In this document: positions 1 through 64,000 of the stretch, in pieces | How the letters are laid out: the number at the start of each line of letters is the position of its first letter | Position numbering within the stretch: the first letter of the stretch is position 1 | IMG/VR virus record: IMGVR_UViG_3300030329_003775 | Source: an uncultured virus (IMG/VR IMGVR_UViG_3300030329_003775) | Lineage: Duplodnaviria > Heunggongvirae > Uroviricota > Caudoviricetes | Direction: 5' to 3' (one strand) | Length of the DNA: 64,000 bases | Program-made: the position numbers and the translations under genes | The notes under the pieces: model-generated | The model's database searches: none | What the model was told of the DNA's origin: nothing | What the model saw: the letters and a program-made list of their open reading frames with translations, nothing else

Positions 1-2917
1 TTACGGAGTTGGCAGCGGATACCCGATGGTAGTTGGAGCTAGTACCAAGCTGGCGGGGGAGACTCCCACATACTACCAGCCCTTGGATGGGCACATTGCC
101 GATGTCCACTTCGTCGATGGAGAGGCAAAAACCCCCAGCGACTTTGCCGAGACGGACAGCAATGGACAATGGGTTCCGAAAGATGCAGGGCTTTCAGCGA
201 CTGACTATGGCACGAACGGATTCCACCTCCCGTTCAGCAACACAGCCGGTGCAACGACTTTTTCTGACAGCAGTTCATCGCCGCACACCATCACTGTCCA
301 TGGCACGGTCAGTCACTCCCGCGCCGTGAAGAAGGTCGGTAATAGCTCTATCTACCAAGATAACGAGGACGATGCCAATGGATACGAAAACTATATTTCC
401 ATAGCCGACTCCAATGATTGGGACATCTCGGGAGACTATACTTGCGAGGGTTGGTTCAATATCGAAACAATGCCGACAAACTCCGGAGCGAAGGGCATTG
501 GCTTTTTTTCACAGTGGAGTACCAGCGGGCAGGAGTGGGGATTGTTGTGGTCGGCTGAATCAAATAGGTTTTACTTATATGATCCAAGCGGCGGCGATAC
601 TTCTTCCGAGCCTGGCTGGGGCTTTAGCTTTTCAGCAGATACTTGGTATCACATAGCACTGGTTATAAAGTATAACACGTCAACCAGCAATTGGACTACT
701 ACTTTATACGTTAACGGCAAGTATATTAACAGTACCAATGGCTTATCTTACGGCTCGTCGTCTGGTACATTGTACATTGGGAGCTTGGATGAAGGTCCAT
801 CTTACTATTACCGCCTCGGTGGGTACATGGACGAAATCCGCATTAGCGATACACAGCGTTACCACGGAACCAACACCTCTGAGTGGGGAAATTATCTTGG
901 AAGTTCTGGGACAAACTCATGGGATTATTCATCGACGGCCCCGTCTTATGGCGATGACTCCAGCACTTTACTTTTAATTCACTCCGACTGGGGCGGCGGT
1001 CTCGGCGGGGACAGCAGTGGGAACAGTAACGACTTCACGGCAACCAATCTGGGTAGCCACGACCAGACGCTGGATTCACCCAACAACAATTTCGCCACCT
1101 TCAACCCACTGTTCGTAAGCAGCGGAGCTACCCTGGCTGAAGGTAATCTCGCGTTGACTACGGCAACTTCGGGATACGGAATGTGCTACTCCACGATTGC
1201 GATGGGAGAATCGGGCGATACCCAGAAGTATTATGCTGAATTTTATGTGTCCGGCGATGATGGGGCTGTCATTGGGATGGGTACAGGTAAGGCACACGAT
1301 TATAGTCACTTTGGGAATAATAGCGAGTCGTGGGTGTACTACGAGCAAGATGGCTCACTTAGATGGGGGTCGTGGTCGTCAATCTCAGGGAACAGTACCT
1401 ATGCCACTGGTGATGTTATCGGAGTCCTGTATGATGCTAGTGCTAACACCATAACATTCTACAAGAATGGAACTGCCCAATCATACGGTTTCTCGTCAAC
1501 CCAGAATCTGGACACCAAGAAGCCGTTATTTTTTGTAATGTCCGATTCGGCATCGGCATCGGGTTCTGGTGCAGGTGTAATAGCAAACTTCGGCCAAGAC
1601 CATACTTTCTCTGGCAGCAAAACTGCATTGAGTTCGCCCTACACAGATTCGGGGGGCATCGGTGAGTTCTGGGGTGACGGCACTACGGGATGGACTCTCC
1701 CCAGCGGGGCAAGAGCCCTCTGCACCGCCAACCTTCCCACTCCCGGCATCAACAATTTACTATCCAGCGAGCAGTCCTTTAAACCCATCATCTGGACGGG
1801 GGAGAGTGATGCAAACGGAGACCCAACTAACCCAAGGACTCACACGATTGGATTTCAGCCTGACTTGGTTTGGTCGAAAGCCAGACCAACCTCTCACTCC
1901 CACAGGCTCGTGGACTCGGTGCGCGGGACGCATAAGGTTCTCTACTCGGACGCCGAGTGGGACGAATATGCGGATGACGTCGGAGGCGACGTTCACACTT
2001 TTACCAGCACGGGCTTCACCACTTATGGAACAACAGACAATGGCAACCTGAATTACGTCGGCAGGAACTTCGCTGCATGGTGCTGGAAAGCTGGGACAGG
2101 GTTCTCGTCCACAAACGGGAGCGACACTACCTCTGGCTCGAAGAATGCAGCCGCAGGATTTAGTATAGTTACATGGGACGGCAGTGAGTTTAGCACCAGT
2201 GCGCCCTATTCGTATCCAGAGGGACTCACACAGGACATTTACCACGGCCTTGGCGCGGCCCCTGAATTGATTATAGCGAAACCCCGCACCAGCAACGAGC
2301 TCAGTTGGACGGGGCAATCAGTCCAGATGGGATGGGTGACTTACCATAAAGACCTATCCGGCAGTAACTACATAACGCTTCTGAATGAAAACTGGAATGA
2401 AATGGACACCTCTGGCTATGGGTCTGGGTCGGATTACCCCCCCATATCGAGCGTCGGGAATACCACCTTCACCGTACAGAACACCTACGATGGTGGGTAT
2501 TATTACTACCTAAATTTTGGCGACGATCAGGCGGGGTCTTATACCGGCGATAGTTATGTAGCCTATTGTTTTCGTAGCATTCCCGGATATTCCAAAGTGG
2601 GAACTTACGAGGGATCGTCAGACGGCCCAATGGTGACGTTGGGCTTTTCTCCAAAATTCATAATGGTGAAGAACATAGACGACTCCTACGGCTGGGTCAT
2701 GCTCGACAGTGCGCGAAATGCGTATAACGCGGTAGACCGCGACCTCATGGCAGACAGCAATTCGGATGAGTATCAGGACGCGACATACTCGCACTTCACA
2801 GATTTCAACTCCAACGGGTTTAAAATCAGAAACTCACAATCAGCTATGAACTCAAGTGGGGACACCTATATTTATTACGCCGTGGGCGACCCCTTTAGAT
2901 TCTCAACCGCGAGGTAA
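1..2917 (+). CDS. Tail fibre / receptor-binding protein with LamG (concanavalin-like) and SPRY-like domains; probably 5'-truncated by the window edge
   Basis: Gly/Ser/Thr/aromatic-rich ORF. LamG motifs (DYTCEGW, WYHIALV, GYMDEIRIS), SPRY-like motif (GDVIGVLYD), and a C-terminal segment typical of aquatic phage fibres (FQPDLVW, YVAYCF, GYSKVGTY). Confidence 0.8.
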   Translation, partial: YGVGSGYPMVVGASTKLAGETPTYYQPLDGHIADVHFVDGEAKTPSDFAETDSNGQWVPKDAGLSATDYGTNGFHLPFSNTAGATTFSDSSSSPHTITVHGTVSHSRAVKKVGNSSIYQDNEDDANGYENYISIADSNDWDISGDYTCEGWFNIETMPTNSGAKGIGFFSQWSTSGQEWGLLWSAESNRFYLYDPSGGDTSSEPGWGFSFSADTWYHIALVIKYNTSTSNWTTTLYVNGKYINSTNGLSYGSSSGTLYIGSLDEGPSYYYRLGGYMDEIRISDTQRYHGTNTSEWGNYLGSSGTNSWDYSSTAPSYGDDSSTLLLIHSDWGGGLGGDSSGNSNDFTATNLGSHDQTLDSPNNNFATFNPLFVSSGATLAEGNLALTTATSGYGMCYSTIAMGESGDTQKYYAEFYVSGDDGAVIGMGTGKAHDYSHFGNNSESWVYYEQDGSLRWGSWSSISGNSTYATGDVIGVLYDASANTITFYKNGTAQSYGFSSTQNLDTKKPLFFVMSDSASASGSGAGVIANFGQDHTFSGSKTALSSPYTDSGGIGEFWGDGTTGWTLPSGARALCTANLPTPGINNLLSSEQSFKPIIWTGESDANGDPTNPRTHTIGFQPDLVWSKARPTSHSHRLVDSVRGTHKVLYSDAEWDEYADDVGGDVHTFTSTGFTTYGTTDNGNLNYVGRNFAAWCWKAGTGFSSTNGSDTTSGSKNAAAGFSIVTWDGSEFSTSAPYSYPEGLTQDIYHGLGAAPELIIAKPRTSNELSWTGQSVQMGWVTYHKDLSGSNYITLLNENWNEMDTSGYGSGSDYPPISSVGNTTFTVQNTYDGGYYYYLNFGDDQAGSYTGDSYVAYCFRSIPGYSKVGTYEGSSDGPMVTLGFSPKFIMVKNIDDSYGWVMLDSARNAYNAVDRDLMADSNSDEYQDATYSHFTDFNSNGFKIRNSQSAMNSSGDTYIYYAVGDPFRFSTAR

Positions 2918-2921
2918 AATT

Positions 2922-3479
2922 ATGCCATATATTTGGGAAAAAACAGGAATTAGCCAGCCGCTGAACCAGGCGTTCACGCGCAACGGAGTCCAGTACGGGC
3001 GTTCATGGATAATTAGCGCATCAGAGGAGGAGCGCACCGCTATCGGGCTGGAGTGGATAGACGATGATCGCCCCCGTAAGGACGAGCGATACTACCGTGT
3101 CAGCGGAGGGCGCGGGGACTGGACAGTGACCCCGATAGACCTTGACGACGCAAAGGCCAGCGACATCGCGCACGTCAAGAAGAACGCAGCGGCTCGCCTC
3201 GCCCCCACGGACTGGTTGGTAGTCCGCAAGATGGAGTCTGGGGCGGCAATCCCCGACGACATCACTGAGTTCCGTGCCGCTACCCGCGCCTATTCAAACA
3301 CCGCCGAGGCCGCTATCAATGCTTGCGAGGATGTGGATGCCTTGGCTGCGCTGAAGACGGAATGGCCGAAGTCGCTAGAGGAACTAAAGCGGGATGCTGA
3401 AATGGAAGCGGCAAGGGCTGAGGCAGAAGCAAGGGCAAAGGCTAAAGAGGAAGAGAGGGCTGCGGGGGGTGAGTCCTGA
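2922..3479 (+). CDS. Tail fibre assembly/chaperone-like protein
   Basis: Directly follows the fibre gene; LAPTDWLVVR...YRAA-type motif; ATG at 2922 preceded by GAGG. Confidence 0.6.
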   Translation: MPYIWEKTGISQPLNQAFTRNGVQYGRSWIISASEEERTAIGLEWIDDDRPRKDERYYRVSGGRGDWTVTPIDLDDAKASDIAHVKKNAAARLAPTDWLVVRKMESGAAIPDDITEFRAATRAYSNTAEAAINACEDVDALAALKTEWPKSLEELKRDAEMEAARAEAEARAKAKEEERAAGGES

Positions 3480-3485
3480 TGAGTT

Positions 3486-3692
3486 ATGAGGGTTCTCCCT
3501 TCAAAGGAAGAGGTCCGCAGGCGCACCATCCCCGTATGCATTATGGTTATCTCCATGTCTTATCTCTGGTTCTACCGGGAATGCTGCCACATATGGAAAC
3601 ACAAACATGATGAATTCATGGAGACTGCTCGATTTAATGATTTAGACGGAGACGGAATATCAAACGTGATCGTCTACTATAAAAACAAATAA
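3486..3692 (+). CDS. Hypothetical protein
   Basis: ORF fills the gap in the operon; start uncertain. Confidence 0.35.
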   Translation: MRVLPSKEEVRRRTIPVCIMVISMSYLWFYRECCHIWKHKHDEFMETARFNDLDGDGISNVIVYYKNK

Positions 3693-3705
3693 CCCCCCCC
3701 TTATA

Positions 3706-3858
3706 ATGGAAAAAGAACAAGCACTGTTAGTATTGGTTAACGCGGCGCACCAAGCCAAGCTGAGCTACAGCGATCACATTACGATTGAGCAAGCAAAAGC
3801 CGTATTGGCTAAAGCCCTTGATGTCGATAAAAAGGAAGAGGGGGATGGCGAGGTTTAG
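3706..3858 (+). CDS. Small hypothetical protein (50 aa, MEKEQALLVLVNAAHQ...), not in the ORF track
   Basis: Manually translated; overlaps the start of the next gene. Confidence 0.5.
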   Translation: MEKEQALLVLVNAAHQAKLSYSDHITIEQAKAVLAKALDVDKKEEGDGEV

Positions 3859-5827
3859 TAACATTTCATATTCCCCGGTGGATGGCGGGCGGCTAATGTC
3901 GCGGGCATCTGACTCCGTTGCTGGTGCGGCAAACTACTCAGTCAAGAGGGACTGGCGCAGGAATCTAGACCATGAGCAGCGCCGTGAAGGCTACGATTAC
4001 TTTGGAGACTTCTCTGGCCTTGCCGTAGGGACCCAGCCATTCCCGTCAACTGAGGAGATCACCTTGGTGCATATGGTGAGGTCACCAACAGGGAAGACCA
4101 TGGTGGTTGTTGGAACCAAGAGCGCCCTCCATGTTTTCAACGCCTTGGAGTACGAGTACGTCCTTGACCCAAGCGCCTCAAATAACCCTTACGTGGATGG
4201 AGTTGGGCTTGACCCATACTTCTCCTACCTCGAGTGGCAAACAATTGGCAGCGGCTACTCGGCAGACGGGAGGCGCTGGGAGGCTGCAAACGTAAACGGG
4301 TACACTGTCTTCAATAATGGTGTAGATCTCCCGGTTGTCTGGCGGATTGGCTGGACAGCCGTGAAATCCCTTACAGAGCTGCGCGACCTTGGTGTGGCCA
4401 GTGTTGGGACAATATCAGCCTTTGGAAACGTGATGATGCTGGGAGACATTAGGGAAATTCCCACCGCAAATCATACAACCTGGATGAACGGGTCAACCCC
4501 GTATGGCTCATATCCGGCTGGGCAGTCCATTGACAGGTATCAATACAGGCTTCTGTGGTCATCCATAAACAACCCTGCGGAGTACGGCGTTGTGGTCAAC
4601 AGCTCGTCCACGGCAAACAGCGTCACGCTGACAATGGATTTTCCCTCAGAGTCCTTCAAGGTTGGGGATGACATCATTATCGCGGGTGCAGGCACAGCCG
4701 GAGGCAACCTGACCACAAAGGTTTCCAATATATCTGGAACCACATTGACCATGCAGGACCCTGCCGTCACGACAACCACGTCGGCGCTGCTCCAGAAGCT
4801 TTCCTCGCTCGGCTCTATAACAGGCTATGATGACCTTGAAGATGATGCATCAGGGATATTGAAGATGGGCGAACTAGGGGGGCAGTTGGTGATCTACAAG
4901 GACACCTCCAATTTTCTTGCGCGATACACTGGAACCATCAGTGTTCCATTCCAGTTCGAGAGGCTGCCTATAACTCCGGGAGCCACTCTCTACTACAAGA
5001 ACACCTTGGAGATTGTTGATGGGCAGTACCACATATACGCCGGAAGGAATGCTTTCTATAAGTTTGATATACGCAACCGCCAGCCCAAGGAGGTCGGGAT
5101 GCTGGACCTGTGCTCTGACTTAATGTTCGGGGATGCAGGCGTAAACATATCAACTACTGACTCAATATTTTCAGCCCATAACGCAAGCACCAAGGAGGTG
5201 TGGTTTTGCTTCCCCGGCGAGGGATCTGACAGGGCCCTGTGCTACGACTACAGGTATGACACCGTGTCCACAACCAGCATGAAGGTGACTGCTGCGGCCA
5301 CCGTAAAGAGGCCCACCCTCAACATAGTCCCAGTGGAAACTGAGGACTGGTTTGTGATGGGAAACTCTGAAGGCACTGTCCTTATCTACGGCCTTGTGGA
5401 CAAGGCCCTCAGTGAATGGGGGAACAAGACATCCATTTTTTACAGGCGGGACGACAGAACCAACACCACGGACACCGATCCCTACGTCAGTACTTTATCC
5501 TCAGGGCTATCAAATTTTGGTGATAACTTTAACGAGAAGGATATTCGCAGCTACATGCTGTACCTGTCCAGTGAGCAGGACTCGCTAACCTCTTTGGGTA
5601 TACGAGTCAAGCTGTATGGGGCCGAGACACAAACAGGCACCCAGGTTCTCTTGGCAAACCATCAAATTGATGAGCCAAACGAGAACCTAGTCAGCTTGTT
5701 TGGGCGTCACCACAACTTCAAGGATGAGGTAATTGTTGAGGGCAAGGATAACTCTGTCGCCATTGCCGCAAGAATGTTTGAGTTGTCCAAGGTAAACTCC
5801 AAGAGCGCAATAAGAAGGGATGATTAA
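3845..5827 (+). CDS. Tail nozzle / packaged-DNA stabilisation protein (P22 gp10-like beta-propeller)
   Basis: Beta-rich ~660 aa; RLLWSSINNP and KEVWFCFP...YDY motifs; position in a podoviral tail module. Confidence 0.65.
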   Translation: MARFSNISYSPVDGGRLMSRASDSVAGAANYSVKRDWRRNLDHEQRREGYDYFGDFSGLAVGTQPFPSTEEITLVHMVRSPTGKTMVVVGTKSALHVFNALEYEYVLDPSASNNPYVDGVGLDPYFSYLEWQTIGSGYSADGRRWEAANVNGYTVFNNGVDLPVVWRIGWTAVKSLTELRDLGVASVGTISAFGNVMMLGDIREIPTANHTTWMNGSTPYGSYPAGQSIDRYQYRLLWSSINNPAEYGVVVNSSSTANSVTLTMDFPSESFKVGDDIIIAGAGTAGGNLTTKVSNISGTTLTMQDPAVTTTTSALLQKLSSLGSITGYDDLEDDASGILKMGELGGQLVIYKDTSNFLARYTGTISVPFQFERLPITPGATLYYKNTLEIVDGQYHIYAGRNAFYKFDIRNRQPKEVGMLDLCSDLMFGDAGVNISTTDSIFSAHNASTKEVWFCFPGEGSDRALCYDYRYDTVSTTSMKVTAAATVKRPTLNIVPVETEDWFVMGNSEGTVLIYGLVDKALSEWGNKTSIFYRRDDRTNTTDTDPYVSTLSSGLSNFGDNFNEKDIRSYMLYLSSEQDSLTSLGIRVKLYGAETQTGTQVLLANHQIDEPNENLVSLFGRHHNFKDEVIVEGKDNSVAIAARMFELSKVNSKSAIRRDD

Positions 5828-6180
5828 TGGCTAATTACACCCGAAAACCCGGAAGGCTAAAAATAAATAGCGCAGGGGAGCTGCCTGAGTTACCGGCAAC
5901 CAGCAAGCAGGATCAGGCTTTTGATGACTGGTGGGAGGAAAGTCGCTCTGTTCTGAACAGGCAAAGAGAGGAAGCGGAAGATGAGGCCACCCCAACTTCA
6001 ATATACTTCGAGTCCGCTGATGAGTGGAAACATACACACGCTCTCGGAAGGTATCCAATTGCTCAGGTTGTTGATGGCACAGGCACCATAGTTTCTCCTC
6101 AGTCAATTAAGCACAATTCAGTTAATGAAATCACCGTGACTCACGCAACGGCGCTGGCCGGGACGCTGATCTTATACTAG
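5827..6180 (+). CDS. Small tail-associated protein
   Basis: TAATG-coupled to the upstream gene; HTHALGRYP beta-repeat motif seen in tail proteins. Confidence 0.5.
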   Translation: MANYTRKPGRLKINSAGELPELPATSKQDQAFDDWWEESRSVLNRQREEAEDEATPTSIYFESADEWKHTHALGRYPIAQVVDGTGTIVSPQSIKHNSVNEITVTHATALAGTLILY

Positions 6181-6211
6181 ACAAAACAACAAGATACCCT
6201 AAATTCAAGAT

Positions 6212-7336
6212 ATGGCTGCTAATCCTCCAACCATCGTAACCAGATTGGGCAAGACTGCTCCCCTGACGGCGCAGGAGATGGATGATAACCTCACCAACCT
6301 AAAGGCTTACTCACTGGCTGTAGAGACTGAGATTGCCAACGGAACTACAACATTTAGCGCGGATGCAATCTCCGGGGACTCTGTTGATGGCGGCACTATC
6401 TCCAACTTTGCCTCAACTGGAATCGACGACAATGCCGCTTCAACCGCTCTGACCATAGACTCAAGCGGTAACTCTACGTTTGGCGGGAATGTTATCCTCT
6501 CAACCGCCAGTGCCACAGTGGATGGGCGGGATCTTACGGCTGATGGGGCGGTACTGGATGCAGCCACTAACGCAAACACAGCGTCTACCATTGTTAAGAG
6601 GGATGGCAATGGGGACTTCTCGGCTGGCAAGGCCACAGCGGACCTTGTCGGTGATGTTTACGCCAGCAATGGGACTTCCTCAATTCTGGATAGTGGCACT
6701 AATGGCTCTGATGCAACCTTTACTGGGAACGTCACGGGGGACCTGACTGGTGCTGTCACGGCAACAGGAACTCTTTCCGATGGCGTCACTGCCACTACGC
6801 AGGGCGCTGGTGATAATTCAACCAAGGTAGCCACCACGGCCTATGTGGATGCCATAGAAATTTTTAGCTCTGGAATGATTATGCAGTTTGGTGGCTCCAC
6901 GGCCCCCACCGGATGGCTGATGTGTGACGGTGCCGCGAAGGACGCCTCGTCAGATTCCTCCCTTCAGCCGCTGTTTGATGTGATTGGTAATGCTTATGGC
7001 GGCAGCAACAATACTGATTTCAAGCTGCCAGACCTTAGGGGCAGGATGCCAGTTGGGGCCGGGACAGGGACCAACCTGACTGCTCGCACATTGGCGGCGG
7101 TTGGTGGTGCTGAGGAGCATTCCCTCACCGAGGCCGAGATGCCGCCACACACACACGAAACTTCTTTCCTGAACACAGACGCACCGTCCAACGGGCAAGG
7201 CTACCTTTGCGGATCTAACAACCAAACGGCGAATTACACCTACACCTCTGAATCTACTGGCGGCACCAACGGAACTGTCGAGGCCCACGAGAATATGCCC
7301 CCCTTCGTAGTGTTGAATTTCATTATCAAAATTTAA
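6212..7336 (+). CDS. Short tail fibre with tail-collar domain
   Basis: Tail-collar motif GMIMQFGGSTAPTGWLMCDG...FKLPDLRGR; C-terminal HENMPPFVVLNFIIK. Confidence 0.85.
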   Translation: MAANPPTIVTRLGKTAPLTAQEMDDNLTNLKAYSLAVETEIANGTTTFSADAISGDSVDGGTISNFASTGIDDNAASTALTIDSSGNSTFGGNVILSTASATVDGRDLTADGAVLDAATNANTASTIVKRDGNGDFSAGKATADLVGDVYASNGTSSILDSGTNGSDATFTGNVTGDLTGAVTATGTLSDGVTATTQGAGDNSTKVATTAYVDAIEIFSSGMIMQFGGSTAPTGWLMCDGAAKDASSDSSLQPLFDVIGNAYGGSNNTDFKLPDLRGRMPVGAGTGTNLTARTLAAVGGAEEHSLTEAEMPPHTHETSFLNTDAPSNGQGYLCGSNNQTANYTYTSESTGGTNGTVEAHENMPPFVVLNFIIKI

Positions 7337-7783
7337 ATGTACGAGCCTACATTAACCCAAGAACAAATATGGGAGCAGATGCAGGTTATCTGCGAAAAAG
7401 AGCCAAAAGCCTTGGAGTTTTACCAAGGCCTTTGTGATTCCGTGGCAACTTGGGATCACATTGAGGATGATGAGCCAGTCGATAAGGAGGCCGCAACAAG
7501 GGCCTTTAACTTCCTGCTGATTGACGCCCCGCTTAATGAGTTCTTTGTGAAGTACCGGGATAGCCTTGTGCCGGTCATCATGAATGCCATCTCCGCTTGG
7601 AGTTTTTCCAATGAAGAGGGGGCACCAAAGATCAAGGCATACGACGTTTATACTGAAGTGGCCTGCACAATCGCCCTCATATTGGGTGGGCGTCAGGCCG
7701 TGGAGCAACACATACCAGTCCTCCGGAGGATGCAGTGGCAGAACTGTCAGGAGGACGACCTAGTTGACGGAGGAAAGAAATAA
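7337..7783 (+). CDS. Conserved all-helical phage protein with an acidic WDHIEDDE motif
   Basis: ORF between the tail and ejection genes; Asp-rich motif. Confidence 0.6.
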   Translation: MYEPTLTQEQIWEQMQVICEKEPKALEFYQGLCDSVATWDHIEDDEPVDKEAATRAFNFLLIDAPLNEFFVKYRDSLVPVIMNAISAWSFSNEEGAPKIKAYDVYTEVACTIALILGGRQAVEQHIPVLRRMQWQNCQEDDLVDGGKK

Positions 7784-7784
7784 T

Positions 7785-9530
7785 ATGTTACCTGTACTTG
7801 GTGGAATAGCTGGCGCTGCTGCCGGAGCTGGAGGAGGGTTGGCGTCCTTGGGAATTGCCAAGGGCGCAGGTGCTGCTCTGGCGGGAGGAGCCTTAGGGAT
7901 GGGGCTGGGCAGCACACTCTCACAAGGCTTTAGTGAGAAGTCCATGGCTGAGCGGGAACGCGCAGAGAACGAGCGCCGTAACTGGATGAACCAGCAGGCA
8001 GCCCTTGATGCTCACCAGATGAATAATGAGGGGGTCATGACCCTCGCAAACCGTGGGTTTGAGCTCGGAAGCCTTAACCCTCTGCTGCAACAAGGATACC
8101 TCGGGACAGGATTAACGAACCAGTCAGTTGCTATAGGCATGGAGATGGCCGACAAGGCCCGTCAGGCTGAGGCTCTCAGGATTCAGATGAATGAGTGGGA
8201 GGCTTTGAACCCCAAGCCAGAGCCTGTCGTTCGCGTCAAAAAGGGCTTCCTTGGCTTTGGGGGTGGCTCCAGTCTTGACTATGGCCCGGTAAGGGATTGG
8301 GAGGCTAGGAGAGACTCTTTCATGCAGCCCCTTCAGCAGCAGGTTGCTGGTCTAAACTACGACACGCAGTCTCTTGGGTTGCAAAAACAGGCCATTGATC
8401 GAGGTGCCTTGATGGACATAAGCGAGTCCTACAAGCCTCTCTCTACCCTTGCTCAGGGCACAGCCGCTGGAATGTTTGATGGCAGCCTTTACGGCAGGGA
8501 GTTGGCCGCGACTCAGCCAGTGTGGGATGTGAGGGGCGAGCTTGACCCGATGAGGCGGTCTTACTTGCCGCAGCTTGAGAGCGCGGAGATGGCCATGACT
8601 GACCCGGCTCGCTTCAGGGACCTGCAGCAGTTGGCTATTGAAAGGGCTGAGGCTCTTCGTTCACCAGAGACAGCAGCCTTAAGGCTTGAGGCAGCTGACC
8701 CGGCTTACTTGGCAGGCATTCAGGATGCGCGAAGGCAGCAGGCGGATGCATATGAGACCTCGGCAAGGATGGCAGCCCAAAGGCAACTCGGGGCTCTCGG
8801 GGCCAACAGGGTTTATGGAGGCTCAAGCACTGCAACCAACCGCCTCATGGCAAACGTCATGAACCAAGCCCTGCAGAATGCTGCCGAGAAAAGACTCGCA
8901 AACCAGATCACCGCCGGGATGGAGAACGAAGAGGCCCGCAGGCAAATGGTGCAGCAGCAACTGCTTAATGTTCATGATGACGAAAAGGTTGAGCAGGCAC
9001 TCATTGGTGCGCAGCAGGCGAACGAGCAGCAACGGCTTCAGGCCCTTCGCGAAAATCAACAGTTCGCCCTGGCGGGGATTGGGCGCAGGCAGGATGTCGA
9101 TGCGCAGGGAATCACGGACCGCCTTGCGACAGCCGACGAGCAGCGCAAGCTGACACTGCAGAACGAGCTCAGAAAGATTGCCAACATCAATCTGCCCTTC
9201 GACATGCAGCGCCAGTCCATGCAGGCGCTCACCGCCCCGTCCCGCGAGTATGCAGGGCTTCAGCTCGCTGCCCTCCAGCCGCTTCAGTTTGGGCGCATAG
9301 GCCCCACCAACTTCCAGCCAGTATCAGAGCTTCCGTACCGGGCCACCCCGGACACAGGAATGGTACTTGGAACAGGCCTTGGCTCGATTGCAAAAAATAT
9401 TGGCGGGATATATGCGCAGAACCAGCAAAACGAGGAGATGAAAAACCTTCAGGACGCTGCGTTTAAGAATCAAAGAAAGCTTCAAAGGGACTACCTTGAT
9501 CGGCGGTTCCCTAACCCCCTTAATTCATAA
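7785..9530 (+). CDS. Internal virion / DNA ejection (pilot-like) protein
   Basis: Gly/Ala-rich hydrophobic N-terminus followed by Gln/Ala-rich coiled coil; GGAGG RBS before ATG 7785. Confidence 0.7.
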   Translation: MLPVLGGIAGAAAGAGGGLASLGIAKGAGAALAGGALGMGLGSTLSQGFSEKSMAERERAENERRNWMNQQAALDAHQMNNEGVMTLANRGFELGSLNPLLQQGYLGTGLTNQSVAIGMEMADKARQAEALRIQMNEWEALNPKPEPVVRVKKGFLGFGGGSSLDYGPVRDWEARRDSFMQPLQQQVAGLNYDTQSLGLQKQAIDRGALMDISESYKPLSTLAQGTAAGMFDGSLYGRELAATQPVWDVRGELDPMRRSYLPQLESAEMAMTDPARFRDLQQLAIERAEALRSPETAALRLEAADPAYLAGIQDARRQQADAYETSARMAAQRQLGALGANRVYGGSSTATNRLMANVMNQALQNAAEKRLANQITAGMENEEARRQMVQQQLLNVHDDEKVEQALIGAQQANEQQRLQALRENQQFALAGIGRRQDVDAQGITDRLATADEQRKLTLQNELRKIANINLPFDMQRQSMQALTAPSREYAGLQLAALQPLQFGRIGPTNFQPVSELPYRATPDTGMVLGTGLGSIAKNIGGIYAQNQQNEEMKNLQDAAFKNQRKLQRDYLDRRFPNPLNS

Positions 9531-9547
9531 TTAAAAGCGAGGACAAG

Positions 9548-12500
9548 ATGGCAGACTACAGCATATTACGCCGGATTGAGCAGAGGACCAATGACCTGTT
9601 CGCGCCACTAAGGAGAAGCCAGCAGGCTTTATCAGGTTATGAGCGCCAGCTCGCTGCCCAAACAAATGCATTGGAGGGTCGGCTATTCTCTGAAGAGCTG
9701 ACTGATGCAAGGCTGAATGAGAAGCGGGAGCACGACAGGAAGGCAACTAAAAGGGCCGAGAGAAGGCGCATAGAGGCTGCACGAAATGAAAGGTCGTTAA
9801 TTGATTTGGCAGGGGCTCTGAAGTACGCCACCCAGAGCGGGGTCAACGCTGAAAAAATTCAGAAAGAGATTTATGGGGGAAAGTCAGCCGAGGAAATGAC
9901 ACGCCAAGAGCGTGCTGATGCTACGGCCAAGTTGTACTCAGCTGGCAGTGATGCATATAAGAAAGCAAATAAAGACCAAAGGGCAGAGACTCAGATCAAG
10001 AATCTGAAAACCATGCTCGCAAATTATGGAGCCCGCATTCCAAATCAACAAGAAGGTCAAAACAATAAGGATTACTTGGATGTGCTGTACTCGGCTCTTC
10101 GGCCTGCCCGCGAAAACTCATTGAAGGAGGACCACCGACGCGAATGGGAGGCTGCTCAACACAATAAGAACTTTGAAATTCGACAAAAAGCCAGTTCGCT
10201 TGGAATACCTATCGGAACCCCAACAGCGCCGGTGCCAATTGCTGAGCTTATCGCCGAGATAAAAAGGAAAGAGCCAAAATACATAATTCGGCAGAAACGA
10301 GCTGAGGCTGACCTAATAGAGAGGATGGATCTTGTTAACCATGCAAGGACTTTGGCCGACACTGCCCAAGTGGACGCAAGTGTTCGCGAGCGCCTTCGCC
10401 TTTTAGGTGAGGGGAATGGTATTAGGATAACTCAAGCGGATGGAAAATGGTCCGTCAACATCCTTGAAGATAACCTGAATGATCCAGCCAAATTCAGCCT
10501 CAGTGACCTCCGGGAAATCGTCATGTCCACTTCTGCCTTGGACAAAGAAAACCAGCACTTGGCGGAAAGCATAAAACTTCAAAATGAATTTGATGAATTT
10601 GTTGAAGCGAGAGGGAACCTTAACCTGACACCAAGGCTTAGCGTCAGACAGATCATTAAAAACTGGGCCGATGATGGCACGTTAGTGCAGAACTTTGGCC
10701 TGGAGCAAGATCAAGTAGAAATGTTTAAAAGTGGAGCCGATGCGGAGTTTATCCGGAGTGCTAGTGAGGATGAAAGAAACCTAGTTAGGACCATCCAGCA
10801 AGCGGCAGCTGCCGAGGCTGAAAAAAATTTCAATGATCTGCAGGAAGCCGCGAGGGCAGCGGAAGGTAACCTCCCCCCCGAGCTGGCAATGTTTAAGGAC
10901 AAGCTTCAGAACAGGGGGCTTGAGCTGATAAAAAAGCAGCAAGAAAATCAAAGGTGGATTCTTAAGTGGGCAAATACACCCTATAAGCACGAAACCCAAA
11001 CCCTTCATAGGAATTGGCTAACCCTAACTCCTTCTCCTGCTTCCACTCCACAGGTAGGAGCACCGGAGGCAGCAGCTATTCCACTTGGGCGTCAATGGCA
11101 TGGGGTTCCAGCGACTCCAGCTCCAGCCCCAGCTCCAGCCCCAGCTCCAGCCCCAGCTCCAGCGGTGCCAGCTCCAGTAGCTCCAGCGGTGCCAGCCCCA
11201 GCTCCAGCGGTGCCAGCTCCAGCTGCTTCAGTGGTGCCAGCTCCAGCTGCTTCAGTTCCAGCGGTGCCAGCCGTACCGGGCAATCCGCTTGCCCCTATCA
11301 GAATCCCCTCTGAGTCCCTTGCTCAGCGAGCTCTCCCGCCCGCTCCATTAGAGCCGGATCTCCCTGAGGAGGCGCGTGTTCCCATGGCTGGCGGGCTGAG
11401 GCCACTCACACCCCAAGCTATCGCCCCACCAGATGAGCCTCCTCCAATCCTTTCTCCTGCGGTACTGCCTGCGCCCCTGACGCCCGATCAACAGGAACAG
11501 GCCACCACGGTCCCGCCTGCGCCCTTGCCGCCTGACCAATGGACAGACCAGCCCCCTCCAATTCCTTCTCCTGCGGTCCCGCCTGCGCCCTTGCCGCCTG
11601 ACCAATGGACAGACCAGCCCCCTCCAATCCCTTCTCCTGCGGTACTGCCTGCGCCCCTGACGCCCGATCAACAGGAACAGGCCACCACGGTACTGCCTGC
11701 GCCCCTGACGCCCGATCAACAGGAACAGGCCCCTCCAATCCCTTCTCCTGCGGTCCCGCAAGCTGGCGTACCGGCGACAGATCCACGGGGAAGGTGGCCG
11801 CAGGCTGAAGGGCCAGTGTGGAGTCCCCCCACCTCTGATATGCCGCCTACCATGCTGCGTAGGCACAATGACCAAAGGAGGAGCATGGGGGGAGGCACAG
11901 TAACTCCCTCTCCTGTCCCGGCCCCAACAGCCCCGCAGGACCCTGTCACTCCAAATACGCAGTTTCAGATGCGCAGGTCCTTGAGGCAGCCGGAGCTGCC
12001 CCCCGCCCTCCCAGCAGCGCCGTGGGGGGATGCCCCTCAGGGATTAGCCGTGCCCCCCGCGCCTGGAGTGCCACCGACGATTCCAGACCCATTGCCTGTT
12101 GTTCCGCCGACACCAGCAGTCACGCCTCAAGTACCGCCGCCGATTCCTCCGCCGACTCAGCCCGTGCCCCCACAGGCCACAACTGAAAGCGTTGAGGATG
12201 CAACAAAGAAAAGCCTCGACTCAATTAAAGATCTCGGGAAGGCGGCTAACCCCAGCTTTGAGCTGCCTGAGGTTCCTGCCCCGAGGGGCCGTGGAGATAA
12301 GTCAATTGAGGAGATGAAAGCCGACATGCTTAGTAGGCTTCATAAGTCGGTCCTCCCGATTGAGGAAGCAAAGAACGCTTTGCCTGTTCCAAACGTTCCC
12401 CACGGCGGGGAAGAGGCTGTGCGGAAAGCGTACAGCCTTGGCCTCAGGCGCGGCCCCATGGATAGGGAAGCTGAGTCAATCGTAGGAGGTGGTCGCGGCA

Positions 12501-12862
12501 TCCTGAAGGCCGAGGGTGATTGGTTTGGTAGATACACTAAGGGGCTCTACCCGACATGGGAGGATAAGTACAGGGCAGAGGGGCTGCCTCCCTCTATTGA
12601 TCCCGGAAATACAAACTGGACAACTCCACAGTGGCTCCCTTTCTGGGACACAATTAAGTCAGTCGGAGGGGGTGGGGCTTATCAGGACATCCCCAACATG
12701 GACCCAACAACGAAGAATCTATTGCCTCAGAGCGAGGGGCAGGAGTCGAACTGGATTCAAGGGAGAGGCGGTGAAATAATATGGGTCCATGAGTTGGATG
12801 CCAAGCCAAGCGGGCCCGTGCCGCCACTTCCGCTGCCTTCAGTCCCAGCACCAAATAAATAG
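9548..12862 (+). CDS. Internal virion protein with a long Pro/Ala-rich repeat region
   Basis: 1104 aa; helical N-terminal half; lies between the pilot-like and giant proteins. Confidence 0.65.
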   Translation: MADYSILRRIEQRTNDLFAPLRRSQQALSGYERQLAAQTNALEGRLFSEELTDARLNEKREHDRKATKRAERRRIEAARNERSLIDLAGALKYATQSGVNAEKIQKEIYGGKSAEEMTRQERADATAKLYSAGSDAYKKANKDQRAETQIKNLKTMLANYGARIPNQQEGQNNKDYLDVLYSALRPARENSLKEDHRREWEAAQHNKNFEIRQKASSLGIPIGTPTAPVPIAELIAEIKRKEPKYIIRQKRAEADLIERMDLVNHARTLADTAQVDASVRERLRLLGEGNGIRITQADGKWSVNILEDNLNDPAKFSLSDLREIVMSTSALDKENQHLAESIKLQNEFDEFVEARGNLNLTPRLSVRQIIKNWADDGTLVQNFGLEQDQVEMFKSGADAEFIRSASEDERNLVRTIQQAAAAEAEKNFNDLQEAARAAEGNLPPELAMFKDKLQNRGLELIKKQQENQRWILKWANTPYKHETQTLHRNWLTLTPSPASTPQVGAPEAAAIPLGRQWHGVPATPAPAPAPAPAPAPAPAVPAPVAPAVPAPAPAVPAPAASVVPAPAASVPAVPAVPGNPLAPIRIPSESLAQRALPPAPLEPDLPEEARVPMAGGLRPLTPQAIAPPDEPPPILSPAVLPAPLTPDQQEQATTVPPAPLPPDQWTDQPPPIPSPAVPPAPLPPDQWTDQPPPIPSPAVLPAPLTPDQQEQATTVLPAPLTPDQQEQAPPIPSPAVPQAGVPATDPRGRWPQAEGPVWSPPTSDMPPTMLRRHNDQRRSMGGGTVTPSPVPAPTAPQDPVTPNTQFQMRRSLRQPELPPALPAAPWGDAPQGLAVPPAPGVPPTIPDPLPVVPPTPAVTPQVPPPIPPPTQPVPPQATTESVEDATKKSLDSIKDLGKAANPSFELPEVPAPRGRGDKSIEEMKADMLSRLHKSVLPIEEAKNALPVPNVPHGGEEAVRKAYSLGLRRGPMDREAESIVGGGRGILKAEGDWFGRYTKGLYPTWEDKYRAEGLPPSIDPGNTNWTTPQWLPFWDTIKSVGGGGAYQDIPNMDPTTKNLLPQSEGQESNWIQGRGGEIIWVHELDAKPSGPVPPLPLPSVPAPNK
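11107..11760 (+). repeat. Coding tandem repeats: (PA)n tract, then PPPIPSPAV(L/P)PAPL(T/P)PDQ units
   Basis: Near-identical DNA repeats such as ccagctccagcc and cctgcgcccctgacgcccgatcaacaggaacaggcc. Confidence 0.95.
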
Positions 12863-12864
12863 AA

Positions 12865-15800
12865 ATGTCTAGACTAGCAGACTTCTACCGGCAGCAACGC
12901 CCTGATGAGGGGAGCCTCTCTGACAACGAAATCCTGTACAAGTACTATGCTTCAAAAGGCGAGGCATGGATGCGGGAAAACCACCCGCAAGACTGGAGGC
13001 AGCTCCAAGACTCAATAAATAAAGCATTCCCTTTGTCGTTCGGAGAGGAGCTGTCCAGAGGCTGGACCCGTGGAGTTGAGGGGCTGAAGAGTACTTATTA
13101 TGGTGGCAAGGCGTTTGCATGGGATGCAGTCGGAGCTGACGACTGGCGTGATAAAAATATTGAGTGGTATCAGGAGCACTCCCAAAGGGCCAGTGATCCG
13201 GCAACTGCAGCCAGAGACCCTGATTCATGGGGAGCATTAGTAGGTGAAGCCGCGCCGTCAGTGGGAGAGTCTCTGGTAGTCGCCGGTGGTGGTGCTTTGG
13301 CGGCTTCAATGCTTACTCCGGGCATTGACCCCACAGATGTGGCTGCCGCTCCGGCAGGGGCCATTGCTGGCGTGGTCAGGAAGCAGGCCATCAAGAACCT
13401 CATGCGTGATCAGTTTGGGGCCAAGGCGGCAAAGGAGGCTGGCATAGGGGCATTGGGATCTCATCTAGTAAAGAGTGTCCCCTCCGCAGCAACCTCACAG
13501 TTAGCCTCCCGGTATGGAAAGAAGGAGGCTGCTGATCTCGTGCAAGCCGAGATGAAGTCCATCATGGCAACATCGGGCGGAACCCTTGCCTCGTTTGGCA
13601 ACTCACTCGGCCTAAATACCGGAGGCATTTATGGTGATCTTGCAAGCGACCCTGACATTGACCCAGACGACGCTTTTAATATCTCCCTTATAGGAGGGTC
13701 GATTTCGGCTATTCCAGACTCAGTCCTGCCTTCATACGTGGCGGGCAAGCTGATGAGGTCCATATACTCAAAGCCTATTACTGAAAGCGTCAAGCGCTCT
13801 ACTTATCAGAAGATCGCCAACAGCTTTCCCGGCAGAGTTACGCGGTACATGGGCGGGGCTGCTGGCTGGGAAGGGACTACTGAGTTCTTTCAAGAATACG
13901 TACACATCATCTCACGAAAGGTTGCGGAGGGAGCCACGCTCAGCGATGCGATTGATGCCCCATTGTCCTATGATGAAGTTGAGCGGATGAACCATGCATT
14001 CAAGGTCGGCGCTGTAGCTGGCGGAATGTCTGGTGGAGTGGTAACCGGGGCAAGCTACCTGAGTCCAGCTGACCAGTCTGACCAGTCTGACCAGACTGGC
14101 CCAAGTGAGCCACTTGAGCCAGACATAGAGCAGGTTAATAAATTTGGCGAAATGTTTGGCGGGCGGAGCGCCAAACCGGGCGAGTTGGAGGTCTTCTTGG
14201 GTACGATGACTCAGGAAGAGATTGCTGAGGTAGACGAAATACTTTCAAGGGAGGTTGCGGACTGGACAGTAAACGTGAAGGGGGAGGTAACGAATCAGAG
14301 CCCCGCTATTGTGGCTGAAATATCCGACAAGATCACCAACGATGGCAATGACGAGGCCAAGAGAAGTTATTATTACAAGCAGAGGAATGAGGCCAGATTA
14401 AAAGCCGCCCAGGAAAGTGCTGTCAGGTCTGATACCCCAAAAGAAGGGTATGATGAAAAGGGAGGCACTCCTCCAACTGAAGATCAACTTAAGAGTGCAT
14501 TTAACGCAATCAACACTGCTGCCAGTGACCATAATAATGACACTAAGGAGGAGGCTGAAGAGGAGGCTGAAGCTGATCCTGAAGCGCAGTGGCAGAAGAA
14601 ACAGGCATGGGCCCAGAAACGCGCCGATGCCGGACTCGCCACCCACGTAACCTTGGAAGTTATAGATAGCCTCACAGCGCTTCACTCGGAAGATAAGGAA
14701 ATCAGCAAACGCTGGCAGAGCGAGCTTTACGCCTCCAAGAGGAAGCAGCTAGTTGAGCTTTTGGAGAAGGGAATCTCCACGATAGACGACATAGCTAGAG
14801 CCACCACAATTCTCAACGATATGCGCGGGGCAATGATGTCTGGCATCGACCCCAACAATATCAAAGATGTTGAAGCCGTCAGTGATACGTTTGCAATGTT
14901 TGCAGACACCATTCCCGTTGCTCCGGGCTTGGTGTCCAAATATAAAGAACACACGGAGGCGAAGAACTGGAAGGCAAGAAAGTGGAAGCTCCTTCGGCCA
15001 AAACGCGAATATCGCGGTGACTCTATTTGGAGTGGGGGCGGGTCATTTGATGGGATTAACATAGAATATTTCTGGGACAGGCCCGAACACGGGCAGCCGT
15101 ACCACCACTCCGACACAACAGGGGAAGTCGCCCCCAGCCGCCGCGCTGACCTATTAGAGTTCCTTGGCAAGGGGATCGACCCCTATGAGATTCCTGCCCC
15201 TCGCAAGCGCCCCTTTCCTGCGAGTGGGAAAAAGGAGTGGGGTGAATTCCCGGAAGAAATGAGCCCGTTTGCGCTGGCCTTAAAAGCAGCCAAGCAGAAG
15301 AAGAAAAACCAAAAGCAGCTTGTCCCATCACTCCCCAATGAAGCGCAGGTCGCAAAAGCAAATGCAGACATCGACAGCAGGATCGAGTTTCTCGAAAAAG
15401 AACTTAACAAGGTTGAAGCCGAAATCAATAAGGCCAATGAGAAGAACAGTGAAGACCTTGATAAACTAGCCAAGAACAGGAGGGAGCTGCAAGAGAAGGG
15501 TAACTGGGACGAGGCTGCGGAGGCTAAGTACTCTAGAGATGTAAGCAAACTCGCTCCCAGTGAAACATTAACCTTAAACCTTCTAAGAATTAAGCAAGAG
15601 ATTGAGAATCTTAACGGTACAAGGGATTACGAGGAGGGCCAGTTCCTGCAGGGATCTCACATTGCATTCCAAACTCAGCTCGCAGAGAAGCAAGAGACTT
15701 ATTCCGAACCAAACGACCAAGGAGAGGTTGAGGAGAAGAAGCTCGAGAGGCCGAGATACCCGGCTTTTTACCTGATTGACGAGGACACTATTGCGGCAAG

Positions 15801-18800
15801 GGATCTCAGGGAGGCTTTACGTGTCTCTTCTGAGGGGACCAAGGAGGAAGCCGCCGAGGCATATGAAAAACTTGGAGACATCCTCACCAGCCAAGGGCGG
15901 GCCAAGGGCCGAAAGGAGTCACTTAGCAGCAGGCTTGTTATTTTGCAGGACGAAGATGGGGCCTACCATGTGCTTTCGATTCATAAGAAGAACAAGAAGT
16001 ACTTGGTTACCCTCCCGGTGGGCTACCCCAAGTCTGGTCGCAAAAAAAACGTAAGCCTTAACGAGCTCATAGAAAAAAACTACAGTGTCAAGGGATCAAT
16101 ACGGCTCCTGTTTGAGCGGGAGGAGGTAAGGCACAGGGTCCCCCGCGAGGAGTTTAATAGCTGGGCGAAGGAAAGGATTGATGAGCGGCATAGCCAAGCA
16201 TCTGCAGCAGTAAGCCTAGACAGGGCTGAGGCCGGAGGCAAAACCAAAGCCCTTGATGCGCATGACGAAGAGGGCGGCGAGCTGGAAACTTATGGCTTCA
16301 GTGAAGGCACATGGACGGGTGAGGGTGCTGAGATTGAGGCCAAAAGGACGGAGAATACGATTGTAGAGGCAATTCAGGAGCAGCTCGATAAGGGAGAGAT
16401 CATGCCTGAAGAGCTTCCGCCGTTCAGTAAGAAAACGAAGGATTGGGTTTATAGTCTTGTTAGCGCCTCCGCAACAACTAACCCAAACATTAGCTCTGAG
16501 GAATTATCATACGCAATAATAGGAAGTATTTTATCTGATAGCCCTGATCCAGTGAAGAAAGAGCTCAGGGACTATTACGATAGTAATGGCAAAACAGCCG
16601 GACTTGCGGCTGCAATTGGAAGGGAAGTTTATGAAGCAAGAGAAAAAATACAACCGGGGTACGGGGAGCAAGAAATCAAAGCTCTTGGAGGAGGGCAAGA
16701 AAAACGAGGCGGAGTTCCTGAAGGCGCTCAGAAGCGGGAAAATGAGGAGTCTGGTGGCGCTTCACGTACAACTCAACGCGGTGAGACAGATGATAAAGTA
16801 AAACCCCCGCCGCCGTCAGTCATCAGCAGAAGCACCAGGGAAAAAATAGACGAAGACAAGGCCGCAGAAACCCCCACAGCAGTAGAGGAAACAGGCCCGC
16901 CAGCAGCTCTAGCTGATGCGATTGGGAGACGCAACATAGACTGGGTTGACGGGGAGCTAAGGTTGCCAAACGGGAAACCTGTGACTAGTGAGAATGTTGA
17001 GGAGATCATCGCTAGACTGGATGAGGATGATAAATCCCGAAGTACGTATGGAACTGGCGTAGAGGGCGGACTTACGGAGGCTGAGGCTGAGGCTGCTGTT
17101 CGCAATATGCCTGATGACGTGGACGTTACAACACTGCAACAAGTTTTAATAAATGATTCCCGTGTAACAACCAAGGCTGAGGCAATAGAAAAGTTTGAGG
17201 CCAGCAAAGCAGACAGGGAGCAGTACCGGAACGACCTCAGGTTGGCTCTCTCTGTGGTGGAAGGCCAATCATCAACCACCACCCCCTTGGAAAGCAAGGC
17301 AGGGGATGAAGAGTTTGCCTCGGATAGGGCGGCCATGCTTGAGGACCTTCTTCTAAGAAAGAAGATCCCGATTGATGTGGTTAACGGTGATACTGGCGAG
17401 ATAATTCTAGCTGCTGGCCGTAAAATCTTTAAGAACAGGCTGGCTAAACTCCTTCAGGCTCATGATCACGTCAGTGAGCTTCTCTTTGAAGGAGGCACAG
17501 AGGAGCAGATTCAGGAATGGCGCAGTAAGATTATGGGAATCCTGAGTCCCGCCCCCTTGGAAAGCCGGATTGATGGCGGGAACACAGAGTCTGAGATAAA
17601 CGAGCTGGAGAACATCTTTTTGGGGGAGAAAATCCGCGCACAGATATTTCACGCTGATACCGGGGAAATAATAATACCCGGCAACAAGACGATTACCAGA
17701 GACATGCTGGCTAATCTTCATAGGTTGAGGGACAAGCTGGACTTTGAGCCGGTTCCGGGAGACAGGGCAAGCAGGCCGCAGGACGCAAATGAGGTCCGTA
17801 AAAAGGTCATGGGCGTTCTCGAAGACAAGGGCGCATTCCTTTTCAAAACAAGAAGAGAGGAAAATACTCATGGGTATATAGCTGTAGAAAGAAATAAAGT
17901 TCTTGATGGAAAGGCTAGTCCTGAAGACGTGGCTTTTGCCATGAGCTACAACCTTAGGCAGGAAGCGACTGAGGGGGCTGCCAACAAGCTTTCCGCCTTC
18001 GAGAATGCAGTCCGTAACGGGGCCGACTTCTTGGAGGAACTGCACAAATTGCTTGAGGGTTTAGGGTACAGGAAGGTTCACAGCGTAGGGGAAAAAGTCG
18101 CCTACAACCCGCTTACAGAGGAGGACATGGTGGGGGGTATGATCCCCGGAGACAGTGCCGTGGTCACTGAGCCCGCATGGAGGGGGGAGCGCGGTGTCGT
18201 AAGAGGGAGAGTCACCACAGAGTCTGAGATAGAGGTGGCGGTGGACGAAACAGACCGAGAAGCAAATACGGCTGCCAATAGACAGCTCGTCGAGGAATCG
18301 TTTTTGCAGGGCTTAAGGCAGAAGATTACAGGACGTATTTCCAAGGAAGTTAACAGCATTAACGAAATGCCCGAGGGCGATGAGTCGAATTTAGGGCCCC
18401 TCATTGATGCTGTAAAGCGTATCGAGGAAGTCTTGCTCGAAACGGAAGTGCTCCCGTCTAAGGAGGACCCGTACACAAGATCCTTTAAAACTATAGAAGC
18501 ATTGCCGGATGGCTGGGGAAAGCAGATCAGGCGATCTGCCCTGCAGGGCTTAAGGCCTAAGGTTGATAAAGGCACCCGAGGGGAACTTGATGATCTTCTT
18601 GTCTTGATTACGAGGGACGACCTCAGTAGCTACGGAATCGCCCTTAAGAAAGCCAAGCGCATCATCGAGTTCTTGACTCGTGCAGAATTGCTGCCGTCAA
18701 GTTTTGGGATAGACCCAACCAGAAGGGCCTCTCTGGCTAGTGCCAATGAGCAGGAAATTGTTAATGCCTCGCTTACCCCGCTACAAACAGAGGATGTAAT

Positions 18801-21800
18801 TGGGGCCTTCGGTGGCTATAAGTACAACCCGGAAACCGGGCGCATGGAGCCAGTGGAGGTTGTGCCAACGACGAAGGATGCCATTAATCATAACGTAAAT
18901 GCATCTGTATCACATGTCTCAGAAGCCGCGCCCGAAGTGGAGTACGTACCCTCAATGCTCGATGGACTCACAGACGATGAAGCAAACGCGGTTACCAAGG
19001 GTATCCGGGAAAAGATAAATGGCACTACTGAGGGAGCCATGGGCATGGTCGAGGTCTTGCTGCAGAGCGAAGCCAACATGGAGATGGGCCCGGACGCTGA
19101 GCTTACTTCCTTTGAAAAAATGTTCGTGAAGATAGCCGCCTTCCTCAGGGCTCACCCACTTCTTGCAGATGTTAAGTGGAAGATAGCAAAGGGGGCTCGA
19201 GTAGTAAAAGACCCTGAAGGCTCTTACGCCGGTACGACAGCGGCGGAATATACGGACCATGACAGGACTATAACGCTCTACTTGTATCACATGACAAGCC
19301 GCCGCAAGCTCGCGGCTGATCTAATCCATGAAGCCATACATGCCCTGACGCAGCGGCTCGTTTATGATTTCAAGGAAGGAGGAGGAAAGCGGCTTACCGG
19401 GCGACAGAGGGACGCCCTCAACAAGATCGACAGGCTCTACAAGAAGGCCCTTAAGATTTACTCAGAAAAAAACCAAGGCAAGGCTACTCCCTACGCGTTT
19501 TCTAGCCTTGATGAATTCATGGCCCATGTAATGTCGAGCAGGGTCATAATTCAGACTCTGGCAAATATGGAAGGCGAGAGAACTGACACCAGCCTTCTGC
19601 AGGATATTTGGAACCAACTTAAAATCCTAATCTTGGATGTGCTTGAGGCCGTTAAAGGAACAGAAGTTTTATTGGGCCCCGAAGAATCCACAACGCTGGA
19701 TAGAACCTTGGCCGGTGAAGCCATCGAAGGAATTCTTGTACTGGGAGGGGCGTCAAAGGATCAAATAGAAGGTGTCAGTTACCAAGCATTCATGAACATG
19801 GTCGGCGGGGTCAAGGCTGGGCCCCCGGCGACAACTCTTCAGAGCATTATGGGCGGCGGGACCACTGTTACTCGTGGTAGCGATGTGGATAATACCGCGC
19901 TGAATAAGACTCAAGTCGCCACCTTCAACGCTCTCGATAAGGTGTACAAGTCCATGTACGAGCACTGGAATGAAATGGGCATGAACCCAACTGGAGTCTC
20001 CTACGAGGAATTTGTGAAGCTTCAGCTAGGCACGGATCTACCATCGACTCGGATTAACGACATCAACAAGGCCCTCATTAAGGTTGGTAAGGCCACGATT
20101 GACAAGGGGACCACAATAGATTCGATCACTAACAAGGAAAGGGTTGCGGATAATACCTACCAGTTGCTGTCACGGACTAAGGCAAAGATGGTAAATAGCC
20201 GCAACAAGGCTGAGGAGACAGTGATTGAAGCTTCTGAAAAGTTTGACCAGTCCAATAATGAGCTCGAGTCCATCAGGAAAAATTACATGGCTGCCGGGGC
20301 CACCACCCGGATAGTGGCGACCTCGCTTAGGAATTTCCTCGATGACATGAAGAGGACCTTAACGAACCAGCACGGGGTGACGTTCAATATAATAACTCGG
20401 ACTCACAACGCCTTAAAGGCGTACCAAGAAGACGTGCCCCTCAATACCGACAAGAATGCAGTATTTGTGGCTGACAAGCTTACAAGCGATGAAGATCTGC
20501 TATTTGAGGCCCTAAGTGAGCTCTCTGAGCTGGACATAAATTTCGCTGGCTCAAGCCATTCAGACCTTGCCGGATACGTTGATGATGTCCTTACTAAAAT
20601 GGACACCACTCTTGATCGCATATCCAGCGATCAGGATGTCAAGGCCGCAGCAGCCAGCCTGCTTGTTTCTCTCGCGAAAACGAACCAGTTCATTTTAGAC
20701 CTCATTCAGGTCAGGAACATGGGCGCTGAAGCCGCGATGGGGAACAAGGAGCGGGATGCCATTAACAATGCCATAAAGCTCGCCATGAGCGCAGACGTGG
20801 AGGCGCTAAGTAACGCCCGGAGGGCCGTTGGGTCTGTACAAACGCACAGCGCAGCGGCGGAGCGAATTCTCAGTCACCTGACGAAGAAGAAAAACGAGCA
20901 CGCCAAACTGCTCAGGGATCAGAAGAAAGCTCGCGAGTTCATAGACATGGACAATGTCACCCGGAAGGAGCTGGATTTCCACATGGCCCGCCTTGAGGAG
21001 AGTCTGGACGCCGAGCAGGCAGCACTTCGTGAGGCAGCTGGCGGCAGCAAAAAGCTGCTCGCGGATGCCCATCAGGGATTTCTATACATAGTGCCCACAA
21101 ACCCGGACATCCCCTCGCGTGACCTTCTTAATGTAAAGGCAAACAAGGACAAGGGATGGATTCAGGTCCTTTATATGTCTCCGCCAAAGGACAAGCACGG
21201 CAAGGCAATGAGTCGCAAGGCTTACCTTGGGAAGCTGCAGCGTGACTTGGCCGCAATGAAGGCTTGGCTCGATAAGCCGGGACGAACAAAGGACAAGGTT
21301 TACAGGTTCATAAAGAGATCGTATGCGCGAATTGCAAACGAGGTTGTCCTCCATGAATACCAGTCACGTCGGAGCCATACAGTGTTGGCCGTGCTCGGCC
21401 AATTCCAGGACTGGGCTAACGTGACAGGGAACCCCGTTTTGAAAAATGCCGGGGCTCGCATTAGCAGGTTTTGGGGCCTCGTCAAATGGTCAGAGCAGGC
21501 AGAGCCTCTGGCCCGCGAATGGGTGATTGCTGAGGCGAACGCAAAGAGAGCCCTTGGATGGACCTCTGAGGGGTCCACTGACGCTATCCGGGCTAGGGTT
21601 CATTCCGTGGCGCTTAGCTATTTTGAGAACCACCAAGAGCTGCTCGAAAATGAGGGCAGCGTTGAGGCTGCCATCACAAAGGGACTGAAGAACCTGCGCC
21701 AACAGTGGATTGCTGCGGGCGGAGAGTTTGGAACAAAGATCCGGGACGATGGGACTTGGGCGGCTGTTGAGAAGTACATTCGTACCACGGGCAAGATCTC

Positions 21801-24800
21801 AAGTAAGCTGGTCAATATTCAAGAGGAGATGGGCATCAAGGTGCTCGATGAAAGCGGCCCATACGCGTATTTCCGTAAGGCCATAGGAGCAGAACTATTC
21901 ACTGTAGCCCGCCACATGAGCTCCGAGATTCAATCTGTTGTGAGAGAGATGCGGGCGAAGTGGACCGCTGACGGCAATCGCAGGCGTAAACCTAGTGACG
22001 TCGAGGTGGAGTCCGCTGAGGAGTACTCCAAAAACCGTGACGCCCTTGCGGGTAAGTGGAGGGGCATGGTTGATCAGGGCTCTTGGCGCACATTCGTTGG
22101 TGACCTTGCCGCCAAGGAAGGGCAGGGGGTGTTCATGTCTGCAGAGGACATTGTACTCAGCGAGGATAAGCTTGGCGATCCGGTGCTTGATAAAGTTGGT
22201 GTTCTTGCTTCCAGAACAGAGGCGATAGAGGCGTGGGGAGAGGCCACTACCGAGGAGGGCGGTGACCCGGTTCTTTTTGCGGAGCTCCTCTACGAAAAGA
22301 CTGGTGGCAATATGGCGGACCACGTCACCAAGGCTCTTTATGTAGCCAAGACGCTTGGCCAACTCCAGAGAAAATATAATGGACTCAACGCACACATAAA
22401 CGAGGCATCAAGCCCGACGTCCATAAATAACGTATTTGATAACAGTCCACGCGTTATGATGGATGCTCGGCAGACGGAAGGATTCCCGAGCTCATGGATG
22501 AGCTACATGACTTACGAGGAGCACCAAGTCACTGCCACTATACGGGGATGGGCTGCGCAGGCCGCGCTGGGAACCGATATGTCGGGAATGGACTCGGACT
22601 TGAGTACAGCAAAAAGGATATTTGAGGCACAGGACGACATGCTCGTGAAAATCCAAGGGGAGGCCGACGAAGCCTATGGTGTAAACCCAACCGCAAAGAA
22701 GCAGCGATGGATTGAAAATGAGGCCAACAAGAGGGCGCTCAATGAGTTTGGGATCAAGGAGGGTGGTTATAAAATTCTTTCCGAGGCCAAGAAAAATAAA
22801 AAGTCGCTTGAGACATTCAGGCAGAAGGTAAGCTCGTTGATGCGGAATGAGGCTTCCAAGGCGACACTCGAGTACTCGTCCGCGATGGAGCTTCTTGGCT
22901 CGCTTGCGGGAATCGCGGTGCAGGCCGTTAAAACGGCCATCATCGACACGTCGGCGCTGGCTGTCCAGCCCGTCGCCAAGGCTGGCGTCCGCACAGGCGG
23001 TAAGTGGAGCGCAAGGAATTTATTTGGGTTCACAAAACAGATTGTGGGCTCATTTCTGCAGGCCATGGGCCGTCAAATCGACCTTGAGGCAGGTTGGCAG
23101 ACTAAATACTCCGAAGCCAATCTGGGCGACCCAGACAATCTCATGGAGGCCCGAGACAGGGTCGTCGCAGCGCTCAACCGGGAAGTCCCACCGGGCACCA
23201 TGTTTCCGGGTGCAGTCAAGACGGCGAGATTTGTATCCGAGTTCTTTCTCCGAAGCGGCTTCGTTGGCTGGGGTGAGCGTGGGGCAAAGACTCGCTACAC
23301 CACATTGAAGCCGCAGGCGGTATTTACAATGGCCAGCATGTGGATGCACGGGGCCAACGTAATCGGGACGTGGAAGACCTACGCAGAGCTGGTCAAGAAG
23401 GCGGCAGATGCGCTGGAGTCAAACCCAAAGGCCAAGCGTAACAGTGATTACGAATTGAGTCACACCGATGTCGGCATGGACAAGACGGGGTTTGACTACA
23501 TGAAGGGAATGCTTGCGGATCAAGGCATGAGGCTTGAGGCCTTGGCGCGGAATTTGAACAGCGGCAAGGAGCTAAAGGGGGACACTGAGATTTTTACAAA
23601 CCATCAGCTGCGACTATTGGCGACACTTGCTCAGACGGAGATCACCAAGGAGACTTCTCCTCTCACGCGGCCTACATGGGTGTACACAACTGAGCTGGGG
23701 AGATGGGCCAACCCGCTTTTGGGCTGGTCTCTTGAGAAGACCGCTGACATCGCCAGAAATTTCAAAACTAGGGATAATGCAGGCAGATTCAGCTATAAGG
23801 TTGCCCTTCGGTCAATGGCACCGTTCACGGTGGTTCTACCGATAACTCTGGCGTATGCCATGATTCGTGAAGAGTGGGAAGAGGAGTGGCTAGGTAAAAA
23901 GGCTAACCGTCTGGACTTTGATGCTGACAAAGACTTGACTCATAATTTTGTGGCATTTGTGGACCGGGCCAATGTTGCAGGCACATTTGGTATTGCGGGC
24001 GATGCCGCAAACTCTCTTATCAACCTCACATCAGGCAGGCAGTTCTCGATTGAGAACCGAGTCTTCTTTTTATCCATGGTGACAGGCTTGTTGACCGAGG
24101 CATGGAAATGGAAGGGACGCGGTATGCCCACTGACTACCAGCACATGACAAGGCCACTTATACAGTCCCTTGCTGGCGGCGGACTGCTGGAGTTCTTGCA
24201 GGCAACTGACGGGGCATTTGGTTTGGCTGAGTCTGAGCGCCAGGTAACGAGGCGAATTAACGTCGAGAACTGGCTGCGGTCTGTAGGAAGGGCGCTCGAG
24301 CTCGATGTCAGAGGCTTTTATAAATCCCAGACAAGAAACACGGTTAAGCCGCATGTGCGCAATATGGCAATCCACGCCATGTCCAATGACCCAGAGGCCT
24401 TTTGGAAGGCGCACAGATCTGCCCTCAAAGAGGCGAATGAATGGGTCATCGAGAAGAGGAACTATACCATTCGGACCGGAGGGCGCGTCGAGTCAGACAA
24501 GACCGTCCATGAAGAAGCCGTCGAGTACGTTCGCAGCAGCTTCAGGGACCAGCACCCATTGCGCAAAATATTCGTGACGATGCCTACCGACATGCAATAC
24601 CAGATGCTCCTCAATGAAATCCCCGGCGACCACCGAATGGACATAAAGAGTGCTATTGATATGTTTAATTCCTATGGGGAGCGGATTGGGATTGAGCCAC
24701 TCCAAGGTAAGACGGAAAAGAAGTCTACGCGGAGAAGGCTGAAGAGACCCACTGGAATCGTGAGTGATTTATTGCAGAAGAGGAGGCGTGAAATTTTCCA

Positions 24801-24819
24801 AAAAGCAACCGGATATTAA
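12865..24819 (+). CDS. Giant (3984 aa) internal virion / ejection polyvalent protein with a zincin-like metallopeptidase motif
   Basis: Uninterrupted 12-kb ORF; Gly/Ala membrane-like N-terminal segments; HEAIH...DEFMA motif at ~19327-19520; last gene of the ejection cluster. Confidence 0.8.
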   Translation: MSRLADFYRQQRPDEGSLSDNEILYKYYASKGEAWMRENHPQDWRQLQDSINKAFPLSFGEELSRGWTRGVEGLKSTYYGGKAFAWDAVGADDWRDKNIEWYQEHSQRASDPATAARDPDSWGALVGEAAPSVGESLVVAGGGALAASMLTPGIDPTDVAAAPAGAIAGVVRKQAIKNLMRDQFGAKAAKEAGIGALGSHLVKSVPSAATSQLASRYGKKEAADLVQAEMKSIMATSGGTLASFGNSLGLNTGGIYGDLASDPDIDPDDAFNISLIGGSISAIPDSVLPSYVAGKLMRSIYSKPITESVKRSTYQKIANSFPGRVTRYMGGAAGWEGTTEFFQEYVHIISRKVAEGATLSDAIDAPLSYDEVERMNHAFKVGAVAGGMSGGVVTGASYLSPADQSDQSDQTGPSEPLEPDIEQVNKFGEMFGGRSAKPGELEVFLGTMTQEEIAEVDEILSREVADWTVNVKGEVTNQSPAIVAEISDKITNDGNDEAKRSYYYKQRNEARLKAAQESAVRSDTPKEGYDEKGGTPPTEDQLKSAFNAINTAASDHNNDTKEEAEEEAEADPEAQWQKKQAWAQKRADAGLATHVTLEVIDSLTALHSEDKEISKRWQSELYASKRKQLVELLEKGISTIDDIARATTILNDMRGAMMSGIDPNNIKDVEAVSDTFAMFADTIPVAPGLVSKYKEHTEAKNWKARKWKLLRPKREYRGDSIWSGGGSFDGINIEYFWDRPEHGQPYHHSDTTGEVAPSRRADLLEFLGKGIDPYEIPAPRKRPFPASGKKEWGEFPEEMSPFALALKAAKQKKKNQKQLVPSLPNEAQVAKANADIDSRIEFLEKELNKVEAEINKANEKNSEDLDKLAKNRRELQEKGNWDEAAEAKYSRDVSKLAPSETLTLNLLRIKQEIENLNGTRDYEEGQFLQGSHIAFQTQLAEKQETYSEPNDQGEVEEKKLERPRYPAFYLIDEDTIAARDLREALRVSSEGTKEEAAEAYEKLGDILTSQGRAKGRKESLSSRLVILQDEDGAYHVLSIHKKNKKYLVTLPVGYPKSGRKKNVSLNELIEKNYSVKGSIRLLFEREEVRHRVPREEFNSWAKERIDERHSQASAAVSLDRAEAGGKTKALDAHDEEGGELETYGFSEGTWTGEGAEIEAKRTENTIVEAIQEQLDKGEIMPEELPPFSKKTKDWVYSLVSASATTNPNISSEELSYAIIGSILSDSPDPVKKELRDYYDSNGKTAGLAAAIGREVYEAREKIQPGYGEQEIKALGGGQEKRGGVPEGAQKRENEESGGASRTTQRGETDDKVKPPPPSVISRSTREKIDEDKAAETPTAVEETGPPAALADAIGRRNIDWVDGELRLPNGKPVTSENVEEIIARLDEDDKSRSTYGTGVEGGLTEAEAEAAVRNMPDDVDVTTLQQVLINDSRVTTKAEAIEKFEASKADREQYRNDLRLALSVVEGQSSTTTPLESKAGDEEFASDRAAMLEDLLLRKKIPIDVVNGDTGEIILAAGRKIFKNRLAKLLQAHDHVSELLFEGGTEEQIQEWRSKIMGILSPAPLESRIDGGNTESEINELENIFLGEKIRAQIFHADTGEIIIPGNKTITRDMLANLHRLRDKLDFEPVPGDRASRPQDANEVRKKVMGVLEDKGAFLFKTRREENTHGYIAVERNKVLDGKASPEDVAFAMSYNLRQEATEGAANKLSAFENAVRNGADFLEELHKLLEGLGYRKVHSVGEKVAYNPLTEEDMVGGMIPGDSAVVTEPAWRGERGVVRGRVTTESEIEVAVDETDREANTAANRQLVEESFLQGLRQKITGRISKEVNSINEMPEGDESNLGPLIDAVKRIEEVLLETEVLPSKEDPYTRSFKTIEALPDGWGKQIRRSALQGLRPKVDKGTRGELDDLLVLITRDDLSSYGIALKKAKRIIEFLTRAELLPSSFGIDPTRRASLASANEQEIVNASLTPLQTEDVIGAFGGYKYNPETGRMEPVEVVPTTKDAINHNVNASVSHVSEAAPEVEYVPSMLDGLTDDEANAVTKGIREKINGTTEGAMGMVEVLLQSEANMEMGPDAELTSFEKMFVKIAAFLRAHPLLADVKWKIAKGARVVKDPEGSYAGTTAAEYTDHDRTITLYLYHMTSRRKLAADLIHEAIHALTQRLVYDFKEGGGKRLTGRQRDALNKIDRLYKKALKIYSEKNQGKATPYAFSSLDEFMAHVMSSRVIIQTLANMEGERTDTSLLQDIWNQLKILILDVLEAVKGTEVLLGPEESTTLDRTLAGEAIEGILVLGGASKDQIEGVSYQAFMNMVGGVKAGPPATTLQSIMGGGTTVTRGSDVDNTALNKTQVATFNALDKVYKSMYEHWNEMGMNPTGVSYEEFVKLQLGTDLPSTRINDINKALIKVGKATIDKGTTIDSITNKERVADNTYQLLSRTKAKMVNSRNKAEETVIEASEKFDQSNNELESIRKNYMAAGATTRIVATSLRNFLDDMKRTLTNQHGVTFNIITRTHNALKAYQEDVPLNTDKNAVFVADKLTSDEDLLFEALSELSELDINFAGSSHSDLAGYVDDVLTKMDTTLDRISSDQDVKAAAASLLVSLAKTNQFILDLIQVRNMGAEAAMGNKERDAINNAIKLAMSADVEALSNARRAVGSVQTHSAAAERILSHLTKKKNEHAKLLRDQKKAREFIDMDNVTRKELDFHMARLEESLDAEQAALREAAGGSKKLLADAHQGFLYIVPTNPDIPSRDLLNVKANKDKGWIQVLYMSPPKDKHGKAMSRKAYLGKLQRDLAAMKAWLDKPGRTKDKVYRFIKRSYARIANEVVLHEYQSRRSHTVLAVLGQFQDWANVTGNPVLKNAGARISRFWGLVKWSEQAEPLAREWVIAEANAKRALGWTSEGSTDAIRARVHSVALSYFENHQELLENEGSVEAAITKGLKNLRQQWIAAGGEFGTKIRDDGTWAAVEKYIRTTGKISSKLVNIQEEMGIKVLDESGPYAYFRKAIGAELFTVARHMSSEIQSVVREMRAKWTADGNRRRKPSDVEVESAEEYSKNRDALAGKWRGMVDQGSWRTFVGDLAAKEGQGVFMSAEDIVLSEDKLGDPVLDKVGVLASRTEAIEAWGEATTEEGGDPVLFAELLYEKTGGNMADHVTKALYVAKTLGQLQRKYNGLNAHINEASSPTSINNVFDNSPRVMMDARQTEGFPSSWMSYMTYEEHQVTATIRGWAAQAALGTDMSGMDSDLSTAKRIFEAQDDMLVKIQGEADEAYGVNPTAKKQRWIENEANKRALNEFGIKEGGYKILSEAKKNKKSLETFRQKVSSLMRNEASKATLEYSSAMELLGSLAGIAVQAVKTAIIDTSALAVQPVAKAGVRTGGKWSARNLFGFTKQIVGSFLQAMGRQIDLEAGWQTKYSEANLGDPDNLMEARDRVVAALNREVPPGTMFPGAVKTARFVSEFFLRSGFVGWGERGAKTRYTTLKPQAVFTMASMWMHGANVIGTWKTYAELVKKAADALESNPKAKRNSDYELSHTDVGMDKTGFDYMKGMLADQGMRLEALARNLNSGKELKGDTEIFTNHQLRLLATLAQTEITKETSPLTRPTWVYTTELGRWANPLLGWSLEKTADIARNFKTRDNAGRFSYKVALRSMAPFTVVLPITLAYAMIREEWEEEWLGKKANRLDFDADKDLTHNFVAFVDRANVAGTFGIAGDAANSLINLTSGRQFSIENRVFFLSMVTGLLTEAWKWKGRGMPTDYQHMTRPLIQSLAGGGLLEFLQATDGAFGLAESERQVTRRINVENWLRSVGRALELDVRGFYKSQTRNTVKPHVRNMAIHAMSNDPEAFWKAHRSALKEANEWVIEKRNYTIRTGGRVESDKTVHEEAVEYVRSSFRDQHPLRKIFVTMPTDMQYQMLLNEIPGDHRMDIKSAIDMFNSYGERIGIEPLQGKTEKKSTRRRLKRPTGIVSDLLQKRRREIFQKATGY

Positions 24820-24859
24820 CTAGCCGATACTTTAAAATAAGGGTAATATAGGGGGATGC

Positions 24860-25024
24860 ATGAAGGATCATCAGGACATAGCAACTACGCTTGGAGTTAA
24901 CGGGACAGTGCTAGGGGTCACTTGGCTGAGTGATCTGGAGATATTCTTAAAGCTCCTACTGTTGGTTCTCTCGATAGTATATACGGTCATAAAAATTATA
25001 TCACACTTCAGGGTCAAAAAATGA
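24860..25024 (+). CDS. Small membrane protein (54 aa), holin/antiholin candidate; not in the ORF track
   Basis: MKDHQDIATTLGVNGTVLGVTWLSDLEIFLKLLLLVLSIVYTVIKIISHFRVKK; hydrophobic helix with basic C-terminus; ATGA overlap with the next gene. Confidence 0.65.
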   Translation: MKDHQDIATTLGVNGTVLGVTWLSDLEIFLKLLLLVLSIVYTVIKIISHFRVKK

Positions 25025-25935
25025 AGAAAATATTAGTCATTCTCACTCTGGTTGCCACCTCTGTGTTGGCTGCAGAGAAAAACATAGCCGACTACTTGCA
25101 GTCTATCTCCGTGACCGTCAGGTCTGAGGCAGGCTTTTCGAGATCTGAGGGCAGTGGAGTTATCTACCGCCGGGACGTGGATGGGAAACAAGTCAGTTTT
25201 ATTTGGACCGCTGGCCATGTGGTTAGAAACCTGCGGAAAGTCCGTGAGGTCATTGATCCGGAAAAGGGCTCACCAAGGAAGCTCATTGAGTTTGGTGACG
25301 CCAAGATTGTGCGAGAAATGAGAAACGCGAATGGCCGCAAGGTTGGCGAGGTCGCGGTTGACGCCAAGATAATTAAGTACTCTGACGCGGAGGATGGCCA
25401 TGATTTGGCGCTCATGATGGTGCGCTCAAGGGACATGAAGGCGTTCGGCACGGAGACCACAAAGTTTAAGCTGGATGACAAGCCAGTGCCACTAGGGACC
25501 CACCTCTTCCACGTTGGTTCCTTGCTAGGCCAAATGGGGTCGAACAGCATGACGGACGGAATTATGTCCCAGCACGGCAGGATATTTAAGCGAACCTTCA
25601 TGGATCAAACAACCGTGGTCGCCTTCCCAGGGTCGTCCGGAGGGGGTGTATTTCTGGCCAAGGATGGCACCTGGGTGGGCATGATTGTCCGGGGGGCAGG
25701 AGAGGGCTTTAACCTAACAGTACCGGCCCGGAGGCTCGTGGGGGAGTTTTGCGAGAAGCACAAAATCAGATGGGCAGTTGATCCCGCGATCAAGGTGACC
25801 ATGGCAGACATAAACAATATGGCTGTTGAAGATGTAGGGATACCGGGTCCGAGCAAGGGAGCCGGGGATGAGAAATTATTCCCGATCCTCCCTAGGATCA
25901 CGGATCTCTCGGGTAACCCCATAAACAAAAAATGA
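25021..25935 (+). CDS. Secreted trypsin-like serine protease
   Basis: Signal peptide MKKILVILTLVATSVLA; catalytic triad motifs WTAGHV, HDLAL, PGSSGGG. Confidence 0.9.
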   Translation: MKKILVILTLVATSVLAAEKNIADYLQSISVTVRSEAGFSRSEGSGVIYRRDVDGKQVSFIWTAGHVVRNLRKVREVIDPEKGSPRKLIEFGDAKIVREMRNANGRKVGEVAVDAKIIKYSDAEDGHDLALMMVRSRDMKAFGTETTKFKLDDKPVPLGTHLFHVGSLLGQMGSNSMTDGIMSQHGRIFKRTFMDQTTVVAFPGSSGGGVFLAKDGTWVGMIVRGAGEGFNLTVPARRLVGEFCEKHKIRWAVDPAIKVTMADINNMAVEDVGIPGPSKGAGDEKLFPILPRITDLSGNPINKK

Positions 25936-26159
25936 GTACTAAAAAATCAGAAAACCTGAAGCCCGGTTGGCGCTCAACCGAGTTCATACTGACAAGTCTA
26001 ACAGCGCTCGTTGGAATAGCGATTGCTGGTGGATTTGTGGACCCAGAGGGCTCTAGCTCCATAGACAAGGTTGCTGCTTTAGTGTGCAGCGCCTTGGCCG
26101 CTGTGGGCTATTCCGTTTCACGCGGGTTAGTTAAGAAGGCGGACTTGGATAACAAGTGA
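25932..26159 (+). CDS. Holin (two TM helices)
   Basis: KPGWRSTEF motif, two hydrophobic helices, YSVSRG C-terminus. Confidence 0.75.
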   Translation: MSTKKSENLKPGWRSTEFILTSLTALVGIAIAGGFVDPEGSSSIDKVAALVCSALAAVGYSVSRGLVKKADLDNK

Positions 26160-26392
26160 TTGCCACAGCTTTAGCTGCCTTGAAAGCGATCCCTCGGCTG
26201 GTTGACGCAGCCGAGAGGATCGCTGATGGGGTTCAGGCAATGAACAGGGCGAACCAAGAACGAGTGGCCAAGGAGAGGCTTGATGAGAAAAACAATTTTG
26301 CTGACGAGTTTATTGCTGATGTCCGGGTGCGCGACCCCAAAATACAACGGGATAATGGAGATAACAGCAGCCCACCAGAAGGGGGCGGCTGA
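26156..26392 (+). CDS. Inner-membrane spanin-like protein (Rz-like)
   Basis: Follows the holin and overlaps a lipoprotein gene in another frame. Confidence 0.5.
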   Translation: MIATALAALKAIPRLVDAAERIADGVQAMNRANQERVAKERLDEKNNFADEFIADVRVRDPKIQRDNGDNSSPPEGGG

Positions 26393-26504
26393 TGCTGTAA
26401 ATGGTTCCCACTACCGTGACGGTGGTAACGAAAGTGAGATCTTTTTGCGGGAGCTAATGAGGTATGTGAACCAATTAGAATACGAGCTAGAGAGACCGAG
26501 ATGA
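26283..26504 (+). CDS. Outer-membrane lipoprotein spanin (Rz1-like)
   Basis: Lipobox MRKTILLTSLLLMSG-C; overlapped Rz/Rz1-type architecture. Confidence 0.6.
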   Translation: MRKTILLTSLLLMSGCATPKYNGIMEITAAHQKGAADAVNGSHYRDGGNESEIFLRELMRYVNQLEYELERPR

Positions 26505-26761
26505 CCCCTGATGAGATTCGCGACAAGGCCGTCGCACGATTTAATGAATTTGCACCTGTAAAATATGACATTGGCCAAGCTGAGCATGGTGGACTGCTCC
26601 ATGAGACAGTTACCATTCAGCACCTTGAGGAAGAGGTCGTAGACCTATGGTTTTACGTACAGGCACTTAAGATTAAACTAAACAATGGCAAAGTCGGAAC
26701 AGGAGAAGAGCGAGCGCCTGCAGATGGTTTATCTGGTGGCGACGATGATCGAGCGGAATGA
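26501..26761 (+). CDS. MazG-like / nucleotide pyrophosphohydrolase-like small protein
   Basis: HLEEEVVDLWFY acidic EExxD motif. Confidence 0.5.
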   Translation: MTPDEIRDKAVARFNEFAPVKYDIGQAEHGGLLHETVTIQHLEEEVVDLWFYVQALKIKLNNGKVGTGEERAPADGLSGGDDDRAE

Positions 26762-26891
26762 GTGGGTGTATGTCACCCGCGAGTCCCTGCTTGAAGCTTC
26801 TATTCTGGTTAAAGACGGTGCCCAGTTAATTGAGGTGGAGGAAGATGAGCTGAACGACCAGCTCATTGTTCGGCTGCCTGAGGGGGAATGA
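26685..26891 (+). CDS. Hypothetical protein
   Basis: ORF coupled (ATGA) to the next gene. Confidence 0.5.
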   Translation: MAKSEQEKSERLQMVYLVATMIERNEWVYVTRESLLEASILVKDGAQLIEVEEDELNDQLIVRLPEGE

Positions 26892-27640
26892 GTAAATTCA
26901 AAAAATGGGTAGCCTTTGGCGACTCTCACGGGGCGCATGTTGACAAGAATGCCGTCACTGCCCTTGAGAAGTTTATTAAGGATTACAAGCCTGATCACAT
27001 CATTGGGCTCGGGGACTTCTTTGATGTCGCCGCGCTCAGGAGCGGACTCTCTTCACAGGAATCTGCCGCATACGATGATCTGGTCAGTGACATGTTGTGG
27101 GGGTACGATACCCTAGAGAGGCTTCGACCCAGTGTGTACTTGCTTGGCAACCATGAGCACAGATTGTGGAGGGTTGCCAACGACCATGTAAATGGGCTCA
27201 TTAGGAACTCTGCTCAGCAAGAGATCAACCGTATGGAGAAGTTCTGTAAAGAGCGGAGCGTCCAGCTGCTTCCTTATCATCACAATGATGGAGTCTACCG
27301 TCTCGGCAACCTGTCGTTCGTTCATGGGTACACAGCCTCGATGAGGGCCGTTGCCGAGCACGCACTCCATTATTCCCAAGGGCCGGGGTCGGGAACAATA
27401 ATGGGCCACCTTCACCGCGTAGAGCACGCCAGCGCCAAGCGGCATGGTGGAGCGCAGGGGTGGTGCGCTGGGTGCCTGTGTGACACCGACAATATGTCAT
27501 ACATTACCCACAAGCTGGGTGCATCTCAGTGGTCTCAAGGCTGGCTGTTCGGGGTGGTTGGGAAAAACGAATACTGCGTATGGCAGGCTCAAAAAACAGG
27601 GAAACAATGGCTGGTCCCAAGCGGCTTAAAGACTCTCTGA
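26888..27640 (+). CDS. Calcineurin-like metallophosphoesterase
   Basis: GDSH, LGDFFD, GNHE, VHG and GHLH motifs. Confidence 0.9.
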   Translation: MSKFKKWVAFGDSHGAHVDKNAVTALEKFIKDYKPDHIIGLGDFFDVAALRSGLSSQESAAYDDLVSDMLWGYDTLERLRPSVYLLGNHEHRLWRVANDHVNGLIRNSAQQEINRMEKFCKERSVQLLPYHHNDGVYRLGNLSFVHGYTASMRAVAEHALHYSQGPGSGTIMGHLHRVEHASAKRHGGAQGWCAGCLCDTDNMSYITHKLGASQWSQGWLFGVVGKNEYCVWQAQKTGKQWLVPSGLKTL

Positions 27641-27876
27641 AAAAGGAGCTGGAGAGCTGGGCGGGGGAGTTCGCTTCACATTACGGGGCAGTTGTTGACG
27701 AGGTTCCAGAAGGGTGGGTGACAGTGAAATATCTGGCTAAAGAGATGGGCAGGTCGGAGGTCAACATTCGGAACAAACTCCGCAAGACGATTGAGGCCGG
27801 TAAAGTCTCGGTCAAAAAATTCAGAATCAATGTTGGTGGCCGAGTCATGTACGTTCCTCATTACAAGCTAAAATGA
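27607..27876 (+). CDS. Winged-helix DNA-binding protein
   Basis: TVKYLAKEMGRSEVNIRNKL HTH followed by a beta-wing. Confidence 0.6.
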   Translation: MAGPKRLKDSLKKELESWAGEFASHYGAVVDEVPEGWVTVKYLAKEMGRSEVNIRNKLRKTIEAGKVSVKKFRINVGGRVMYVPHYKLK

Positions 27877-28313
27877 GCACCGTAGCAACAGATGGCACCA
27901 CCATGGCTGCGGATTCTCGCATCACAGATGACGGAGGCGCAATGGACCTGTTGAATTTTCCAAAAGTCAGGAGAATCAGGGACTCTGTGGTTGGGTTCGC
28001 TGGCGACGTCGAGATGGGCATTTTGTTTTTCAACTGGATTGAACATGGTGAGCCGGATGATCCTGCGCAAAAACCGCAGTTCGACGACGACGACTTCGCT
28101 GGGTTGGTCATGCGGAAGGGTGGGGTCTTCTGGTATGGAAAGAGACTGATCCCCGGAGGTGTCCTGTCAGGCAGCCCCACCGCAATAGGTTCCGGTGGCG
28201 ACTTGGCTTTGGGTGCAATGTTGGCTGGCAAATCTCCAGCGGAGGCTGTACGACTCGCGTGCCGGGTGGATACGAACTCGGGGGGAAGGGTCAAGGCCTA
28301 CAAAATTGCATGA
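27873..28313 (+). CDS. Ntn-hydrolase (HslV / proteasome-beta-like) protein
   Basis: N-terminal STVATDG..AADS, GFAGD and AIGSGGDLALGAM motifs. Confidence 0.85.
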   Translation: MSTVATDGTTMAADSRITDDGGAMDLLNFPKVRRIRDSVVGFAGDVEMGILFFNWIEHGEPDDPAQKPQFDDDDFAGLVMRKGGVFWYGKRLIPGGVLSGSPTAIGSGGDLALGAMLAGKSPAEAVRLACRVDTNSGGRVKAYKIA

Positions 28314-28317
28314 AATC

Positions 28318-28566
28318 TTGTCGGACAAATTCGGACAAGTAGGGTATCATTCAAAAACCCTCGGGAAAACTGCAATATCCTTACCCTTCACACCGATGGG
28401 GTCGGAGGTTCAAGTCCTCCAGTGCGCACCATTTATTTTCCCCCAATATCCCGCTTTTCCGGTACAAAAGTTAATAAATTGTTAGTATGTCAGAAGTAAA
28501 GACGTATTGACAGTTGCGGACAAGTATGGCCATTTACGGACTTTGTCCGACGAATTTGTCGGACAA
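28318..28566. repeat. Integrase arm-type sites ((T)CGGACAA repeats) flanking the attP core
   Basis: tcggacaa at 28321 and 28331, cggacaa at 28517, inverted ttgtccga at 28543, ttgtcggacaa at 28556. Confidence 0.75.
28387..28431 (+). other. attP: attP core: 3' half of tRNA-Val(CAC)
   Basis: TT-CAC-AC loop, CGATG, GGGTC, T-arm GGAGG-TTCAAGT-CCTCC, AGTGCGC-ACCA; no 5' half upstream; adjacent to the integrase. Confidence 0.85.
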
Positions 28567-28578
28567 AACCCACAAGGC

Positions 28579-29703
28579 ATGAAAGTTAGTATACGCGAAA
28601 TAGCCAACTTCAAGGGGCGGGGGCATGTCCGCTGGGAGATCTACTACCGGGACTTGGCCGGTCCGAAAACGGAGATTTTCCAAACAGAGGCGGAGGCATT
28701 AGGGCGCAGGGCAGAGCTGTCACGAATGATGCCTGACTTAAGAAGGCTTCTGAATAATATGAGCGCCGACGAGAGGGCTATTGCTGCTATGGCGATCAAG
28801 GCTGCCCGAGAGAGCGGGGTCAATCTGGTCCGCGCTGTGGACTCAGCAACGAATGGTGCAGTTGAGCCTATTACGGTACGTGATGCAGTGGATAGGCACG
28901 TCGAGGCAAAGAAGGCTTCCGGGGTCAGCTCCTACCACATTAATAATACGCTTTGGGGCACGTCAACGCTGGTTGCCGTCCATGGCAGCAGGCCGCTCCA
29001 TGAGCTGACGGAGGACGATTTGCTCTCGCTGGTAAATGCCTACCCCTCCATGGACTCGCGCAGAACCATGTTGGGTGCATTCTCTGGCCTCTGGATATGG
29101 GCTGCTGACCGAAGTCATGTGCCCACGAATCGGCGGGGCAAGACGGTGGCCCAATTAATTAAGAAACCTAAGCGGCGTCCCGGAAGGGTTGATATTTACA
29201 CGGTAGATCAGTCGATAGAGATTATGCAGGCCGTGGAATCAATATGCCCCAAACTCATACCGCACTATGCCCTAAGGCTCTATGCCGGTCTGAGGCCGGT
29301 TGAGGAGGCTGCCAACATACAGTGGAGTGACATCCGTAAGGGCAGGGTGGCTGTGCCGGAGTCAAAGGTGGCTGGGTCCGTGCGGAGATTTGTACCCATG
29401 AACGAACCATTGGCCTACTGGCTCTCTAGGGGTGGGATGCTGCCATTGAAGGGAATTAATCGTAGGTGGTGGCACAAGAAGCTGCGGTCATCGGTAGGGT
29501 TCGAGATGCCAAAAAACGCGATGCGGCATTCGTTTATCAGCTATTTTGTGGCCTTGAACGGCATTGGAGCCACCGAGAATGTCAGCGGTAATTCTCGCAA
29601 GATGATCAAGGACCATTACCTAGAGGTTGTGGAGGAAGAAGAAGCTGTTAGGTTTTTTAGTGAAACACAAAAGAAGAACAAAAAACATATTGCCAAAACC
29701 TGA
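28579..29703 (+). CDS. int: Tyrosine integrase
   Basis: GLRP (catalytic R), NAMRHSF, GNS and DHY (catalytic Y); next to attP. Confidence 0.92.
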   Translation: MKVSIREIANFKGRGHVRWEIYYRDLAGPKTEIFQTEAEALGRRAELSRMMPDLRRLLNNMSADERAIAAMAIKAARESGVNLVRAVDSATNGAVEPITVRDAVDRHVEAKKASGVSSYHINNTLWGTSTLVAVHGSRPLHELTEDDLLSLVNAYPSMDSRRTMLGAFSGLWIWAADRSHVPTNRRGKTVAQLIKKPKRRPGRVDIYTVDQSIEIMQAVESICPKLIPHYALRLYAGLRPVEEAANIQWSDIRKGRVAVPESKVAGSVRRFVPMNEPLAYWLSRGGMLPLKGINRRWWHKKLRSSVGFEMPKNAMRHSFISYFVALNGIGATENVSGNSRKMIKDHYLEVVEEEEAVRFFSETQKKNKKHIAKT

Positions 29704-29751
29704 GTAGCGTCAGAAGATCAGCACGTCAGACCCTTTGGGTCTCTATTTAAG

Positions 29752-30612
29752 ATGCTAAATATTTTTAACAAAAAAGAAAAAGTGGAGCTTGAGCTGACCA
29801 AGGGCCAAGCGAAATTCATTGACGATCACTACAGCGGCGACATCGCCCTGTTCATGGAGGAATTTGTGACCAGTATTAAGCCAGAGGAGGCACATCCTGA
29901 GGCTTTATATACCCTGATGCCTAGGCTGCCCTACAAGAGTTGGGCGCTGGGTGCCGGGTTGGTAGTGCTTATAGCACTAGCGTACAATATGGTGTCTTTC
30001 ACGGGGCCCGCAAAGGACACCTTGGCAGCGAACTTTGAGACCACCCAGTCTTTGGAGAGAGAGGTCGCGGGCCTAGAGGAGCAAGTCAGATCCCTGAAGA
30101 GGTCTCTCCGCTTGGAGGCGGAGGCGGGTGTCGCGTTGCAGGCGCGTGTGTCGGAGTTGACCGCCATAGACCCCGATGCGCTGAAGAAGCTGCGCTCACT
30201 GTTGCTCAGTCCCCGTTTACTCAACAACCGCAATAAGACTACGGGCGCGACCCCCATGTTTCGACTGTTCCGCCACAGCATGCCCACTGAGGAGTACAAG
30301 AATTACGTGCAAAGAGCGATTCACGCTGGCGGTGACATAAATCAGCCGAGATTTGCTTTTGACAACGAAGCTGGCAAGTGGATATCGGAGAAAAACGGAC
30401 ACAATATTTTGCAATTCCTCGTGCGCGACGGGCAGGCGCATAAAGCACTGTGGGCCGTGGAGAATTTTGGCGGTTGGGATTTTATGTATACCAATTTCAG
30501 GGGGGCAAGTCTGCTCGACATAGTGGAATCTGAGATAATCCTCTCGCGAGACAGGGAGAGTGAACACTACGCCAGCCTGCTTAAGCTTCGAAACTTTCTA
30601 ACTAAAAATTAA
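29752..30612 (+). CDS. Membrane-anchored coiled-coil protein (possible lysogenic accessory protein)
   Basis: Single TM segment (WALGAGLVVLIALAY) followed by coiled coil; in the lysogeny module. Confidence 0.6.
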   Translation: MLNIFNKKEKVELELTKGQAKFIDDHYSGDIALFMEEFVTSIKPEEAHPEALYTLMPRLPYKSWALGAGLVVLIALAYNMVSFTGPAKDTLAANFETTQSLEREVAGLEEQVRSLKRSLRLEAEAGVALQARVSELTAIDPDALKKLRSLLLSPRLLNNRNKTTGATPMFRLFRHSMPTEEYKNYVQRAIHAGGDINQPRFAFDNEAGKWISEKNGHNILQFLVRDGQAHKALWAVENFGGWDFMYTNFRGASLLDIVESEIILSRDRESEHYASLLKLRNFLTKN

Positions 30613-30660
30613 GCTTAATTGTTGACACTAGCACGTATTAACAGAATAAACCTTGCCCTA

Positions 30661-30867
30661 ATGGCTCCCAGGAAAAAAGCAAAAGCAGCTAAGAGGACTG
30701 ATCGAGATCCTGACTTAAGGCTTCTTAGTGCGTATGTGGACAAGAAGGTCCTCCTTAAGGTCCGGCTAGAGGCTGCAAAAAGAAGCATGAGCATGAGCGA
30801 CCTGCTTCGACATCTAATTGGACAAGCCATGGAAAACAAAAAACTAATGCCGCCCGAGGATCAGTAG
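30661..30867 (+). CDS. Ribbon-helix-helix (Arc/CopG-like) regulator
   Basis: LLSAYVDKKVLLKVRLEAAKRSMSMSDLLRHLI pattern; TTGACA upstream at 30622. Confidence 0.8.
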   Translation: MAPRKKAKAAKRTDRDPDLRLLSAYVDKKVLLKVRLEAAKRSMSMSDLLRHLIGQAMENKKLMPPEDQ

Positions 30868-30889
30868 CGGTAGCCTCCATCCCCTTTGT

Positions 30890-30926
30890 AAAGTTTTTCA
30901 CGCTGTGAAAAACTTTTTTTTATTTC
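30890..30926 (+). terminator. Perfect 12-bp inverted repeat plus T-tract (terminator or operator)
   Basis: AAAGTTTTTCAC-GCT-GTGAAAAACTTT followed by a T-run. Confidence 0.6.
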
Positions 30927-31017
30927 ATAAAGAAATTTCTTGCGGCATGAAGTTTCAATGATACCATATCCAGAACGTCAGACGTAAAGACGTTCAGAGA
31001 CAAAGAAGGAGTTCGGA

Positions 31018-31182
31018 TTGAAAACCAAGGAACCAGAGCCAGATACCAAGATAATAGCCGCAACCTACCTGCCCAAGGAACTCTATCAGCGCTTCAAGGC
31101 GGCTGCGGAGGTTGAGCAGAGGCCGGTGAGCAGTTTGATCCGTATTCTGATCATCGATTTTTTGGAAGAGAGGGGCCGATAG
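31018..31182 (+). CDS. Second RHH regulator (54 aa, TTG start); not in the ORF track
   Basis: AAGGAG RBS; MKTKEPEPDTKIIAATYLPKELYQRFKAAAEVEQRPVSSLIRILIIDFL. Confidence 0.75.
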   Translation: MKTKEPEPDTKIIAATYLPKELYQRFKAAAEVEQRPVSSLIRILIIDFLEERGR

Positions 31183-31183
31183 C

Positions 31184-31348
31184 ATGTTGGCGCTGGGGGA
31201 CGTAGCTAAAATATTTGGCGTCACGACAAGAACCATTCGGCGTTGGATTTCCAGCGGAGCCCTGAAGGCGGTGCGGTGCAACTCGAGACTAATAAGAGTT
31301 CGTCGTGAAGAGGTGGAGAAGTTCATTAAGGCACGAGCGACGGTTTAG
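31184..31348 (+). CDS. xis: Excisionase-family HTH protein (54 aa); not in the ORF track
   Basis: MLALGDVAKIFGVTTRTIRRWISSGALKAVR...IRVRREEVEKF, a classic Xis/MerR-like winged HTH. Confidence 0.85.
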   Translation: MLALGDVAKIFGVTTRTIRRWISSGALKAVRCNSRLIRVRREEVEKFIKARATV

Positions 31349-31441
31349 CCGCCTTAAGGCTAGGCCAAAGAGGAGGTACGTTCCTGTGGGGGAGTTCCTA
31401 AAGGGACTTATAGCAAAATTTTTAAATTTTATGAGGGGGGA

Positions 31442-31738
31442 ATGAAAAAAAAATGCCTGCTGAAGATAAGTATTCTAGCCAAATACAGGCTACCCAGCCT
31501 GAACGCCCTGTTCGGGATGAATCATTGGCAGCGCAAAAAGGAGAAGCAGGCGGAACAGGCCGCATTCGTGTCCGCATTACGTCGCGCCGAAATAGGCTCG
31601 TGGACCCGGACAACCTCTGCCCCAAATATTTTATCGATGCTCTGCGCTACTGCAAAGCGCTCCCTGATGACCGTGAAGCGGACATCGACCTCTCGTGTAG
31701 GCAAGAAAAAGTCCCGAGGGCGAAAGAAGAAACATTAA
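31442..31738 (+). CDS. Overlapping ORF carrying a RusA-like N-terminal motif
   Basis: LPSLNALFGMNHWQRKK; GAGGGGG RBS upstream. Confidence 0.5.
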   Translation: MKKKCLLKISILAKYRLPSLNALFGMNHWQRKKEKQAEQAAFVSALRRAEIGSWTRTTSAPNILSMLCATAKRSLMTVKRTSTSRVGKKKSRGRKKKH

Positions 31739-31845
31739 TCGAGGTGGAATACCCAGATGAAGCATCAGTACAACATCTTCTGGATCGACTCGAAAATTGC
31801 TCAGTGCAGCATCTGCGACAAAAAACAAAAGTGCATAGCTCGTGA
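31453..31845 (+). CDS. rusA: RusA-like Holliday junction resolvase (catalytic portion)
   Basis: RLVDPDNLCPKYFIDAL...LPDD catalytic motif. Confidence 0.75.
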   Translation: MPAEDKYSSQIQATQPERPVRDESLAAQKGEAGGTGRIRVRITSRRNRLVDPDNLCPKYFIDALRYCKALPDDREADIDLSCRQEKVPRAKEETLIEVEYPDEASVQHLLDRLENCSVQHLRQKTKVHSS

Positions 31846-31963
31846 TCACTCAGTTCCAGACGGATACCTCTGCAGAACATGCTTCGACGACGCTGTCGCC
31901 ATCGACAGGGTGCTTACGAGCTTCTATGGGCCGTCTGGAGGGGGAGGCGACTGGGATGACTGA
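31757..31963 (+). CDS. Small zinc-finger protein
   Basis: CSIC...CRTC; overlaps the helicase start. Confidence 0.45.
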   Translation: MKHQYNIFWIDSKIAQCSICDKKQKCIARDHSVPDGYLCRTCFDDAVAIDRVLTSFYGPSGGGGDWDD

Positions 31964-33284
31964 TGGGAGCTGGGAAATTCTAGACGGCAGCACCCCTGAC
32001 GCTCAATTCCATGACCACGGGGCCGAGCTGGCCGTCCTCGGCTGTCTCTCACTTGGGGACGAGTTCGTGTCGAGGGCGGCAGCTCTGCTAACCGAGGACC
32101 ATTTCTACGACCTACTAAACAGGGAGATCTTCAAGGCGTTTGTCAGCAATAACTCATGTGACCAGATAAGGCTTGTTGACACTTTGCGTAAAGAGCTGGG
32201 CGAGCACTTCAACGCTGGCCACGTCGTGCAGAGGATTGATGATGGGGCCAGAAATGTTCCCTCCGGAGAGAACCTAACTTACTACGCTGAGATACTGAGG
32301 GAGATGGAGCGCAAGCGCTCGCTCAAGGACGCAACAGCCAAGGCCGTCAACTCCCTCGACGAGGGTGGCGATTACGCGGATGCGGCAGCAATTATAGACA
32401 GCCACCTCGCTGACACAAAGGTTGAGCGCGAGGGCAGCCGCACAACCAAGGAAGTCGTTCTGTCGGCCATAGAGCAGATTGAGAACTGGCAGACCCACGA
32501 CGGCGTGGTTGTGGGTGTTCCTACAGGGTTTAGCCAGCTGGACATGCTGACGGGCGGGCTTCAACCGGGAGACATGTTCGTTCTGGCGGCTAGGCCTTCA
32601 GTTGGGAAGACAGCGGTAGGTCTCAATATTGCGGCGACTGCCGCGCTTGAGCACAAGAAGGGCGTCATGTTTTTTTCGCTGGAGATGTCCAGCGAGAGCT
32701 TGGTCATCCGAATGCTCTCGTCCGTGAGCGAGGTCTCGTCGCACCGAATGCGGCAGAAGCAACATCTGACCAAGAGTGAGATGGTCTCCATCAGTAACGC
32801 CTCATCCAAGATAAACTCCGCCCCAATTAAGTTTTTCGACCAACCCGGAATGAATCTGTACGAGATCAAGGCTGCGGCAAGGGGTTGGTGCAAAAACAAC
32901 GACGTCGAGCTGATGGTCGTTGACTACCTGCAGCTGGTTAATGCCCCAAGCGGCAAGTACACGTCCAGACAACAGCAGGTCGCAGAGATATCTGCTGGAC
33001 TGAAGGCGCTGGCCCGCGAGCTGAATGTCTCGCTGCTGGTCCTTGCACAACTCAACCGGGATTCCGAGCGAGACGCTCGTAACCCACGAATGGCCGATCT
33101 CCGTGAGAGCGGCTCTATCGAGCAGGATGCAGACTGTGTCGCGCTCCTGCACAGACCCGACAAGGAGGATGATGTCGTAAAACTAATCCTCGATAAGCAA
33201 AGGAATGGGCCAACCGGCATGGTGCCGTTGTTGTTCCGCAGATCCATAAACAAATTCGAGCAGGGCGATCTCCTGCCCGAGTAA
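31956..33284 (+). CDS. dnaB: Replicative DNA helicase
   Basis: AARPSVGKT, FSLEM, VVDYLQL, LAQLNR, DLRESGSIEQDAD and KQRNGPTG motifs. Confidence 0.97.
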   Translation: MTDGSWEILDGSTPDAQFHDHGAELAVLGCLSLGDEFVSRAAALLTEDHFYDLLNREIFKAFVSNNSCDQIRLVDTLRKELGEHFNAGHVVQRIDDGARNVPSGENLTYYAEILREMERKRSLKDATAKAVNSLDEGGDYADAAAIIDSHLADTKVEREGSRTTKEVVLSAIEQIENWQTHDGVVVGVPTGFSQLDMLTGGLQPGDMFVLAARPSVGKTAVGLNIAATAALEHKKGVMFFSLEMSSESLVIRMLSSVSEVSSHRMRQKQHLTKSEMVSISNASSKINSAPIKFFDQPGMNLYEIKAAARGWCKNNDVELMVVDYLQLVNAPSGKYTSRQQQVAEISAGLKALARELNVSLLVLAQLNRDSERDARNPRMADLRESGSIEQDADCVALLHRPDKEDDVVKLILDKQRNGPTGMVPLLFRRSINKFEQGDLLPE

Positions 33285-33297
33285 CCCACTAAGTCAT

Positions 33298-33777
33298 ATG
33301 GCAAATAATACAGAAGAAGGAATATTGTTGAAGCGAGTGAAACTAATGTGGACGTCGCTTCGTGAACCACGCGAGGAGCAGGGCAGTCGTCCAACATTTC
33401 AGACCGACTGTTGCGGCCTTGAGAAGGACCAAATCAAGGCCCTTACTGAGGCTGGCATCGAGGTCAGGGACGGCAACGCACTGAAGACGCCTCAGCCAGA
33501 AAAGGGGCACTTCGTCACGGCCCGGTCTGGTCTGCGCCCGAAGGTCGTGGACGCTGACAAGCGTGTTTATGGCCCCGAGGAGATTCCCGAGGTTGGTAAT
33601 GGCACTCTAGCCAATGTCTACATTAAGCCGTACAGCTGGAACTACAGTGGCCGGTCTGGGATTAGTGGTGGGCTGAGAGCTGTGCAGATCCTCGAGCTCA
33701 AGGAGTTCGGAGGTGACTCTGACGTTTTCGACAAGGAACCTGAGTTCTCCACTGCAGGCGAGAGCGATCCATTCTAG
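33298..33777 (+). CDS. ssb: Single-stranded DNA-binding protein (T7 gp2.5 / DUF2815-like)
   Basis: VGNGT..NV and GLRAVQIL motifs; acidic C-terminal tail ending DPF. Confidence 0.8.
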   Translation: MANNTEEGILLKRVKLMWTSLREPREEQGSRPTFQTDCCGLEKDQIKALTEAGIEVRDGNALKTPQPEKGHFVTARSGLRPKVVDADKRVYGPEEIPEVGNGTLANVYIKPYSWNYSGRSGISGGLRAVQILELKEFGGDSDVFDKEPEFSTAGESDPF

Positions 33778-33794
33778 CTCTGCCTACTCCATCC

Positions 33795-33829
33795 GGGGTG
33801 GGGCGGCGATGCCTAGGCCGTCCCACCCC
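33795..33829 (+). terminator. GC-rich hairpin after ssb
   Basis: GGGGTGGGGCGGC / GCCGTCCCACCCC stem. Confidence 0.55.
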
Positions 33830-33847
33830 ACTTAATAAAGGCTTTAT

Positions 33848-34180
33848 ATGATGACTATTGATCCCAAAAAACTAGCTAGGTCCAGTGACCCTGAGACCAG
33901 CAAGATGGCAGCTGAAGAGTTTGCAAACAGCAAGACGGCCCATGCCCTGCGCAGCCATGTTATAGACACTGTTAAGGCTAATCCGGGGCTTACCTCACGC
34001 GAGCTTGCAACGCAGACTGATGAAGTCAGCTACGAGAACTTCCACAAGCGGTTGCCTGAGGTTGAGAGAACAAGGGATATACACCGTGGCGTCTCCCGCA
34101 GGTGCCGAGTCACTAACAGGACTGCTGCTACATGGTATCCAGGTCCCGAGGGGACCCCTGAGCAAATGGACCTGATATGA
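33848..34180 (+). CDS. Winged-HTH protein (ARxxDPETS family)
   Basis: ARSSDPETSKMAA, GLTSRELA, KRLPEV. Confidence 0.7.
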   Translation: MMTIDPKKLARSSDPETSKMAAEEFANSKTAHALRSHVIDTVKANPGLTSRELATQTDEVSYENFHKRLPEVERTRDIHRGVSRRCRVTNRTAATWYPGPEGTPEQMDLI

Positions 34181-34536
34181 AAAACGACGAAGGGGGACAT
34201 TGGTATACTGCATGCGGCAAGCCTCGCCATTGGCAGCCTGACGGCAAGAAGACCACATTGCGTCATGCTCGTAAGCAAAACCTTTTCCCCTCAGTCACGG
34301 GCGTGATCAAGGAGATTAACAATGAGTTCCTTAACGGCTGGCGGGTTAAGACAGCCACGCTAAGGGCCAAGGCCAACCCGGCCTTCAAGAATGAGTCCGA
34401 CGACATGTACCTCCTTAGGATCAACGTCCTGAACCGGGACGACAAGAATTCCATACTGGAGTTCGGGACGCGCATTCATGCCGCCTTGGAGAAGGTCAAC
34501 CTGCACTTCCAAAATGAAGCACGAAAAACTTCTTAA
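34177..34536 (+). CDS. N-terminal part of a PD-(D/E)xK exonuclease
   Basis: HWY...TTLRHARK..LFPSVTGVI...GTRIHAALE. Confidence 0.7.
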   Translation: MKNDEGGHWYTACGKPRHWQPDGKKTTLRHARKQNLFPSVTGVIKEINNEFLNGWRVKTATLRAKANPAFKNESDDMYLLRINVLNRDDKNSILEFGTRIHAALEKVNLHFQNEARKTS

Positions 34537-35107
34537 GAAGCTTGGTATAGACGAGGACCTTCGTCCCTTTGTGGACCACTATGTAGAGTGGTTCATGGAA
34601 AATGTTAAAGAGGTCATAACCGCTGAGCAGACGCTTGTACACCAGATGGGGTACGCGGGCACAGCGGACCTCTACGCCGTTACAAAGGACGGCAAAAGAG
34701 CCCTGATCGATTTCAAGACGCAAGGCGTTAAATCGAATGGGCCGAATTTCTACGACAGCTGGGCATACCAGCTGGCAGCCTACGTTAACTGTCTGCCTCA
34801 CCCGAGGAGCACCAAGTGCATATCGCTGGTGATCAACTCCAACACGCCTGAACCAGTTGTGGACAAGGTGTGGACTAAAGACGAAATTAGTAATGCCAAT
34901 AAAATCTTCAGGGCCGCTCTTACGAGCTGGCAGCTGAAGAAAAAATACAGACCGATTAAGGAGGCATTACATGGCGAGGAACACGTACAGGCTGAAGCGG
35001 CAAAACAACCCATTCCGGACTCAAACAATGCGAAGGCTCTTAACGAAGCGGGTAAGGCAGATGAGCCTGCTGGAGAGGCTGAAGGCGGCGTGGAGAATTC
35101 TGACTAG
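34514..35107 (+). CDS. C-terminal catalytic part of a PD-(D/E)xK exonuclease
   Basis: EQTL..GYAGTADL..LIDFKT..YQLAAY. Confidence 0.8.
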   Translation: MKHEKLLKKLGIDEDLRPFVDHYVEWFMENVKEVITAEQTLVHQMGYAGTADLYAVTKDGKRALIDFKTQGVKSNGPNFYDSWAYQLAAYVNCLPHPRSTKCISLVINSNTPEPVVDKVWTKDEISNANKIFRAALTSWQLKKKYRPIKEALHGEEHVQAEAAKQPIPDSNNAKALNEAGKADEPAGEAEGGVENSD

Positions 35108-35113
35108 GCGAAT

Positions 35114-35371
35114 ATGAAATACGAGATACGCCCCGACGATAGGATGCGGTTTTGGGTTAAGTCCCGAAACGGACGCGGAGAGTATCTCGTGGACCTCACA
35201 ACGCACGACGGCAACGGGGCGTGTACATGCCCACACTTCAGGTGCCGTCTTGAGCCCAAGGTGGTCAACAACGGCGACCAACGTCGCTGCAAGCATATCC
35301 AATGTGTGCGCGAGTATTTGGCGGACAGGGTGATCGAGGAGATGCAGGAATATGAGGCGCAAGAGGCCTAA
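35114..35371 (+). CDS. SWIM zinc-finger protein
   Basis: CTCPHF...CKHI. Confidence 0.8.
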   Translation: MKYEIRPDDRMRFWVKSRNGRGEYLVDLTTHDGNGACTCPHFRCRLEPKVVNNGDQRRCKHIQCVREYLADRVIEEMQEYEAQEA

Positions 35372-35651
35372 CCCTATATCCGCCAAGAGGCGTGAACAGA
35401 TGAAGCTCTATAAGGACAGGAGAGTGGCGTACTTGGCCGAGAATAAGCGCTGTGCGGTTTTCCCCCAGCGCAAGGCTACTGACGTACACCACATGCGTGG
35501 AAGGGCAGGGCGGCTATACCTATGCGAGGATTACTGGCTGCCTGTCAGCCGCGAAGGCCACGACAAGATTCATAAATCCCCAGAGTGGGCAAGGAGCAAG
35601 GGGTTCCTTTGTCTGAAAGGAGAATGGGGTAAGCAACCAGAAGGACACTAG
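35352..35651 (+). CDS. HNH-like nuclease
   Basis: ATDVHHMRGR...VSREGHDKIH. Confidence 0.7.
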   Translation: MRRKRPNPISAKRREQMKLYKDRRVAYLAENKRCAVFPQRKATDVHHMRGRAGRLYLCEDYWLPVSREGHDKIHKSPEWARSKGFLCLKGEWGKQPEGH

Positions 35652-35655
35652 GCAG

Positions 35656-36603
35656 ATGAAACCACCAGATTCATTCCCATTTTTCCCGGAACACTTTCTC
35701 TCCGGCACTATGTACATGAGTGCCGAGGAAGTGGGTATCTATATTAGGCTGCTTTGCTGCCAATGGACCCGTGGCGGCATCCCTAACGACCCGGAATTAA
35801 TAGCCAGAATGGCGGGTATGCAAGATGCATGCAACAAGCATGCAACAAGCATAACCAAAGACAAGTTCCTAGAGGGGTCAGACGGGGTTTTAAGGAACCC
35901 GAAATTGGAACTTATACGCAACAAAGCTTTAGAGAGATCTAAAAAAATGTCCGAAAGGGGCAAAAAAGCAGCAAATGCGCGTCATTCAGGGTCATGCAAC
36001 AAGCATGCAACAAGCATACAACAAGCATGCAACAAGCATGCAACGAGCAATGCAACAAGCATGCAACAAGCAGAAACCCCCGCTAACGGTATATATATAC
36101 TAAATAGTACTAAAGAGACTAAAGAGACTAAAGAGTCTAAAGAGCTTGATAGTCTTGAGCACCAAGTTCTCCAAGAACTGAACTCCCACCTTAAGCAGGC
36201 AAACTTACCGGCAAAGTTCAAGCTTACCTCTGAGCGCCGTGAGACCATCGCAGCAAGGATCAAGGAGGTGGATGGCGACATCAAGGGCATGTCACAGGCC
36301 TTGGGCAGGATCGTGAGGATGTGGAGAGGGACAAAGTACCAGAACTGGCTGGTCCCTGAGACGCTCTTCAAGCCAGACAAGTTCTTCAAGTACTACGAGC
36401 AGCGAGACATGCCCGTGATCAAAGAAGGCAAAACCGAGCTTCATGACCTCAAGCAGGAGCTTTCAAGGCTTGAACAAAAATACATTAACGAGAAGGGGAC
36501 ATTTGAGTCCCAGCACAGGGATGCTGACGGGGCTCTACTGCCTGAGGCGTACAAGCGCCGAAGGGAGATACTGGACCGCATAAGAGAACTGGATAACCAA
36601 TGA
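35656..36603 (+). CDS. Replication initiator (DUF1376/YdaU-like N-terminus)
   Basis: FPFFPEHFLSGT..MSAEEVGIYIRLL..QW; internal iterons; PETLF..KF..Y C-terminal motif. Confidence 0.85.
   Translation: MKPPDSFPFFPEHFLSGTMYMSAEEVGIYIRLLCCQWTRGGIPNDPELIARMAGMQDACNKHATSITKDKFLEGSDGVLRNPKLELIRNKALERSKKMSERGKKAANARHSGSCNKHATSIQQACNKHATSNATSMQQAETPANGIYILNSTKETKETKESKELDSLEHQVLQELNSHLKQANLPAKFKLTSERRETIAARIKEVDGDIKGMSQALGRIVRMWRGTKYQNWLVPETLFKPDKFFKYYEQRDMPVIKEGKTELHDLKQELSRLEQKYINEKGTFESQHRDADGALLPEAYKRRREILDRIRELDNQ
35828..36144. repeat. ori: Replication-origin iterons: CATGCAACAAG x2 plus x7, followed by ACTAAAGAG x4
   Basis: 11-bp units at 35828-35849 and 35993-36070; 9-bp units at 36109-36144 next to an AT-rich tract. 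Confidence 0.85.
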
Positions 36604-36812
36604 TGACACTGCAGGAACGAATGATAAAAAGGGAGCTGATGGAGCTGCGGCTTGAACTGATGAGACTCCTTGGAAAGCCCTCAACGAAGTCAGGCTCTTC
36701 TGCCGCGCAGTTGATTGGGGCAGATGTCTACACACGCATGAGCACACTGATCACTGACATCGAGGCAGGTAACATCAAGGATGATGACTATTCTTCCAAA
36801 AATTCCCAATAA
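36600..36812 (+). CDS. Hypothetical protein
   Basis: ATGA-coupled to the initiator gene. Confidence 0.5.
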   Translation: MMTLQERMIKRELMELRLELMRLLGKPSTKSGSSAAQLIGADVYTRMSTLITDIEAGNIKDDDYSSKNSQ

Positions 36813-36939
36813 GGGAGGCACACCCCCATGGTTCCCCAGGGCGACCTCCTTGGCCCGTGAGAGCGGGTATCTTCAGCCCGTCTGTGGGGGTGTGCATAAT
36901 TTAACCAAACCACTAAAACCACAAACACTAGGAACAAGC

Positions 36940-37302
36940 ATGATACCATATTCAGTAATAAAGACCGTCAAGGCGGAGGCACTACAAAACAGGAAGGCGA
37001 AGAGGTATAGCGCCAAGGATATCCCTGACGAGATTATCTACGACTGTGCTGAGGCCGCAGGAGTTTCCCTCGGCCAGATGATGGGCAAAGGCAGGGAACA
37101 GAGGGTCGTGGAGGCCCGATGGATGTGCTACCGGATACTTTACCCCATGGGCTTCAGTCTCTCTGTAATCGGCGCAAGGTTTAACCGAGACCATGGAACC
37201 GTCCTGCATGGGCTAAAGACTATTCAGCAGCGGCTGGACACCAACGACAGGCTAATGCGCCCCATTGTCAAAGCCATAAAAATGAAGGGGTACAAAATCT
37301 GA
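36940..37302 (+). CDS. DnaA C-terminal (domain IV)-like HTH protein
   Basis: VVEARWMC...SLSVIGARFNRDHGTVLHG. Confidence 0.85.
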   Translation: MIPYSVIKTVKAEALQNRKAKRYSAKDIPDEIIYDCAEAAGVSLGQMMGKGREQRVVEARWMCYRILYPMGFSLSVIGARFNRDHGTVLHGLKTIQQRLDTNDRLMRPIVKAIKMKGYKI

Positions 37303-37434
37303 TGCCCAAGGAGCCGGATGCGGTTGAGCTGATAGCCCTGCTAGTCATGCTGTCCCCACTGCTATTCGCGCTCTGGTTAATTTTGAAAGCACTCTACAGC
37401 AGTTAATCTCCCCCCCCACTGGTCATGCTGGAGA

Positions 37435-37728
37435 ATGTACACAGATCCAAACGGTGCGAGGAAGCTCATGTCAGAACTGATAGTGCTCTCGGTAGAGCAG
37501 TACGAGCTACTCAAGGATAAGGGCTACATAGTGCGCGGAGTACCGAAGTTTATTGAGTCTGGTAAGACCCAGCGAGCTCTCGGCCATGACGCAGCTTACA
37601 GCCTAGTCCGCTTCTTTTTCACGCCAGCACTGGACAAGGCTGTCGAGATTGGAGGAGTCCGGATTGAACCTGACCACATTCGCCAGAAGCTGGAACCAAA
37701 GCTCTGGAGGGAACTTTTACGAAAATGA
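37435..37728 (+). CDS. Hypothetical protein
   Basis: GGAG RBS; coupled to the next gene. Confidence 0.55.
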   Translation: MYTDPNGARKLMSELIVLSVEQYELLKDKGYIVRGVPKFIESGKTQRALGHDAAYSLVRFFFTPALDKAVEIGGVRIEPDHIRQKLEPKLWRELLRK

Positions 37729-37910
37729 ACTGCTGGCACTGTAACGACGAACTGATCTGGGGCGGCGATCACAGCTTTGAGGACTACGGAAGGGAGGAGG
37801 AAGGTATAGTGACCAACCTGTCCTGCCCAGAATGTGGCTCATTTGTGCTCGTCTACCTAGAAATTGGAGATGACGAGGATGAGCAGCAAAAAAGCCAAGA
37901 TGTCCAATAA
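37725..37910 (+). CDS. Small Zn-ribbon protein
   Basis: MNCWHC...CPEC. Confidence 0.65.
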   Translation: MNCWHCNDELIWGGDHSFEDYGREEEGIVTNLSCPECGSFVLVYLEIGDDEDEQQKSQDVQ

Positions 37911-38256
37911 GACAGTAGCCGCGTATATCGCCGATAAAACAGGCTACTCAGTCAAGACCGTCAGAATCATACTTCAGAGCCTCACAGAGGCGATCCCGGC
38001 CCTATTAACAACCACCACCAACAGGGTAAACATATGGTCCTTGGGAACATTCGAGCTAAGGTGGTGGACTGGAAGGAAGTTCAGCCCTGACAAGACCCTG
38101 AAGAACCACCCCTTACGGTTCAGAGGAGAGATTGCAGGGCGCTACAGGGTTAAGTTCACCCCTTCAGATCACCTGAAGAACGCTGTTCAAGCTTCCACCC
38201 AACGTCCTCTTCCTCAGAAAAGTGGATGTCACCCCAGCACTGGTCTTTCAAAATAG
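37879..38256 (+). CDS. HU/IHF-like DNA-binding protein
   Basis: IADKTGYS...VNIWSLGTFE...VKFTPSDHLKNAV. Confidence 0.75.
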   Translation: MSSKKAKMSNKTVAAYIADKTGYSVKTVRIILQSLTEAIPALLTTTTNRVNIWSLGTFELRWWTGRKFSPDKTLKNHPLRFRGEIAGRYRVKFTPSDHLKNAVQASTQRPLPQKSGCHPSTGLSK

Positions 38257-38542
38257 CCAGATAAGGTACATAGCACCCACAGCCCAAGGGAGATCCCCAA
38301 TAAGGCCTGCACCTCCGCGACACACGATCATAAATCGGACACTTCATGCAGCGCCTGATCTTCTTGCGGAACCTTGACCGCCTCTCAGCATAGCTTCTTT
38401 GGCCCACAGTGGCTCTCACAGCCACTTTCCCCATCTCAAGGAATAGATCTAGCTTCTCACGCCACCCAAGGCGTCCTAGCTCGTCCTGTACAGCTCTTTC
38501 CCACTGCCACAGTCGCGTGATCTTCAGGCCAAATAAGCTCAT
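38156..38542 (-). CDS. Cys-rich hypothetical protein; the only convincing minus-strand gene
   Basis: CMKCP...C...GCGC...C pattern common in phage proteins. Confidence 0.6.
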   Translation of the reverse strand: MSLFGLKITRLWQWERAVQDELGRLGWREKLDLFLEMGKVAVRATVGQRSYAERRSRFRKKIRRCMKCPIYDRVSRRCRPYWGSPLGCGCYVPYLAILKDQCWGDIHFSEEEDVGWKLEQRSSGDLKG

Positions 38543-38802
38543 TGTGCAGCTTTCGCAGGAATCCGCAGGAACCACCCCAGATTCTTCTTAAATTCAGCCC
38601 CAACCACCCCTAAGTCAACCCCAGATTATGAAGGGTCTTGGGAGGCTGAAAAGCCCTGAAATAGGCTTGAAAGCTGGAAAGTTGAGAAGTGGCCCATATA
38701 CATAGGCGCGGCCCCCCCGAGGCCCCCGATCCCCCGCCCCTATACCCTACGGGCATAGGGTATCGAATCTGGAAAGATCACCAACTCGACAGTGTGTAAG
38801 TT

Positions 38803-38814
38803 TGCTCTTTGACA
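38803..38814 (+). promoter_or_regulatory. boxA: boxA-like antitermination element
   Basis: TGCTCTTTGACA, 11/12 identical to rrn boxA TGCTCTTTAACA; a second CTTTGACA lies at ~38925. Confidence 0.6.
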
Positions 38815-38946
38815 TCTCAATCCCGGCCCGACACGCGCAAGTTGCGCGGGGGGGGCAACACCCACGCAAGGTAGCGCGAGGTGTTTTGAACGAGAGGTGA
38901 TACGGGGGCGAGTTTGCGGAGTGGACTTTGACAATGGGAGAGAACT

Positions 38947-39570
38947 ATGCCTGTCAAACAAAAAACCGCAACCTCGGTGAGTAACGTAACGGCTCAAACT
39001 AGCATTAACTGCGTGGAACTTGTCCGCGCCCAGATGCTGGTGGAAGCTAAAGACGCAAGCCAACGCGATGGCTTGAAGGGTCTATCTGGCAAGGGCTTTA
39101 AAGCTTGTGTAGACGAGATCCGTAGCATTCGCGGTCTGGAAAAGGGTGCAAATATCTCCGAAGAGGATATGCAGTCTTTGAAAGCGGCGGAGCGTGACCA
39201 GTCGGTCAAACCGATTCAGCATATGCTGAAGTTGGTCGAGACTGGCAAGGCACGTCTGGAAGCGTCCAAGGTCGGCATCAAGATTACGGATGAAGGCTGT
39301 GATATGCGCCGTAGCGTGTCCACCACTGAGGACATGGATCAGGAAAAACAGTGGGATGCTTTGAAGGCGAAACGTAATGCCGCCAAGAAGCGTCTCGACA
39401 AGGCCGAGGCCAAGCTAGACACGGCTTGTCTTCTGCGCGGGAATGCTGGCGTGATCGCCGTGCATGAAGGTAACAAGGCCGTCGAGTCTGCCGCCAAGGC
39501 TTATGCCAACGCCACAACCGCCCTCAAAGCGGTAGGCACGGCACTCGGCAAGGATGTGGAGAGTCTCTAG
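38947..39570 (+). CDS. First early gene; Ala/Lys-rich helical protein
   Basis: 207 aa with GGGAG RBS; followed directly by stable hairpins. Confidence 0.75.
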   Translation: MPVKQKTATSVSNVTAQTSINCVELVRAQMLVEAKDASQRDGLKGLSGKGFKACVDEIRSIRGLEKGANISEEDMQSLKAAERDQSVKPIQHMLKLVETGKARLEASKVGIKITDEGCDMRRSVSTTEDMDQEKQWDALKAKRNAAKKRLDKAEAKLDTACLLRGNAGVIAVHEGNKAVESAAKAYANATTALKAVGTALGKDVESL

Positions 39571-39574
39571 ACCT

Positions 39575-40530
39575 CCACTGGGTGGGGCGAAAGCCCCACC
39601 TCCACTAGGGATGCCATGCTGTGGCGTCTCTAGTGGGGGGCAACCCCAGACATATGGCCCGTGGAATCACGGTGCGCCCATGCAGCAAGGTGCTGTGTGT
39701 GTAATCCGCCACGCTGTTATGGCCAGTAGGATGATGCTAGGTGCGGACTCCTGCGGTGCGCTCATGCAACAAGGTATGAGGTGCAAGGTGACGCGGCAAC
39801 TCGATGGATCGGCTGTGACGGGGGAGATCTTTCTCCGGACGCAATGGGAGACCCCATTGTATCAACACACAGGGACTTGTAGGGTAGGCGTGGGCAGTAG
39901 GCGCAGGGTTTCTGCGCGGGCAAGAGGTGAAAGCCTTGTCTGCAAAAGGAATGGACGGTGACCGAGATCCACGCTGGTGGCTACAGGGTTAACGCAGCAG
40001 CGTAGTCGAGTTGTACACCGCCCGTGAGGGCGATAAATCTACACAGAGTAGCCGGTATGTACCGTTGATGGCTTGGGTGATGGCCCGAGTTAACGGGAGG
40101 TGGGGCTGTGTGAGGTGAGACGGTTCCGTGTCCTGTATGGGTAATCGGCCCAAAGACCCTCGTGGTGAATGGATCACAGGGGAGGGGTGTAGCTTCTGAT
40201 GTAGTACTGAAGAGGTAGCCCTCCATCCTCCATTAACCTGATGAGACCGGAAACCAACTGGGGGAAGTCGTACTGTGTCCAAGACTGGTGTGCCTAGGAA
40301 CGCACCGATAGGTCATGGGCGTGGGACGGCGTCAGTGAAACGTATGACTGTCGGAGCTACCCCGCTCTTTTTCCTCAAGCGGGGGCTCCAATTGGGTACA
40401 CCTGATGGGTGTGTCCAATTGGAGCGGGATGCTTGGAGTGTAGGCTGTAGTGAGGCCGATCACGGAAGGACCAGCCAGCTGGGGTGAATTTAACCCAGCT
40501 GTAGACCGCGTGGGTGTGGCGAGCCCTTTG
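39575..40530 (+). ncRNA. Candidate large structured non-coding RNA (~950 nt)
   Basis: No credible ORF; more than 15 hairpins with G-U pairs, GNRA loops and long-range helices. Confidence 0.7.
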
Positions 40531-40572
40531 CCTTAAAAGCCTAAAAAGGATACATAGAAAGTGAGGTAATTT

Positions 40573-40782
40573 ATGAACAGCTGGAAAGGCTGGGATAAGC
40601 AATACCGCGCTCGCTTTATTGCCAAGCGCAATAGCTGCACCATTGGTGAGCAGCTTGTTGACTGCGATGAGGAGCGGAAGGAGAAGGAGGAAGACCGCGA
40701 TAATAAGGCGTGGCAGCTCAAGCTGGCTCAGCAGGGTCGGTGGATTGATATTGAGTTTGATTCAGATTTCTCACTTCCATAA
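40573..40782 (+). CDS. Small hypothetical protein between two structured regions
   Basis: GAGGT RBS, 69 aa. Confidence 0.6.
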   Translation: MNSWKGWDKQYRARFIAKRNSCTIGEQLVDCDEERKEKEEDRDNKAWQLKLAQQGRWIDIEFDSDFSLP

Positions 40783-41185
40783 ACCCGTCAGGGTGTTCAT
40801 TTCGGGGTGCACTTTCTGCACCTTCTACAACCTGCACAGTTGTGCTGTGAAATTTAGCCTGCGTGGCTGTGCAGCCCTGACCAACTGTAACCCTCAACAG
40901 AAGGAGAGCTATGTAAGCTTAACTCCACATAGTAACACGTTGCGCCCTTAACTTCTCACACATTGGGATTGGTTCTAATGGGGCCGCGATCTAGGGAGGG
41001 ACACCTGTGGTGTGTCTCCATAGGAATAAATAGGAATAAACCTATCCAAAAAAGGCTGAGGTGGGTAGAGCCCTCAAAGACTCGGCAGAATACTGCCTGC
41101 CGAGCGCCTCAGCATTTACTTTCAATCTTCTCTGAGGCAGTAGATGTCTCACCCTTACATGTAACCCTAAACAAAAGGTAGCACT

Positions 41186-41506
41186 ATGAAAGACCGCAAA
41201 AGACATGGCAGGCCCTGTCCTGTGTTCACCAAGGGGATGACTAGGTCCCAAAAGGCAAAGACCAAGGATGCCTGGAAGGCACACTTCAGTGCGTGGCGGC
41301 TGGAGCATGACCCAGTGTTCATGAGCTTCATGACAGGGGCCGTAAGGAACTTGAGGAATGGGCACATAACCCATGAAGGATTCATTGAAAAACGTAATGA
41401 GCGAATGGAGGAGTCCCTTAAAAGACGCTACACCAACGAGGACTTTCGCATGGCTACACAGGCTTGGTTTGACGGACTGAAGGAGGAGCAATGTCTACGT
41501 ACATAA
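41186..41506 (+). CDS. Hypothetical early protein
   Basis: ORF with AAGG RBS. Confidence 0.6.
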   Translation: MKDRKRHGRPCPVFTKGMTRSQKAKTKDAWKAHFSAWRLEHDPVFMSFMTGAVRNLRNGHITHEGFIEKRNERMEESLKRRYTNEDFRMATQAWFDGLKEEQCLRT

Positions 41507-41721
41507 GACTCCGTGAGGTTGATGTGGCCCTTGTGTTCAGGGGAAGGGGCGTGGATGTGGAGCCTGAGGTCTACATCCCCGCAGAGGATAGCAATGGGCC
41601 TGACTCCATTCCTGCGAATGGCCCGCTGGCGTTCTGTCTGTGGGCATTGGGAAGGGAAGACCTGCAGGAGGAGTTCAGGAAGGAGATCAGTGAAACCAGT
41701 GAAGGAGAGGACTCATGTTAA
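41491..41721 (+). CDS. Hypothetical acidic early protein
   Basis: GGAGGAG RBS. Confidence 0.6.
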   Translation: MSTYIRLREVDVALVFRGRGVDVEPEVYIPAEDSNGPDSIPANGPLAFCLWALGREDLQEEFRKEISETSEGEDSC

Positions 41722-41765
41722 CGACTGAGTGGAATTGGTAACAACATTGAAACAAGGACAAAACA

Positions 41766-42134
41766 ATGCAGGCTTTAATAAACATGGGGTTCCGCCCGAT
41801 TGGTGTAGAGCGCCACAATAACACGGCACCCGCTTCGGCTACGCTTGAGTGCGACATTCAAGGCCACCCCGTAAAAATCGAATCCTTCACTGACTACTAC
41901 GGTACGCCCGCGTGCCGTCTTCAAATCGAAGGACTGGACCTCGACTGTGAGTGGTATCACGAGCCGTCATCGGCGTGGCGACGTCTCAAAAGCCAGCCCA
42001 ATCATTCAGGTGATCGGGAGAAGGTAAACGCATGGCGTCTCAGTAAGCGCAAGCTGCCACATGGTGTGGTGCAGTATAAATTTCGAAACGAACTCGGGCA
42101 TCTCGCCACCTTTCTGCTCAGCCTTAACAACTAA
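41766..42134 (+). CDS. Hypothetical early protein
   Basis: AAGGA RBS. Confidence 0.6.
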   Translation: MQALINMGFRPIGVERHNNTAPASATLECDIQGHPVKIESFTDYYGTPACRLQIEGLDLDCEWYHEPSSAWRRLKSQPNHSGDREKVNAWRLSKRKLPHGVVQYKFRNELGHLATFLLSLNN

Positions 42135-42156
42135 CAAGGATCAGAAATTGGTAACC

Positions 42157-42540
42157 ATGAAGAAACTAATAGTGCTAATGAGCTTGGCCTGCACACTGCA
42201 GGCTGCTCCGCCTGAAGCCTTCTGGAAGGCTTTGCATGAGGTGGAGGCGAGCGGGAGGGTTGGTCCTATACGTGGGGATAATGGGGCCGCGCTTGGGCCC
42301 TACCAAATCACCCGTGCATACTGGAAGGACAGCAGGGTGGCGGGTAGCTACGGCCAGTGTGCCAGCCTCGCATACTCGCGCAAGGTGGCCACTGCGTACC
42401 TGAAGAGGTATGCCCCTAGGTCATGGGCCAGCGGCAATTGCCAGGTATTGGCTAGAATCCACAATGGTGGCCCGACTGGTTACAGGAAGAAGTCCACGCT
42501 CAAGTACTGGCGTAGGTTTCAGAAAGCGATGAAGCCATGA
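42157..42540 (+). CDS. Secreted lysozyme-superfamily (i-type/destabilase-like) muramidase
   Basis: Signal peptide; HEVEAS (catalytic E), GPYQITRAYWKD, ARIHNGGP..G. Confidence 0.85.
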   Translation: MKKLIVLMSLACTLQAAPPEAFWKALHEVEASGRVGPIRGDNGAALGPYQITRAYWKDSRVAGSYGQCASLAYSRKVATAYLKRYAPRSWASGNCQVLARIHNGGPTGYRKKSTLKYWRRFQKAMKP

Positions 42541-43094
42541 AGTGTAACCAACGAGATGCAGTGGACCTCTTCCTCTCCGGCAGCTCCTTAACCTATGGCA
42601 CGGCATCCAGCTGTGCCTTCGTGCAGGACAAGGAGCTTTGGTACAAGGACAACCTGATTGCCAAGCATTGGAAGGGGAAGGGGAAGGGTCTCCCGATCAT
42701 CCTGATCGCTTTTAAGGTGAAAAAGGGGAAGAGGCTGCTGAACCTTTTGAAAAGAACCATCCGTGGCTGGAACTCCGAGTGGGGGAACGTCCCCTTTTGT
42801 CGCTGGGCACAGGTTCCTTACCCACGCTCCCCTGAGAAGAGTGTCGCAACGATCAAGGAGAGGTGGGGCGCAGCACAGGAGGCGCTTATTCGCAGGAGAG
42901 AGGCACGCACAACGAATCAATGGCTTCACTGTGCGATAGAGACCCGTAACGGGGTGAGTTTGATCTGTGCTGAGTTCGACATCCCTGAGCCGGACCTGAG
43001 CTTTGACAAGGAAACAGTACACTTCCTGACGATGGCTCGCGTTAACGGCAAGCTAAAGGGGTCGTTGGGTGATTCACTGGGAGATATATCATGA
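42537..43094 (+). CDS. Hypothetical protein
   Basis: ATGA-coupled ORF. Confidence 0.65.
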   Translation: MKCNQRDAVDLFLSGSSLTYGTASSCAFVQDKELWYKDNLIAKHWKGKGKGLPIILIAFKVKKGKRLLNLLKRTIRGWNSEWGNVPFCRWAQVPYPRSPEKSVATIKERWGAAQEALIRRREARTTNQWLHCAIETRNGVSLICAEFDIPEPDLSFDKETVHFLTMARVNGKLKGSLGDSLGDIS

Positions 43095-43933
43095 GTGCCA
43101 TACTGAAGATACAGGAAATTAATGAAAATAAATGGGCAGGCCTACCTGATAAAGGCCTGCGCAGCTTTCTCGACATGGGAGAAAACATGAGGCTGCAGGA
43201 GAAGTGTTCCTTTCAGGTGGGGGTCAAGTTCAAGGACCCGTACTTCCGTGACACAGCATCAGGGGAGATCATTGGACGCCTTTATAAACGGAGATACTGG
43301 GATGTGATTTCGCAAGAAATGTACAGACGCATGTGGCTCGATGACAAGGACGCCAAGATGCGCACCAAGTTTCTTGTGGCTTGGTGCGGCAGGAAGAAGA
43401 AGGACTGGGAGGATCAAAGTCTCTCTAACAACCCTCTCAGGGGCGTTAACTACCATGCCTACGCCTCATATCTGGGGCACTATCAGTGGGAAGAAGAAAT
43501 GGTAGCCACACTGAAGTGTGCTGCGGATCGCGAGGAAAGCCATCGCGGCACGTGCGTGATGTCCGAGTCGTTCAATAATAAGCATGAGCTGGACTGTCCG
43601 GCCTTGACTGCTTGGGAGGGAGACATAGAACTGTACAAGGCGCAATTTCAATTGGCTGCGAAGGCTGTCAAGCATACGACAATGCACCTTAGCAGGTTGA
43701 TAGACAGTGCATACAGGCTCTATGACATATGCCAAGTGACTCGAACCCATTTACCTGAGGCAGCATTCCCTAATGACCTGCTCAATAAGCTGTGTCAGTT
43801 GAGGATGGATGGCAGGTTCAACCCCTCCTCAGGCAACTACACAGACCGTGATACAAACAGACTAATCAAATTGCTGGGAGTAATATCTGATGAAACAAAA
43901 ATCAAAAGCGAGAACCAAGAAGGTCTTCTCTAA
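43091..43933 (+). CDS. Hypothetical protein
   Basis: ATGA-coupled ORF. Confidence 0.7.
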   Translation: MSAILKIQEINENKWAGLPDKGLRSFLDMGENMRLQEKCSFQVGVKFKDPYFRDTASGEIIGRLYKRRYWDVISQEMYRRMWLDDKDAKMRTKFLVAWCGRKKKDWEDQSLSNNPLRGVNYHAYASYLGHYQWEEEMVATLKCAADREESHRGTCVMSESFNNKHELDCPALTAWEGDIELYKAQFQLAAKAVKHTTMHLSRLIDSAYRLYDICQVTRTHLPEAAFPNDLLNKLCQLRMDGRFNPSSGNYTDRDTNRLIKLLGVISDETKIKSENQEGLL

Positions 43934-44537
43934 GACGAACCTACTCAGGGTGTTCGTAGGTTTGCCACCAGACAGGGTGGGGCATAGGCAGGAATGTGAC
44001 TGGCGATTGTTTTATGGGCTCCGAAGCACTAGCCCTGACTTCCCGTCATACTGGGTGGTTGGTCCGCCATGCACGGGTTACGGGAGAAGCTCGGACCATA
44101 TAATATTCTTCAAGGATGAAGAACTTTGGGTCGGCACAGAGCCTGGGGATGTGCTTGCCGCCAAGTGGATAAGCAGGAAGGTGCTATGGATCAATCCAGC
44201 AGCGGAGCACATAGGGAGCTCTCTCGATGTGGACAGGCTGCTCCATGCCAGAGGAGATGGCGGCTACACTGTCGTAAAGACTCTGTTGCCTCCGCACCAT
44301 GGCAACCATGGCCGCAATGTGGAGTGGCTCGCTTCCAAGCTGATCGACCCACGAATAAAGAACTGCCGTGCCGGATCAGCTGGTTGGTTAAAAGGTGATT
44401 GGAATGAAAGGAAGAGGGCGCTTCAGGACTATTCAGACATGTATGGAGTGGAGCCTTCATCCGATCTCAAGGATGAGATTAAGGAATTCGGCAACCTTCT
44501 TGCCCATAAACAAGTGTTAGCAACGATGGAGAAATAA
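43890..44537 (+). CDS. Hypothetical protein
   Basis: Overlapping ORF in the operon. Confidence 0.65.
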   Translation: MKQKSKARTKKVFSKTNLLRVFVGLPPDRVGHRQECDWRLFYGLRSTSPDFPSYWVVGPPCTGYGRSSDHIIFFKDEELWVGTEPGDVLAAKWISRKVLWINPAAEHIGSSLDVDRLLHARGDGGYTVVKTLLPPHHGNHGRNVEWLASKLIDPRIKNCRAGSAGWLKGDWNERKRALQDYSDMYGVEPSSDLKDEIKEFGNLLAHKQVLATMEK

Positions 44538-44540
44538 CAT

Positions 44541-45398
44541 ATGAAGATACATGAACGAGCTATGCTTACGAGGATCAACATTAAAATGTGTTCCTTCCGT
44601 AAGCTGGATAAAAAGGTCACGGACGACGTGATCCTCAAGCACTGCGCTGGGGTGGATGCTGGCAGATTCAATAAGCTGCTCATACCCAAAGAGTACATTG
44701 CTCCCGTGCAAAAGGCTGAGAGCGCCCTGCGCTCAGTGTTCTATGAAGAGACACTGCCGTATGACGACAGCGGATACCGTGTTCTGCCCACTGAAAACTT
44801 CCTGCCATTTACGCAGAAGATTAATAAGCGGACAGAGGACTTTAATGATGCTGCAGATACCCTAGCAACAGGGTATCAAGACGCCAGAGAGGAAGGCAGG
44901 CGCATGCTAAACGGCATGTTCAAGGAGTCTGACTATCCTAATACGGCTGAGGAGGTTCGTAATAAGTTCAGCGCCAAGGTGGACTTTCGAGATCTCCCCA
45001 AGGGCGGCAACTTCATGGTTGATCTAGGCGATGAGCATGTTGATTCAATTCGTGAAGAGATTGAGGCCCGCACCAACGAAGGTCTGGCTGAAGCGCAGAA
45101 GGACATCTGGCGCAGGCTTCTCGAGGTCACAAGTCACTTTGCCTCTGTCATGGGAGATGGAGGTAAGGTGTTCAGGAACTCCACAGTGGACAACGTGCTC
45201 AAGATTTGTGAGCTCGCTCCACGCATGAACCTGTCGGGTGATCCTGAGCTTGATGAACTAGCCTCACAGATCCTGTCGGACGTGAGCAACCAGAGCCCGG
45301 ACTCGCTACGTAAATCCAAATGGCATCGTGGCCAAGTGGCTGAGCGTGCAAAGGAGCACGTAAGGAAGATCGAGTCCGCAATGGAAGGAGCACTTTAA
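44541..45398 (+). CDS. DUF3150-like helical protein of the AAA/vWA module
   Basis: TLPYDDSGYRVLP, FKESDYP, FRNSTVDN, NLSGDPEL. Confidence 0.7.
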   Translation: MKIHERAMLTRINIKMCSFRKLDKKVTDDVILKHCAGVDAGRFNKLLIPKEYIAPVQKAESALRSVFYEETLPYDDSGYRVLPTENFLPFTQKINKRTEDFNDAADTLATGYQDAREEGRRMLNGMFKESDYPNTAEEVRNKFSAKVDFRDLPKGGNFMVDLGDEHVDSIREEIEARTNEGLAEAQKDIWRRLLEVTSHFASVMGDGGKVFRNSTVDNVLKICELAPRMNLSGDPELDELASQILSDVSNQSPDSLRKSKWHRGQVAERAKEHVRKIESAMEGAL

Positions 45399-45421
45399 CC
45401 CCCTGCTATAAGGTAAATAAC

Positions 45422-46438
45422 ATGAAGATAAGTGAATGCCAAAAGAACCTGAGACCCCTGCTGGAAATGGGCGACCCGTTTGTGTACGTGGGTGAGCCCG
45501 GTGTAGGTAAGACTCAGGCCATCGAGAGTGCCGCCGATATTGGGTGGCGCGTTATTACATTCCATCCGGTAGTCAGTGACCCCACTGACTTTAAGGGTAT
45601 GCCTTTCGCATACATGGATGGCGAGAATCCACGGGCAAAGTTCCTGCCATTCAGTGACCTCGAGCAACTGATTGACGCTAACGAGAACACAATAGCGTTC
45701 TTCGATGACATGGGGCAGGGGCCACTTGCCACTCAGGCTGCGATGATGCAGCTCTGGTTGTCACGCAAGATCAACGGACACCGCATCTCTGACCGGGTTG
45801 TGTTCGCGGGTGCAACCAACCGGTGCGAGGACAAGGCTGGAGTGGCTGGCATGATTGAGCCGCTCAAGTCTCGTTGCGTGCTGATCCCGTTTGAGACAGA
45901 CCTCAATGACTGGTGTGAGTGGGCATACAACCAGGAATGGATGCCAGCGGCTGTGCCTGCATTCCTGCGGTTCAAGCCTGAGCTGCTGTCCAAGTTCAAG
46001 CCTACTCGTGAGATCACGAACTCCCCGAACCCACGCAACTGGGCACGGCTTGGCAAGCTGCTCCACAACAAACTTGGTGACCATGAGCTGCTGTCTGGCT
46101 GTGTTGGAGAGGGAGCAGCCGCTGAGTTCCAAGCCTTCAAGAACATCATGGATGATCTTCCCAACCCGGACGTGATCATTAAGAGCCCTGAAACGGCTGA
46201 TGTTCCTGACAAGAAACCTGCCGTGATGTACGCCTTGATGGGAGCTCTCTCTCATCGGGCCAAGCCAAGCACGATTGACGCCATAGTGCGGTACTTGACT
46301 CGCATCCCGAAGGAGTTCTCTGTGCTCTGCATCAAGGATGCGCTCTCCAAGAACAAGAAGAATGCCAAGTTCCGCTCTCATGAGGCTATTAAGCGGTGGA
46401 GCTTCGACCATGCGGAGACGTTATGCGTGGCAGTCTAG
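45422..46438 (+). CDS. MoxR-like AAA+ ATPase
   Basis: Walker A GEPGVGKT, Walker B FFDD, ATNR..DKAGV, LKSR, PRNW. Confidence 0.92.
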   Translation: MKISECQKNLRPLLEMGDPFVYVGEPGVGKTQAIESAADIGWRVITFHPVVSDPTDFKGMPFAYMDGENPRAKFLPFSDLEQLIDANENTIAFFDDMGQGPLATQAAMMQLWLSRKINGHRISDRVVFAGATNRCEDKAGVAGMIEPLKSRCVLIPFETDLNDWCEWAYNQEWMPAAVPAFLRFKPELLSKFKPTREITNSPNPRNWARLGKLLHNKLGDHELLSGCVGEGAAAEFQAFKNIMDDLPNPDVIIKSPETADVPDKKPAVMYALMGALSHRAKPSTIDAIVRYLTRIPKEFSVLCIKDALSKNKKNAKFRSHEAIKRWSFDHAETLCVAV

Positions 46439-46469
46439 GCGATAAACTACTCCATCGACTGTCAGAGTA

Positions 46470-46893
46470 TATGATGGAGGCATACGATAAGCAGTGTTCC
46501 TTCGCATACCGCCATCACGCAAGAGACTGGCTGGGTGTGAAGTCAGGGCCTGATGACAGTGCCAAGTGGCGGGAGATGAAAGAGCACATCAGCTACTACC
46601 CAACTCACCGTCACATGGTGTGGAATGATGAGATCCTGATCAGGACTAGGAGGGGGAAGGAGATTTCCCTTCCCCTTCCGCCTGAGGACCACCTGAACCA
46701 CAATGTCCTGTTTGGATACGCGATCAACGAACTAAATAAAGGTGAGCTGTATAGCTACCCGTTCAACGAGGACGAGTGGGTTCATTATAAACTATATGGA
46801 GGCCGCTGGAAGGAGGCCAGCAGGACACTTTATGATAAGTCCAACGCGACTTCTATTAATACCGGAGTTGTCCTGAACCTAATGGAATCATGA
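46470..46893 (+). CDS. Hypothetical protein between the AAA and vWA genes
   Basis: ORF ATGA-coupled to the vWA gene; start uncertain. Confidence 0.55.
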
Positions 46894-48044
46894 AGATCAT
46901 AGAACAAGCAATGGCTAAGCTGATACTTGATCAGCCGTTCTTCGCAACCATCCTTCTCTCTATGGAGAGAGTGGAGGATGGATCAATCCCGACCATGGCT
47001 ACTAACGGAGAGAAGTTGTATTACAACCCGGACTTCGCCAAGTCCCTTCACCCAGCTGAGCTTGTGGGAGTGCTGGCGCATGAGGCCATGCACCCTGCAT
47101 GCCTTCACCACCTAAGGAAGGGGGAACGAGACCACTTCAAGTTCAACGTAGCATGTGATTACGCTATCAATCCGCTGCTGAAGGAGGCAGGCATAACCCT
47201 GCCCGGTGATGCACTGATTAGTTCAAGCTATGAGGGGCTTCACGCAGAGGCCATCTACTCCAAGCTCCCTGAGACCATTACCGCAAGCCCCGAAGATGGT
47301 GATGGTGATGGTGATGGCGGCGACACCAAGATCCATCCAGGAATGTGGGGCGAGGTCATTGAGGCCAAGAACCCTGACGGCACACGAATGACTGACGCTG
47401 ACATTCGCGAGGCTGAGGGCCGATGGAAGGTCAAGGTCAGGCAAGCAGCCACAGCCGCCAAGAAAGCCGGGAAACTTCCATCAGGTATGGAGAGATTCGT
47501 TGAGGAGCTGATGGAGCCTAAGCTGAACTGGAGAACAATACTGTCAAGGTTCGTTGGTGATCTCGCAAGGACTGACTACTCCTTTAGGTTCCCCAATACT
47601 CGTTACTCCCACACAGGATTCACATTGCCCTCACTCAAGTCAGAGACCATCGGCAAGGTTATATTTGGGATGGATACATCAGGGTCAATGGGAGGGAGCG
47701 AGATGAGGGACGTCCTTGGTGAGGTGTGCGGGGCCCTTCGTGAGTACGAAAAGGACGGGGCAGACCCTGAGGTCACAGTCCTGTGGTGCGACACCGAGGT
47801 GCATGAGCAGACCCTGTCTGACTCGAGTGAGTTCCGGCCAAAGGGAGGCGGAGGAACTGACTTCGCCCCAGTGTTTGAACACATCAAGGAGAAGGGCTAC
47901 GACCCCAAGGCCGTGGTCTACATGACGGACGGGTACTGTCATTCCTTTGGGGATGACCCCGGATGTCCAGTGCTATGGGCACTTACCAATAAGTGTGATT
48001 CGTTTAGTCCTCCTTTTGGTGAGACAATGATCATAAATCAATGA
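46890..48044 (+). CDS. Metallopeptidase-like plus vWA domain protein (DUF2201-like)
   Basis: HEAMH zinc motif, NVACDYAIN, MIDAS DTSGS, GGGGTDF, MTDG. Confidence 0.92.
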   Translation: MKIIEQAMAKLILDQPFFATILLSMERVEDGSIPTMATNGEKLYYNPDFAKSLHPAELVGVLAHEAMHPACLHHLRKGERDHFKFNVACDYAINPLLKEAGITLPGDALISSSYEGLHAEAIYSKLPETITASPEDGDGDGDGGDTKIHPGMWGEVIEAKNPDGTRMTDADIREAEGRWKVKVRQAATAAKKAGKLPSGMERFVEELMEPKLNWRTILSRFVGDLARTDYSFRFPNTRYSHTGFTLPSLKSETIGKVIFGMDTSGSMGGSEMRDVLGEVCGALREYEKDGADPEVTVLWCDTEVHEQTLSDSSEFRPKGGGGTDFAPVFEHIKEKGYDPKAVVYMTDGYCHSFGDDPGCPVLWALTNKCDSFSPPFGETMIINQ

Positions 48045-48271
48045 TGCACAACGACAAGACAGTGCAGGAGATGCAGTCATGCATTATCAACATGTCCTTC
48101 AACCTGTCGAGAAGGGACCCGGCGGCCATAAGGCTCGGGCTATCCCGGAACAGCAAGAAGGAAGTTGATAATGTTATGAAGACATTGTCCTGCATGATTG
48201 AGTTAGGGAGAGGTCTCGAGGGTTCCCTTGAGAGAGAACGTGAGATGGACAACTACATATCAAGAAACTGA
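48041..48271 (+). CDS. Hypothetical protein
   Basis: Coupled ORF. Confidence 0.5.
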   Translation: MMHNDKTVQEMQSCIINMSFNLSRRDPAAIRLGLSRNSKKEVDNVMKTLSCMIELGRGLEGSLEREREMDNYISRN

Positions 48272-48543
48272 TGAGTAAAAATAATAACAAGGACGACGCG
48301 GAGAAGCTGAAGGAGAAGCTGCAAGAGCAGCTCCACGACAGGACCGTTGACCTACTGGATGAGTACTTTGGGGTGATGGAGCCGCCCCTCGCAGCACACA
48401 TTGTTGCCCGCGCACTGGCTGAGAAAACTATTGAGAGTGCCTCAGGACACTCAGTGTCGCTGGTCCCAATCATTGATGGCGTGTCTGATTCCGTAAAGGA
48501 ATTCACCTCAATTCAATTCGAGAATATTACTGGGGATGAATAG
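48271..48543 (+). CDS. Hypothetical protein
   Basis: TGATG-coupled ORF. Confidence 0.55.
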   Translation: MSKNNNKDDAEKLKEKLQEQLHDRTVDLLDEYFGVMEPPLAAHIVARALAEKTIESASGHSVSLVPIIDGVSDSVKEFTSIQFENITGDE

Positions 48544-48647
48544 AGATGGGCTGGCTAAGAAAAAAAGTGCGACGGATGAAGTGGTATTGGGACATGTTCA
48601 AGATGAAGTATCTGTTCTAAGCCAGATCTACCGCAGCTGGGACATAC

Positions 48648-48887
48648 ATGGAGGAGCTAGTGAGCCAGAAGCGAAGGAGATTCTTTTACCACTACAACAA
48701 GCCTGCCTCGAGAAAGGCAGGCAGGCCGGTGCTTACCCTGCACTGGCTGGACAAATGCCACCTTGTGAGCCGAGTCGTTTGCAAGACTGAGACTGAAACC
48801 CATGAGCGCAAGACCCAACCCTGCTGTGTGGTAAGAGGGTGGGCTAAGGGCGTTACAATAAATAATGGTATTGCTGAGGTGGAGTAA
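48648..48887 (+). CDS. Hypothetical phage protein (FFYHYNKP motif)
   Basis: ORF TAATG-coupled to the next gene. Confidence 0.55.
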   Translation: MEELVSQKRRRFFYHYNKPASRKAGRPVLTLHWLDKCHLVSRVVCKTETETHERKTQPCCVVRGWAKGVTINNGIAEVE

Positions 48888-49042
48888 TGAAAAACATCCC
48901 AACCTTTGACATGATCACATACGGGGAGATCGCCTTATTGGCCATGGACCACATGCCAAATAGGATAATGGATCACCTTGATCTAAGTGATGAGGAGTTC
49001 GAGCGGCTGCAGATGCAGCTGGGCGAAGAGATGGAGAAATAA
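48887..49042 (+). CDS. Small acidic protein (51 aa); not in the ORF track
   Basis: MKNIPTFDMITYGEIALLAMDHMPNRIMDHLDLSDEEFERLQMQLGEEMEK; TAATG-coupled at both ends. Confidence 0.65.
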   Translation: MKNIPTFDMITYGEIALLAMDHMPNRIMDHLDLSDEEFERLQMQLGEEMEK

Positions 49043-49338
49043 TGGCTAGTATAAGAGCGACGAGAACGATGCTCGAGAAGAGTATCTGTGATTGTAACGC
49101 AGATGTGAGAGAGCTTCTAAAAGAGAGAGGCTTGGTTGATTACGATAACCTTAAACCCGGCGACAGGGTTGTCCTTGATGGGCGAATGAGCAAGAAAGAC
49201 GTTAAGGTCTCGTGCTATCGCGCCAAGAATCGAGGGGATAAAAGGATATGGATCACAGGGATAAACAAGGCCGCTAACCCAGGCGACAACATAAACCTTA
49301 AGGTTCGCGGGGAAACTATTCATATAACCGTGTCATGA
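49042..49338 (+). CDS. Stand-alone domain resembling the N-terminus of long MvaI/BcnI-family restriction proteins
   Basis: T.TMLEKSI.D..A.VRELL...DY...SCYR....GDKRIWI.G. Confidence 0.6.
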   Translation: MASIRATRTMLEKSICDCNADVRELLKERGLVDYDNLKPGDRVVLDGRMSKKDVKVSCYRAKNRGDKRIWITGINKAANPGDNINLKVRGETIHITVS

Positions 49339-49508
49339 TACAAAAGAGTAAGGTTAAGGAGTTCGCATTGCATGTCTCCAATGAGACCCGCAACGGCAAG
49401 TTCACTCGCGTAAGTGCTGAGTTCTATCCGAAGGTGGAGGGAGCTGTCAGGCGCTTCGTGAGAAGTTATATTCATAGCCTTCCCTCAGTAGGGAAGACCA
49501 TCAAGTAG
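49335..49508 (+). CDS. Histone-fold-like small protein (57 aa); not in the ORF track
   Basis: MIQKSKVKEFALHVSNETRNGKFTRVSAEFYPKVEGAVRRFVRSYIHSLPSVGKTIK; ATGA-coupled and followed by a terminator. Confidence 0.65.
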   Translation: MIQKSKVKEFALHVSNETRNGKFTRVSAEFYPKVEGAVRRFVRSYIHSLPSVGKTIK

Positions 49509-49529
49509 CAGGGCTAACACACAGGACAG

Positions 49530-49566
49530 ACCCCTGCTCCGGGCTACCGGGGCAGGGGTTTCTTGT
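49530..49566 (+). terminator. Rho-independent terminator
   Basis: ACCCCTGCTCCGG-GCTA-CCGGGGCAGGGGT followed by TTCTTGT. Confidence 0.75.
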
Positions 49567-49567
49567 T

Positions 49568-50287
49568 ATGAGATTCAGATTTGTTCGAGAGTCGGGCAAC
49601 AGTAGAGTGGGTAAGATGGCAGTCGTCCATGCTTCCCGTGATACATGCCCAACGAATTGCCCCCTTAAAGGAGAAGGTGGCTGCTACGGTGAGAACTTCC
49701 CGATGAAACTTCACTGGGACAGGCTTGATAACGGTGCCGGTGTGAGCTGGTATGAAATGCTTGAGGAAGTAAGGAGCCTTCCTGATAACGAGCTCTGGAG
49801 GTATGGAGTTGTTGGGGATCTGCCAAAGTATCGCACAGACAGTTACTTCATTGATACAACAAAACTCATTGAGCTAATTGATGCAAACCGTGGCAAGAGG
49901 GGCTTCGCCTACACCCACCACGTTAATGTTGATGACTTCGGCATTAGTGGCTTTAAAGGTAACGCACCGGAAATTAAATATGCGACACAGGAAGGGTTTA
50001 CAATTAACTGCTCGGCCAACACGCTGGACGATGCCCTTGAGTTTTTCAACGATGGGCTCCCGACTGTTACCCTTTTGCATGAATCTCGAACAAAGAACTT
50101 CGAGGTTGATGGCAGGAGGGTCAACATTTGCCCCAAGTTCCAGCGTAAAGATGTGACGTGCAAAAGCTGTGGCCTGTGTCAATGGGCTGACCGGGATTAC
50201 ATCATCGGCTTCCCGGCCCATGGAACACGGAAAGGCAAGGTTAACGAGGTGGCGCTCAGTGGGGTGCTTAATAAATTGGAGGACTAA
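49568..50287 (+). CDS. Cys-rich phage protein (gp88-like, probable Fe-S or metal binding)
   Basis: TCPTNCPL...GCY, GDLP, FAYTHH, CP...CKSCGLC...IGFPAHG. Confidence 0.7.
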   Translation: MRFRFVRESGNSRVGKMAVVHASRDTCPTNCPLKGEGGCYGENFPMKLHWDRLDNGAGVSWYEMLEEVRSLPDNELWRYGVVGDLPKYRTDSYFIDTTKLIELIDANRGKRGFAYTHHVNVDDFGISGFKGNAPEIKYATQEGFTINCSANTLDDALEFFNDGLPTVTLLHESRTKNFEVDGRRVNICPKFQRKDVTCKSCGLCQWADRDYIIGFPAHGTRKGKVNEVALSGVLNKLED

Positions 50288-50291
50288 ATAG

Positions 50292-53200
50292 TATGAGAGA
50301 AATTAACGACACGGTGATTCTCAACGATCTCATTGAGATGTTTAGGATAAACATACAGAGCGACTGGGCTGAAAATGATCCACGGGCAGAATTCCAAGAA
50401 TTGATTGATTATGTTGAAAGACAGAGGTCGATGGCGAAGTACTTCAAGGATAAGGAGGCGCATAAATGAAATACAAAGTAGGATTAACCATACACAACTG
50501 CTTCGATGTTGAGGCAGCTAACGAGCAAGAGGCTGAAGAGAAAGTCAGAGACCTCGGAATAGAGGAGACCTTATGTGACGCCCAATACGACATCGCCTAT
50601 GTAAATAAGGAGGATTAAATTATGACCAAAAAAACATACGTGTGTGAGAGATGTGGAAGCAAAAAAGTGGAGGTAGATGCCTTGGCGAGATGGGACGAGG
50701 TGACCCAGTCATGGTTCATGACGAATGTCTTTGAGCATCATTCGAGAAGTGTCGTCTGCAACGAAGAAGGGTGCGAGTCCCACAGGGTAAAGAAGGTTGA
50801 TCTAGACTGTGATGCTCGCGAGCTTTATCGGGCGCGTGTTGTGGCAGAGGTAACGAACAAGATCATGTTAGAGTTCCCTGAAAAGTCACGCCATAAGGCG
50901 TGGGCAAAATTGGACCGCATGAATTCCGAAGCCTACAAGACTATTAATAAATTGGAGAACAAGTATTAAACGGAAAGGGAATTAACAGTGACAGTCACCA
51001 CAGTTAAAGCAGCAATCGCACTAATGCACGAACCGGAGATAGATAGTCTCTGGGAGTATGAGGATGCATTTGGGCAACCTCTTTGGGCAGCGTTTATACA
51101 CGGACAGTATTGCGACATTTACTTTGGTTCTTGTACTGCCCTGAAGCATGACGGAGAGATTACAGGCATGGGCAGAGAGTTCCTTGAGGCTCACAAGGAG
51201 CGCAAGGAAGTAGAGGAGATAGAGTATCCCGTCTCAACAGAGACTAAACGCTGGTGGCAGGGAAAGAGGGAGGAGGCTAGGTAGTATGGCTATAATACAT
51301 GTAGATATAAAATTCCACCCCGGAGACGATGCATATGCATTAATCCAGAGAGCTGCGGTGCGCCTAACAGTTGAAGAGGTGCATATAAGCAATACAGACA
51401 TGAGCTTTCGTCGCAGCGACAAAAGGCAGCAAAGGCTGTGCGCTATTGATGCTCAAATAAAATACAGGTGCAGGGTGGCCAACGAGGAGGTGGCAACCAA
51501 TCAGGGATTAAGGGAGTTCATGCATTGGATGGACGAAATTGATCTGTTTCGCACCCCCGAAGAACTCGCATCCTTTGTAAAGGAGGCCGTGGAGGAATAA
51601 ATATGAAATACAATCACGCATATACAATCGCGTTCTCGCTTGAGTCTAATCACCCCAAAGGAAATGACGTAACGCCCGACATGTTTAGGACGGCGTTGCT
51701 CAATAGAATCAAAGACTTGGATAGCTCAAACGAATGGGGCGAGGTAGCCTCAGAGTACCCTTATGATACTTACGAAATTGATTAAAATGGCAACAGTACC
51801 AGACCAGATATATAAAAGTTGGGACATTCATGGGGACGAGAGAAAGCCAGAGCAGCTTGAGCTGCCCGGCACATCAGATCCTGGACGTGCAACACACACT
51901 GAAATCGCAAACTTCTGGGCCGAGCTAAGGGCTCAGATCGAGGAGGGCTCAAAGGTTACTAGCATTATAGATACAGAAACGGAGGACACTTGGTTAAACT
52001 GAAAGGGAATTAACAGTGATAGTCACAACAGTTAAAGCAGCGATTGCATTAATGCACGAACCGGAAATAGAGAAAGCATCTAAAGAAATGGAGGTGAGCG
52101 ATGAGTAGCGCACAAAGCGAGGAGGCACTGGCAGGACAATGGGAGCCGTGGGAAAGGCAGCCTCGGTTTCAACTGGCCCTGCCACACAACGGCAACGGCA
52201 TCATACACTTATATGAACACGATTCTAAAAGCCGCACGTTACGCGGACGGGCGATGTTTCAAGACAACAACCTAGATTTTGCCCGCCGCGTCACGGCGCT
52301 ATTGAACTCAAAATACTACGGAATGCACATGAAGCAGGCTTGGATCGAAGAGAACACATGAAATACAGAAAGGAAGCGAAATGACAGCGAACAACCGACC
52401 AGACGAGTTTGTTGGCAAAGGATTCTATGACATGGGCGATCATAGCCCTGTTGCAATTATGCCTGACAATCAAGTCAATGACGACTGGCACTATAAGTTG
52501 CAGGAGTTAGTCCATGAGCGCACTGACTTATGTTGGCATGAGGATGTGTGTGATTGGGAGGAATGCGTAACCGGAGGTGAATAAATCATGGGACTGGACC
52601 AATACGCGTACTACAGAAAGCCGGAGCCTACTGAAGAGGCTGTGGTCAGGAAACTCCTAGATGAGAGACGGGAGGATTTTCCAATTATGCAATGGAGGAA
52701 AGTTTGGGAGCTTCAAGAGTACATGCATAACTTGTGGTTTGAAAAGGAAGGGTTCGCGGGCACTGAATCCCCTCCTGAGTTTAATTGCATAGAGGTGGAG
52801 CTCAACGAAGAAGACCTAAATAAACTGAGCAATGCTATAGAGAAGCCTGAGTTCTGGGCTGCTGATGAAGAAAGCGCTGTTTGGTTTGGTAACAGTGATC
52901 AGCGTAGAGGTAAAGAGAAGCTTGACGAGTCCTACAAGCCGCTCGATGACACACGGGAGTTCATTAAGGAGTCGAAGCGCCAGATATCAAAAGGCAATAG
53001 GGTTTATTACAATAGCTGGTACTAAAAGGAGGAATACCAATGGGAAGAATATCTGTGAAGTGGGGTGAGGCTGAGAGAGAAAAACAATGGATGCTTGACC
53101 CCAGCGAGGATGTAACCGTCTCCCTCATTGCTCTGGCAAAAATGGAAGGGCGAGAAATCCGTGAGGCGGAACCTGGCGTGGAATACATTAAGGCAAGGCA

Positions 53201-53534
53201 CCTCGTTGAGAATGGCTGGGGAGGGCCATTTCACTTGGTAAGCAACCCCAATAACACCGACCCGGAGAAGCAAACCCCCCTTTCTCTTGAGTACTGGGCC
53301 CCAGAGCTATACAGCCACGGGATAACCAACTCAAGGTTAGCTGGGGCTTGCCACAGCACGGGAATAAAATACGCCCGAGTGATGAATGGATGGCAACGGA
53401 GGGGCAGGGGATCTTACGAGCCTGCGCCTGATGGCATATGTGTTAGTGTCCTTCACATGAGGCCCTTGCGTGAATACCTCATCAAGGAATGGTCAGAGGA
53501 ACACCCTATCCTCAAAAGTCTGGAAAGGTATTGA
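50292..53534 (+). other. Cluster of ~12 small early hypothetical genes (e.g. 50622-50969 Zn ribbon, 50988-51284, 51286-51600, 51603-51785, 51787-52002, 52101-52361, 52381-52584, 53040-53534)
   Basis: Tightly packed short ORFs with strong GGAGG-type RBSs. Confidence 0.7.
52588..53025 (+). CDS. Conserved phage protein (MGLDxY...WRK...FNC family)
   Basis: MGLDQYAY, WRK, FNC and VYYNSWY motifs. Confidence 0.75.
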   Translation: MGLDQYAYYRKPEPTEEAVVRKLLDERREDFPIMQWRKVWELQEYMHNLWFEKEGFAGTESPPEFNCIEVELNEEDLNKLSNAIEKPEFWAADEESAVWFGNSDQRRGKEKLDESYKPLDDTREFIKESKRQISKGNRVYYNSWY

Positions 53535-53581
53535 CAAATGATACCCTTCCAGTAGGTTATATCGCACGCCGTTCTGGCGAT

Positions 53582-53941
53582 ATGCTGAATGATATGTTTT
53601 GGAAGCGCCTAGACAGATACCCCCCCGTGCTCTGCAGATTGCTGGCTCGACAGAAGCGAGGCAGACCCCTGACGACTCGAGAGATCGCTGAAACCAGTGG
53701 CTTACCACCCGCCAAGGTCGAGGCGATCTCCGAGTCTGTCAATTGGGATGGCGTTGGGGTCTACGAAATGCGCGGATTCACCAAGGCATGTGGGTGTGAC
53801 TTCACCAATCAGTCCGACATGAGGCGTGTGGAGGACTACCTTCGCAAGCGCCCCAAGTTCACCTACCTCAGAAAATCTCCATTCTGGCGAGAGTACTACT
53901 ATCCGCTTGTGATAAAGTGGATGTCCACTAATGAACCTTGA
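53582..53941 (+). CDS. HTH transcriptional regulator
   Basis: LTTREIAETSGLPPAKVEAIS HTH; TTGACA at 53531 upstream. Confidence 0.65.
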   Translation: MLNDMFWKRLDRYPPVLCRLLARQKRGRPLTTREIAETSGLPPAKVEAISESVNWDGVGVYEMRGFTKACGCDFTNQSDMRRVEDYLRKRPKFTYLRKSPFWREYYYPLVIKWMSTNEP

Positions 53942-54308
53942 ACTTCCCCAAGAGCAGCTCGACAAGGCACTAAGGGAAGATGCCCTCGTAAGTAAGCTTA
54001 CAAGGGAAATAGAGGGACTGATCTCAAGGCACAGTGAAAAAGAGCAGGAAAGAGCAAGGGAATCTGAGAGGCTCTATAGGGAATCCATCAGGCTACGTAA
54101 GGAATCAAAGGCCATGCTGACCGAGTCAGGCAGGCTCAGGAGAAGGTCGGTAACATTAGCCAAAAAGAAGCCAGTCCCTCATCTTCCGGAGCTGAAGAGA
54201 AGGCTACTGAACAGGAAGAACACAATAAGAAAGCGAGAACTTGATAAGTTCCTCGCAACCCAGCGGAACAATTTCCTTAAATACTGGGACCAACGACAAG
54301 GAATCTAG
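53931..54308 (+). CDS. Basic coiled-coil protein
   Basis: R/E/K-rich heptads. Confidence 0.6.
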   Translation: MNLELPQEQLDKALREDALVSKLTREIEGLISRHSEKEQERARESERLYRESIRLRKESKAMLTESGRLRRRSVTLAKKKPVPHLPELKRRLLNRKNTIRKRELDKFLATQRNNFLKYWDQRQGI

Positions 54309-54314
54309 GCAACA

Positions 54315-55373
54315 ATGAAAATAGTAAAGAAACCAAGTGGGTATCTGTATGCGGTCTTCAAGGGAGAAGACGGCAGGCAGCGTGAGGTATCAACCAGAAC
54401 CAAGAGCAGGGCCAAGGCAAATAGGATTGTAAAAGAATCAAACCTCGAGGCCCTTGAGATGGCTGCGCAGGCTCAAGCCCTTACGGCTGAGTCCATCACG
54501 CGCATCGTGTCCGGTAAGAGGGTCACCATAAGTCAGGCCATTAACTTCTGGGAGTCTCGACTTAGCCTGAGGGGCCGAGCCCCCAAGACAATACACAATA
54601 GCGTCAGCTCGGTGAATCGGTGGGTTGAGGAGCTAAAGTTAGCACACCGGCCACCGGCTTTTGTTACCCACAACCATGTCCATAAATACATCAACAGCGA
54701 CAGGTCCAAATCCAAGGCCAGCTCCAGAAGGGTTGTCCTTTCAGCGATCAGGAGCTTCCTTGAGTTCTGCTGTGGAGAGGGCTGGCGGGTTGGCAACCCA
54801 GCGAAAGAGGTTGATGTTAACATGGGGCTTTTGGATCACGAGCAAAAGGAAACCAAGCAGCCCAACCTGTTCACGGCAGATGAGGTTAAGCACTTTGTCG
54901 CCGTTACTGATGACATCTTCTGGAGGCTTGCTGCGCAGCTGTCCTTTGAGACAGGGCTAAGGCTTGGTGACATATGCGGGCTTGAGTGGAAGTGTATAGA
55001 TGACGGCAAGATAACCGTGTGGACCGGCAAAAGGGACAAAAGGGTGGGGCCTTTTAAGCTGTCCAGAAAGGCCATGTCCCTACTGAAGAAGGTGCCAGCA
55101 GTGAGCAGCAAGTACGTTTTCCCAGAGCAGCGAGAGATACAGTCGTCACCGACGCGACGGGCGCTCCTGTCTGTCCAGTTCAAGCGGCACAGCGAGGCCG
55201 CTGGTCTCTCTGATAAATCATTTCATGGCCTCAGGCACACTTATGCGTCTATTAAATATAAGGACGAGAAGGAGAAGCTGATCGAGAAGCTGCAACAGGA
55301 GCTTGCCGAACTCGAGGTGGCTGAGGCCATGGGGCATAGCTCTACCAAGACAACCAAGGGATACATACACTGA
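54315..55373 (+). CDS. Second tyrosine recombinase
   Basis: TGLRLGD, FHGLRHTY, MGHSS...GY; canonical catalytic residues present. Confidence 0.92.
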   Translation: MKIVKKPSGYLYAVFKGEDGRQREVSTRTKSRAKANRIVKESNLEALEMAAQAQALTAESITRIVSGKRVTISQAINFWESRLSLRGRAPKTIHNSVSSVNRWVEELKLAHRPPAFVTHNHVHKYINSDRSKSKASSRRVVLSAIRSFLEFCCGEGWRVGNPAKEVDVNMGLLDHEQKETKQPNLFTADEVKHFVAVTDDIFWRLAAQLSFETGLRLGDICGLEWKCIDDGKITVWTGKRDKRVGPFKLSRKAMSLLKKVPAVSSKYVFPEQREIQSSPTRRALLSVQFKRHSEAAGLSDKSFHGLRHTYASIKYKDEKEKLIEKLQQELAELEVAEAMGHSSTKTTKGYIH

Positions 55374-55405
55374 CTGACGAGCAGCGAGAGCGCATCGACG
55401 ATGCG

Positions 55406-56101
55406 ATGAAGAAGGGCGGCACACAGAAGAATGCTGCCGCTCTTCTTGGCATGAACCAGCGCTCACTCCAGTCACGCATCCGCAAGGACCCACTGCTTCG
55501 CAGTCGGTGGATAAAGGAACGGAGTAGGTACAGTAAGGTCAGGGAGCTGCCGCCCCACGAGGAATCTCCAGACTTGGGCCGCACTTCTCCTCCCATCAAC
55601 AAGATTGACGGCGAGGTCATAGCTCCCGACCTCGGCCTTGCAGAGGCAATGGCGAGGGAGGACGCCAATCTTAAGTACGGCCTCGAGGCCATCGGCCTAT
55701 CAAAAGATGCCCAAGAAACAGCCATATCCCTGCAAAAGTTTCATAACAAACATTTCACAAAGGCTATCGAGATCATCGGTGGCGGCATGACCAAGACCTT
55801 TGTTGAGTTAATGGCCGAGGTGGAGCAGATTAATGAGAGGCTTGCCAGCGGAGGCCTTACCCTTGAGGAAGAGCAAATGCTCAGGCAGGACAGGTCAAGG
55901 CTGCTTGAGGCGCAGGGCAGGACCTATGACCGGGCACAGAAGGCTGCCATGACGCAGGCCGTTATCAAGCATAGGCTGGCTGACGCCGCAGGCGACAAGA
56001 ACGCCCAGAGAGGCAAGCCAGGGTTCCAGCCCATCGTAAACGCCATAAAGATTGAAGCAGACGGGGACGTTAAGGTAAGTGGACAAGGCAACACAGATTA
56101 A
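55406..56101 (+). CDS. Terminase small subunit (HTH N-terminus); may start at CTG 55370
   Basis: QKNAAALLGMNQRSL HTH; immediately upstream of terL. Confidence 0.6.
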   Translation: MKKGGTQKNAAALLGMNQRSLQSRIRKDPLLRSRWIKERSRYSKVRELPPHEESPDLGRTSPPINKIDGEVIAPDLGLAEAMAREDANLKYGLEAIGLSKDAQETAISLQKFHNKHFTKAIEIIGGGMTKTFVELMAEVEQINERLASGGLTLEEEQMLRQDRSRLLEAQGRTYDRAQKAAMTQAVIKHRLADAAGDKNAQRGKPGFQPIVNAIKIEADGDVKVSGQGNTD

Positions 56102-57605
56102 TGCGCTCACAGAAGCCTTCGGGGATGCGGGGTTTGACACCCCGCCAGAGTCTCCGTCTCAGTCTACAGATAGTAACTGGCATCCCGACCTGAATCCGAC
56201 GCAAAAAACAATCTTCGAGGATACTTCAAAGTTTATTCTGGCTTACGGAGAGAAGGGGTCAGGGAAGACTCTTGGGCTGCTGTTCAAGCTTGTTCGCCAT
56301 TGTTACGAGAACCAGAACGCACTCGCAATTGTTGTGTCCCCATCAATACGTACCGGAAAAGAGGGGGTTCTTCATGATCTTGAAACCATTGTCCTGCCCC
56401 AGTGGGGGGAGGGCATCGGGCTGGAGTACACGCAGTCCAAGCTTGACCCCAACACAAAGGACCGGCACCTCTGGATTGGCAATAGATACAACGGGTGGTC
56501 CAAGGTTCTCTTGATTTCCATCCCTTATGCTGACGCCGTGGAGCCACGGATAAAAGGCATGAGCCCATCCTTCCTCTACGTTGACGAGCTGACCAACTGC
56601 CATGGCCGTGAGTACTTCCTTTACCCTGCGGCCCAGTTGAATCGTCGTCCAAACATAGAAGGCCCCCAGCAGTACACGGCCAGCTGCAACCCGGAGGGCC
56701 CATCTCACTGGGTCTACCGGACGTTCTTTGAGGAATGCGTTGACGAGGAGTCAGGCGAGAGGGACAAGGACTACAGCGTCTATCATGTACCCATCAAGGA
56801 GAACGTCCATCGGCTTCCGGAAACTTACGTTCAGTCACTCCGCCAGATACTCAGGAATGATCCTGTAGAGCGGCGGCGTCTCCTTGAGGGGGAATGGGTT
56901 GACCGGCCAAGCGGGGAGGCTCTCTTTCGTGAGTACTTTTCGCCCGAGCTCCATGTGCGTGGAGACGCTATCTCAGGCCGTGGCCTCATCCCGAAAGCCG
57001 GTCACCCAATAATAGTAGGTTACGACTTAGGGCAGGTCTTTTCCAGCGTTACTTTCCTCCAGTGCCTGCCGACCTCGGACGGGGTCAAGTGGATTGTCTT
57101 CGATGAAGTGGACCACCTAGGCGAAAAGATCCTGTACAAGAACCTAGTCAGGGAGATCACCAGCAGGATGGACTACTGGAATAGGCGCTGCGAGAGCGAC
57201 TTCCATTTTCAGCACATATCGGATGATTCAGCCATTAACCAGTGGCATCCCGGCGGCGACGGCAGCTACGACGCATGGGACGTGGAGCGATACAGTGACG
57301 GCAGAATAAAATTAATAGGCTGCCCGAAAGGCAAGGGCTCTGTTGAGGCGAGAGTCAGGCTGCTGAGCAACAAATTATTCCAAGACGAATTATACGTTTC
57401 CGCAACCTGCAGGAATACAGTCGAAATGCTACACCAGCTAAGCGGAGACAGGGCCAACCCCACAAAGCCCAAGCGTTCTAGGTACATTCACAAGTTTGAT
57501 AGCACCACTTACCCAATGTTTAAGCTAGAGCTGGCTGGCAAAAATTCCTTGCCTGTCAGGAATATTCAGCCACATTTGATAAAGTGTGGGGCCGGTATCT
57601 CGTGA
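56079..57605 (+). CDS. terL: Terminase large subunit
   Basis: Walker A GEKGSGKT, Walker B LYVDE, motif III ASCNP, nuclease GYDLG, C-terminal HKFDS. Confidence 0.92.
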   Translation: MDKATQINALTEAFGDAGFDTPPESPSQSTDSNWHPDLNPTQKTIFEDTSKFILAYGEKGSGKTLGLLFKLVRHCYENQNALAIVVSPSIRTGKEGVLHDLETIVLPQWGEGIGLEYTQSKLDPNTKDRHLWIGNRYNGWSKVLLISIPYADAVEPRIKGMSPSFLYVDELTNCHGREYFLYPAAQLNRRPNIEGPQQYTASCNPEGPSHWVYRTFFEECVDEESGERDKDYSVYHVPIKENVHRLPETYVQSLRQILRNDPVERRRLLEGEWVDRPSGEALFREYFSPELHVRGDAISGRGLIPKAGHPIIVGYDLGQVFSSVTFLQCLPTSDGVKWIVFDEVDHLGEKILYKNLVREITSRMDYWNRRCESDFHFQHISDDSAINQWHPGGDGSYDAWDVERYSDGRIKLIGCPKGKGSVEARVRLLSNKLFQDELYVSATCRNTVEMLHQLSGDRANPTKPKRSRYIHKFDSTTYPMFKLELAGKNSLPVRNIQPHLIKCGAGIS

Positions 57606-57628
57606 TACCATAAAATTAATGTAATAAT

Positions 57629-57901
57629 ATGCCAGCGTACAAAGACAAACTCGTATTAGACATCTCCGATGATGAGGTGATGAAGGATTATTTAGGCAGC
57701 AAGTCTGTCGGTGACGAGTGCAGCTTCACTGTGTCGGCCAGCCTCGATGAAACCACAGAGGATCAGGCCGTATTCAGCATCATGAATGTCACAGTGAACT
57801 CTTACGATGAAGAGGAAGAAGTCATGGAAGAGGACTACTCCTCTGAGGAGGGAGCTCCTCCTGTGATGCTCATTGGACTCTCAAAGAAGGATAAAGCCTG
57901 A
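57629..57901 (+). CDS. Small acidic protein
   Basis: ORF in the head module. Confidence 0.6.
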   Translation: MPAYKDKLVLDISDDEVMKDYLGSKSVGDECSFTVSASLDETTEDQAVFSIMNVTVNSYDEEEEVMEEDYSSEEGAPPVMLIGLSKKDKA

Positions 57902-57936
57902 GACAACACAAGCTAGAGACCGGCAGCTCCCTCCGG

Positions 57937-58185
57937 GTGAAGATGTATTATGAGAAGCGGGGCATACCGGGGGAGTGGGACTCGGAAAGAGTGCAAAGAC
58001 TATGCAAGTTCTTGAAGTTATCTGAGTACGAATTAGCAACCATGTTCTGCATAGAGTACAAGCTAATGAGAACTTGGATGAGGGCCGACAGGTTCCCTCC
58101 CTACGTTGCACTTCACTTTTCGTTGCTAGAGAACTGGCTTGCTCACGAAAGCATATCCGATCAGGAACCAGTTGTGCCCCTCTAG
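57937..58185 (+). CDS. Small HTH-like protein
   Basis: LSEYELATMFCI...RTW. Confidence 0.5.
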   Translation: MKMYYEKRGIPGEWDSERVQRLCKFLKLSEYELATMFCIEYKLMRTWMRADRFPPYVALHFSLLENWLAHESISDQEPVVPL

Positions 58186-58224
58186 TGAGCGGCAAAAATA
58201 TTTGCTAATCAGAATACGCCAAAA

Positions 58225-60495
58225 ATGATCGACTACGAAATTCTCAAGGAGGCAGGCACTACTAACGAGCGCTTGCGGGAGCTTCTTACCAACCAAGACC
58301 CATCCAGTGATGATGGCAAGATGAGGATGAAGATCGAGGACCTTATAGGTTCTAGGGTCACCGAGCACATCACCTTCGCCCTCAAGAACCACCACCTGTA
58401 TAGCTCTGTCGATCTCGCTTGGGACTCAAGCCCCATCAACAAGTCCACCATCCCATTGATTCTTTATGCGCAGAAGCGCATCGATATTAACTCATGCCTT
58501 GAGGACCTTGATAAGAACAAGTCTATCAAGAAGTATGTAAAGCGAGATGACACTGGTAAAGTCACAGACATAGACCTACCCAAGTTCTTTGAAGTCAACG
58601 TCAACATGGTTCGCTCATTTGTGACACGCCGCCTTGCGGCCCAGGTCAACAAGTACAACAACCTTTACCCTTTCTTTAAGTACGACAGCCGCACAACCGG
58701 ACAGGTTGGGAAGCTGCGTGCGGACGCCTTGAGTCAGCGCATGGACATCATGGCTGACCAGTACGACTACCGACACTTCCAGACCCAAGCCATGCGGGAC
58801 ATGTTCCTGTATGGACATAGTGTCGCGTTCCCGAGGGCATCATGGGAGAGGGAGATCCATTGGGAGAAGGACCCCGTCGCTGAAGAGTTCAAGGTAGGAG
58901 GCAGATGGACAGGGAAGATTCCCAAGAGGTCCAAGGTAACGAAGGAGGGCGTTGGCTGGGTGCTGCCCCACCCATCGCGGGTCTTCTGGGACAATGCCTA
59001 CCCACTAACCAGCATTAACACGGACTCTGGCGCGGAATACATTGGGTTTTGGGACGTGAAGCGCTACGGAGATATCGCAGACAACCCTGACTTCTTTAAC
59101 CGTGATGAAGTGGGCTACGGCGCTGGCTCCAGCAATACCTTTGCTGCATTCAGCAACTACTTCAGTCAGTACTACACCAAGGTCTCGCCTCCTACTACTT
59201 TCAATGATCTTTCAGGGCACAACGAAAGGCTGACCAATACCGGCAAGTACTCTGGCCAGATGCGTGACGCCTCTGTTTTTGTTGGCGAGTACTACGCCAA
59301 GCTGGTCCCGAAGGACTACAACATAGGAACATACCCGCACCCCATATGGGTACACTTCAAGCTGGCCGGTGACTCCACTGTGATCTTTGCTGAGATCATG
59401 CCAAGCACCCCGGCTGCAGTGTTCTCCTTCAACGAGAATGACTCACGGCTGGCGAATCTCTCCATAGCTCATGAGATGATGCCGTATCAGGATCAGCTCA
59501 CCAACCTGTTCTCCCAGATGCTCGAGACCACAAAGGCCGACCTGTTCTCGGTGGCCGTGGTCAACTCAGACATCTTTCCGGACACCGACGAGGGGCGAAA
59601 GGTCCTTGATGATTTTCGGAAAACCATGAGCGGGGAGAACTTCTATGCCACCACGAATGTCCTTGAAGCCAGCTTCCAGAAACTCAGGGACATAGGCATC
59701 GACACCAAGGCGGACAACATTTTCAAGGTGGTTAGAAGCTCACCAAGCACGTCCATCACCACGGTCTTTCAAGCTATTAACAACCTGATTGGCATGGCGG
59801 AAAGGCTCATGGCCTTGTCCCCGCAGGAGCAAGGGCAACCGGCCCCAAGGGAAACCTCAGCAACTGAGGTGGCCATCATCAATCAAACCACGGAGTCCGT
59901 TTACAATTTTATTTCCGAGTCCATCGATGAGGGCAGGGGGGCCATGAAGCGTATCTGCTATGAGTCTCTTATATCTCTAGGCTCCAAGGAAGTTTATCTC
60001 CCAGTCGTCAATCGATACACCACGGACATCATTGAAAGGGCGGGCTTCAGGTTTGTGCCAGACGAGGACGAGGCCATGAACAGCATCGGCAGTCGCCGCA
60101 CAATCGTAGGCACTGTATCCAACCTGATGCATGACTATGTGTTTAGTAGCCGTGACGGCGCTGAGAGAACCATTAACTCGCAGTCCGCACAGACCTTGGT
60201 GCAGCTGCTTGGCATCTTGATGCAGCCAGCATTCCTTCCCTCCATTGAGAAAGCAAAGCTTTACGAGATCATCAACGAAGTGTTCAGGCTCTCCGGGGCC
60301 ACAGACCTCAAGCTGACAGTGAGCCCCGGAGAGGAAGGGGCCTCGGCATCCACAGATCCCGAGACGCAGAAGATGTTATCCACCCTGGCCCAGGCTATTC
60401 AGGAAAACTCCGCCGCTATTGAGCAGTTAGGAGGGGCAGCACAGCCGCCACAACCACAACCACAACCACAACCACAACCCACAATACAAGTATGA
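58225..60495 (+). CDS. Portal protein (podoviral type)
   Basis: 756 aa between terL and the scaffold; TSATEV motif; PQ-repeat tail. Confidence 0.75.
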   Translation: MIDYEILKEAGTTNERLRELLTNQDPSSDDGKMRMKIEDLIGSRVTEHITFALKNHHLYSSVDLAWDSSPINKSTIPLILYAQKRIDINSCLEDLDKNKSIKKYVKRDDTGKVTDIDLPKFFEVNVNMVRSFVTRRLAAQVNKYNNLYPFFKYDSRTTGQVGKLRADALSQRMDIMADQYDYRHFQTQAMRDMFLYGHSVAFPRASWEREIHWEKDPVAEEFKVGGRWTGKIPKRSKVTKEGVGWVLPHPSRVFWDNAYPLTSINTDSGAEYIGFWDVKRYGDIADNPDFFNRDEVGYGAGSSNTFAAFSNYFSQYYTKVSPPTTFNDLSGHNERLTNTGKYSGQMRDASVFVGEYYAKLVPKDYNIGTYPHPIWVHFKLAGDSTVIFAEIMPSTPAAVFSFNENDSRLANLSIAHEMMPYQDQLTNLFSQMLETTKADLFSVAVVNSDIFPDTDEGRKVLDDFRKTMSGENFYATTNVLEASFQKLRDIGIDTKADNIFKVVRSSPSTSITTVFQAINNLIGMAERLMALSPQEQGQPAPRETSATEVAIINQTTESVYNFISESIDEGRGAMKRICYESLISLGSKEVYLPVVNRYTTDIIERAGFRFVPDEDEAMNSIGSRRTIVGTVSNLMHDYVFSSRDGAERTINSQSAQTLVQLLGILMQPAFLPSIEKAKLYEIINEVFRLSGATDLKLTVSPGEEGASASTDPETQKMLSTLAQAIQENSAAIEQLGGAAQPPQPQPQPQPQPTIQV

Positions 60496-61961
60496 GCGAA
60501 GAACAGGCCTCTCAAGAGGCAGTAGCTGAGACAATCCCGCAACAACAGCAAGAACCCGTTCAGGTAGTTCAAACACGGGAGGCTTCGCCGCCCGAAATTC
60601 CATCCGACGACCCCATTGAGGATGAGAGCGGACTGCAGGATATGATGGTGAAGCGACTCTATGAGGACATGGGTGTCCTTGTTAAAGATGAGGAAGCTCC
60701 AGTTGCCTCACCTCAACCAGAAGAGAAGGCTGAGGTGACGGAAGAGCCAGAAGCCGAAGAGACAGAGAAGGAGGAGGCCGCTGCAGAGGAGGTGCCGAAA
60801 GCGAAGAGGCGCACTGTTGTAAAAGAGAGGGACACCGCTCAGGAGCTCATTGAAAGCTTGTCCGAGGTTCTTGCTGAGAAGAAAAAAACTGAAGAGCTTC
60901 CTGTTCCTCCAGACCCTGAGCCAGTTGACGATGAGGCTGGCCTTATGGATGAGCAGCGCTTGGAGCTAGAGCTCGCGAGCTACGCGGAGCAAAAGATGCC
61001 AGACAAGTACAGTGGCATGCGCGGCAAGATGCTCTCCTTCTACAAAGAACTTGATGAGTGGGTGGGCAATAAGCAAGCAGAGGACCCTGAGTTTAACGCC
61101 GAAAATAACTTCGAGGAAATCAATGAATGGGTGGAGGCCAAGAAGCCAGCCTTAAGCAAGGTTGACGAGAAGAAGCTGGAGAGGCAGCTGATACGTGAGC
61201 AGGCCATCGCTGAATTCAAGAGCGAAAGCGAATCCAAGTTCAGGGATCTTGAGCTCAAGACCAAGGCCATCGAGGCCAAGCCAAAGATCGAGAAGGACAT
61301 GGCCGCATTTACTAGCTCAATACTCTCCATGGAGGGCTTTGATGCTGCTGAATTGCTCAAGGAAGGGAAGACTAAGGAGGCCATGGAGAAGCACCCCATG
61401 CAGGCACAGGTTGCCTCTCAAGTCTTGGGTCAGGTTGAGGAAGTCTATCGGGACTACTTGGCATACGACAATGGCTTGGAGGAATGGGGAGACAGCAAGG
61501 ACACTCACAGGTGGCTAAACAGATTCCTCACGGAGCAAGGGGACTTTCTCTACAGAAGCGGGGGAGACAACTCTGTCAGGGGAGGCAAGGAGTTTCTTCC
61601 GGTCACAGAGTTCAACAAGAGATACCAGTCAGACCCCGCCAAGACGGACTCTAGGTACTGGACCTTTGATCGCCACGACGTCAGGGAACTGCTGGCAGTT
61701 GCTGCCCAACAGCAAATAAAAACTTCGATTAAAGGGATGGAAGACCAGATAGAGCAGTACGGATATTCTAGGCAGCCAGCTCAGTCCGAAGATAAGCGGA
61801 CTAGGGCCGAAGATCCAGAGCCCGTTAAGGCTCCGAAGTCCACAGTGACCCCATCACCCGGCTCCGCCGAAAGCCAAGGAGGCGACACCCCCAACAGCGC
61901 CGGGGCGGACATTGTTAGCACTCTGGGGCTGAGGGATAAATTCCCAGATTTCTTGGAATAG
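60492..61961 (+). CDS. Capsid scaffolding protein
   Basis: Glu/Pro-rich acidic coiled coil preceding the capsid gene. Confidence 0.65.
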   Translation: MSEEQASQEAVAETIPQQQQEPVQVVQTREASPPEIPSDDPIEDESGLQDMMVKRLYEDMGVLVKDEEAPVASPQPEEKAEVTEEPEAEETEKEEAAAEEVPKAKRRTVVKERDTAQELIESLSEVLAEKKKTEELPVPPDPEPVDDEAGLMDEQRLELELASYAEQKMPDKYSGMRGKMLSFYKELDEWVGNKQAEDPEFNAENNFEEINEWVEAKKPALSKVDEKKLERQLIREQAIAEFKSESESKFRDLELKTKAIEAKPKIEKDMAAFTSSILSMEGFDAAELLKEGKTKEAMEKHPMQAQVASQVLGQVEEVYRDYLAYDNGLEEWGDSKDTHRWLNRFLTEQGDFLYRSGGDNSVRGGKEFLPVTEFNKRYQSDPAKTDSRYWTFDRHDVRELLAVAAQQQIKTSIKGMEDQIEQYGYSRQPAQSEDKRTRAEDPEPVKAPKSTVTPSPGSAESQGGDTPNSAGADIVSTLGLRDKFPDFLE

Positions 61962-62037
61962 ATTTTGCCGTGGCATTGCGGTGGCGGTAAATCAACTTTT
62001 AGCTGCGACATGCATGTATACCCTTATATTGGGGTAT

Positions 62038-63699
62038 ATGGCAACTACGTTTCCTACTAACAACTGTGATCCGCGACTGATTGTTGTGGACGATTCAACT
62101 GGCTGCACGCTCACCCGTGCAAATATCAAGGCTTTCACTCGCCAAGACTTCGAGGACCAAGGGTTCAAGGAGGTTGGGATGGATCGCATTATCGCGCAGA
62201 CTAAAGAGGCTCGCCTCGCTGGTGTGCGGGAGCGGACCCTGACTGATCTTCTTCTCTCTCGTCACGTTGCTCTTCGCGAGACTGCGGGCGGCGGAAGCAA
62301 GTCGATCATTGCCCCGTACACGCTGGTTCCCCGGCGGAACGTGGTGAATGCGAGCTACTTCCTTATTGAGGCTGGCGCTGCCAACTCGAACGCTGGCTCT
62401 GGAACCAACCATGCTGGCCTGCGGGACATCACCGTGAATACCGGCGTGTCCACGTTCAAGTCAGCCCTGAAGTCTCTGGAAAAATACTTCCTGCCCGGAG
62501 GTATGCTTCTTGTCGAGAATGTGGACGGCAGCGGAAACGCTCAAACGGTCCAGTTCAAGATCATCTCTGCCGCCAATGCGAACGCGGGCGGCGTGGAGAA
62601 GGCGACTGTGGTTATCGAGCCGAATGTCACCAGCGCCACATGGAGTGGCTACAGTGCGGCCCAAAAGGCCGTCTTTGAGCCCACTGGCGGCACGGTGATG
62701 CTGATGGCCAACAGTGTGTCGGACTATGAGTCCCATTGCCAACAGCCGCCAGCGGTGAATGACCTCACCCTGCTTGAGTACTGGCAGCAAACGACTCGCT
62801 GGACACACCAGTTCAATGACGAATACTTGAAGGCTCTGGAGGCTCCGCTTACCAGCAACTTCTTCAAGAAGTTCCGCCAGCTTCCGCTCGCGCAACAGCG
62901 CAAGCAGCAGGAAATGCTGATGGAGCAGCAGTTCTACAACACTGTCTTCTACGGTCAGGAGATCAATGAGAACCAGACCGTTGAGGGTTACGCCACTCTG
63001 CCGCAGGTCATGGACCCGGCCAATACGTCCTGTGCCCTTGAGTTCAAGGCTAACACGCTCGGCATTCGCACCCAGCTCGCTCGATGCGGCAAGGTCAGCG
63101 ACAAGGCCGGAGCAGCCCTGAACATGGACACAATCATGGAGACCTGCTACTTGCTGAAGCGCTACCGCGAAACCACGAGTGGCACAGTTGATGTGATCGA
63201 CTGCATGACAGACCGCTTCACGGCGGCCAAGATCCGCGACCTGATGAACCGCTACTACGCGGCCAAGTACAACACGAACAGCATGTTGTACGTTCAGCCC
63301 GGTCAGAAGATCACTTACAACGGCGCAACCGTCCTCGAGTACAACGTCTACGATCTTCCGGATCAGGGCGTGCAGCTCGCGGTCTTTACTGATCCATACT
63401 TCGATGACCGGATTGGTGCATTTGACACCGCCAATAAGTCCCGCTCGCGTGGCTTGTGGTTCATCGACTGGACAGACGTTGCGATCAACGTGATTCGTAC
63501 CAACAGCGCCAAGCGCCAAACAAACACGGCTGACTCACTCTATAACTGCGTGATCACGCCGAATGTGAACCACTACTTGCTGAACTCCAAGACCTTCGAG
63601 GTCCGGGTCGGTGATACAAACCGTCACGCTCTTATTGAGAACTTCTCGGATGCGTGCCCGACGATCACCGCCACAGCATGTGCGGTAACCACGAGCTAA
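62038..63699 (+). CDS. Major capsid protein
   Basis: ~553 aa after the scaffold; followed by hairpins. Confidence 0.75.
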   Translation: MATTFPTNNCDPRLIVVDDSTGCTLTRANIKAFTRQDFEDQGFKEVGMDRIIAQTKEARLAGVRERTLTDLLLSRHVALRETAGGGSKSIIAPYTLVPRRNVVNASYFLIEAGAANSNAGSGTNHAGLRDITVNTGVSTFKSALKSLEKYFLPGGMLLVENVDGSGNAQTVQFKIISAANANAGGVEKATVVIEPNVTSATWSGYSAAQKAVFEPTGGTVMLMANSVSDYESHCQQPPAVNDLTLLEYWQQTTRWTHQFNDEYLKALEAPLTSNFFKKFRQLPLAQQRKQQEMLMEQQFYNTVFYGQEINENQTVEGYATLPQVMDPANTSCALEFKANTLGIRTQLARCGKVSDKAGAALNMDTIMETCYLLKRYRETTSGTVDVIDCMTDRFTAAKIRDLMNRYYAAKYNTNSMLYVQPGQKITYNGATVLEYNVYDLPDQGVQLAVFTDPYFDDRIGAFDTANKSRSRGLWFIDWTDVAINVIRTNSAKRQTNTADSLYNCVITPNVNHYLLNSKTFEVRVGDTNRHALIENFSDACPTITATACAVTTS

Positions 63700-63720
63700 T
63701 CTAGCCTAGTGGGGGTGGAC

Positions 63721-63785
63721 CCCGCAATTCGCCTCGAGTTGCGGGCTTAGGTAAACAGTCGGGGGAGGGGTGAAACCCTCCCCCG
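63721..63785 (+). terminator. Two hairpins after the capsid gene (terminator or mRNA stabiliser)
   Basis: CCCGCAATTCG/CGAGTTGCGGG and CGGGGGAGGG/CCCTCCCCCG. Confidence 0.6.
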
Positions 63786-63802
63786 CTACCATATACAGAC
63801 TT

Positions 63803-64000
63803 ATGGCCACAAAATACTACACTGCAAAAAACTGCAACCGAAAGATTGCAGGCGACAAGCATGAATACCCTTTCGAGCCCTATATGCTGACCGGAGGCGT
63901 CTGGTGGGGGCTGTACTCCACAAGCAATAAGTCAGAGCAAAAGGAACTGACTAAAGTTGGTGGGGTTACTGAGATGACTAAAGAGGAATACGAGGCTGAG
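63803..64000 (+). CDS. Hypothetical head-module protein, 3'-truncated
   Basis: ATG at 63803 (MATKYYTAKNC...), open to the window end. Confidence 0.55.
   Translation, partial: MATKYYTAKNCNRKIAGDKHEYPFEPYMLTGGVWWGLYSTSNKSEQKELTKVGGVTEMTKEEYEAE

Follow-up and report, generated by a model that had tools for sequence, protein, structure and literature searches.

The question raised by this locus is whether a giant phage protein carries, in tandem, two copies of a domain taken from the beta subunit (RpoB) of bacterial RNA polymerase (RNAP), and what such copies might do there. The DNA analysed, called the window below, is the whole stretch of 64,000 nucleotides from an uncultured marine virus of the Caudoviricetes (IMG/VR record IMGVR_UViG_3300030329_003775).

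The Giant Open Reading Frame and Its Tandem Units

The features under discussion are these:

7764..12862, + strand: two unannotated ORFs of 588 and 1,104 aa, directly upstream of the giant ORF
12865..24819, + strand: giant ORF (P0001), 3,984 aa, uninterrupted, carrying both RpoB-like units
12868..14019, + strand: N-terminal part of P0001, aa 2-385, common to P0053 at 30% identity
17283..17295, + strand: 13-nt word CCCCTTGGAAAGC (P-L-E-S) at the head of unit 1
17284..17553, + strand: unit 1, aa 1474-1563, RpoB beta-SI2-tip-like (BLASTP, tblastn, RpoB-only HMM)
17389..17406, + strand: DTGEII core of unit 1 (aa 1509), the TGE motif of RNAP-beta BEAN domains
17553..17565, + strand: 13-nt word CCCCTTGGAAAGC (P-L-E-S) at the head of unit 2
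17554..17835, + strand: unit 2, aa 1564-1657, the second copy (BLASTP, RpoB-only HMM, alignment A2)
17656..17673, + strand: DTGEII core of unit 2 (aa 1598)
19327..19341, + strand: HEAIH (aa 2155), the one HExxH motif of P0001, within its variable middle (string match)
22264..24735, + strand: C-terminal part of P0001, aa 3134-3957, common to P0053 at 26% identity
25021..25935, + strand: trypsin-like serine peptidase gene downstream of the giant ORF (Pfam Trypsin_2, E 4.6e-11)

The units are directly adjacent, are about 90 aa each, and open with PLES at aa 1474 and 1564 (nt 17284 and 17554). Aligned to each other by BLASTP, they share 30 of 92 positions (33%, E 5e-10), which confirms the original prediction of two related units with a common PLES/DNA anchor at 17283 and 17553. 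Alignment A2 shows an insertion of 9-12 aa peculiar to each copy; that of unit 2 is 12 aa long and lies ahead of the last helix. DNA identity between the units is just 46% (103/222 aligned nt), and the longest exact stretch is the 12(+1)-nt run at PLES. The 13-nt word alone is unremarkable, since the window contains 506 same-strand pairs of 13-mer repeats; the remarkable part is its placement at the head of both units. The GC of the units is that of the remaining gene, and HMM searches of the six-frame translation of the whole window found no third copy of the module.

The sole relative found of the giant protein, P0053, shares only aa 2-385 and 3134-3957. Because the overlap is confined to the ends, the units sit in the variable middle. 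The RpoB-like module is absent from P0053, so the protein family does not need it, a point against reading the units as a mimic. Neither P0001 as a whole nor the units scored above the cut-off in Pfam or PHROGs, and PDB sequence searches with three other parts of the protein gave no match; the part containing HEAIH has neither a family nor a PDB match. An atlas lead (score 0.95) connects the N-terminal part with clusters of hypothetical viral proteins, and the C-terminal part has an atlas lead only, to LPD38/ART-PolyVal clusters (0.85-0.86). Among the atlas neighbours of P0001, LPD38, ART-PolyVal and LPD22 occur in 14-87% of members (scores 0.85-0.95). In IMG/VR neither the middle part nor the module has a relative; the C-terminal alignment has a single match there, an identical 8.5-kb fragment, and the nearest virus record (G001, 11.4 kb) contains nothing matching the middle. 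The C-terminal part had no match among the INPHARED phages.

Relationship of the Units to RpoB

In a search of 1.84 billion representative proteins, every one of the 47 matches aligns to the beta-SI2 (beta-i9) region of RpoB P0004. Of 2,120 candidates scored in a word-indexed search, three matched at E<=10, all of them RpoB. By BLASTP, unit 1 aligns to aa 900-960 of P0004 (30/61 identities, E 1e-13) and unit 2 to aa 916-966 (24/51 identities, E 4e-12), and tblastn finds up to 57.8% identity over 45 aa for unit 1. Identity to the SI2 tip is 47-58% for either unit, against 33% between the units. Below E 1e-6 there are 23 of 80 tblastn loci for unit 1 and 22 of 80 for unit 2, and those with a phylum label are all from Verrucomicrobiota, Kiritimatiellota or Lentisphaerota; weak tblastn matches extend to the SI1 region of non-PVC RpoBs. 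The reverse comparison used an HMM of 23 RpoB SI2 segments (A4) with the phage sequence excluded. Run on the six-frame translation of the window, it matches only the two unit sites, at aa 1479-1538 (41.3 bits, domain E 6.1e-12) and aa 1580-1633 (39.2 bits, domain E 2.7e-11). In another HMM search of the window, the unit alignments span positions 7-88 and 12-110 of 112.

In RpoB the insertion immediately precedes the GDKMAGRHGNKG block, whose counterpart in E. coli beta is ~1060-1079, and we identify it as beta-SI2/beta-i9; the limits of E. coli SI2 are stated as 940-1037 in one text and as 936-1041 in the available part of another (bioRxiv 10.1101/2020.03.01.972380). The SI2 tip, a compact alpha/beta domain of the BEAN type, has a TGE motif and is carried on a helical stalk at the surface of RNAP. 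The phage units share with it the core TGEII(I)P.N(R)K.I(T)K..L..L and the distal P.P and (I/V)R.K(I/V) elements, so that the likeness does not end at the hairpin but takes in the helix ahead of it and the DxxPxP / (I/V)RxK(I/V) segment behind it. The predicted topology, helix-beta-hairpin-helix-beta-helix, is also alike. The differences are that the phage copies lie outside any RpoB flap and form a tandem pair, and that the long antiparallel helical stalk is cut down in the phage ORF to helices of only ~18 and ~15 residues on either side of the beta part. Judged from sequence, both units are homologues of the tip domain of RpoB beta-SI2 of the Verrucomicrobiota/Kiritimatiellota type. The original prediction had likened them to a lineage-specific insertion in Verrucomicrobia RpoB, as the 47 matches bear out, and the sequence that it gave for this insertion agrees almost exactly with P0004 and with loci L001-L010.

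Origin and Host

The module is carried by 393 of 401 genomes of the phylum and is single copy in 392. Genome G259 has a second A2 match, a weak one at a contig start (E 2.4e-5, HMM positions 28-70). Both phage units fall within a Verrucomicrobiota+Kiritimatiellota clade with support 90/89, on very long branches (2.5 and 3.2 changes per column), and the AU test does not reject a tree in which the units group together (p-AU 0.40). The scenario first proposed, capture from RpoB by the phage and then tandem duplication, is therefore well supported. A piece of bacterial rpoB comprising the tip and short stubs of the stalk entered the variable middle of the giant protein, and the captured tip was duplicated in tandem. 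Because the branches are long and the GC equals that of the rest of the gene, the capture is old, and the function may have drifted.

The original prediction, partly supported as a whole, also proposed a verrucomicrobial host. The tree placement at 90/89 favours such a host, although on long branches, and no independent host signal accompanies it, so we regard a verrucomicrobial host as weakly supported. With the C-terminal part as query, 0 of 201 Verrucomicrobiota genomes contained a relative of the giant protein. TerL matches solely phages of Gordonia and Rhodococcus, at 22-29% identity, and no close isolated phages were found. With TerL relatives this distant and no giant-protein relatives, the relatives give no clue to the host.

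Conservation of the Tip and Other Carriers of the Module

Among 19 full-length RpoBs, mean column identity is 0.77 in the 62-aa tip, against 0.70 in the whole protein and 0.42/0.51 in the flanking stalk. The phage copies correspond to the conserved tip, with the stalk left out. Since the tip is better conserved than either the whole of RpoB or the stalk, it looks like a functional surface. That conservation could instead mirror the fold, because the residues common to the units and RpoB include many that belong to the hydrophobic core or to turns (L19, L24, I48, L53, L56 and TGE in alignment A2). Of the surface residues of RpoB, the two units retain different sets (RK in unit 1 and KT in unit 2, for instance), which also counts against a mimic.

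The module looks portable, because it is also present in proteins other than RpoB. In P0022 it accompanies ankyrin and Sel1 repeats and in P0024 Sel1 repeats, while in P0019 it is joined to a domain like the C-terminal domain of the RNAP alpha subunit (alpha accounts for 10 of 11 PDB matches, best E 3e-4). Metagenomes scanned for the N-terminal part of P0019 gave nothing, and those scanned for the Sel1 part of P0024 gave 40 generic Sel1 loci, the module being present in none of the 40.

Proposed Role

The best explanation, to which we give about an even chance, is that a captured SI2 tip in an ejected, polyvalent-type protein serves as a mimic of the RNAP surface. The giant protein would be borne in the virion and ejected, and the copied tip would engage, early in infection, whatever host component docks on the SI2 tip. 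That component would be either titrated away from host RNAP or tethered to the phage protein or the incoming DNA. Packaging and ejection are suggested by gene order and size. The gene comes after the tail-fibre genes and the two large unannotated ORFs of 588 and 1,104 aa that stand downstream of them.

Small phage proteins that bind host RNAP, such as T7 Gp2, Xp10 P7 and T4 AsiA, are known, and none of these is known to derive from RNAP. The phage protein described here resembles them as a potential tool against the host transcription machine early in infection, but here part of the polymerase has been copied, a difference that hints at mimicry of RNAP and not at attachment to it. The nearest parallel for the whole protein is the polyvalent proteins, which have been proposed to be delivered together with the DNA (Iyer et al. 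2017, PMC5512222). As described in the available part of that paper, they are likewise very large and multidomain, with conserved ends, a variable middle, HExxH and a place in the virion gene block. In P0001, Pfam detects no signature domain of theirs (an hmmscan of the whole protein at E<=10 names neither MuF, LPD families, ART-PolyVal, zincin nor others), and the link is suggested by atlas leads scoring below 0.9. The terms 'BBM2', 'sandwich-barrel' and 'decoy' do not occur in the accessible text of PMC5512222.

A more specific and tentative version, which we consider possible but rather unlikely, is an injected decoy, in which the best-conserved knob exposed on host RNAP beta, delivered in duplicate with the phage DNA, captures a docking factor. 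Candidates for the target are the ribosome, a factor that acts in termination or regulation, and a defence sensor that monitors RNAP. The sole E. coli contact reported for the SI2 tip in the available text of bioRxiv 10.1101/2020.03.01.972380 is with the 30S subunit (S2/S3/S5) in TTC-C and TTC-D, two weak coupling complexes. On this view other proteins, such as the ankyrin/Sel1 fusions and the alpha-CTD+SI2 mosaic, have also repeatedly co-opted the knob. A complex prediction that paired the phage tandem with RpoB SI2 segment A4 gave no answer (score 0.00) and is evidence neither way.

Alternative Explanations

The same RpoB SI2 origin might have led to a plain structural or spacer module, now serving folding, virion packing or length and having no link to RNAP. 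We regard this too as doubtful, though several observations are in keeping with it: the conserved positions are largely core residues, the branches are long, the composition is fully ameliorated, and P0053 manages without the module. BEAN domains also occur as appendages on unrelated enzymes, according to section 2.3 of PMC11515920 as far as its text is available. A mere spacer would not be expected to leave both copies nearer to RpoB than to each other, or to keep the RNAP-specific TGE motif with the distal EPVP / RxKxMGxL elements. In the other carriers, moreover, the module is paired with repeats that bind proteins or with a second surface domain of RNAP.

It is improbable that the units instead dock on host RNAP or on its SI2 and recruit the polymerase to entering DNA, aiding transcription-driven genome entry. 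No RNAP family appears among 34 (PHROGs) or 33 (Pfam) ORFs of the window, and a tandem layout would give avidity, but the window may be less than the whole phage genome, and nothing suggests that SI2 tips associate with one another.

The likeness could also be that of a generic BEAN or 'DTGE hairpin' fold (CATH 3.90.105.10) that arose independently of RpoB SI2, an explanation already largely refuted and to which we attach very little probability. The units do resemble BEAN domains generally, as small alpha/beta domains with the TGD/E motif of the RNAP-beta subgroup, present in both as DTGEII, and there are weak fold or profile matches to beta-SI1, beta'-bD5 and the C-terminal domain of Orn/Lys/Arg decarboxylases. 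A profile of the two units alone, searched against the PDB, ranks RNAP beta BEAN domains first (best E 0.0042), in favour of the RpoB homology. Its weak matches to beta-SI1 and beta' BEAN domains of other bacteria (E 0.004-0.5) speak for a generic fold, as do the weak tblastn matches to SI1 of non-PVC RpoBs. Searched by phmmer against PDB sequences, the tandem has four matches at E<=10, none of them RpoB (best E 0.039), and there is no PVC RNAP among the PDB matches. An AlphaFold2 model of unit 1 (pLDDT 70, secondary structure H-E-E-E-H-E-H) best matches the SI2 region of a solved Bacteroidota RNAP, residues 917-1009 of the beta chain of F. taeanense (9n9p_C; Z 6.3, thus <8, rmsd 3.6 over 89 aa), and Foldseek gives E 0.14 and prob 0.97 against the same chain. 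BEAN domains, which are characterised by two antiparallel, bracket-like alpha/beta-beta elements, follow at Z 3-4.4. Because RpoB dominated the alignment behind this model, the fold match is not independent of the sequence result; a single-sequence model reached pLDDT 39 and was unusable. Against a generic fold, the 47 significant library matches are all to the SI2 module and none to any other BEAN domain, so that the similarity is not confined to generic DTGE hairpins, and it passes the hairpin into the preceding helix and the DxxPxP / (I/V)RxK(I/V) segment. In the available text of Alvarez-Carreno et al. 2024 (PMC11515920), TGD/E is the hallmark of RNAP-beta BEANs and BEANs elsewhere are without it. 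The carriers listed there are RNAP subunits, archaeal uL10, MoeA, a ferredoxin, decarboxylases and one unknown protein; the word 'phage' does not occur in that text.

The giant protein might itself be a very divergent multisubunit-type virion RNAP, with the units as vertical remnants of a beta-like part. Giant virion RNAPs exist in N4-like and crAss-like phages, and P0001 is alike in size class and in its place in the virion gene block; it also has a DFDAD string at aa 3684, within the conserved C-terminal part, of the form of the metal-binding DxDxD motif that lies in the double-psi beta-barrel of such polymerases. No polymerase family, motif conservation or structural match, nor any match of the C-terminal part to double-psi beta-barrel RNAPs, was found for it. 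The similarity to RpoB is limited to ~75 aa, and duplicated, and no other part matches an RNAP family or PDB chain, which leaves this reading a very slight probability. The idea of an RNAP from DFDAD was rejected, as the motif is not conserved in P0053: of its three Asp, D3684 and D3686 vary between the aligned proteins.

Finally, the window being metagenome-derived, a bacterial rpoB piece could have been joined to a phage contig during assembly, but the chance is negligible for units that are only about half identical to any RpoB, duplicated, in frame within one long ORF, and bridged at their junction by contigs of another study. Logan contigs of two runs, both possibly the source sample, cover 16501-18600 unbroken. 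The run from another study contains the same stretch in four pieces with 0 differences, of which 17310-17666 crosses the junction. RNA-library contigs of run X7 leave 17231-17452 uncovered, a gap given no weight. The unit stretch is not an assembly chimera.

Significance

The capture of a surface of the host transcription machine by a phage giant protein is unusual; within limited coverage of the literature, we found no description of a phage protein with an RpoB insertion domain. Lineage-specific insertions in bacterial RNAP are widespread, most of them without known function. E. coli beta-SI2 is called understudied in the available part of bioRxiv 10.1101/2020.06.16.155770, and the insertions of one Bacteroidetes RNAP are said only to 'likely interact with transcriptional factors' in that of PMC12259091. 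The two phage copies, the conservation of the tip within Verrucomicrobiota beyond that of RpoB as a whole, and the presence of the module in unrelated proteins together point to the SI2 tip as a binding surface worth competing for, and both the phage tandem and the RpoB tip are potential baits for the partner. Mimicry of the RNAP surface would mean that giant phage proteins can also imitate a host machine by capturing one of its domains. If the units do act as a decoy, 'RNAP-surface mimics' would be a wider, undescribed class and would offer a handle on the function of beta-SI2.

A tandem pair of related units

The giant protein carries two related units in its middle:
12865–24819, + strand, giant ORF, 3,984 aa
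17284–17553, + strand, unit 1 (aa 1474–1563)
17554–17835, + strand, unit 2 (aa 1564–1657)

The units, each about 90 aa, match each other by BLASTP at 30 of 92 positions (33%, E 5e-10). PLES recurs at aa 1474 and 1564, DTGEII at aa 1509 and 1598, and the 13-mer CCCCTTGGAAAGC at 17283 and 17553 of the window, so the original prediction of two tandem units, each headed by the PLES anchor, was correct. At the DNA level only 103 of 222 positions are identical (46%), the longest exact run is the PLES word itself, and the units match the giant gene in GC content (0.51 and 0.52), which together indicate that the duplication is old. The stretch with the units is carried by contigs of several marine-metagenome runs; in a run of another study it has 0 differences and the unit junction is bridged. 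The RNA library of one sample holds most of the stretch, which is no proof of transcription.

The units match the SI2 insertion of RpoB

With the 187-aa tandem as query, a word-indexed search scored 2,120 candidates, of which three reached E<=10, all of them RNA polymerase beta subunits (E ~5e-5, scaled to 5.8e9 sequences). An exhaustive phmmer search covered 1.84e9 representatives. At E<=0.001 it yielded 47 matches (best 1.6e-6, none below 1e-10), and every one aligns to P0004, a Verrucomicrobia-type RpoB, within or around aa 850–1050. Both units align to one segment of P0004, unit 1 to aa 900–960 (49% identity, E 1e-13) and unit 2 to aa 916–966 (47%, E 4e-12). Directly after that segment comes the GDKMAGRHGNKG block, whose counterpart in the alignment is E. 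coli beta ~1060–1079. The position matched is that of beta-SI2 (beta-i9), placed in E. coli at 940–1037 (PMC11515920) or 936–1041 (TTC preprint, bioRxiv 10.1101/2020.03.01.972380). The proposed resemblance to a Verrucomicrobia RpoB insertion is thereby borne out.

The nearest genomic relatives of a 160-aa piece of P0004 are Chthoniobacterales and other Verrucomicrobiota MAGs (79–87% identity), then Kiritimatiellota and Lentisphaerota; against other phyla identity is 33–57% over the best segment and <=41% where most of the query aligns. With tblastn against the 80 loci of this comparison, unit 1 reaches E<1e-6 at 23 and unit 2 at 22, with core identity up to 57.8% over 45 aa, and every phylum-labelled locus among these is from Verrucomicrobiota, Kiritimatiellota or Lentisphaerota. 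The remaining loci give E>=8e-5 or match in the SI1 region instead. An HMM built from 23 RpoB segments only, run on the window translated in all six frames, finds just the two unit sites.

What the units share with RpoB is the end domain of the insertion. In 19 full-length Verrucomicrobiota RpoBs, this 62-aa tip has a mean column identity of 0.77, compared with 0.70 for whole RpoB and 0.42 and 0.51 for the flanking stalk helices, and IIPANRKITKTLLRKLA is near-invariant in the tips (loci L001–L022; aa 944–1005 of the L001 protein, for example). The phage copies consist of the conserved tip and mere stubs of the stalk.

Fold

The AF2 model of unit 1 (pLDDT 70, pTM 0.52) has a helix, three short strands, a helix, a strand and a helix. 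Its top solved match is the SI2 region of the Flavobacterium taeanense RNAP beta chain, residues 917–1009 (Z 6.3, rmsd 3.6 over 89 aa; Foldseek E 0.14, prob 0.97). Because the alignment behind the model is mostly RpoB, the fold match and the sequence similarity are not separate lines of evidence. Weaker matches (Z 3–4.4) are the Orn/Lys/Arg decarboxylase C-terminal domain, beta-SI1 of several bacteria and a beta' domain, all of the BEAN group, in which the RNAP-beta members carry a TGD/E motif (PMC11515920). A profile made from just the two phage units, with no RpoB row, puts RNAP beta BEAN domains at the top of its PDB matches (best E 0.0042); of 23 matches at E<=10, 18 are RNAP beta or beta' chains. 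From the fold matches, the RpoB-free ranking and the sequence matches, the units class as BEAN-type domains of the RNAP-beta kind, and more narrowly as the SI2-tip subtype that the PVC group has.

Origin of the units and the host

Of the 401 genomes sampled from the phylum, 393 have the module; its home is clearly RpoB. A single copy is held by 392 of these. In the other, the module profile also matches weakly at a second place (G259:C590:246-371, E 2.4e-5), within an open frame of 784 aa where a contig begins; this may be SI1 sequence from a further RpoB fragment. A tree of 34 modules places both phage units within a Verrucomicrobiota and Kiritimatiellota group (support 90/89), apart from two Lentisphaerota sequences and four non-PVC outgroups (96/90). 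This placement, the one pointer to the host, makes a member of Verrucomicrobiota or Kiritimatiellota a moderately probable host, in line with the verrucomicrobial host of the original prediction. Both phage units have very long branches (2.5 and 3.2), a topology joining the two is not rejected (p-AU 0.40), and each unit is closer to RpoB than to the other unit. This fits a single old capture that would have been followed by duplication, with slow-evolving RpoB staying near the ancestral state. Selection to keep resembling RpoB would also fit.

The module in other proteins

Several of the 47 phmmer matches have the module outside RpoB:
P0022, 792 aa, ankyrin repeats, the module (SI2 stalk and tip) and Sel1 repeats
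P0024, 491 aa, the module (SI2 stalk and tip), then Sel1 repeats
P0031, a short charged non-RpoB protein with the module
P0019, 267 aa, an RNAP alpha-CTD-like helix-hairpin-helix domain joined to the beta-SI2 module (aa 71–139 and 149–260)

The Sel1 parts of P0022 and P0024 are mutually related. For the alpha-CTD-like domain of P0019, 10 of 11 PDB matches are RNAP alpha C-terminal domains (best 3gfk_B, E 3e-4); on these matches the protein combines, as a mosaic, two pieces of the RNA polymerase surface. About ten more matches have flanks unlike RpoB and unlike one another, and many are short metagenomic fragments, possibly truncated or chimeric.

Genome context and the rest of the giant protein

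The window looks like tailed-phage DNA, with genes on the + strand nearly throughout, and the sequence-bearing runs are labelled marine:
26–7336, tail-fibre and virion proteins
26–2917, large fibre or virion protein with SPRY domain and DUF7483
between these genes and the giant ORF, two ORFs without assigned function (588 and 1,104 aa)
25021–25935, trypsin-like serine peptidase gene, just downstream of the giant ORF
28507–29703 and 54315–55373, tyrosine-integrase-like genes, the second just upstream of the terminase block
45422–48044, MoxR-like ATPase (phrog_1297), then DUF2201 metallopeptidase/VWA protein; phages commonly have this pair
58225–63699, three large ORFs (756, 489 and 572 aa) 3' of the terminase

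Beyond the peptidase gene are replication genes (DnaB-like helicase, ssDNA-binding protein, DnaA-C-like), the two integrase-like genes and the large terminase. The three ORFs after the terminase had no family match in PHROG or Pfam; presumably they encode the portal, scaffold or capsid proteins of a lineage not yet sampled.

The giant ORF likewise has no family match in Pfam or PHROG. Its sole relative among 5.8e9 proteins, P0053 (3,262 aa), has aa 2–385 and 3134–3957 in common with it and lacks the module, so that the ends are conserved and the units sit in the variable part between them. By language model, the neighbours of the two ends are clusters of viral proteins, and some of these clusters have the LPD or ART-PolyVal domains known from 'polyvalent proteins', which counts as no more than a lead. 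The variable middle has a single HExxH motif (HEAIH, aa 2155; 19327–19341), around which no metallopeptidase family was detected. In the C-terminal part, the string DFDAD (aa 3684–3688; 23914–23928) resembles polymerase metal-binding motifs; at two of the string's three Asp P0053 shows no conservation, which makes a hidden RNA polymerase unlikely. The giant protein has PLE at just three places. LE marks the unit edges, with PLE/S opening both units (17284–17295, 17554–17565) and VLE/D closing unit 2 (17821–17829). It is speculation that these are processing sites releasing the units; the trypsin-like peptidase gene adjoins the giant ORF.

Possible role

In the literature searched, including PMC11515920, PMC5512222, PMC12259091, PMC9378689 and two bioRxiv preprints, no phage protein with an insertion domain of RpoB was found to be described. 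In E. coli, deletion of SI2 is described as giving mild, unclustered phenotypes (bioRxiv 10.1101/2020.06.16.155770). Of three roles considered for the units, a domesticated structural module ranks second and is possible at best, and docking to RNAP itself ranks third and is improbable. The most likely, which we hold with about as much doubt as confidence, is that the units, brought in early in infection, act as a surface mimic.

What the first reader, a model, noticed from the sequence alone, without database searches (positions are those of the whole stretch)
39575..40530. Candidate ~1-kb ornate non-coding RNA at the start of the early region
Seen: in an otherwise gap-free genome, ~950 nt have no RBS-supported ORF but are packed with helices. 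Examples: GGUGGGGC-GAAA-GCCCCACC (39581-39600); a 15-bp stem with 2 G-U pairs (39602-39636); GNRA-capped hairpins (GCAA ~39640, GAAA ~39929, GUGA ~40024); an 18-bp stem with 2 G-U pairs (40385-40425); a long-range helix GCAACUCGA/UCGAGUUGU (39796-39804 with 40006-40014) enclosing multi-branch junctions; and several AGUA (loop-E-like) motifs. G-U tolerance indicates structure on the plus-strand RNA rather than DNA cruciforms. Knowledge: phages encode large ncRNAs such as GOLLD and ROOL. Inference: a large RNA, possibly of a new class and possibly partnered with the upstream 207-aa basic helical protein. I cannot assign it to a known family.
Basis: partly seen in the sequence, partly recalled or inferred. 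Interest (0 to 1): 0.88.

Follow-up and report, generated by a model that had tools for sequence, protein, structure and literature searches.

The report
Abundant, heavily folded untranslated phage RNA stretch
A marine phage keeps about 1 kb of gene-free, very strongly folding sequence behind a small, highly expressed gene; it is abundant in an ocean RNA sample and a distant relative has the same layout, but it matches no known RNA family and no shared structure could be shown.

Summary
Window 39571-40572 has no coding signal in any of six frames. It folds far better than shuffles on the + strand (z -5.47). It matches none of 4227 Rfam families.

New evidence:
- In one metatranscriptome run, the contig over 39289-40676 has word depth 1306. 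Flanking contigs have 109-189, and pieces inside the upstream 207-aa gene have about 2400-2700.
- The 207-aa gene's own RNA is just as unusually folded (z -7.48).
- A related phage contig, L179 (ATPase 58% identical), has the same order: promoter-like motif, 215-aa Ala/Lys-rich gene, terminator, 858-nt ORF-free stretch (z -7.72), small WxGW gene.

Against a new "ornate" RNA class:
- The two ORF-free stretches share no detectable sequence.
- A covariance model of the 217-nt central domain finds nothing in relatives.
- The GNRA-loop excess is seen only in the window, and AGUA motifs are at chance level.
- No covariation test was possible.

Two copies of the phage's origin-type 11-nt repeat lie inside the region.

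Best reading: the structured, untranslated downstream part of a very abundant transcription unit, acting at RNA level. A discrete trans-acting large RNA remains possible.

The parts
38808..38825 (+). Promoter-like or regulatory motif TTTGACAT-N4-ATCCCG, about 130 nt upstream of the 207-aa gene
   Evidence: Of 189 loci held, the motif is found only in 6 copies of this phage and at the same relative place in L179 (52-65) (alignment). No sigma-70 -10 box follows it.
38947..39570 (+). 207-aa gene: Ala/Lys-rich, pI 9.1, helical. It is real coding sequence whose mRNA is unusually structured.
   Evidence: Codon log-odds 0.133. A homologue, P0003, is 44% identical over its full length, E 1.3e-37. RNA z -7.48. 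The 18 control 624-nt coding segments give z +0.79 to -2.15. pI. No Pfam or PHROG family at threshold.
39571..40572 (+). ORF-free, strongly folding stretch (the finding)
   Evidence: RNA contig 39289-40676 has depth 1306 against 109-189 in the flanks. No Rfam match.
39580..39647 (+). Three stable hairpins directly behind the stop codon: 9 bp with GAAA loop, 16 bp, and 4 bp with GCAA. There is no U-tract.
   Evidence: In L179 the matching place holds a 13-bp hairpin followed by U7, a canonical intrinsic terminator. DNA run X7 carries T39629C, which turns a G-U pair of the 16-bp stem into G-C.
39670..39691 (+). First copy of a 22-nt direct repeat, CGGTGCGCYCATGCARCAAGGT. Its core (39679-39689) matches the 11-nt origin-type repeat.
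   Evidence: 2 matches in 64 kb, 0 expected..
39754..39775 (+). Second copy of the 22-nt repeat, 84 nt after the first. Its core (39763-39773) matches CATGCAACAAG exactly.
   Evidence: The two copies sit in different predicted hairpin contexts.
39797..40013 (+). 217-nt multi-branch domain closed by a 9-bp long-range helix
   Evidence: Model R1 built from it finds no counterpart in 7 related loci; best E 0.13, on trivial hairpins.
40385..40425 (+). 19-bp hairpin (GAU loop), 148 nt before the next gene
   Evidence: P 0.98. L179 has a 20-bp stem (1615-1634/1691-1710) just before its small gene. An RNase III site is inferred, not shown.
40573..40782 (+). 69-aa gene with N-terminal WxGW motif, preceded by a GAGG ribosome-binding site
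   Evidence: Codon log-odds 0.198. Weak BLASTP match (E 0.005) to the 55-aa ORF at the same place in L179.
40662..40676 (.). Place where the high-depth RNA contig ends and the low-depth one begins
   Evidence: record 10 ends at 40676 and record 11 starts at 40662. This is one run of one study, so only a weak hint of an RNA end.
35818..36072 (+). Two tandem arrays of the 11-nt unit CATGCAACAAG (3.2 and 7.2 copies) inside the replication-initiator gene; a likely origin with iterons. Related to the two sites in the region.
   Evidence: Gene family (replication initiation O-like, DUF1376).

Best explanation
The 1-kb stretch is the untranslated, heavily base-paired downstream part of a very abundant transcription unit. 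The unit starts near the conserved TTTGACAT..ATCCCG element and runs through the 207-aa gene.

Most transcripts stop or are trimmed at the hairpin cluster right behind the stop codon. The rest run on through about 1 kb of stable helices and end near 40.67 kb, before the next genes reach comparable levels.

The stretch acts at RNA level and in cis. It buffers read-through between the first gene and the following genes. It also gives the transcript nuclease-resistant ends, with its 16-20-bp stems as likely processing sites.

Shown: non-coding status, excess folding, raised RNA depth, and the same layout in one relative. Inferred: the start and end points, the strand, and attenuation, stabilisation and processing.
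For: 1. RNA run X4. One contig (39289-40676) joins the 3' part of the gene to the whole ORF-free stretch at mean depth 1306. Pieces inside the gene have 2417-2710. The contigs on either side have 189 (35871-39192) and 109 (40662 onward). By hand arithmetic, if the gene part of that contig sits at about 3400 (the total at 39288), the ORF-free part averages roughly 570-770. That is about 5-7 times the downstream genes and about a fifth of the gene.
2. The gene's RNA and the tail are both folding outliers: z -7.48 and -5.47. The 18 control segments of the same genome give +0.79 to -2.15. The ORF-free stretch upstream of the gene is not folded (z -0.88).
3. L179 keeps the order motif, 215-aa gene, canonical terminator, 858-nt ORF-free stretch, WxGW gene. 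There z is -6.11 for the gene and -7.72 for the tail.
4. Sequence is not conserved between the two tails. That fits a role depending on generic folding rather than a precise core.
5. Strand bias: z is more negative on the + strand in both phages (and 71/72). 57 of 329 MFE pairs are G-U.
Against: - Contig depths are means per contig, from one RNA run of one study. They show neither strand nor ends, and the tool warns they are a poor measure of expression.
- A single hairpin is enough to stabilise or terminate a transcript. Keeping 0.86-1.0 kb in two compact genomes suggests a function that needs length.
- The window's hairpin cluster has no U-tract, and no sigma-70 promoter was found upstream.
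- The GNRA excess and long-range helices with P 0.73-0.88 would fit a globular RNA.
- In L179, 1 of 11 control segments is as structured (z -6.11), so the folding signal there is less exclusive.
- The two origin-type repeats point to a DNA-level role that this reading does not explain.
Confidence: 0.4

Rival explanations
1. A discrete, trans-acting large non-coding RNA of an undescribed class, about 1 kb, or about 1.7 kb if the gene is part of it. It accumulates during infection, possibly as a particle with the basic 207-aa protein encoded beside it. It would be analogous to GOLLD or ROOL, or to the ~800-nt most abundant transcript of vibriophage ICP1.
For: - Size is retained in two distant relatives (1002 and 858 nt), with extreme folding.
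- GNRA-capped hairpins number 5 against 1.02 expected, on the + strand only.
- Long-range closing helices are predicted.
- RNA depth is well above neighbouring genes.
- The region co-occurs with the protein gene in 2 of 2 loci where the place is visible.
- Precedent: ICP1's most abundant transcript comes from a ~1-kb ORF-less gap (PMC7567579, passages read).
Against: - No Rfam match.
- No conserved sequence block between the two stretches: local score 28 against shuffles 22.3 +/- 2.8, maximum 30.
- The central-domain model finds nothing in relatives.
- There is no GNRA excess in L179: 1 against 0.50 expected.
- Depth is lower than over the upstream gene.
- A canonical terminator lies between gene and stretch in L179, with no promoter seen behind it.
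- No covariation data exist.
Confidence: 0.25
2. A DNA-level element tied to replication or genome entry. Options: extra binding sites for the phage's replication initiator (copy control or an auxiliary origin), a structured single-strand initiation zone, or a T5-like injection-stop region. The RNA would then be a by-product of the strong neighbouring promoter.
For: - The only 2 copies of the 11-nt unit CATGCAACAAG (1 mismatch allowed) outside the 9 copies in the initiator gene lie in this stretch, inside a 22-nt repeat spaced 84 bp apart.
- The replication genes lie just upstream.
- The DNA-parameter fold gives z -5.58, and the - strand is also structured (z -3.58).
- T5's injection-stop region is a 1.2-1.7-kb untranslated stretch full of palindromes (bioRxiv 10.1101/866236, abstract and passages read).
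Against: - Only two repeat copies are present, and they explain about 44 of 1002 nt.
- No DnaA boxes: 0 of the window's 4 matches fall in the stretch.
- Almost no other direct repeats.
- T5's region is highly conserved among relatives, while this one is not.
- The + strand bias, the G-U pairs and the raised RNA depth are not expected of a purely DNA-level site.
- For L179, neither an initiator gene nor arrays of its own 11-nt repeat could be found in the bin.
Confidence: 0.15
3. A row of several separate, stem-closed stable small RNAs that are exchanged like cassettes between related phages, rather than one large RNA.
For: - The fold breaks into stem-closed modules, for example 39797-40013 and 40039-40443.
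- The stretches differ completely in sequence between relatives at a fixed position.
- An earlier unchecked note of this scan describes such an array in another phage (e1-6060531).
Against: - No tRNA-like genes and no Rfam match.
- No internal promoters or terminators were found.
- One RNA contig spans the whole stretch, though contigs cannot show ends.
Confidence: 0.1
4. Decayed or junk sequence without a function of its own, whose folding excess is a by-product of G-rich composition.
For: No conservation of sequence. Function is unknown. Some coding segments also reach strong z-scores: 34501-36200 in the window and 12500-13147 in L179.
Against: - Dinucleotide-preserving shuffles control for composition.
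- The same size, place and folding excess recur in a relative with only 58% identity in a conserved ATPase.
- Phage genomes rarely keep 1.5% of their length idle (general knowledge).
Confidence: 0.1

Closest known systems
The ~800-nt abundant non-coding transcript of vibriophage ICP1 (ORF-less ~1-kb gap between gp139 and gp140; PMC7567579, passages read)
   Same: A roughly 1-kb ORF-free gap in a lytic-type phage genome. It lies beside a lysis-related module, is transcribed at high level, has no tRNA neighbours, belongs to no family, and has unknown function.
   Different: No sequence similarity: blastn of the stretch against 50,697 phage records found nothing. In ICP1 it is the single most abundant transcript. 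Here the neighbouring gene has higher depth, and the expression evidence is contig depth from one environmental run.
GOLLD and ROOL large ornate phage and prophage RNAs (PMC12286853, passages read)
   Same: Phage-encoded, 600-800+ nt, many helices, abundant, function unknown.
   Different: No match to their Rfam models. No tRNA genes anywhere in the 64-kb window. No conserved core shared with the positional counterpart. Their structures rest on covariation, which is lacking here.
Early-transcript architecture of T7 and lambda: hairpin processing sites and terminators behind the first early gene (recalled textbook knowledge, not read here)
   Same: A first, highly expressed small gene is followed by stable hairpins or a terminator (canonical in L179). 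Long stems of 16-20 bp are suited to RNase III. Depth steps down toward later genes.
   Different: Those systems use tens to about 100 nt per site, not 0.9-1.0 kb of continuous structure. No processing or antitermination has been shown here.
T5 injection-stop (iss) untranslated region (bioRxiv 10.1101/866236, abstract and passages read)
   Same: A large untranslated stretch rich in inverted repeats, close to the first-expressed genes.
   Different: T5's region has many direct repeats and 8 DnaA boxes and is highly conserved among relatives. This stretch has one 22-nt repeat pair, no DnaA box and no conservation.

Membership tests
GOLLD / ROOL / OLE (Rfam large RNAs) | Match to the family's covariance model | tested here: not met
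   0 matches at gathering score over the whole window. With E up to 10 over 38500-41300, there are only two chance-level hits to animal lncRNA pieces, E 0.73 and 5.4. That these families are in Rfam is stated in PMC12286853.
GOLLD / ROOL / OLE (Rfam large RNAs) | Frequent position next to tRNA genes | tested here: not met
   ARAGORN finds 0 tRNA genes in 64 kb.
GOLLD / ROOL / OLE (Rfam large RNAs) | Conserved multi-domain secondary structure supported by covariation | tested here: inconclusive
   No alignable homologue was found. Only identical copies turned up in the viral and metagenome collections. The positional counterpart in L179 is not alignable. Model R1 of the central domain has best E 0.13.
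Group I / group II introns | Match to the intron models, and insertion inside a gene whose halves join in frame | tested here: not met
   No Rfam match. The upstream ORF ends with its own stop at 39568-39570. The downstream ORF has its own ribosome-binding site and ATG at 40573. Both are kept as separate genes in L179.
ICP1-type abundant ORF-less phage transcript | ORF-free gap of about 1 kb that is transcribed at high level | tested here: inconclusive
   The gap is confirmed. The RNA-run contig depth of 1306 against 109-189 in the flanks rests on one run, per-contig means and no strand information.
ICP1-type abundant ORF-less phage transcript | Sequence relationship to the ICP1 RNA | tested here: not met
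   No blastn match in the phage record collection.
T5-like injection-stop region | Clustered DnaA boxes, many direct repeats and palindromes, strong conservation among relatives | tested here: not met
   0 DnaA boxes in the stretch. There is one 22-nt repeat pair only. No conservation with L179.
Iteron-bearing replication control locus (such as plasmid or phage inc regions; recalled) | Copies of the origin's iteron outside the origin | tested here: met
   2 copies (0 and 1 mismatch) at 39763 and 39679. The other 9 of the 11 matches in 64 kb form the arrays in the initiator gene. 1.6 matches are expected by chance in the whole window.
Iteron-bearing replication control locus (such as plasmid or phage inc regions; recalled) | Binding by the initiator protein and an effect on replication | not testable with these tools
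   Needs EMSA or ChIP and genetics.
Intrinsic terminator / RNase III-processed early leader | GC-rich hairpin with U-tract behind the gene; long stems cleaved by RNase III | tested here: inconclusive
   L179 has a 13-bp hairpin plus U7. The window has hairpins without a U-tract, and the consensus scan finds no terminator there. Cleavage cannot be tested.

The most novel reading that the evidence does not exclude
The 207-aa gene and its 1-kb tail together form a new kind of large (about 1.7 kb), fast-evolving, extremely folded phage RNA. It is among the most abundant phage transcripts in the sea. It works in trans, for example as a decoy or sponge for host RNA-binding or RNA-sensing proteins, or as a particle with its own basic protein. 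Selection keeps its folding and size but not its sequence.
Probability: 0.2. Interest if true: 0.75.

Novelty: new variant of a known kind. Interest (0 to 1): 0.5.

Why it matters
Long, abundant, ORF-free phage transcripts keep turning up (ICP1, phage K, GOLLD, ROOL), and none has a known function. This case adds an uncultured marine phage lineage with three features. The untranslated kilobase is fused to a small, equally structured, highly expressed gene. The layout survives deep divergence while the sequence does not. And the stretch carries two copies of the phage's origin repeat. If the RNA proves to be a defined, stable product, it would be a tractable example of structure-without-sequence conservation in a viral RNA, and a possible link between early transcription and replication control. 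If it is only a read-through buffer, it still shows how much genome a compact phage spends on RNA-level insulation.

Tried and rejected
**Homologue hunting**
- blastn (distant mode) against phage records found no match.
- Exact-pattern scans of viral contigs with a 31-nt stretch found only this phage's own contig. With the 20-nt repeat they found the same contig plus one single-copy, chance-level hit in a 433-kb contig.
- Five protein-anchored scans of viral contigs were run, plus alignment A1 on viral, metagenome and genome collections.
- blastn and nhmmer of 38257-41185 against the non-self members of the 166 loci then held found nothing significant; the only strong hit was L166, a copy of this phage.
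- Only L179 shows the locus. L006 and L012 stop short of it.

**The 207-aa protein**
- It has one real homologue, P0003.

**Structure-aware alignment**
- mafft-qinsi failed because a component is missing.
- Model R1 covers only 217 of 1002 nt. The other two model slots were not used, so the 5' hairpin cluster and the 3' domain were not tested as models.

**Other readings considered and dropped**
- A hammerhead-like CUGAUGAG...GAAAC string at 40240-40257 was seen by eye. It has no room for stem II and no Rfam hit, so it was dropped.
- Relatives of the L106/L108/L110 type carry a nearly invariant non-coding block behind a sigma-70-like promoter. It is not strongly folded (z -1.42) and not similar to this stretch.
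- Rfam finds nothing in 8 related loci.
- The CTTTGACAT copy at 48904 lies inside a small ORF and was dropped as a second promoter.
- Runs X8 and X10 gave too little cover of the stretch to add variants.
- The ESM Atlas look-up of the 207-aa protein gave no hit above the chance range (best 0.79).
- A possible terminal repeat (X7 contig 38462-38938, depth 9.25 against 4.7-6.5) rests on one low-depth run.

Full report
**Context.** The 64-kb window is a phage genome with all long ORFs on the + strand.
- Tail and structural genes and a 3984-aa ORF occupy 0-25 kb.
- A replication module lies at 31.8-38.3 kb: DnaB, SSB, an O-like initiator, a DnaA_C-type HTH protein and an HU-like protein.
- A lysozyme and a MoxR-ATPase/VWA module lie at 42-48 kb.
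- A tyrosine recombinase and the terminase lie at 54-58 kb.
- The ATPase's relatives in cultured phages are below 33% identical.
- Between 38257 and 41185 only two small genes are coding: 38947-39570 (207 aa) and 40573-40782 (69 aa). The rest (690, 1002 and 403 nt) scores as non-coding in all six frames.

**Checking the observation.**
- The 970-nt + strand folds at -435.6 kcal/mol against -385.7 +/- 9.1 for 20 dinucleotide shuffles, z -5.47. The - strand gives z -3.58.
- 57 of 329 predicted pairs are G-U.
- GNRA-capped hairpins are enriched on the + strand only: 5 against 1.02 expected, with 2 of 1000 shuffles reaching 5.
- The AGUA motifs are at chance level: 4 against 3.48.
- DNA energy parameters give z -5.58, so energy alone does not prove RNA.
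- In a 200-nt sliding scan of 30-50 kb, the lowest 16-window mean (-2.60) is at 38801-40500. A second stretch, 34501-36200, reaches -2.51. That stretch holds tandem repeats.

**Known families.** The whole window has no Rfam match at gathering thresholds. A permissive scan of 38500-41300 gives only two chance-level hits, E 0.73 and 5.4. There are no tRNA genes. The spurious ORFs inside the stretch have no Pfam match. No sigma-70-type promoter on the + strand and no canonical terminator were found in 37800-41600, apart from a weak 5-bp candidate at 40353.

**RNA evidence.** Ten public runs hold the stretch or part of it, one of them a metatranscriptome, X4. Laid on 35000-47000, the X4 contigs have these mean word depths (8 of the 21 X4 records laid are listed):

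| Span | Depth |
|---|---|
| 35000-35766 | 30.6 |
| 35871-39192 | 189.1 |
| 39163-39236 | 2710 |
| 39259-39318 | 2417 |
| 39289-40676 | 1306 |
| 40662-47000 | 109.4 |

At 39288 a second allele adds 995, for a total of 3412. DNA carried over into the library cannot give such steps, so an RNA overlapping the stretch is abundant.

Because depths are per-contig means, the distribution inside the 1388-nt contig is unknown. By my arithmetic, if the 282-360 nt next to the gene sit at about 3400, the remainder averages about 570-770. That is above the neighbours but below the gene. Strand and ends cannot be read from contigs, and this is one run of one study.

DNA run X7 carries T39629C, which converts a G-U pair of the 16-bp stem to G-C, and a 1-nt change in the adjacent G-run. 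The other copies differ from the window at only one place in the stretch, 40517.

**The upstream gene belongs to the picture.**
- The 207-aa ORF is real: its codon score is 0.133, within the 0.08-0.24 range of training genes.
- A full-length homologue, P0003, is 44% identical, E 1.3e-37.
- Word-based searches found only the protein itself.
- Its RNA is as much an outlier as the stretch: z -7.48, or -5.03 with my 12 shuffles. The 18 control 624-nt segments range from +0.79 to -2.15.
- The ORF-free 690 nt upstream are not structured, z -0.88.

**Relatives.** Only identical copies of the stretch exist in the collections searched. Of the nearest relatives by ATPase, L006 (64%) and L012 (56%) end before the locus. 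The 427 non-coding nt at the edge of L012 are also structured, z -4.09.

A contig binned into a proteobacterial MAG, L179 (ATPase 58%), does show the locus. In order it has:
- the motif TTTGACAT..ATCCCG, found nowhere else among the 189 loci except in copies of the window phage;
- a 215-aa Ala/Lys-rich gene, with a weak BLASTP match to the 207-aa protein (E 3e-4; 22% identity in alignment A6; codon score 0.213);
- a 13-bp hairpin with U7;
- an 858-nt stretch in which every ORF scores non-coding, -0.14 to -0.41;
- a 55-aa gene sharing the N-terminal WxGW motif with the window's 69-aa gene (E 0.005);
- homologues of the window's downstream genes.

The L179 stretch has z -7.72 on the + strand and -4.00 on the - strand, and its gene has z -6.11. 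As a caution, 1 of 11 control segments of L179 also reaches -6.11, and the controls there run from +0.56 to -6.11.

**No shared sequence or domain.**
- Smith-Waterman between the two stretches scores 28, against 22.3 +/- 2.8 (maximum 30) for 100 shuffles.
- The few shared 9-10-mers are within expectation.
- A covariance model of the window's 217-nt central domain, run with filters off over 7 related loci (65 kb), gives nothing better than E 0.13, on simple hairpins.
- L179 has no GNRA excess: 1 against 0.50.
- No covariation test could be made.

So the layout, size and folding excess are conserved, but not a definable RNA architecture.

**An unexpected DNA-level link.** The stretch contains a 22-nt direct repeat, at 39670 and 39754, spaced 84 nt apart, with 0 expected by chance. 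Its core is the 11-nt unit CATGCAACAAG. That unit occurs 11 times in the window with at most 1 mismatch, against 1.6 expected. Nine copies form two tandem arrays inside the replication-initiator gene, and the other two are these.

This arrangement resembles origins with iterons inside the initiator gene; the lambda O gene is the textbook case, recalled. The two copies sit in different predicted RNA hairpins, which argues that the sequence itself is what is recognised.

L179 likewise has an 11-nt repeat, CGCCGTTGTAC, twice in its stretch. Its replication genes are not in the bin, so the parallel could not be tested. There are no DnaA boxes in the stretch.

**Weighing.**
- Best supported (0.40): one abundant, highly structured transcription unit, a small gene plus a long untranslated tail, acting in cis at RNA level through attenuation of read-through, protection and processing.
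- A DNA-level replication or entry element gains from the origin-type repeats but explains little of the kilobase or the RNA data (0.15).
- An array of separate small RNAs (0.10).
- No function (0.10).

**Comparison with known systems.**
- The nearest described analogue by behaviour is ICP1's ~800-nt most abundant transcript, from an ORF-less ~1-kb gap (PMC7567579, passages).
- Phage K long non-coding RNAs have also been likened to GOLLD and ROOL (PMC9241854, passages).
- GOLLD and ROOL are defined by covariation-supported structures and often lie near tRNAs (PMC12286853, passages). Both features were tested here and not met.
- T5's untranslated injection-stop region (bioRxiv 10.1101/866236) differs in its repeats, DnaA boxes and conservation.
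- Earlier unchecked notes of this scan list several ORF-free structured stretches in early phage regions of other genomes. None concerns this genome.

**Verdict.** The feature is real, the family is unassigned, and the in-situ RNA evidence is good but coarse. A conserved-architecture claim is not supported. Interest is moderate.

Noticed in passing
window 35818-35852, 35993-36072, 36099-36144: There are tandem arrays of an 11-nt unit (CATGCAACAAG, 3.2 and 7.2 copies) and a 9-nt unit (5 copies) inside the O-like replication-initiator gene. This is a likely origin of replication lying within the initiator gene. RNA run X4 lacks one 11-nt unit at 35993, and DNA run X7 has three 1-nt deletions nearby. 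The array length therefore varies in the population, although the period is not a multiple of three.
   Followed up: partly
window 12865-24819: A 3984-aa ORF next to the tail genes has no Pfam, PHROG or PDB sequence match. Its nature is unknown; a giant virion or ejection protein is one possibility.
   Followed up: partly
window 11000-12000: There is a GC-rich (0.647), C-skewed patch with several tandem repeats (periods 6-66) inside the 1104-aa ORF.
   Followed up: no
window 38257-38946: A 690-nt ORF-free, C-rich stretch is the only 1-kb bin nearby with negative GC skew. It is not structured (z -0.88). It holds three GNRA-type hairpins of the form CUG(A/G)AAAG (3 against 0.38 expected) and the conserved TTTGACAT..ATCCCG motif. 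DNA run X7 has a separate contig at 38462-38938 with depth 9.25 against 4.7-6.5 beside it, which might hint at a terminal repeat.
   Followed up: partly
window 40886-40904 and 41160-41178: A 19-nt repeat, TGTAACCCTMAACARAAGG, occurs twice in the 403-nt ORF-free stretch. The second copy lies just before the 106-aa gene's start. The first is followed by AGAGCT and then an ATG immediately followed by a stop codon.
   Followed up: no
L108 5470-5800 (also L106, L110): More distant relatives carry a sigma-70-like promoter (TTGACA, then 18 nt, then TATGTA) followed by about 300 nt of almost invariant non-coding sequence. The neighbouring genes differ by 12-20%. The block is not strongly folded as a whole (z -1.42) and has no Rfam match.
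   Followed up: partly
L012 1-427: The non-coding edge of the 56%-relative's contig, upstream of a conserved 94-aa gene, is strongly structured (z -4.09, with 0 of 100 shuffles as good). It may be the end of an analogous stretch.
   Followed up: partly
window 54315-55373: A tyrosine recombinase or integrase gene lies in a genome otherwise laid out like a lytic podovirus-type phage. It could mean a temperate lifestyle or dimer resolution.
   Followed up: no
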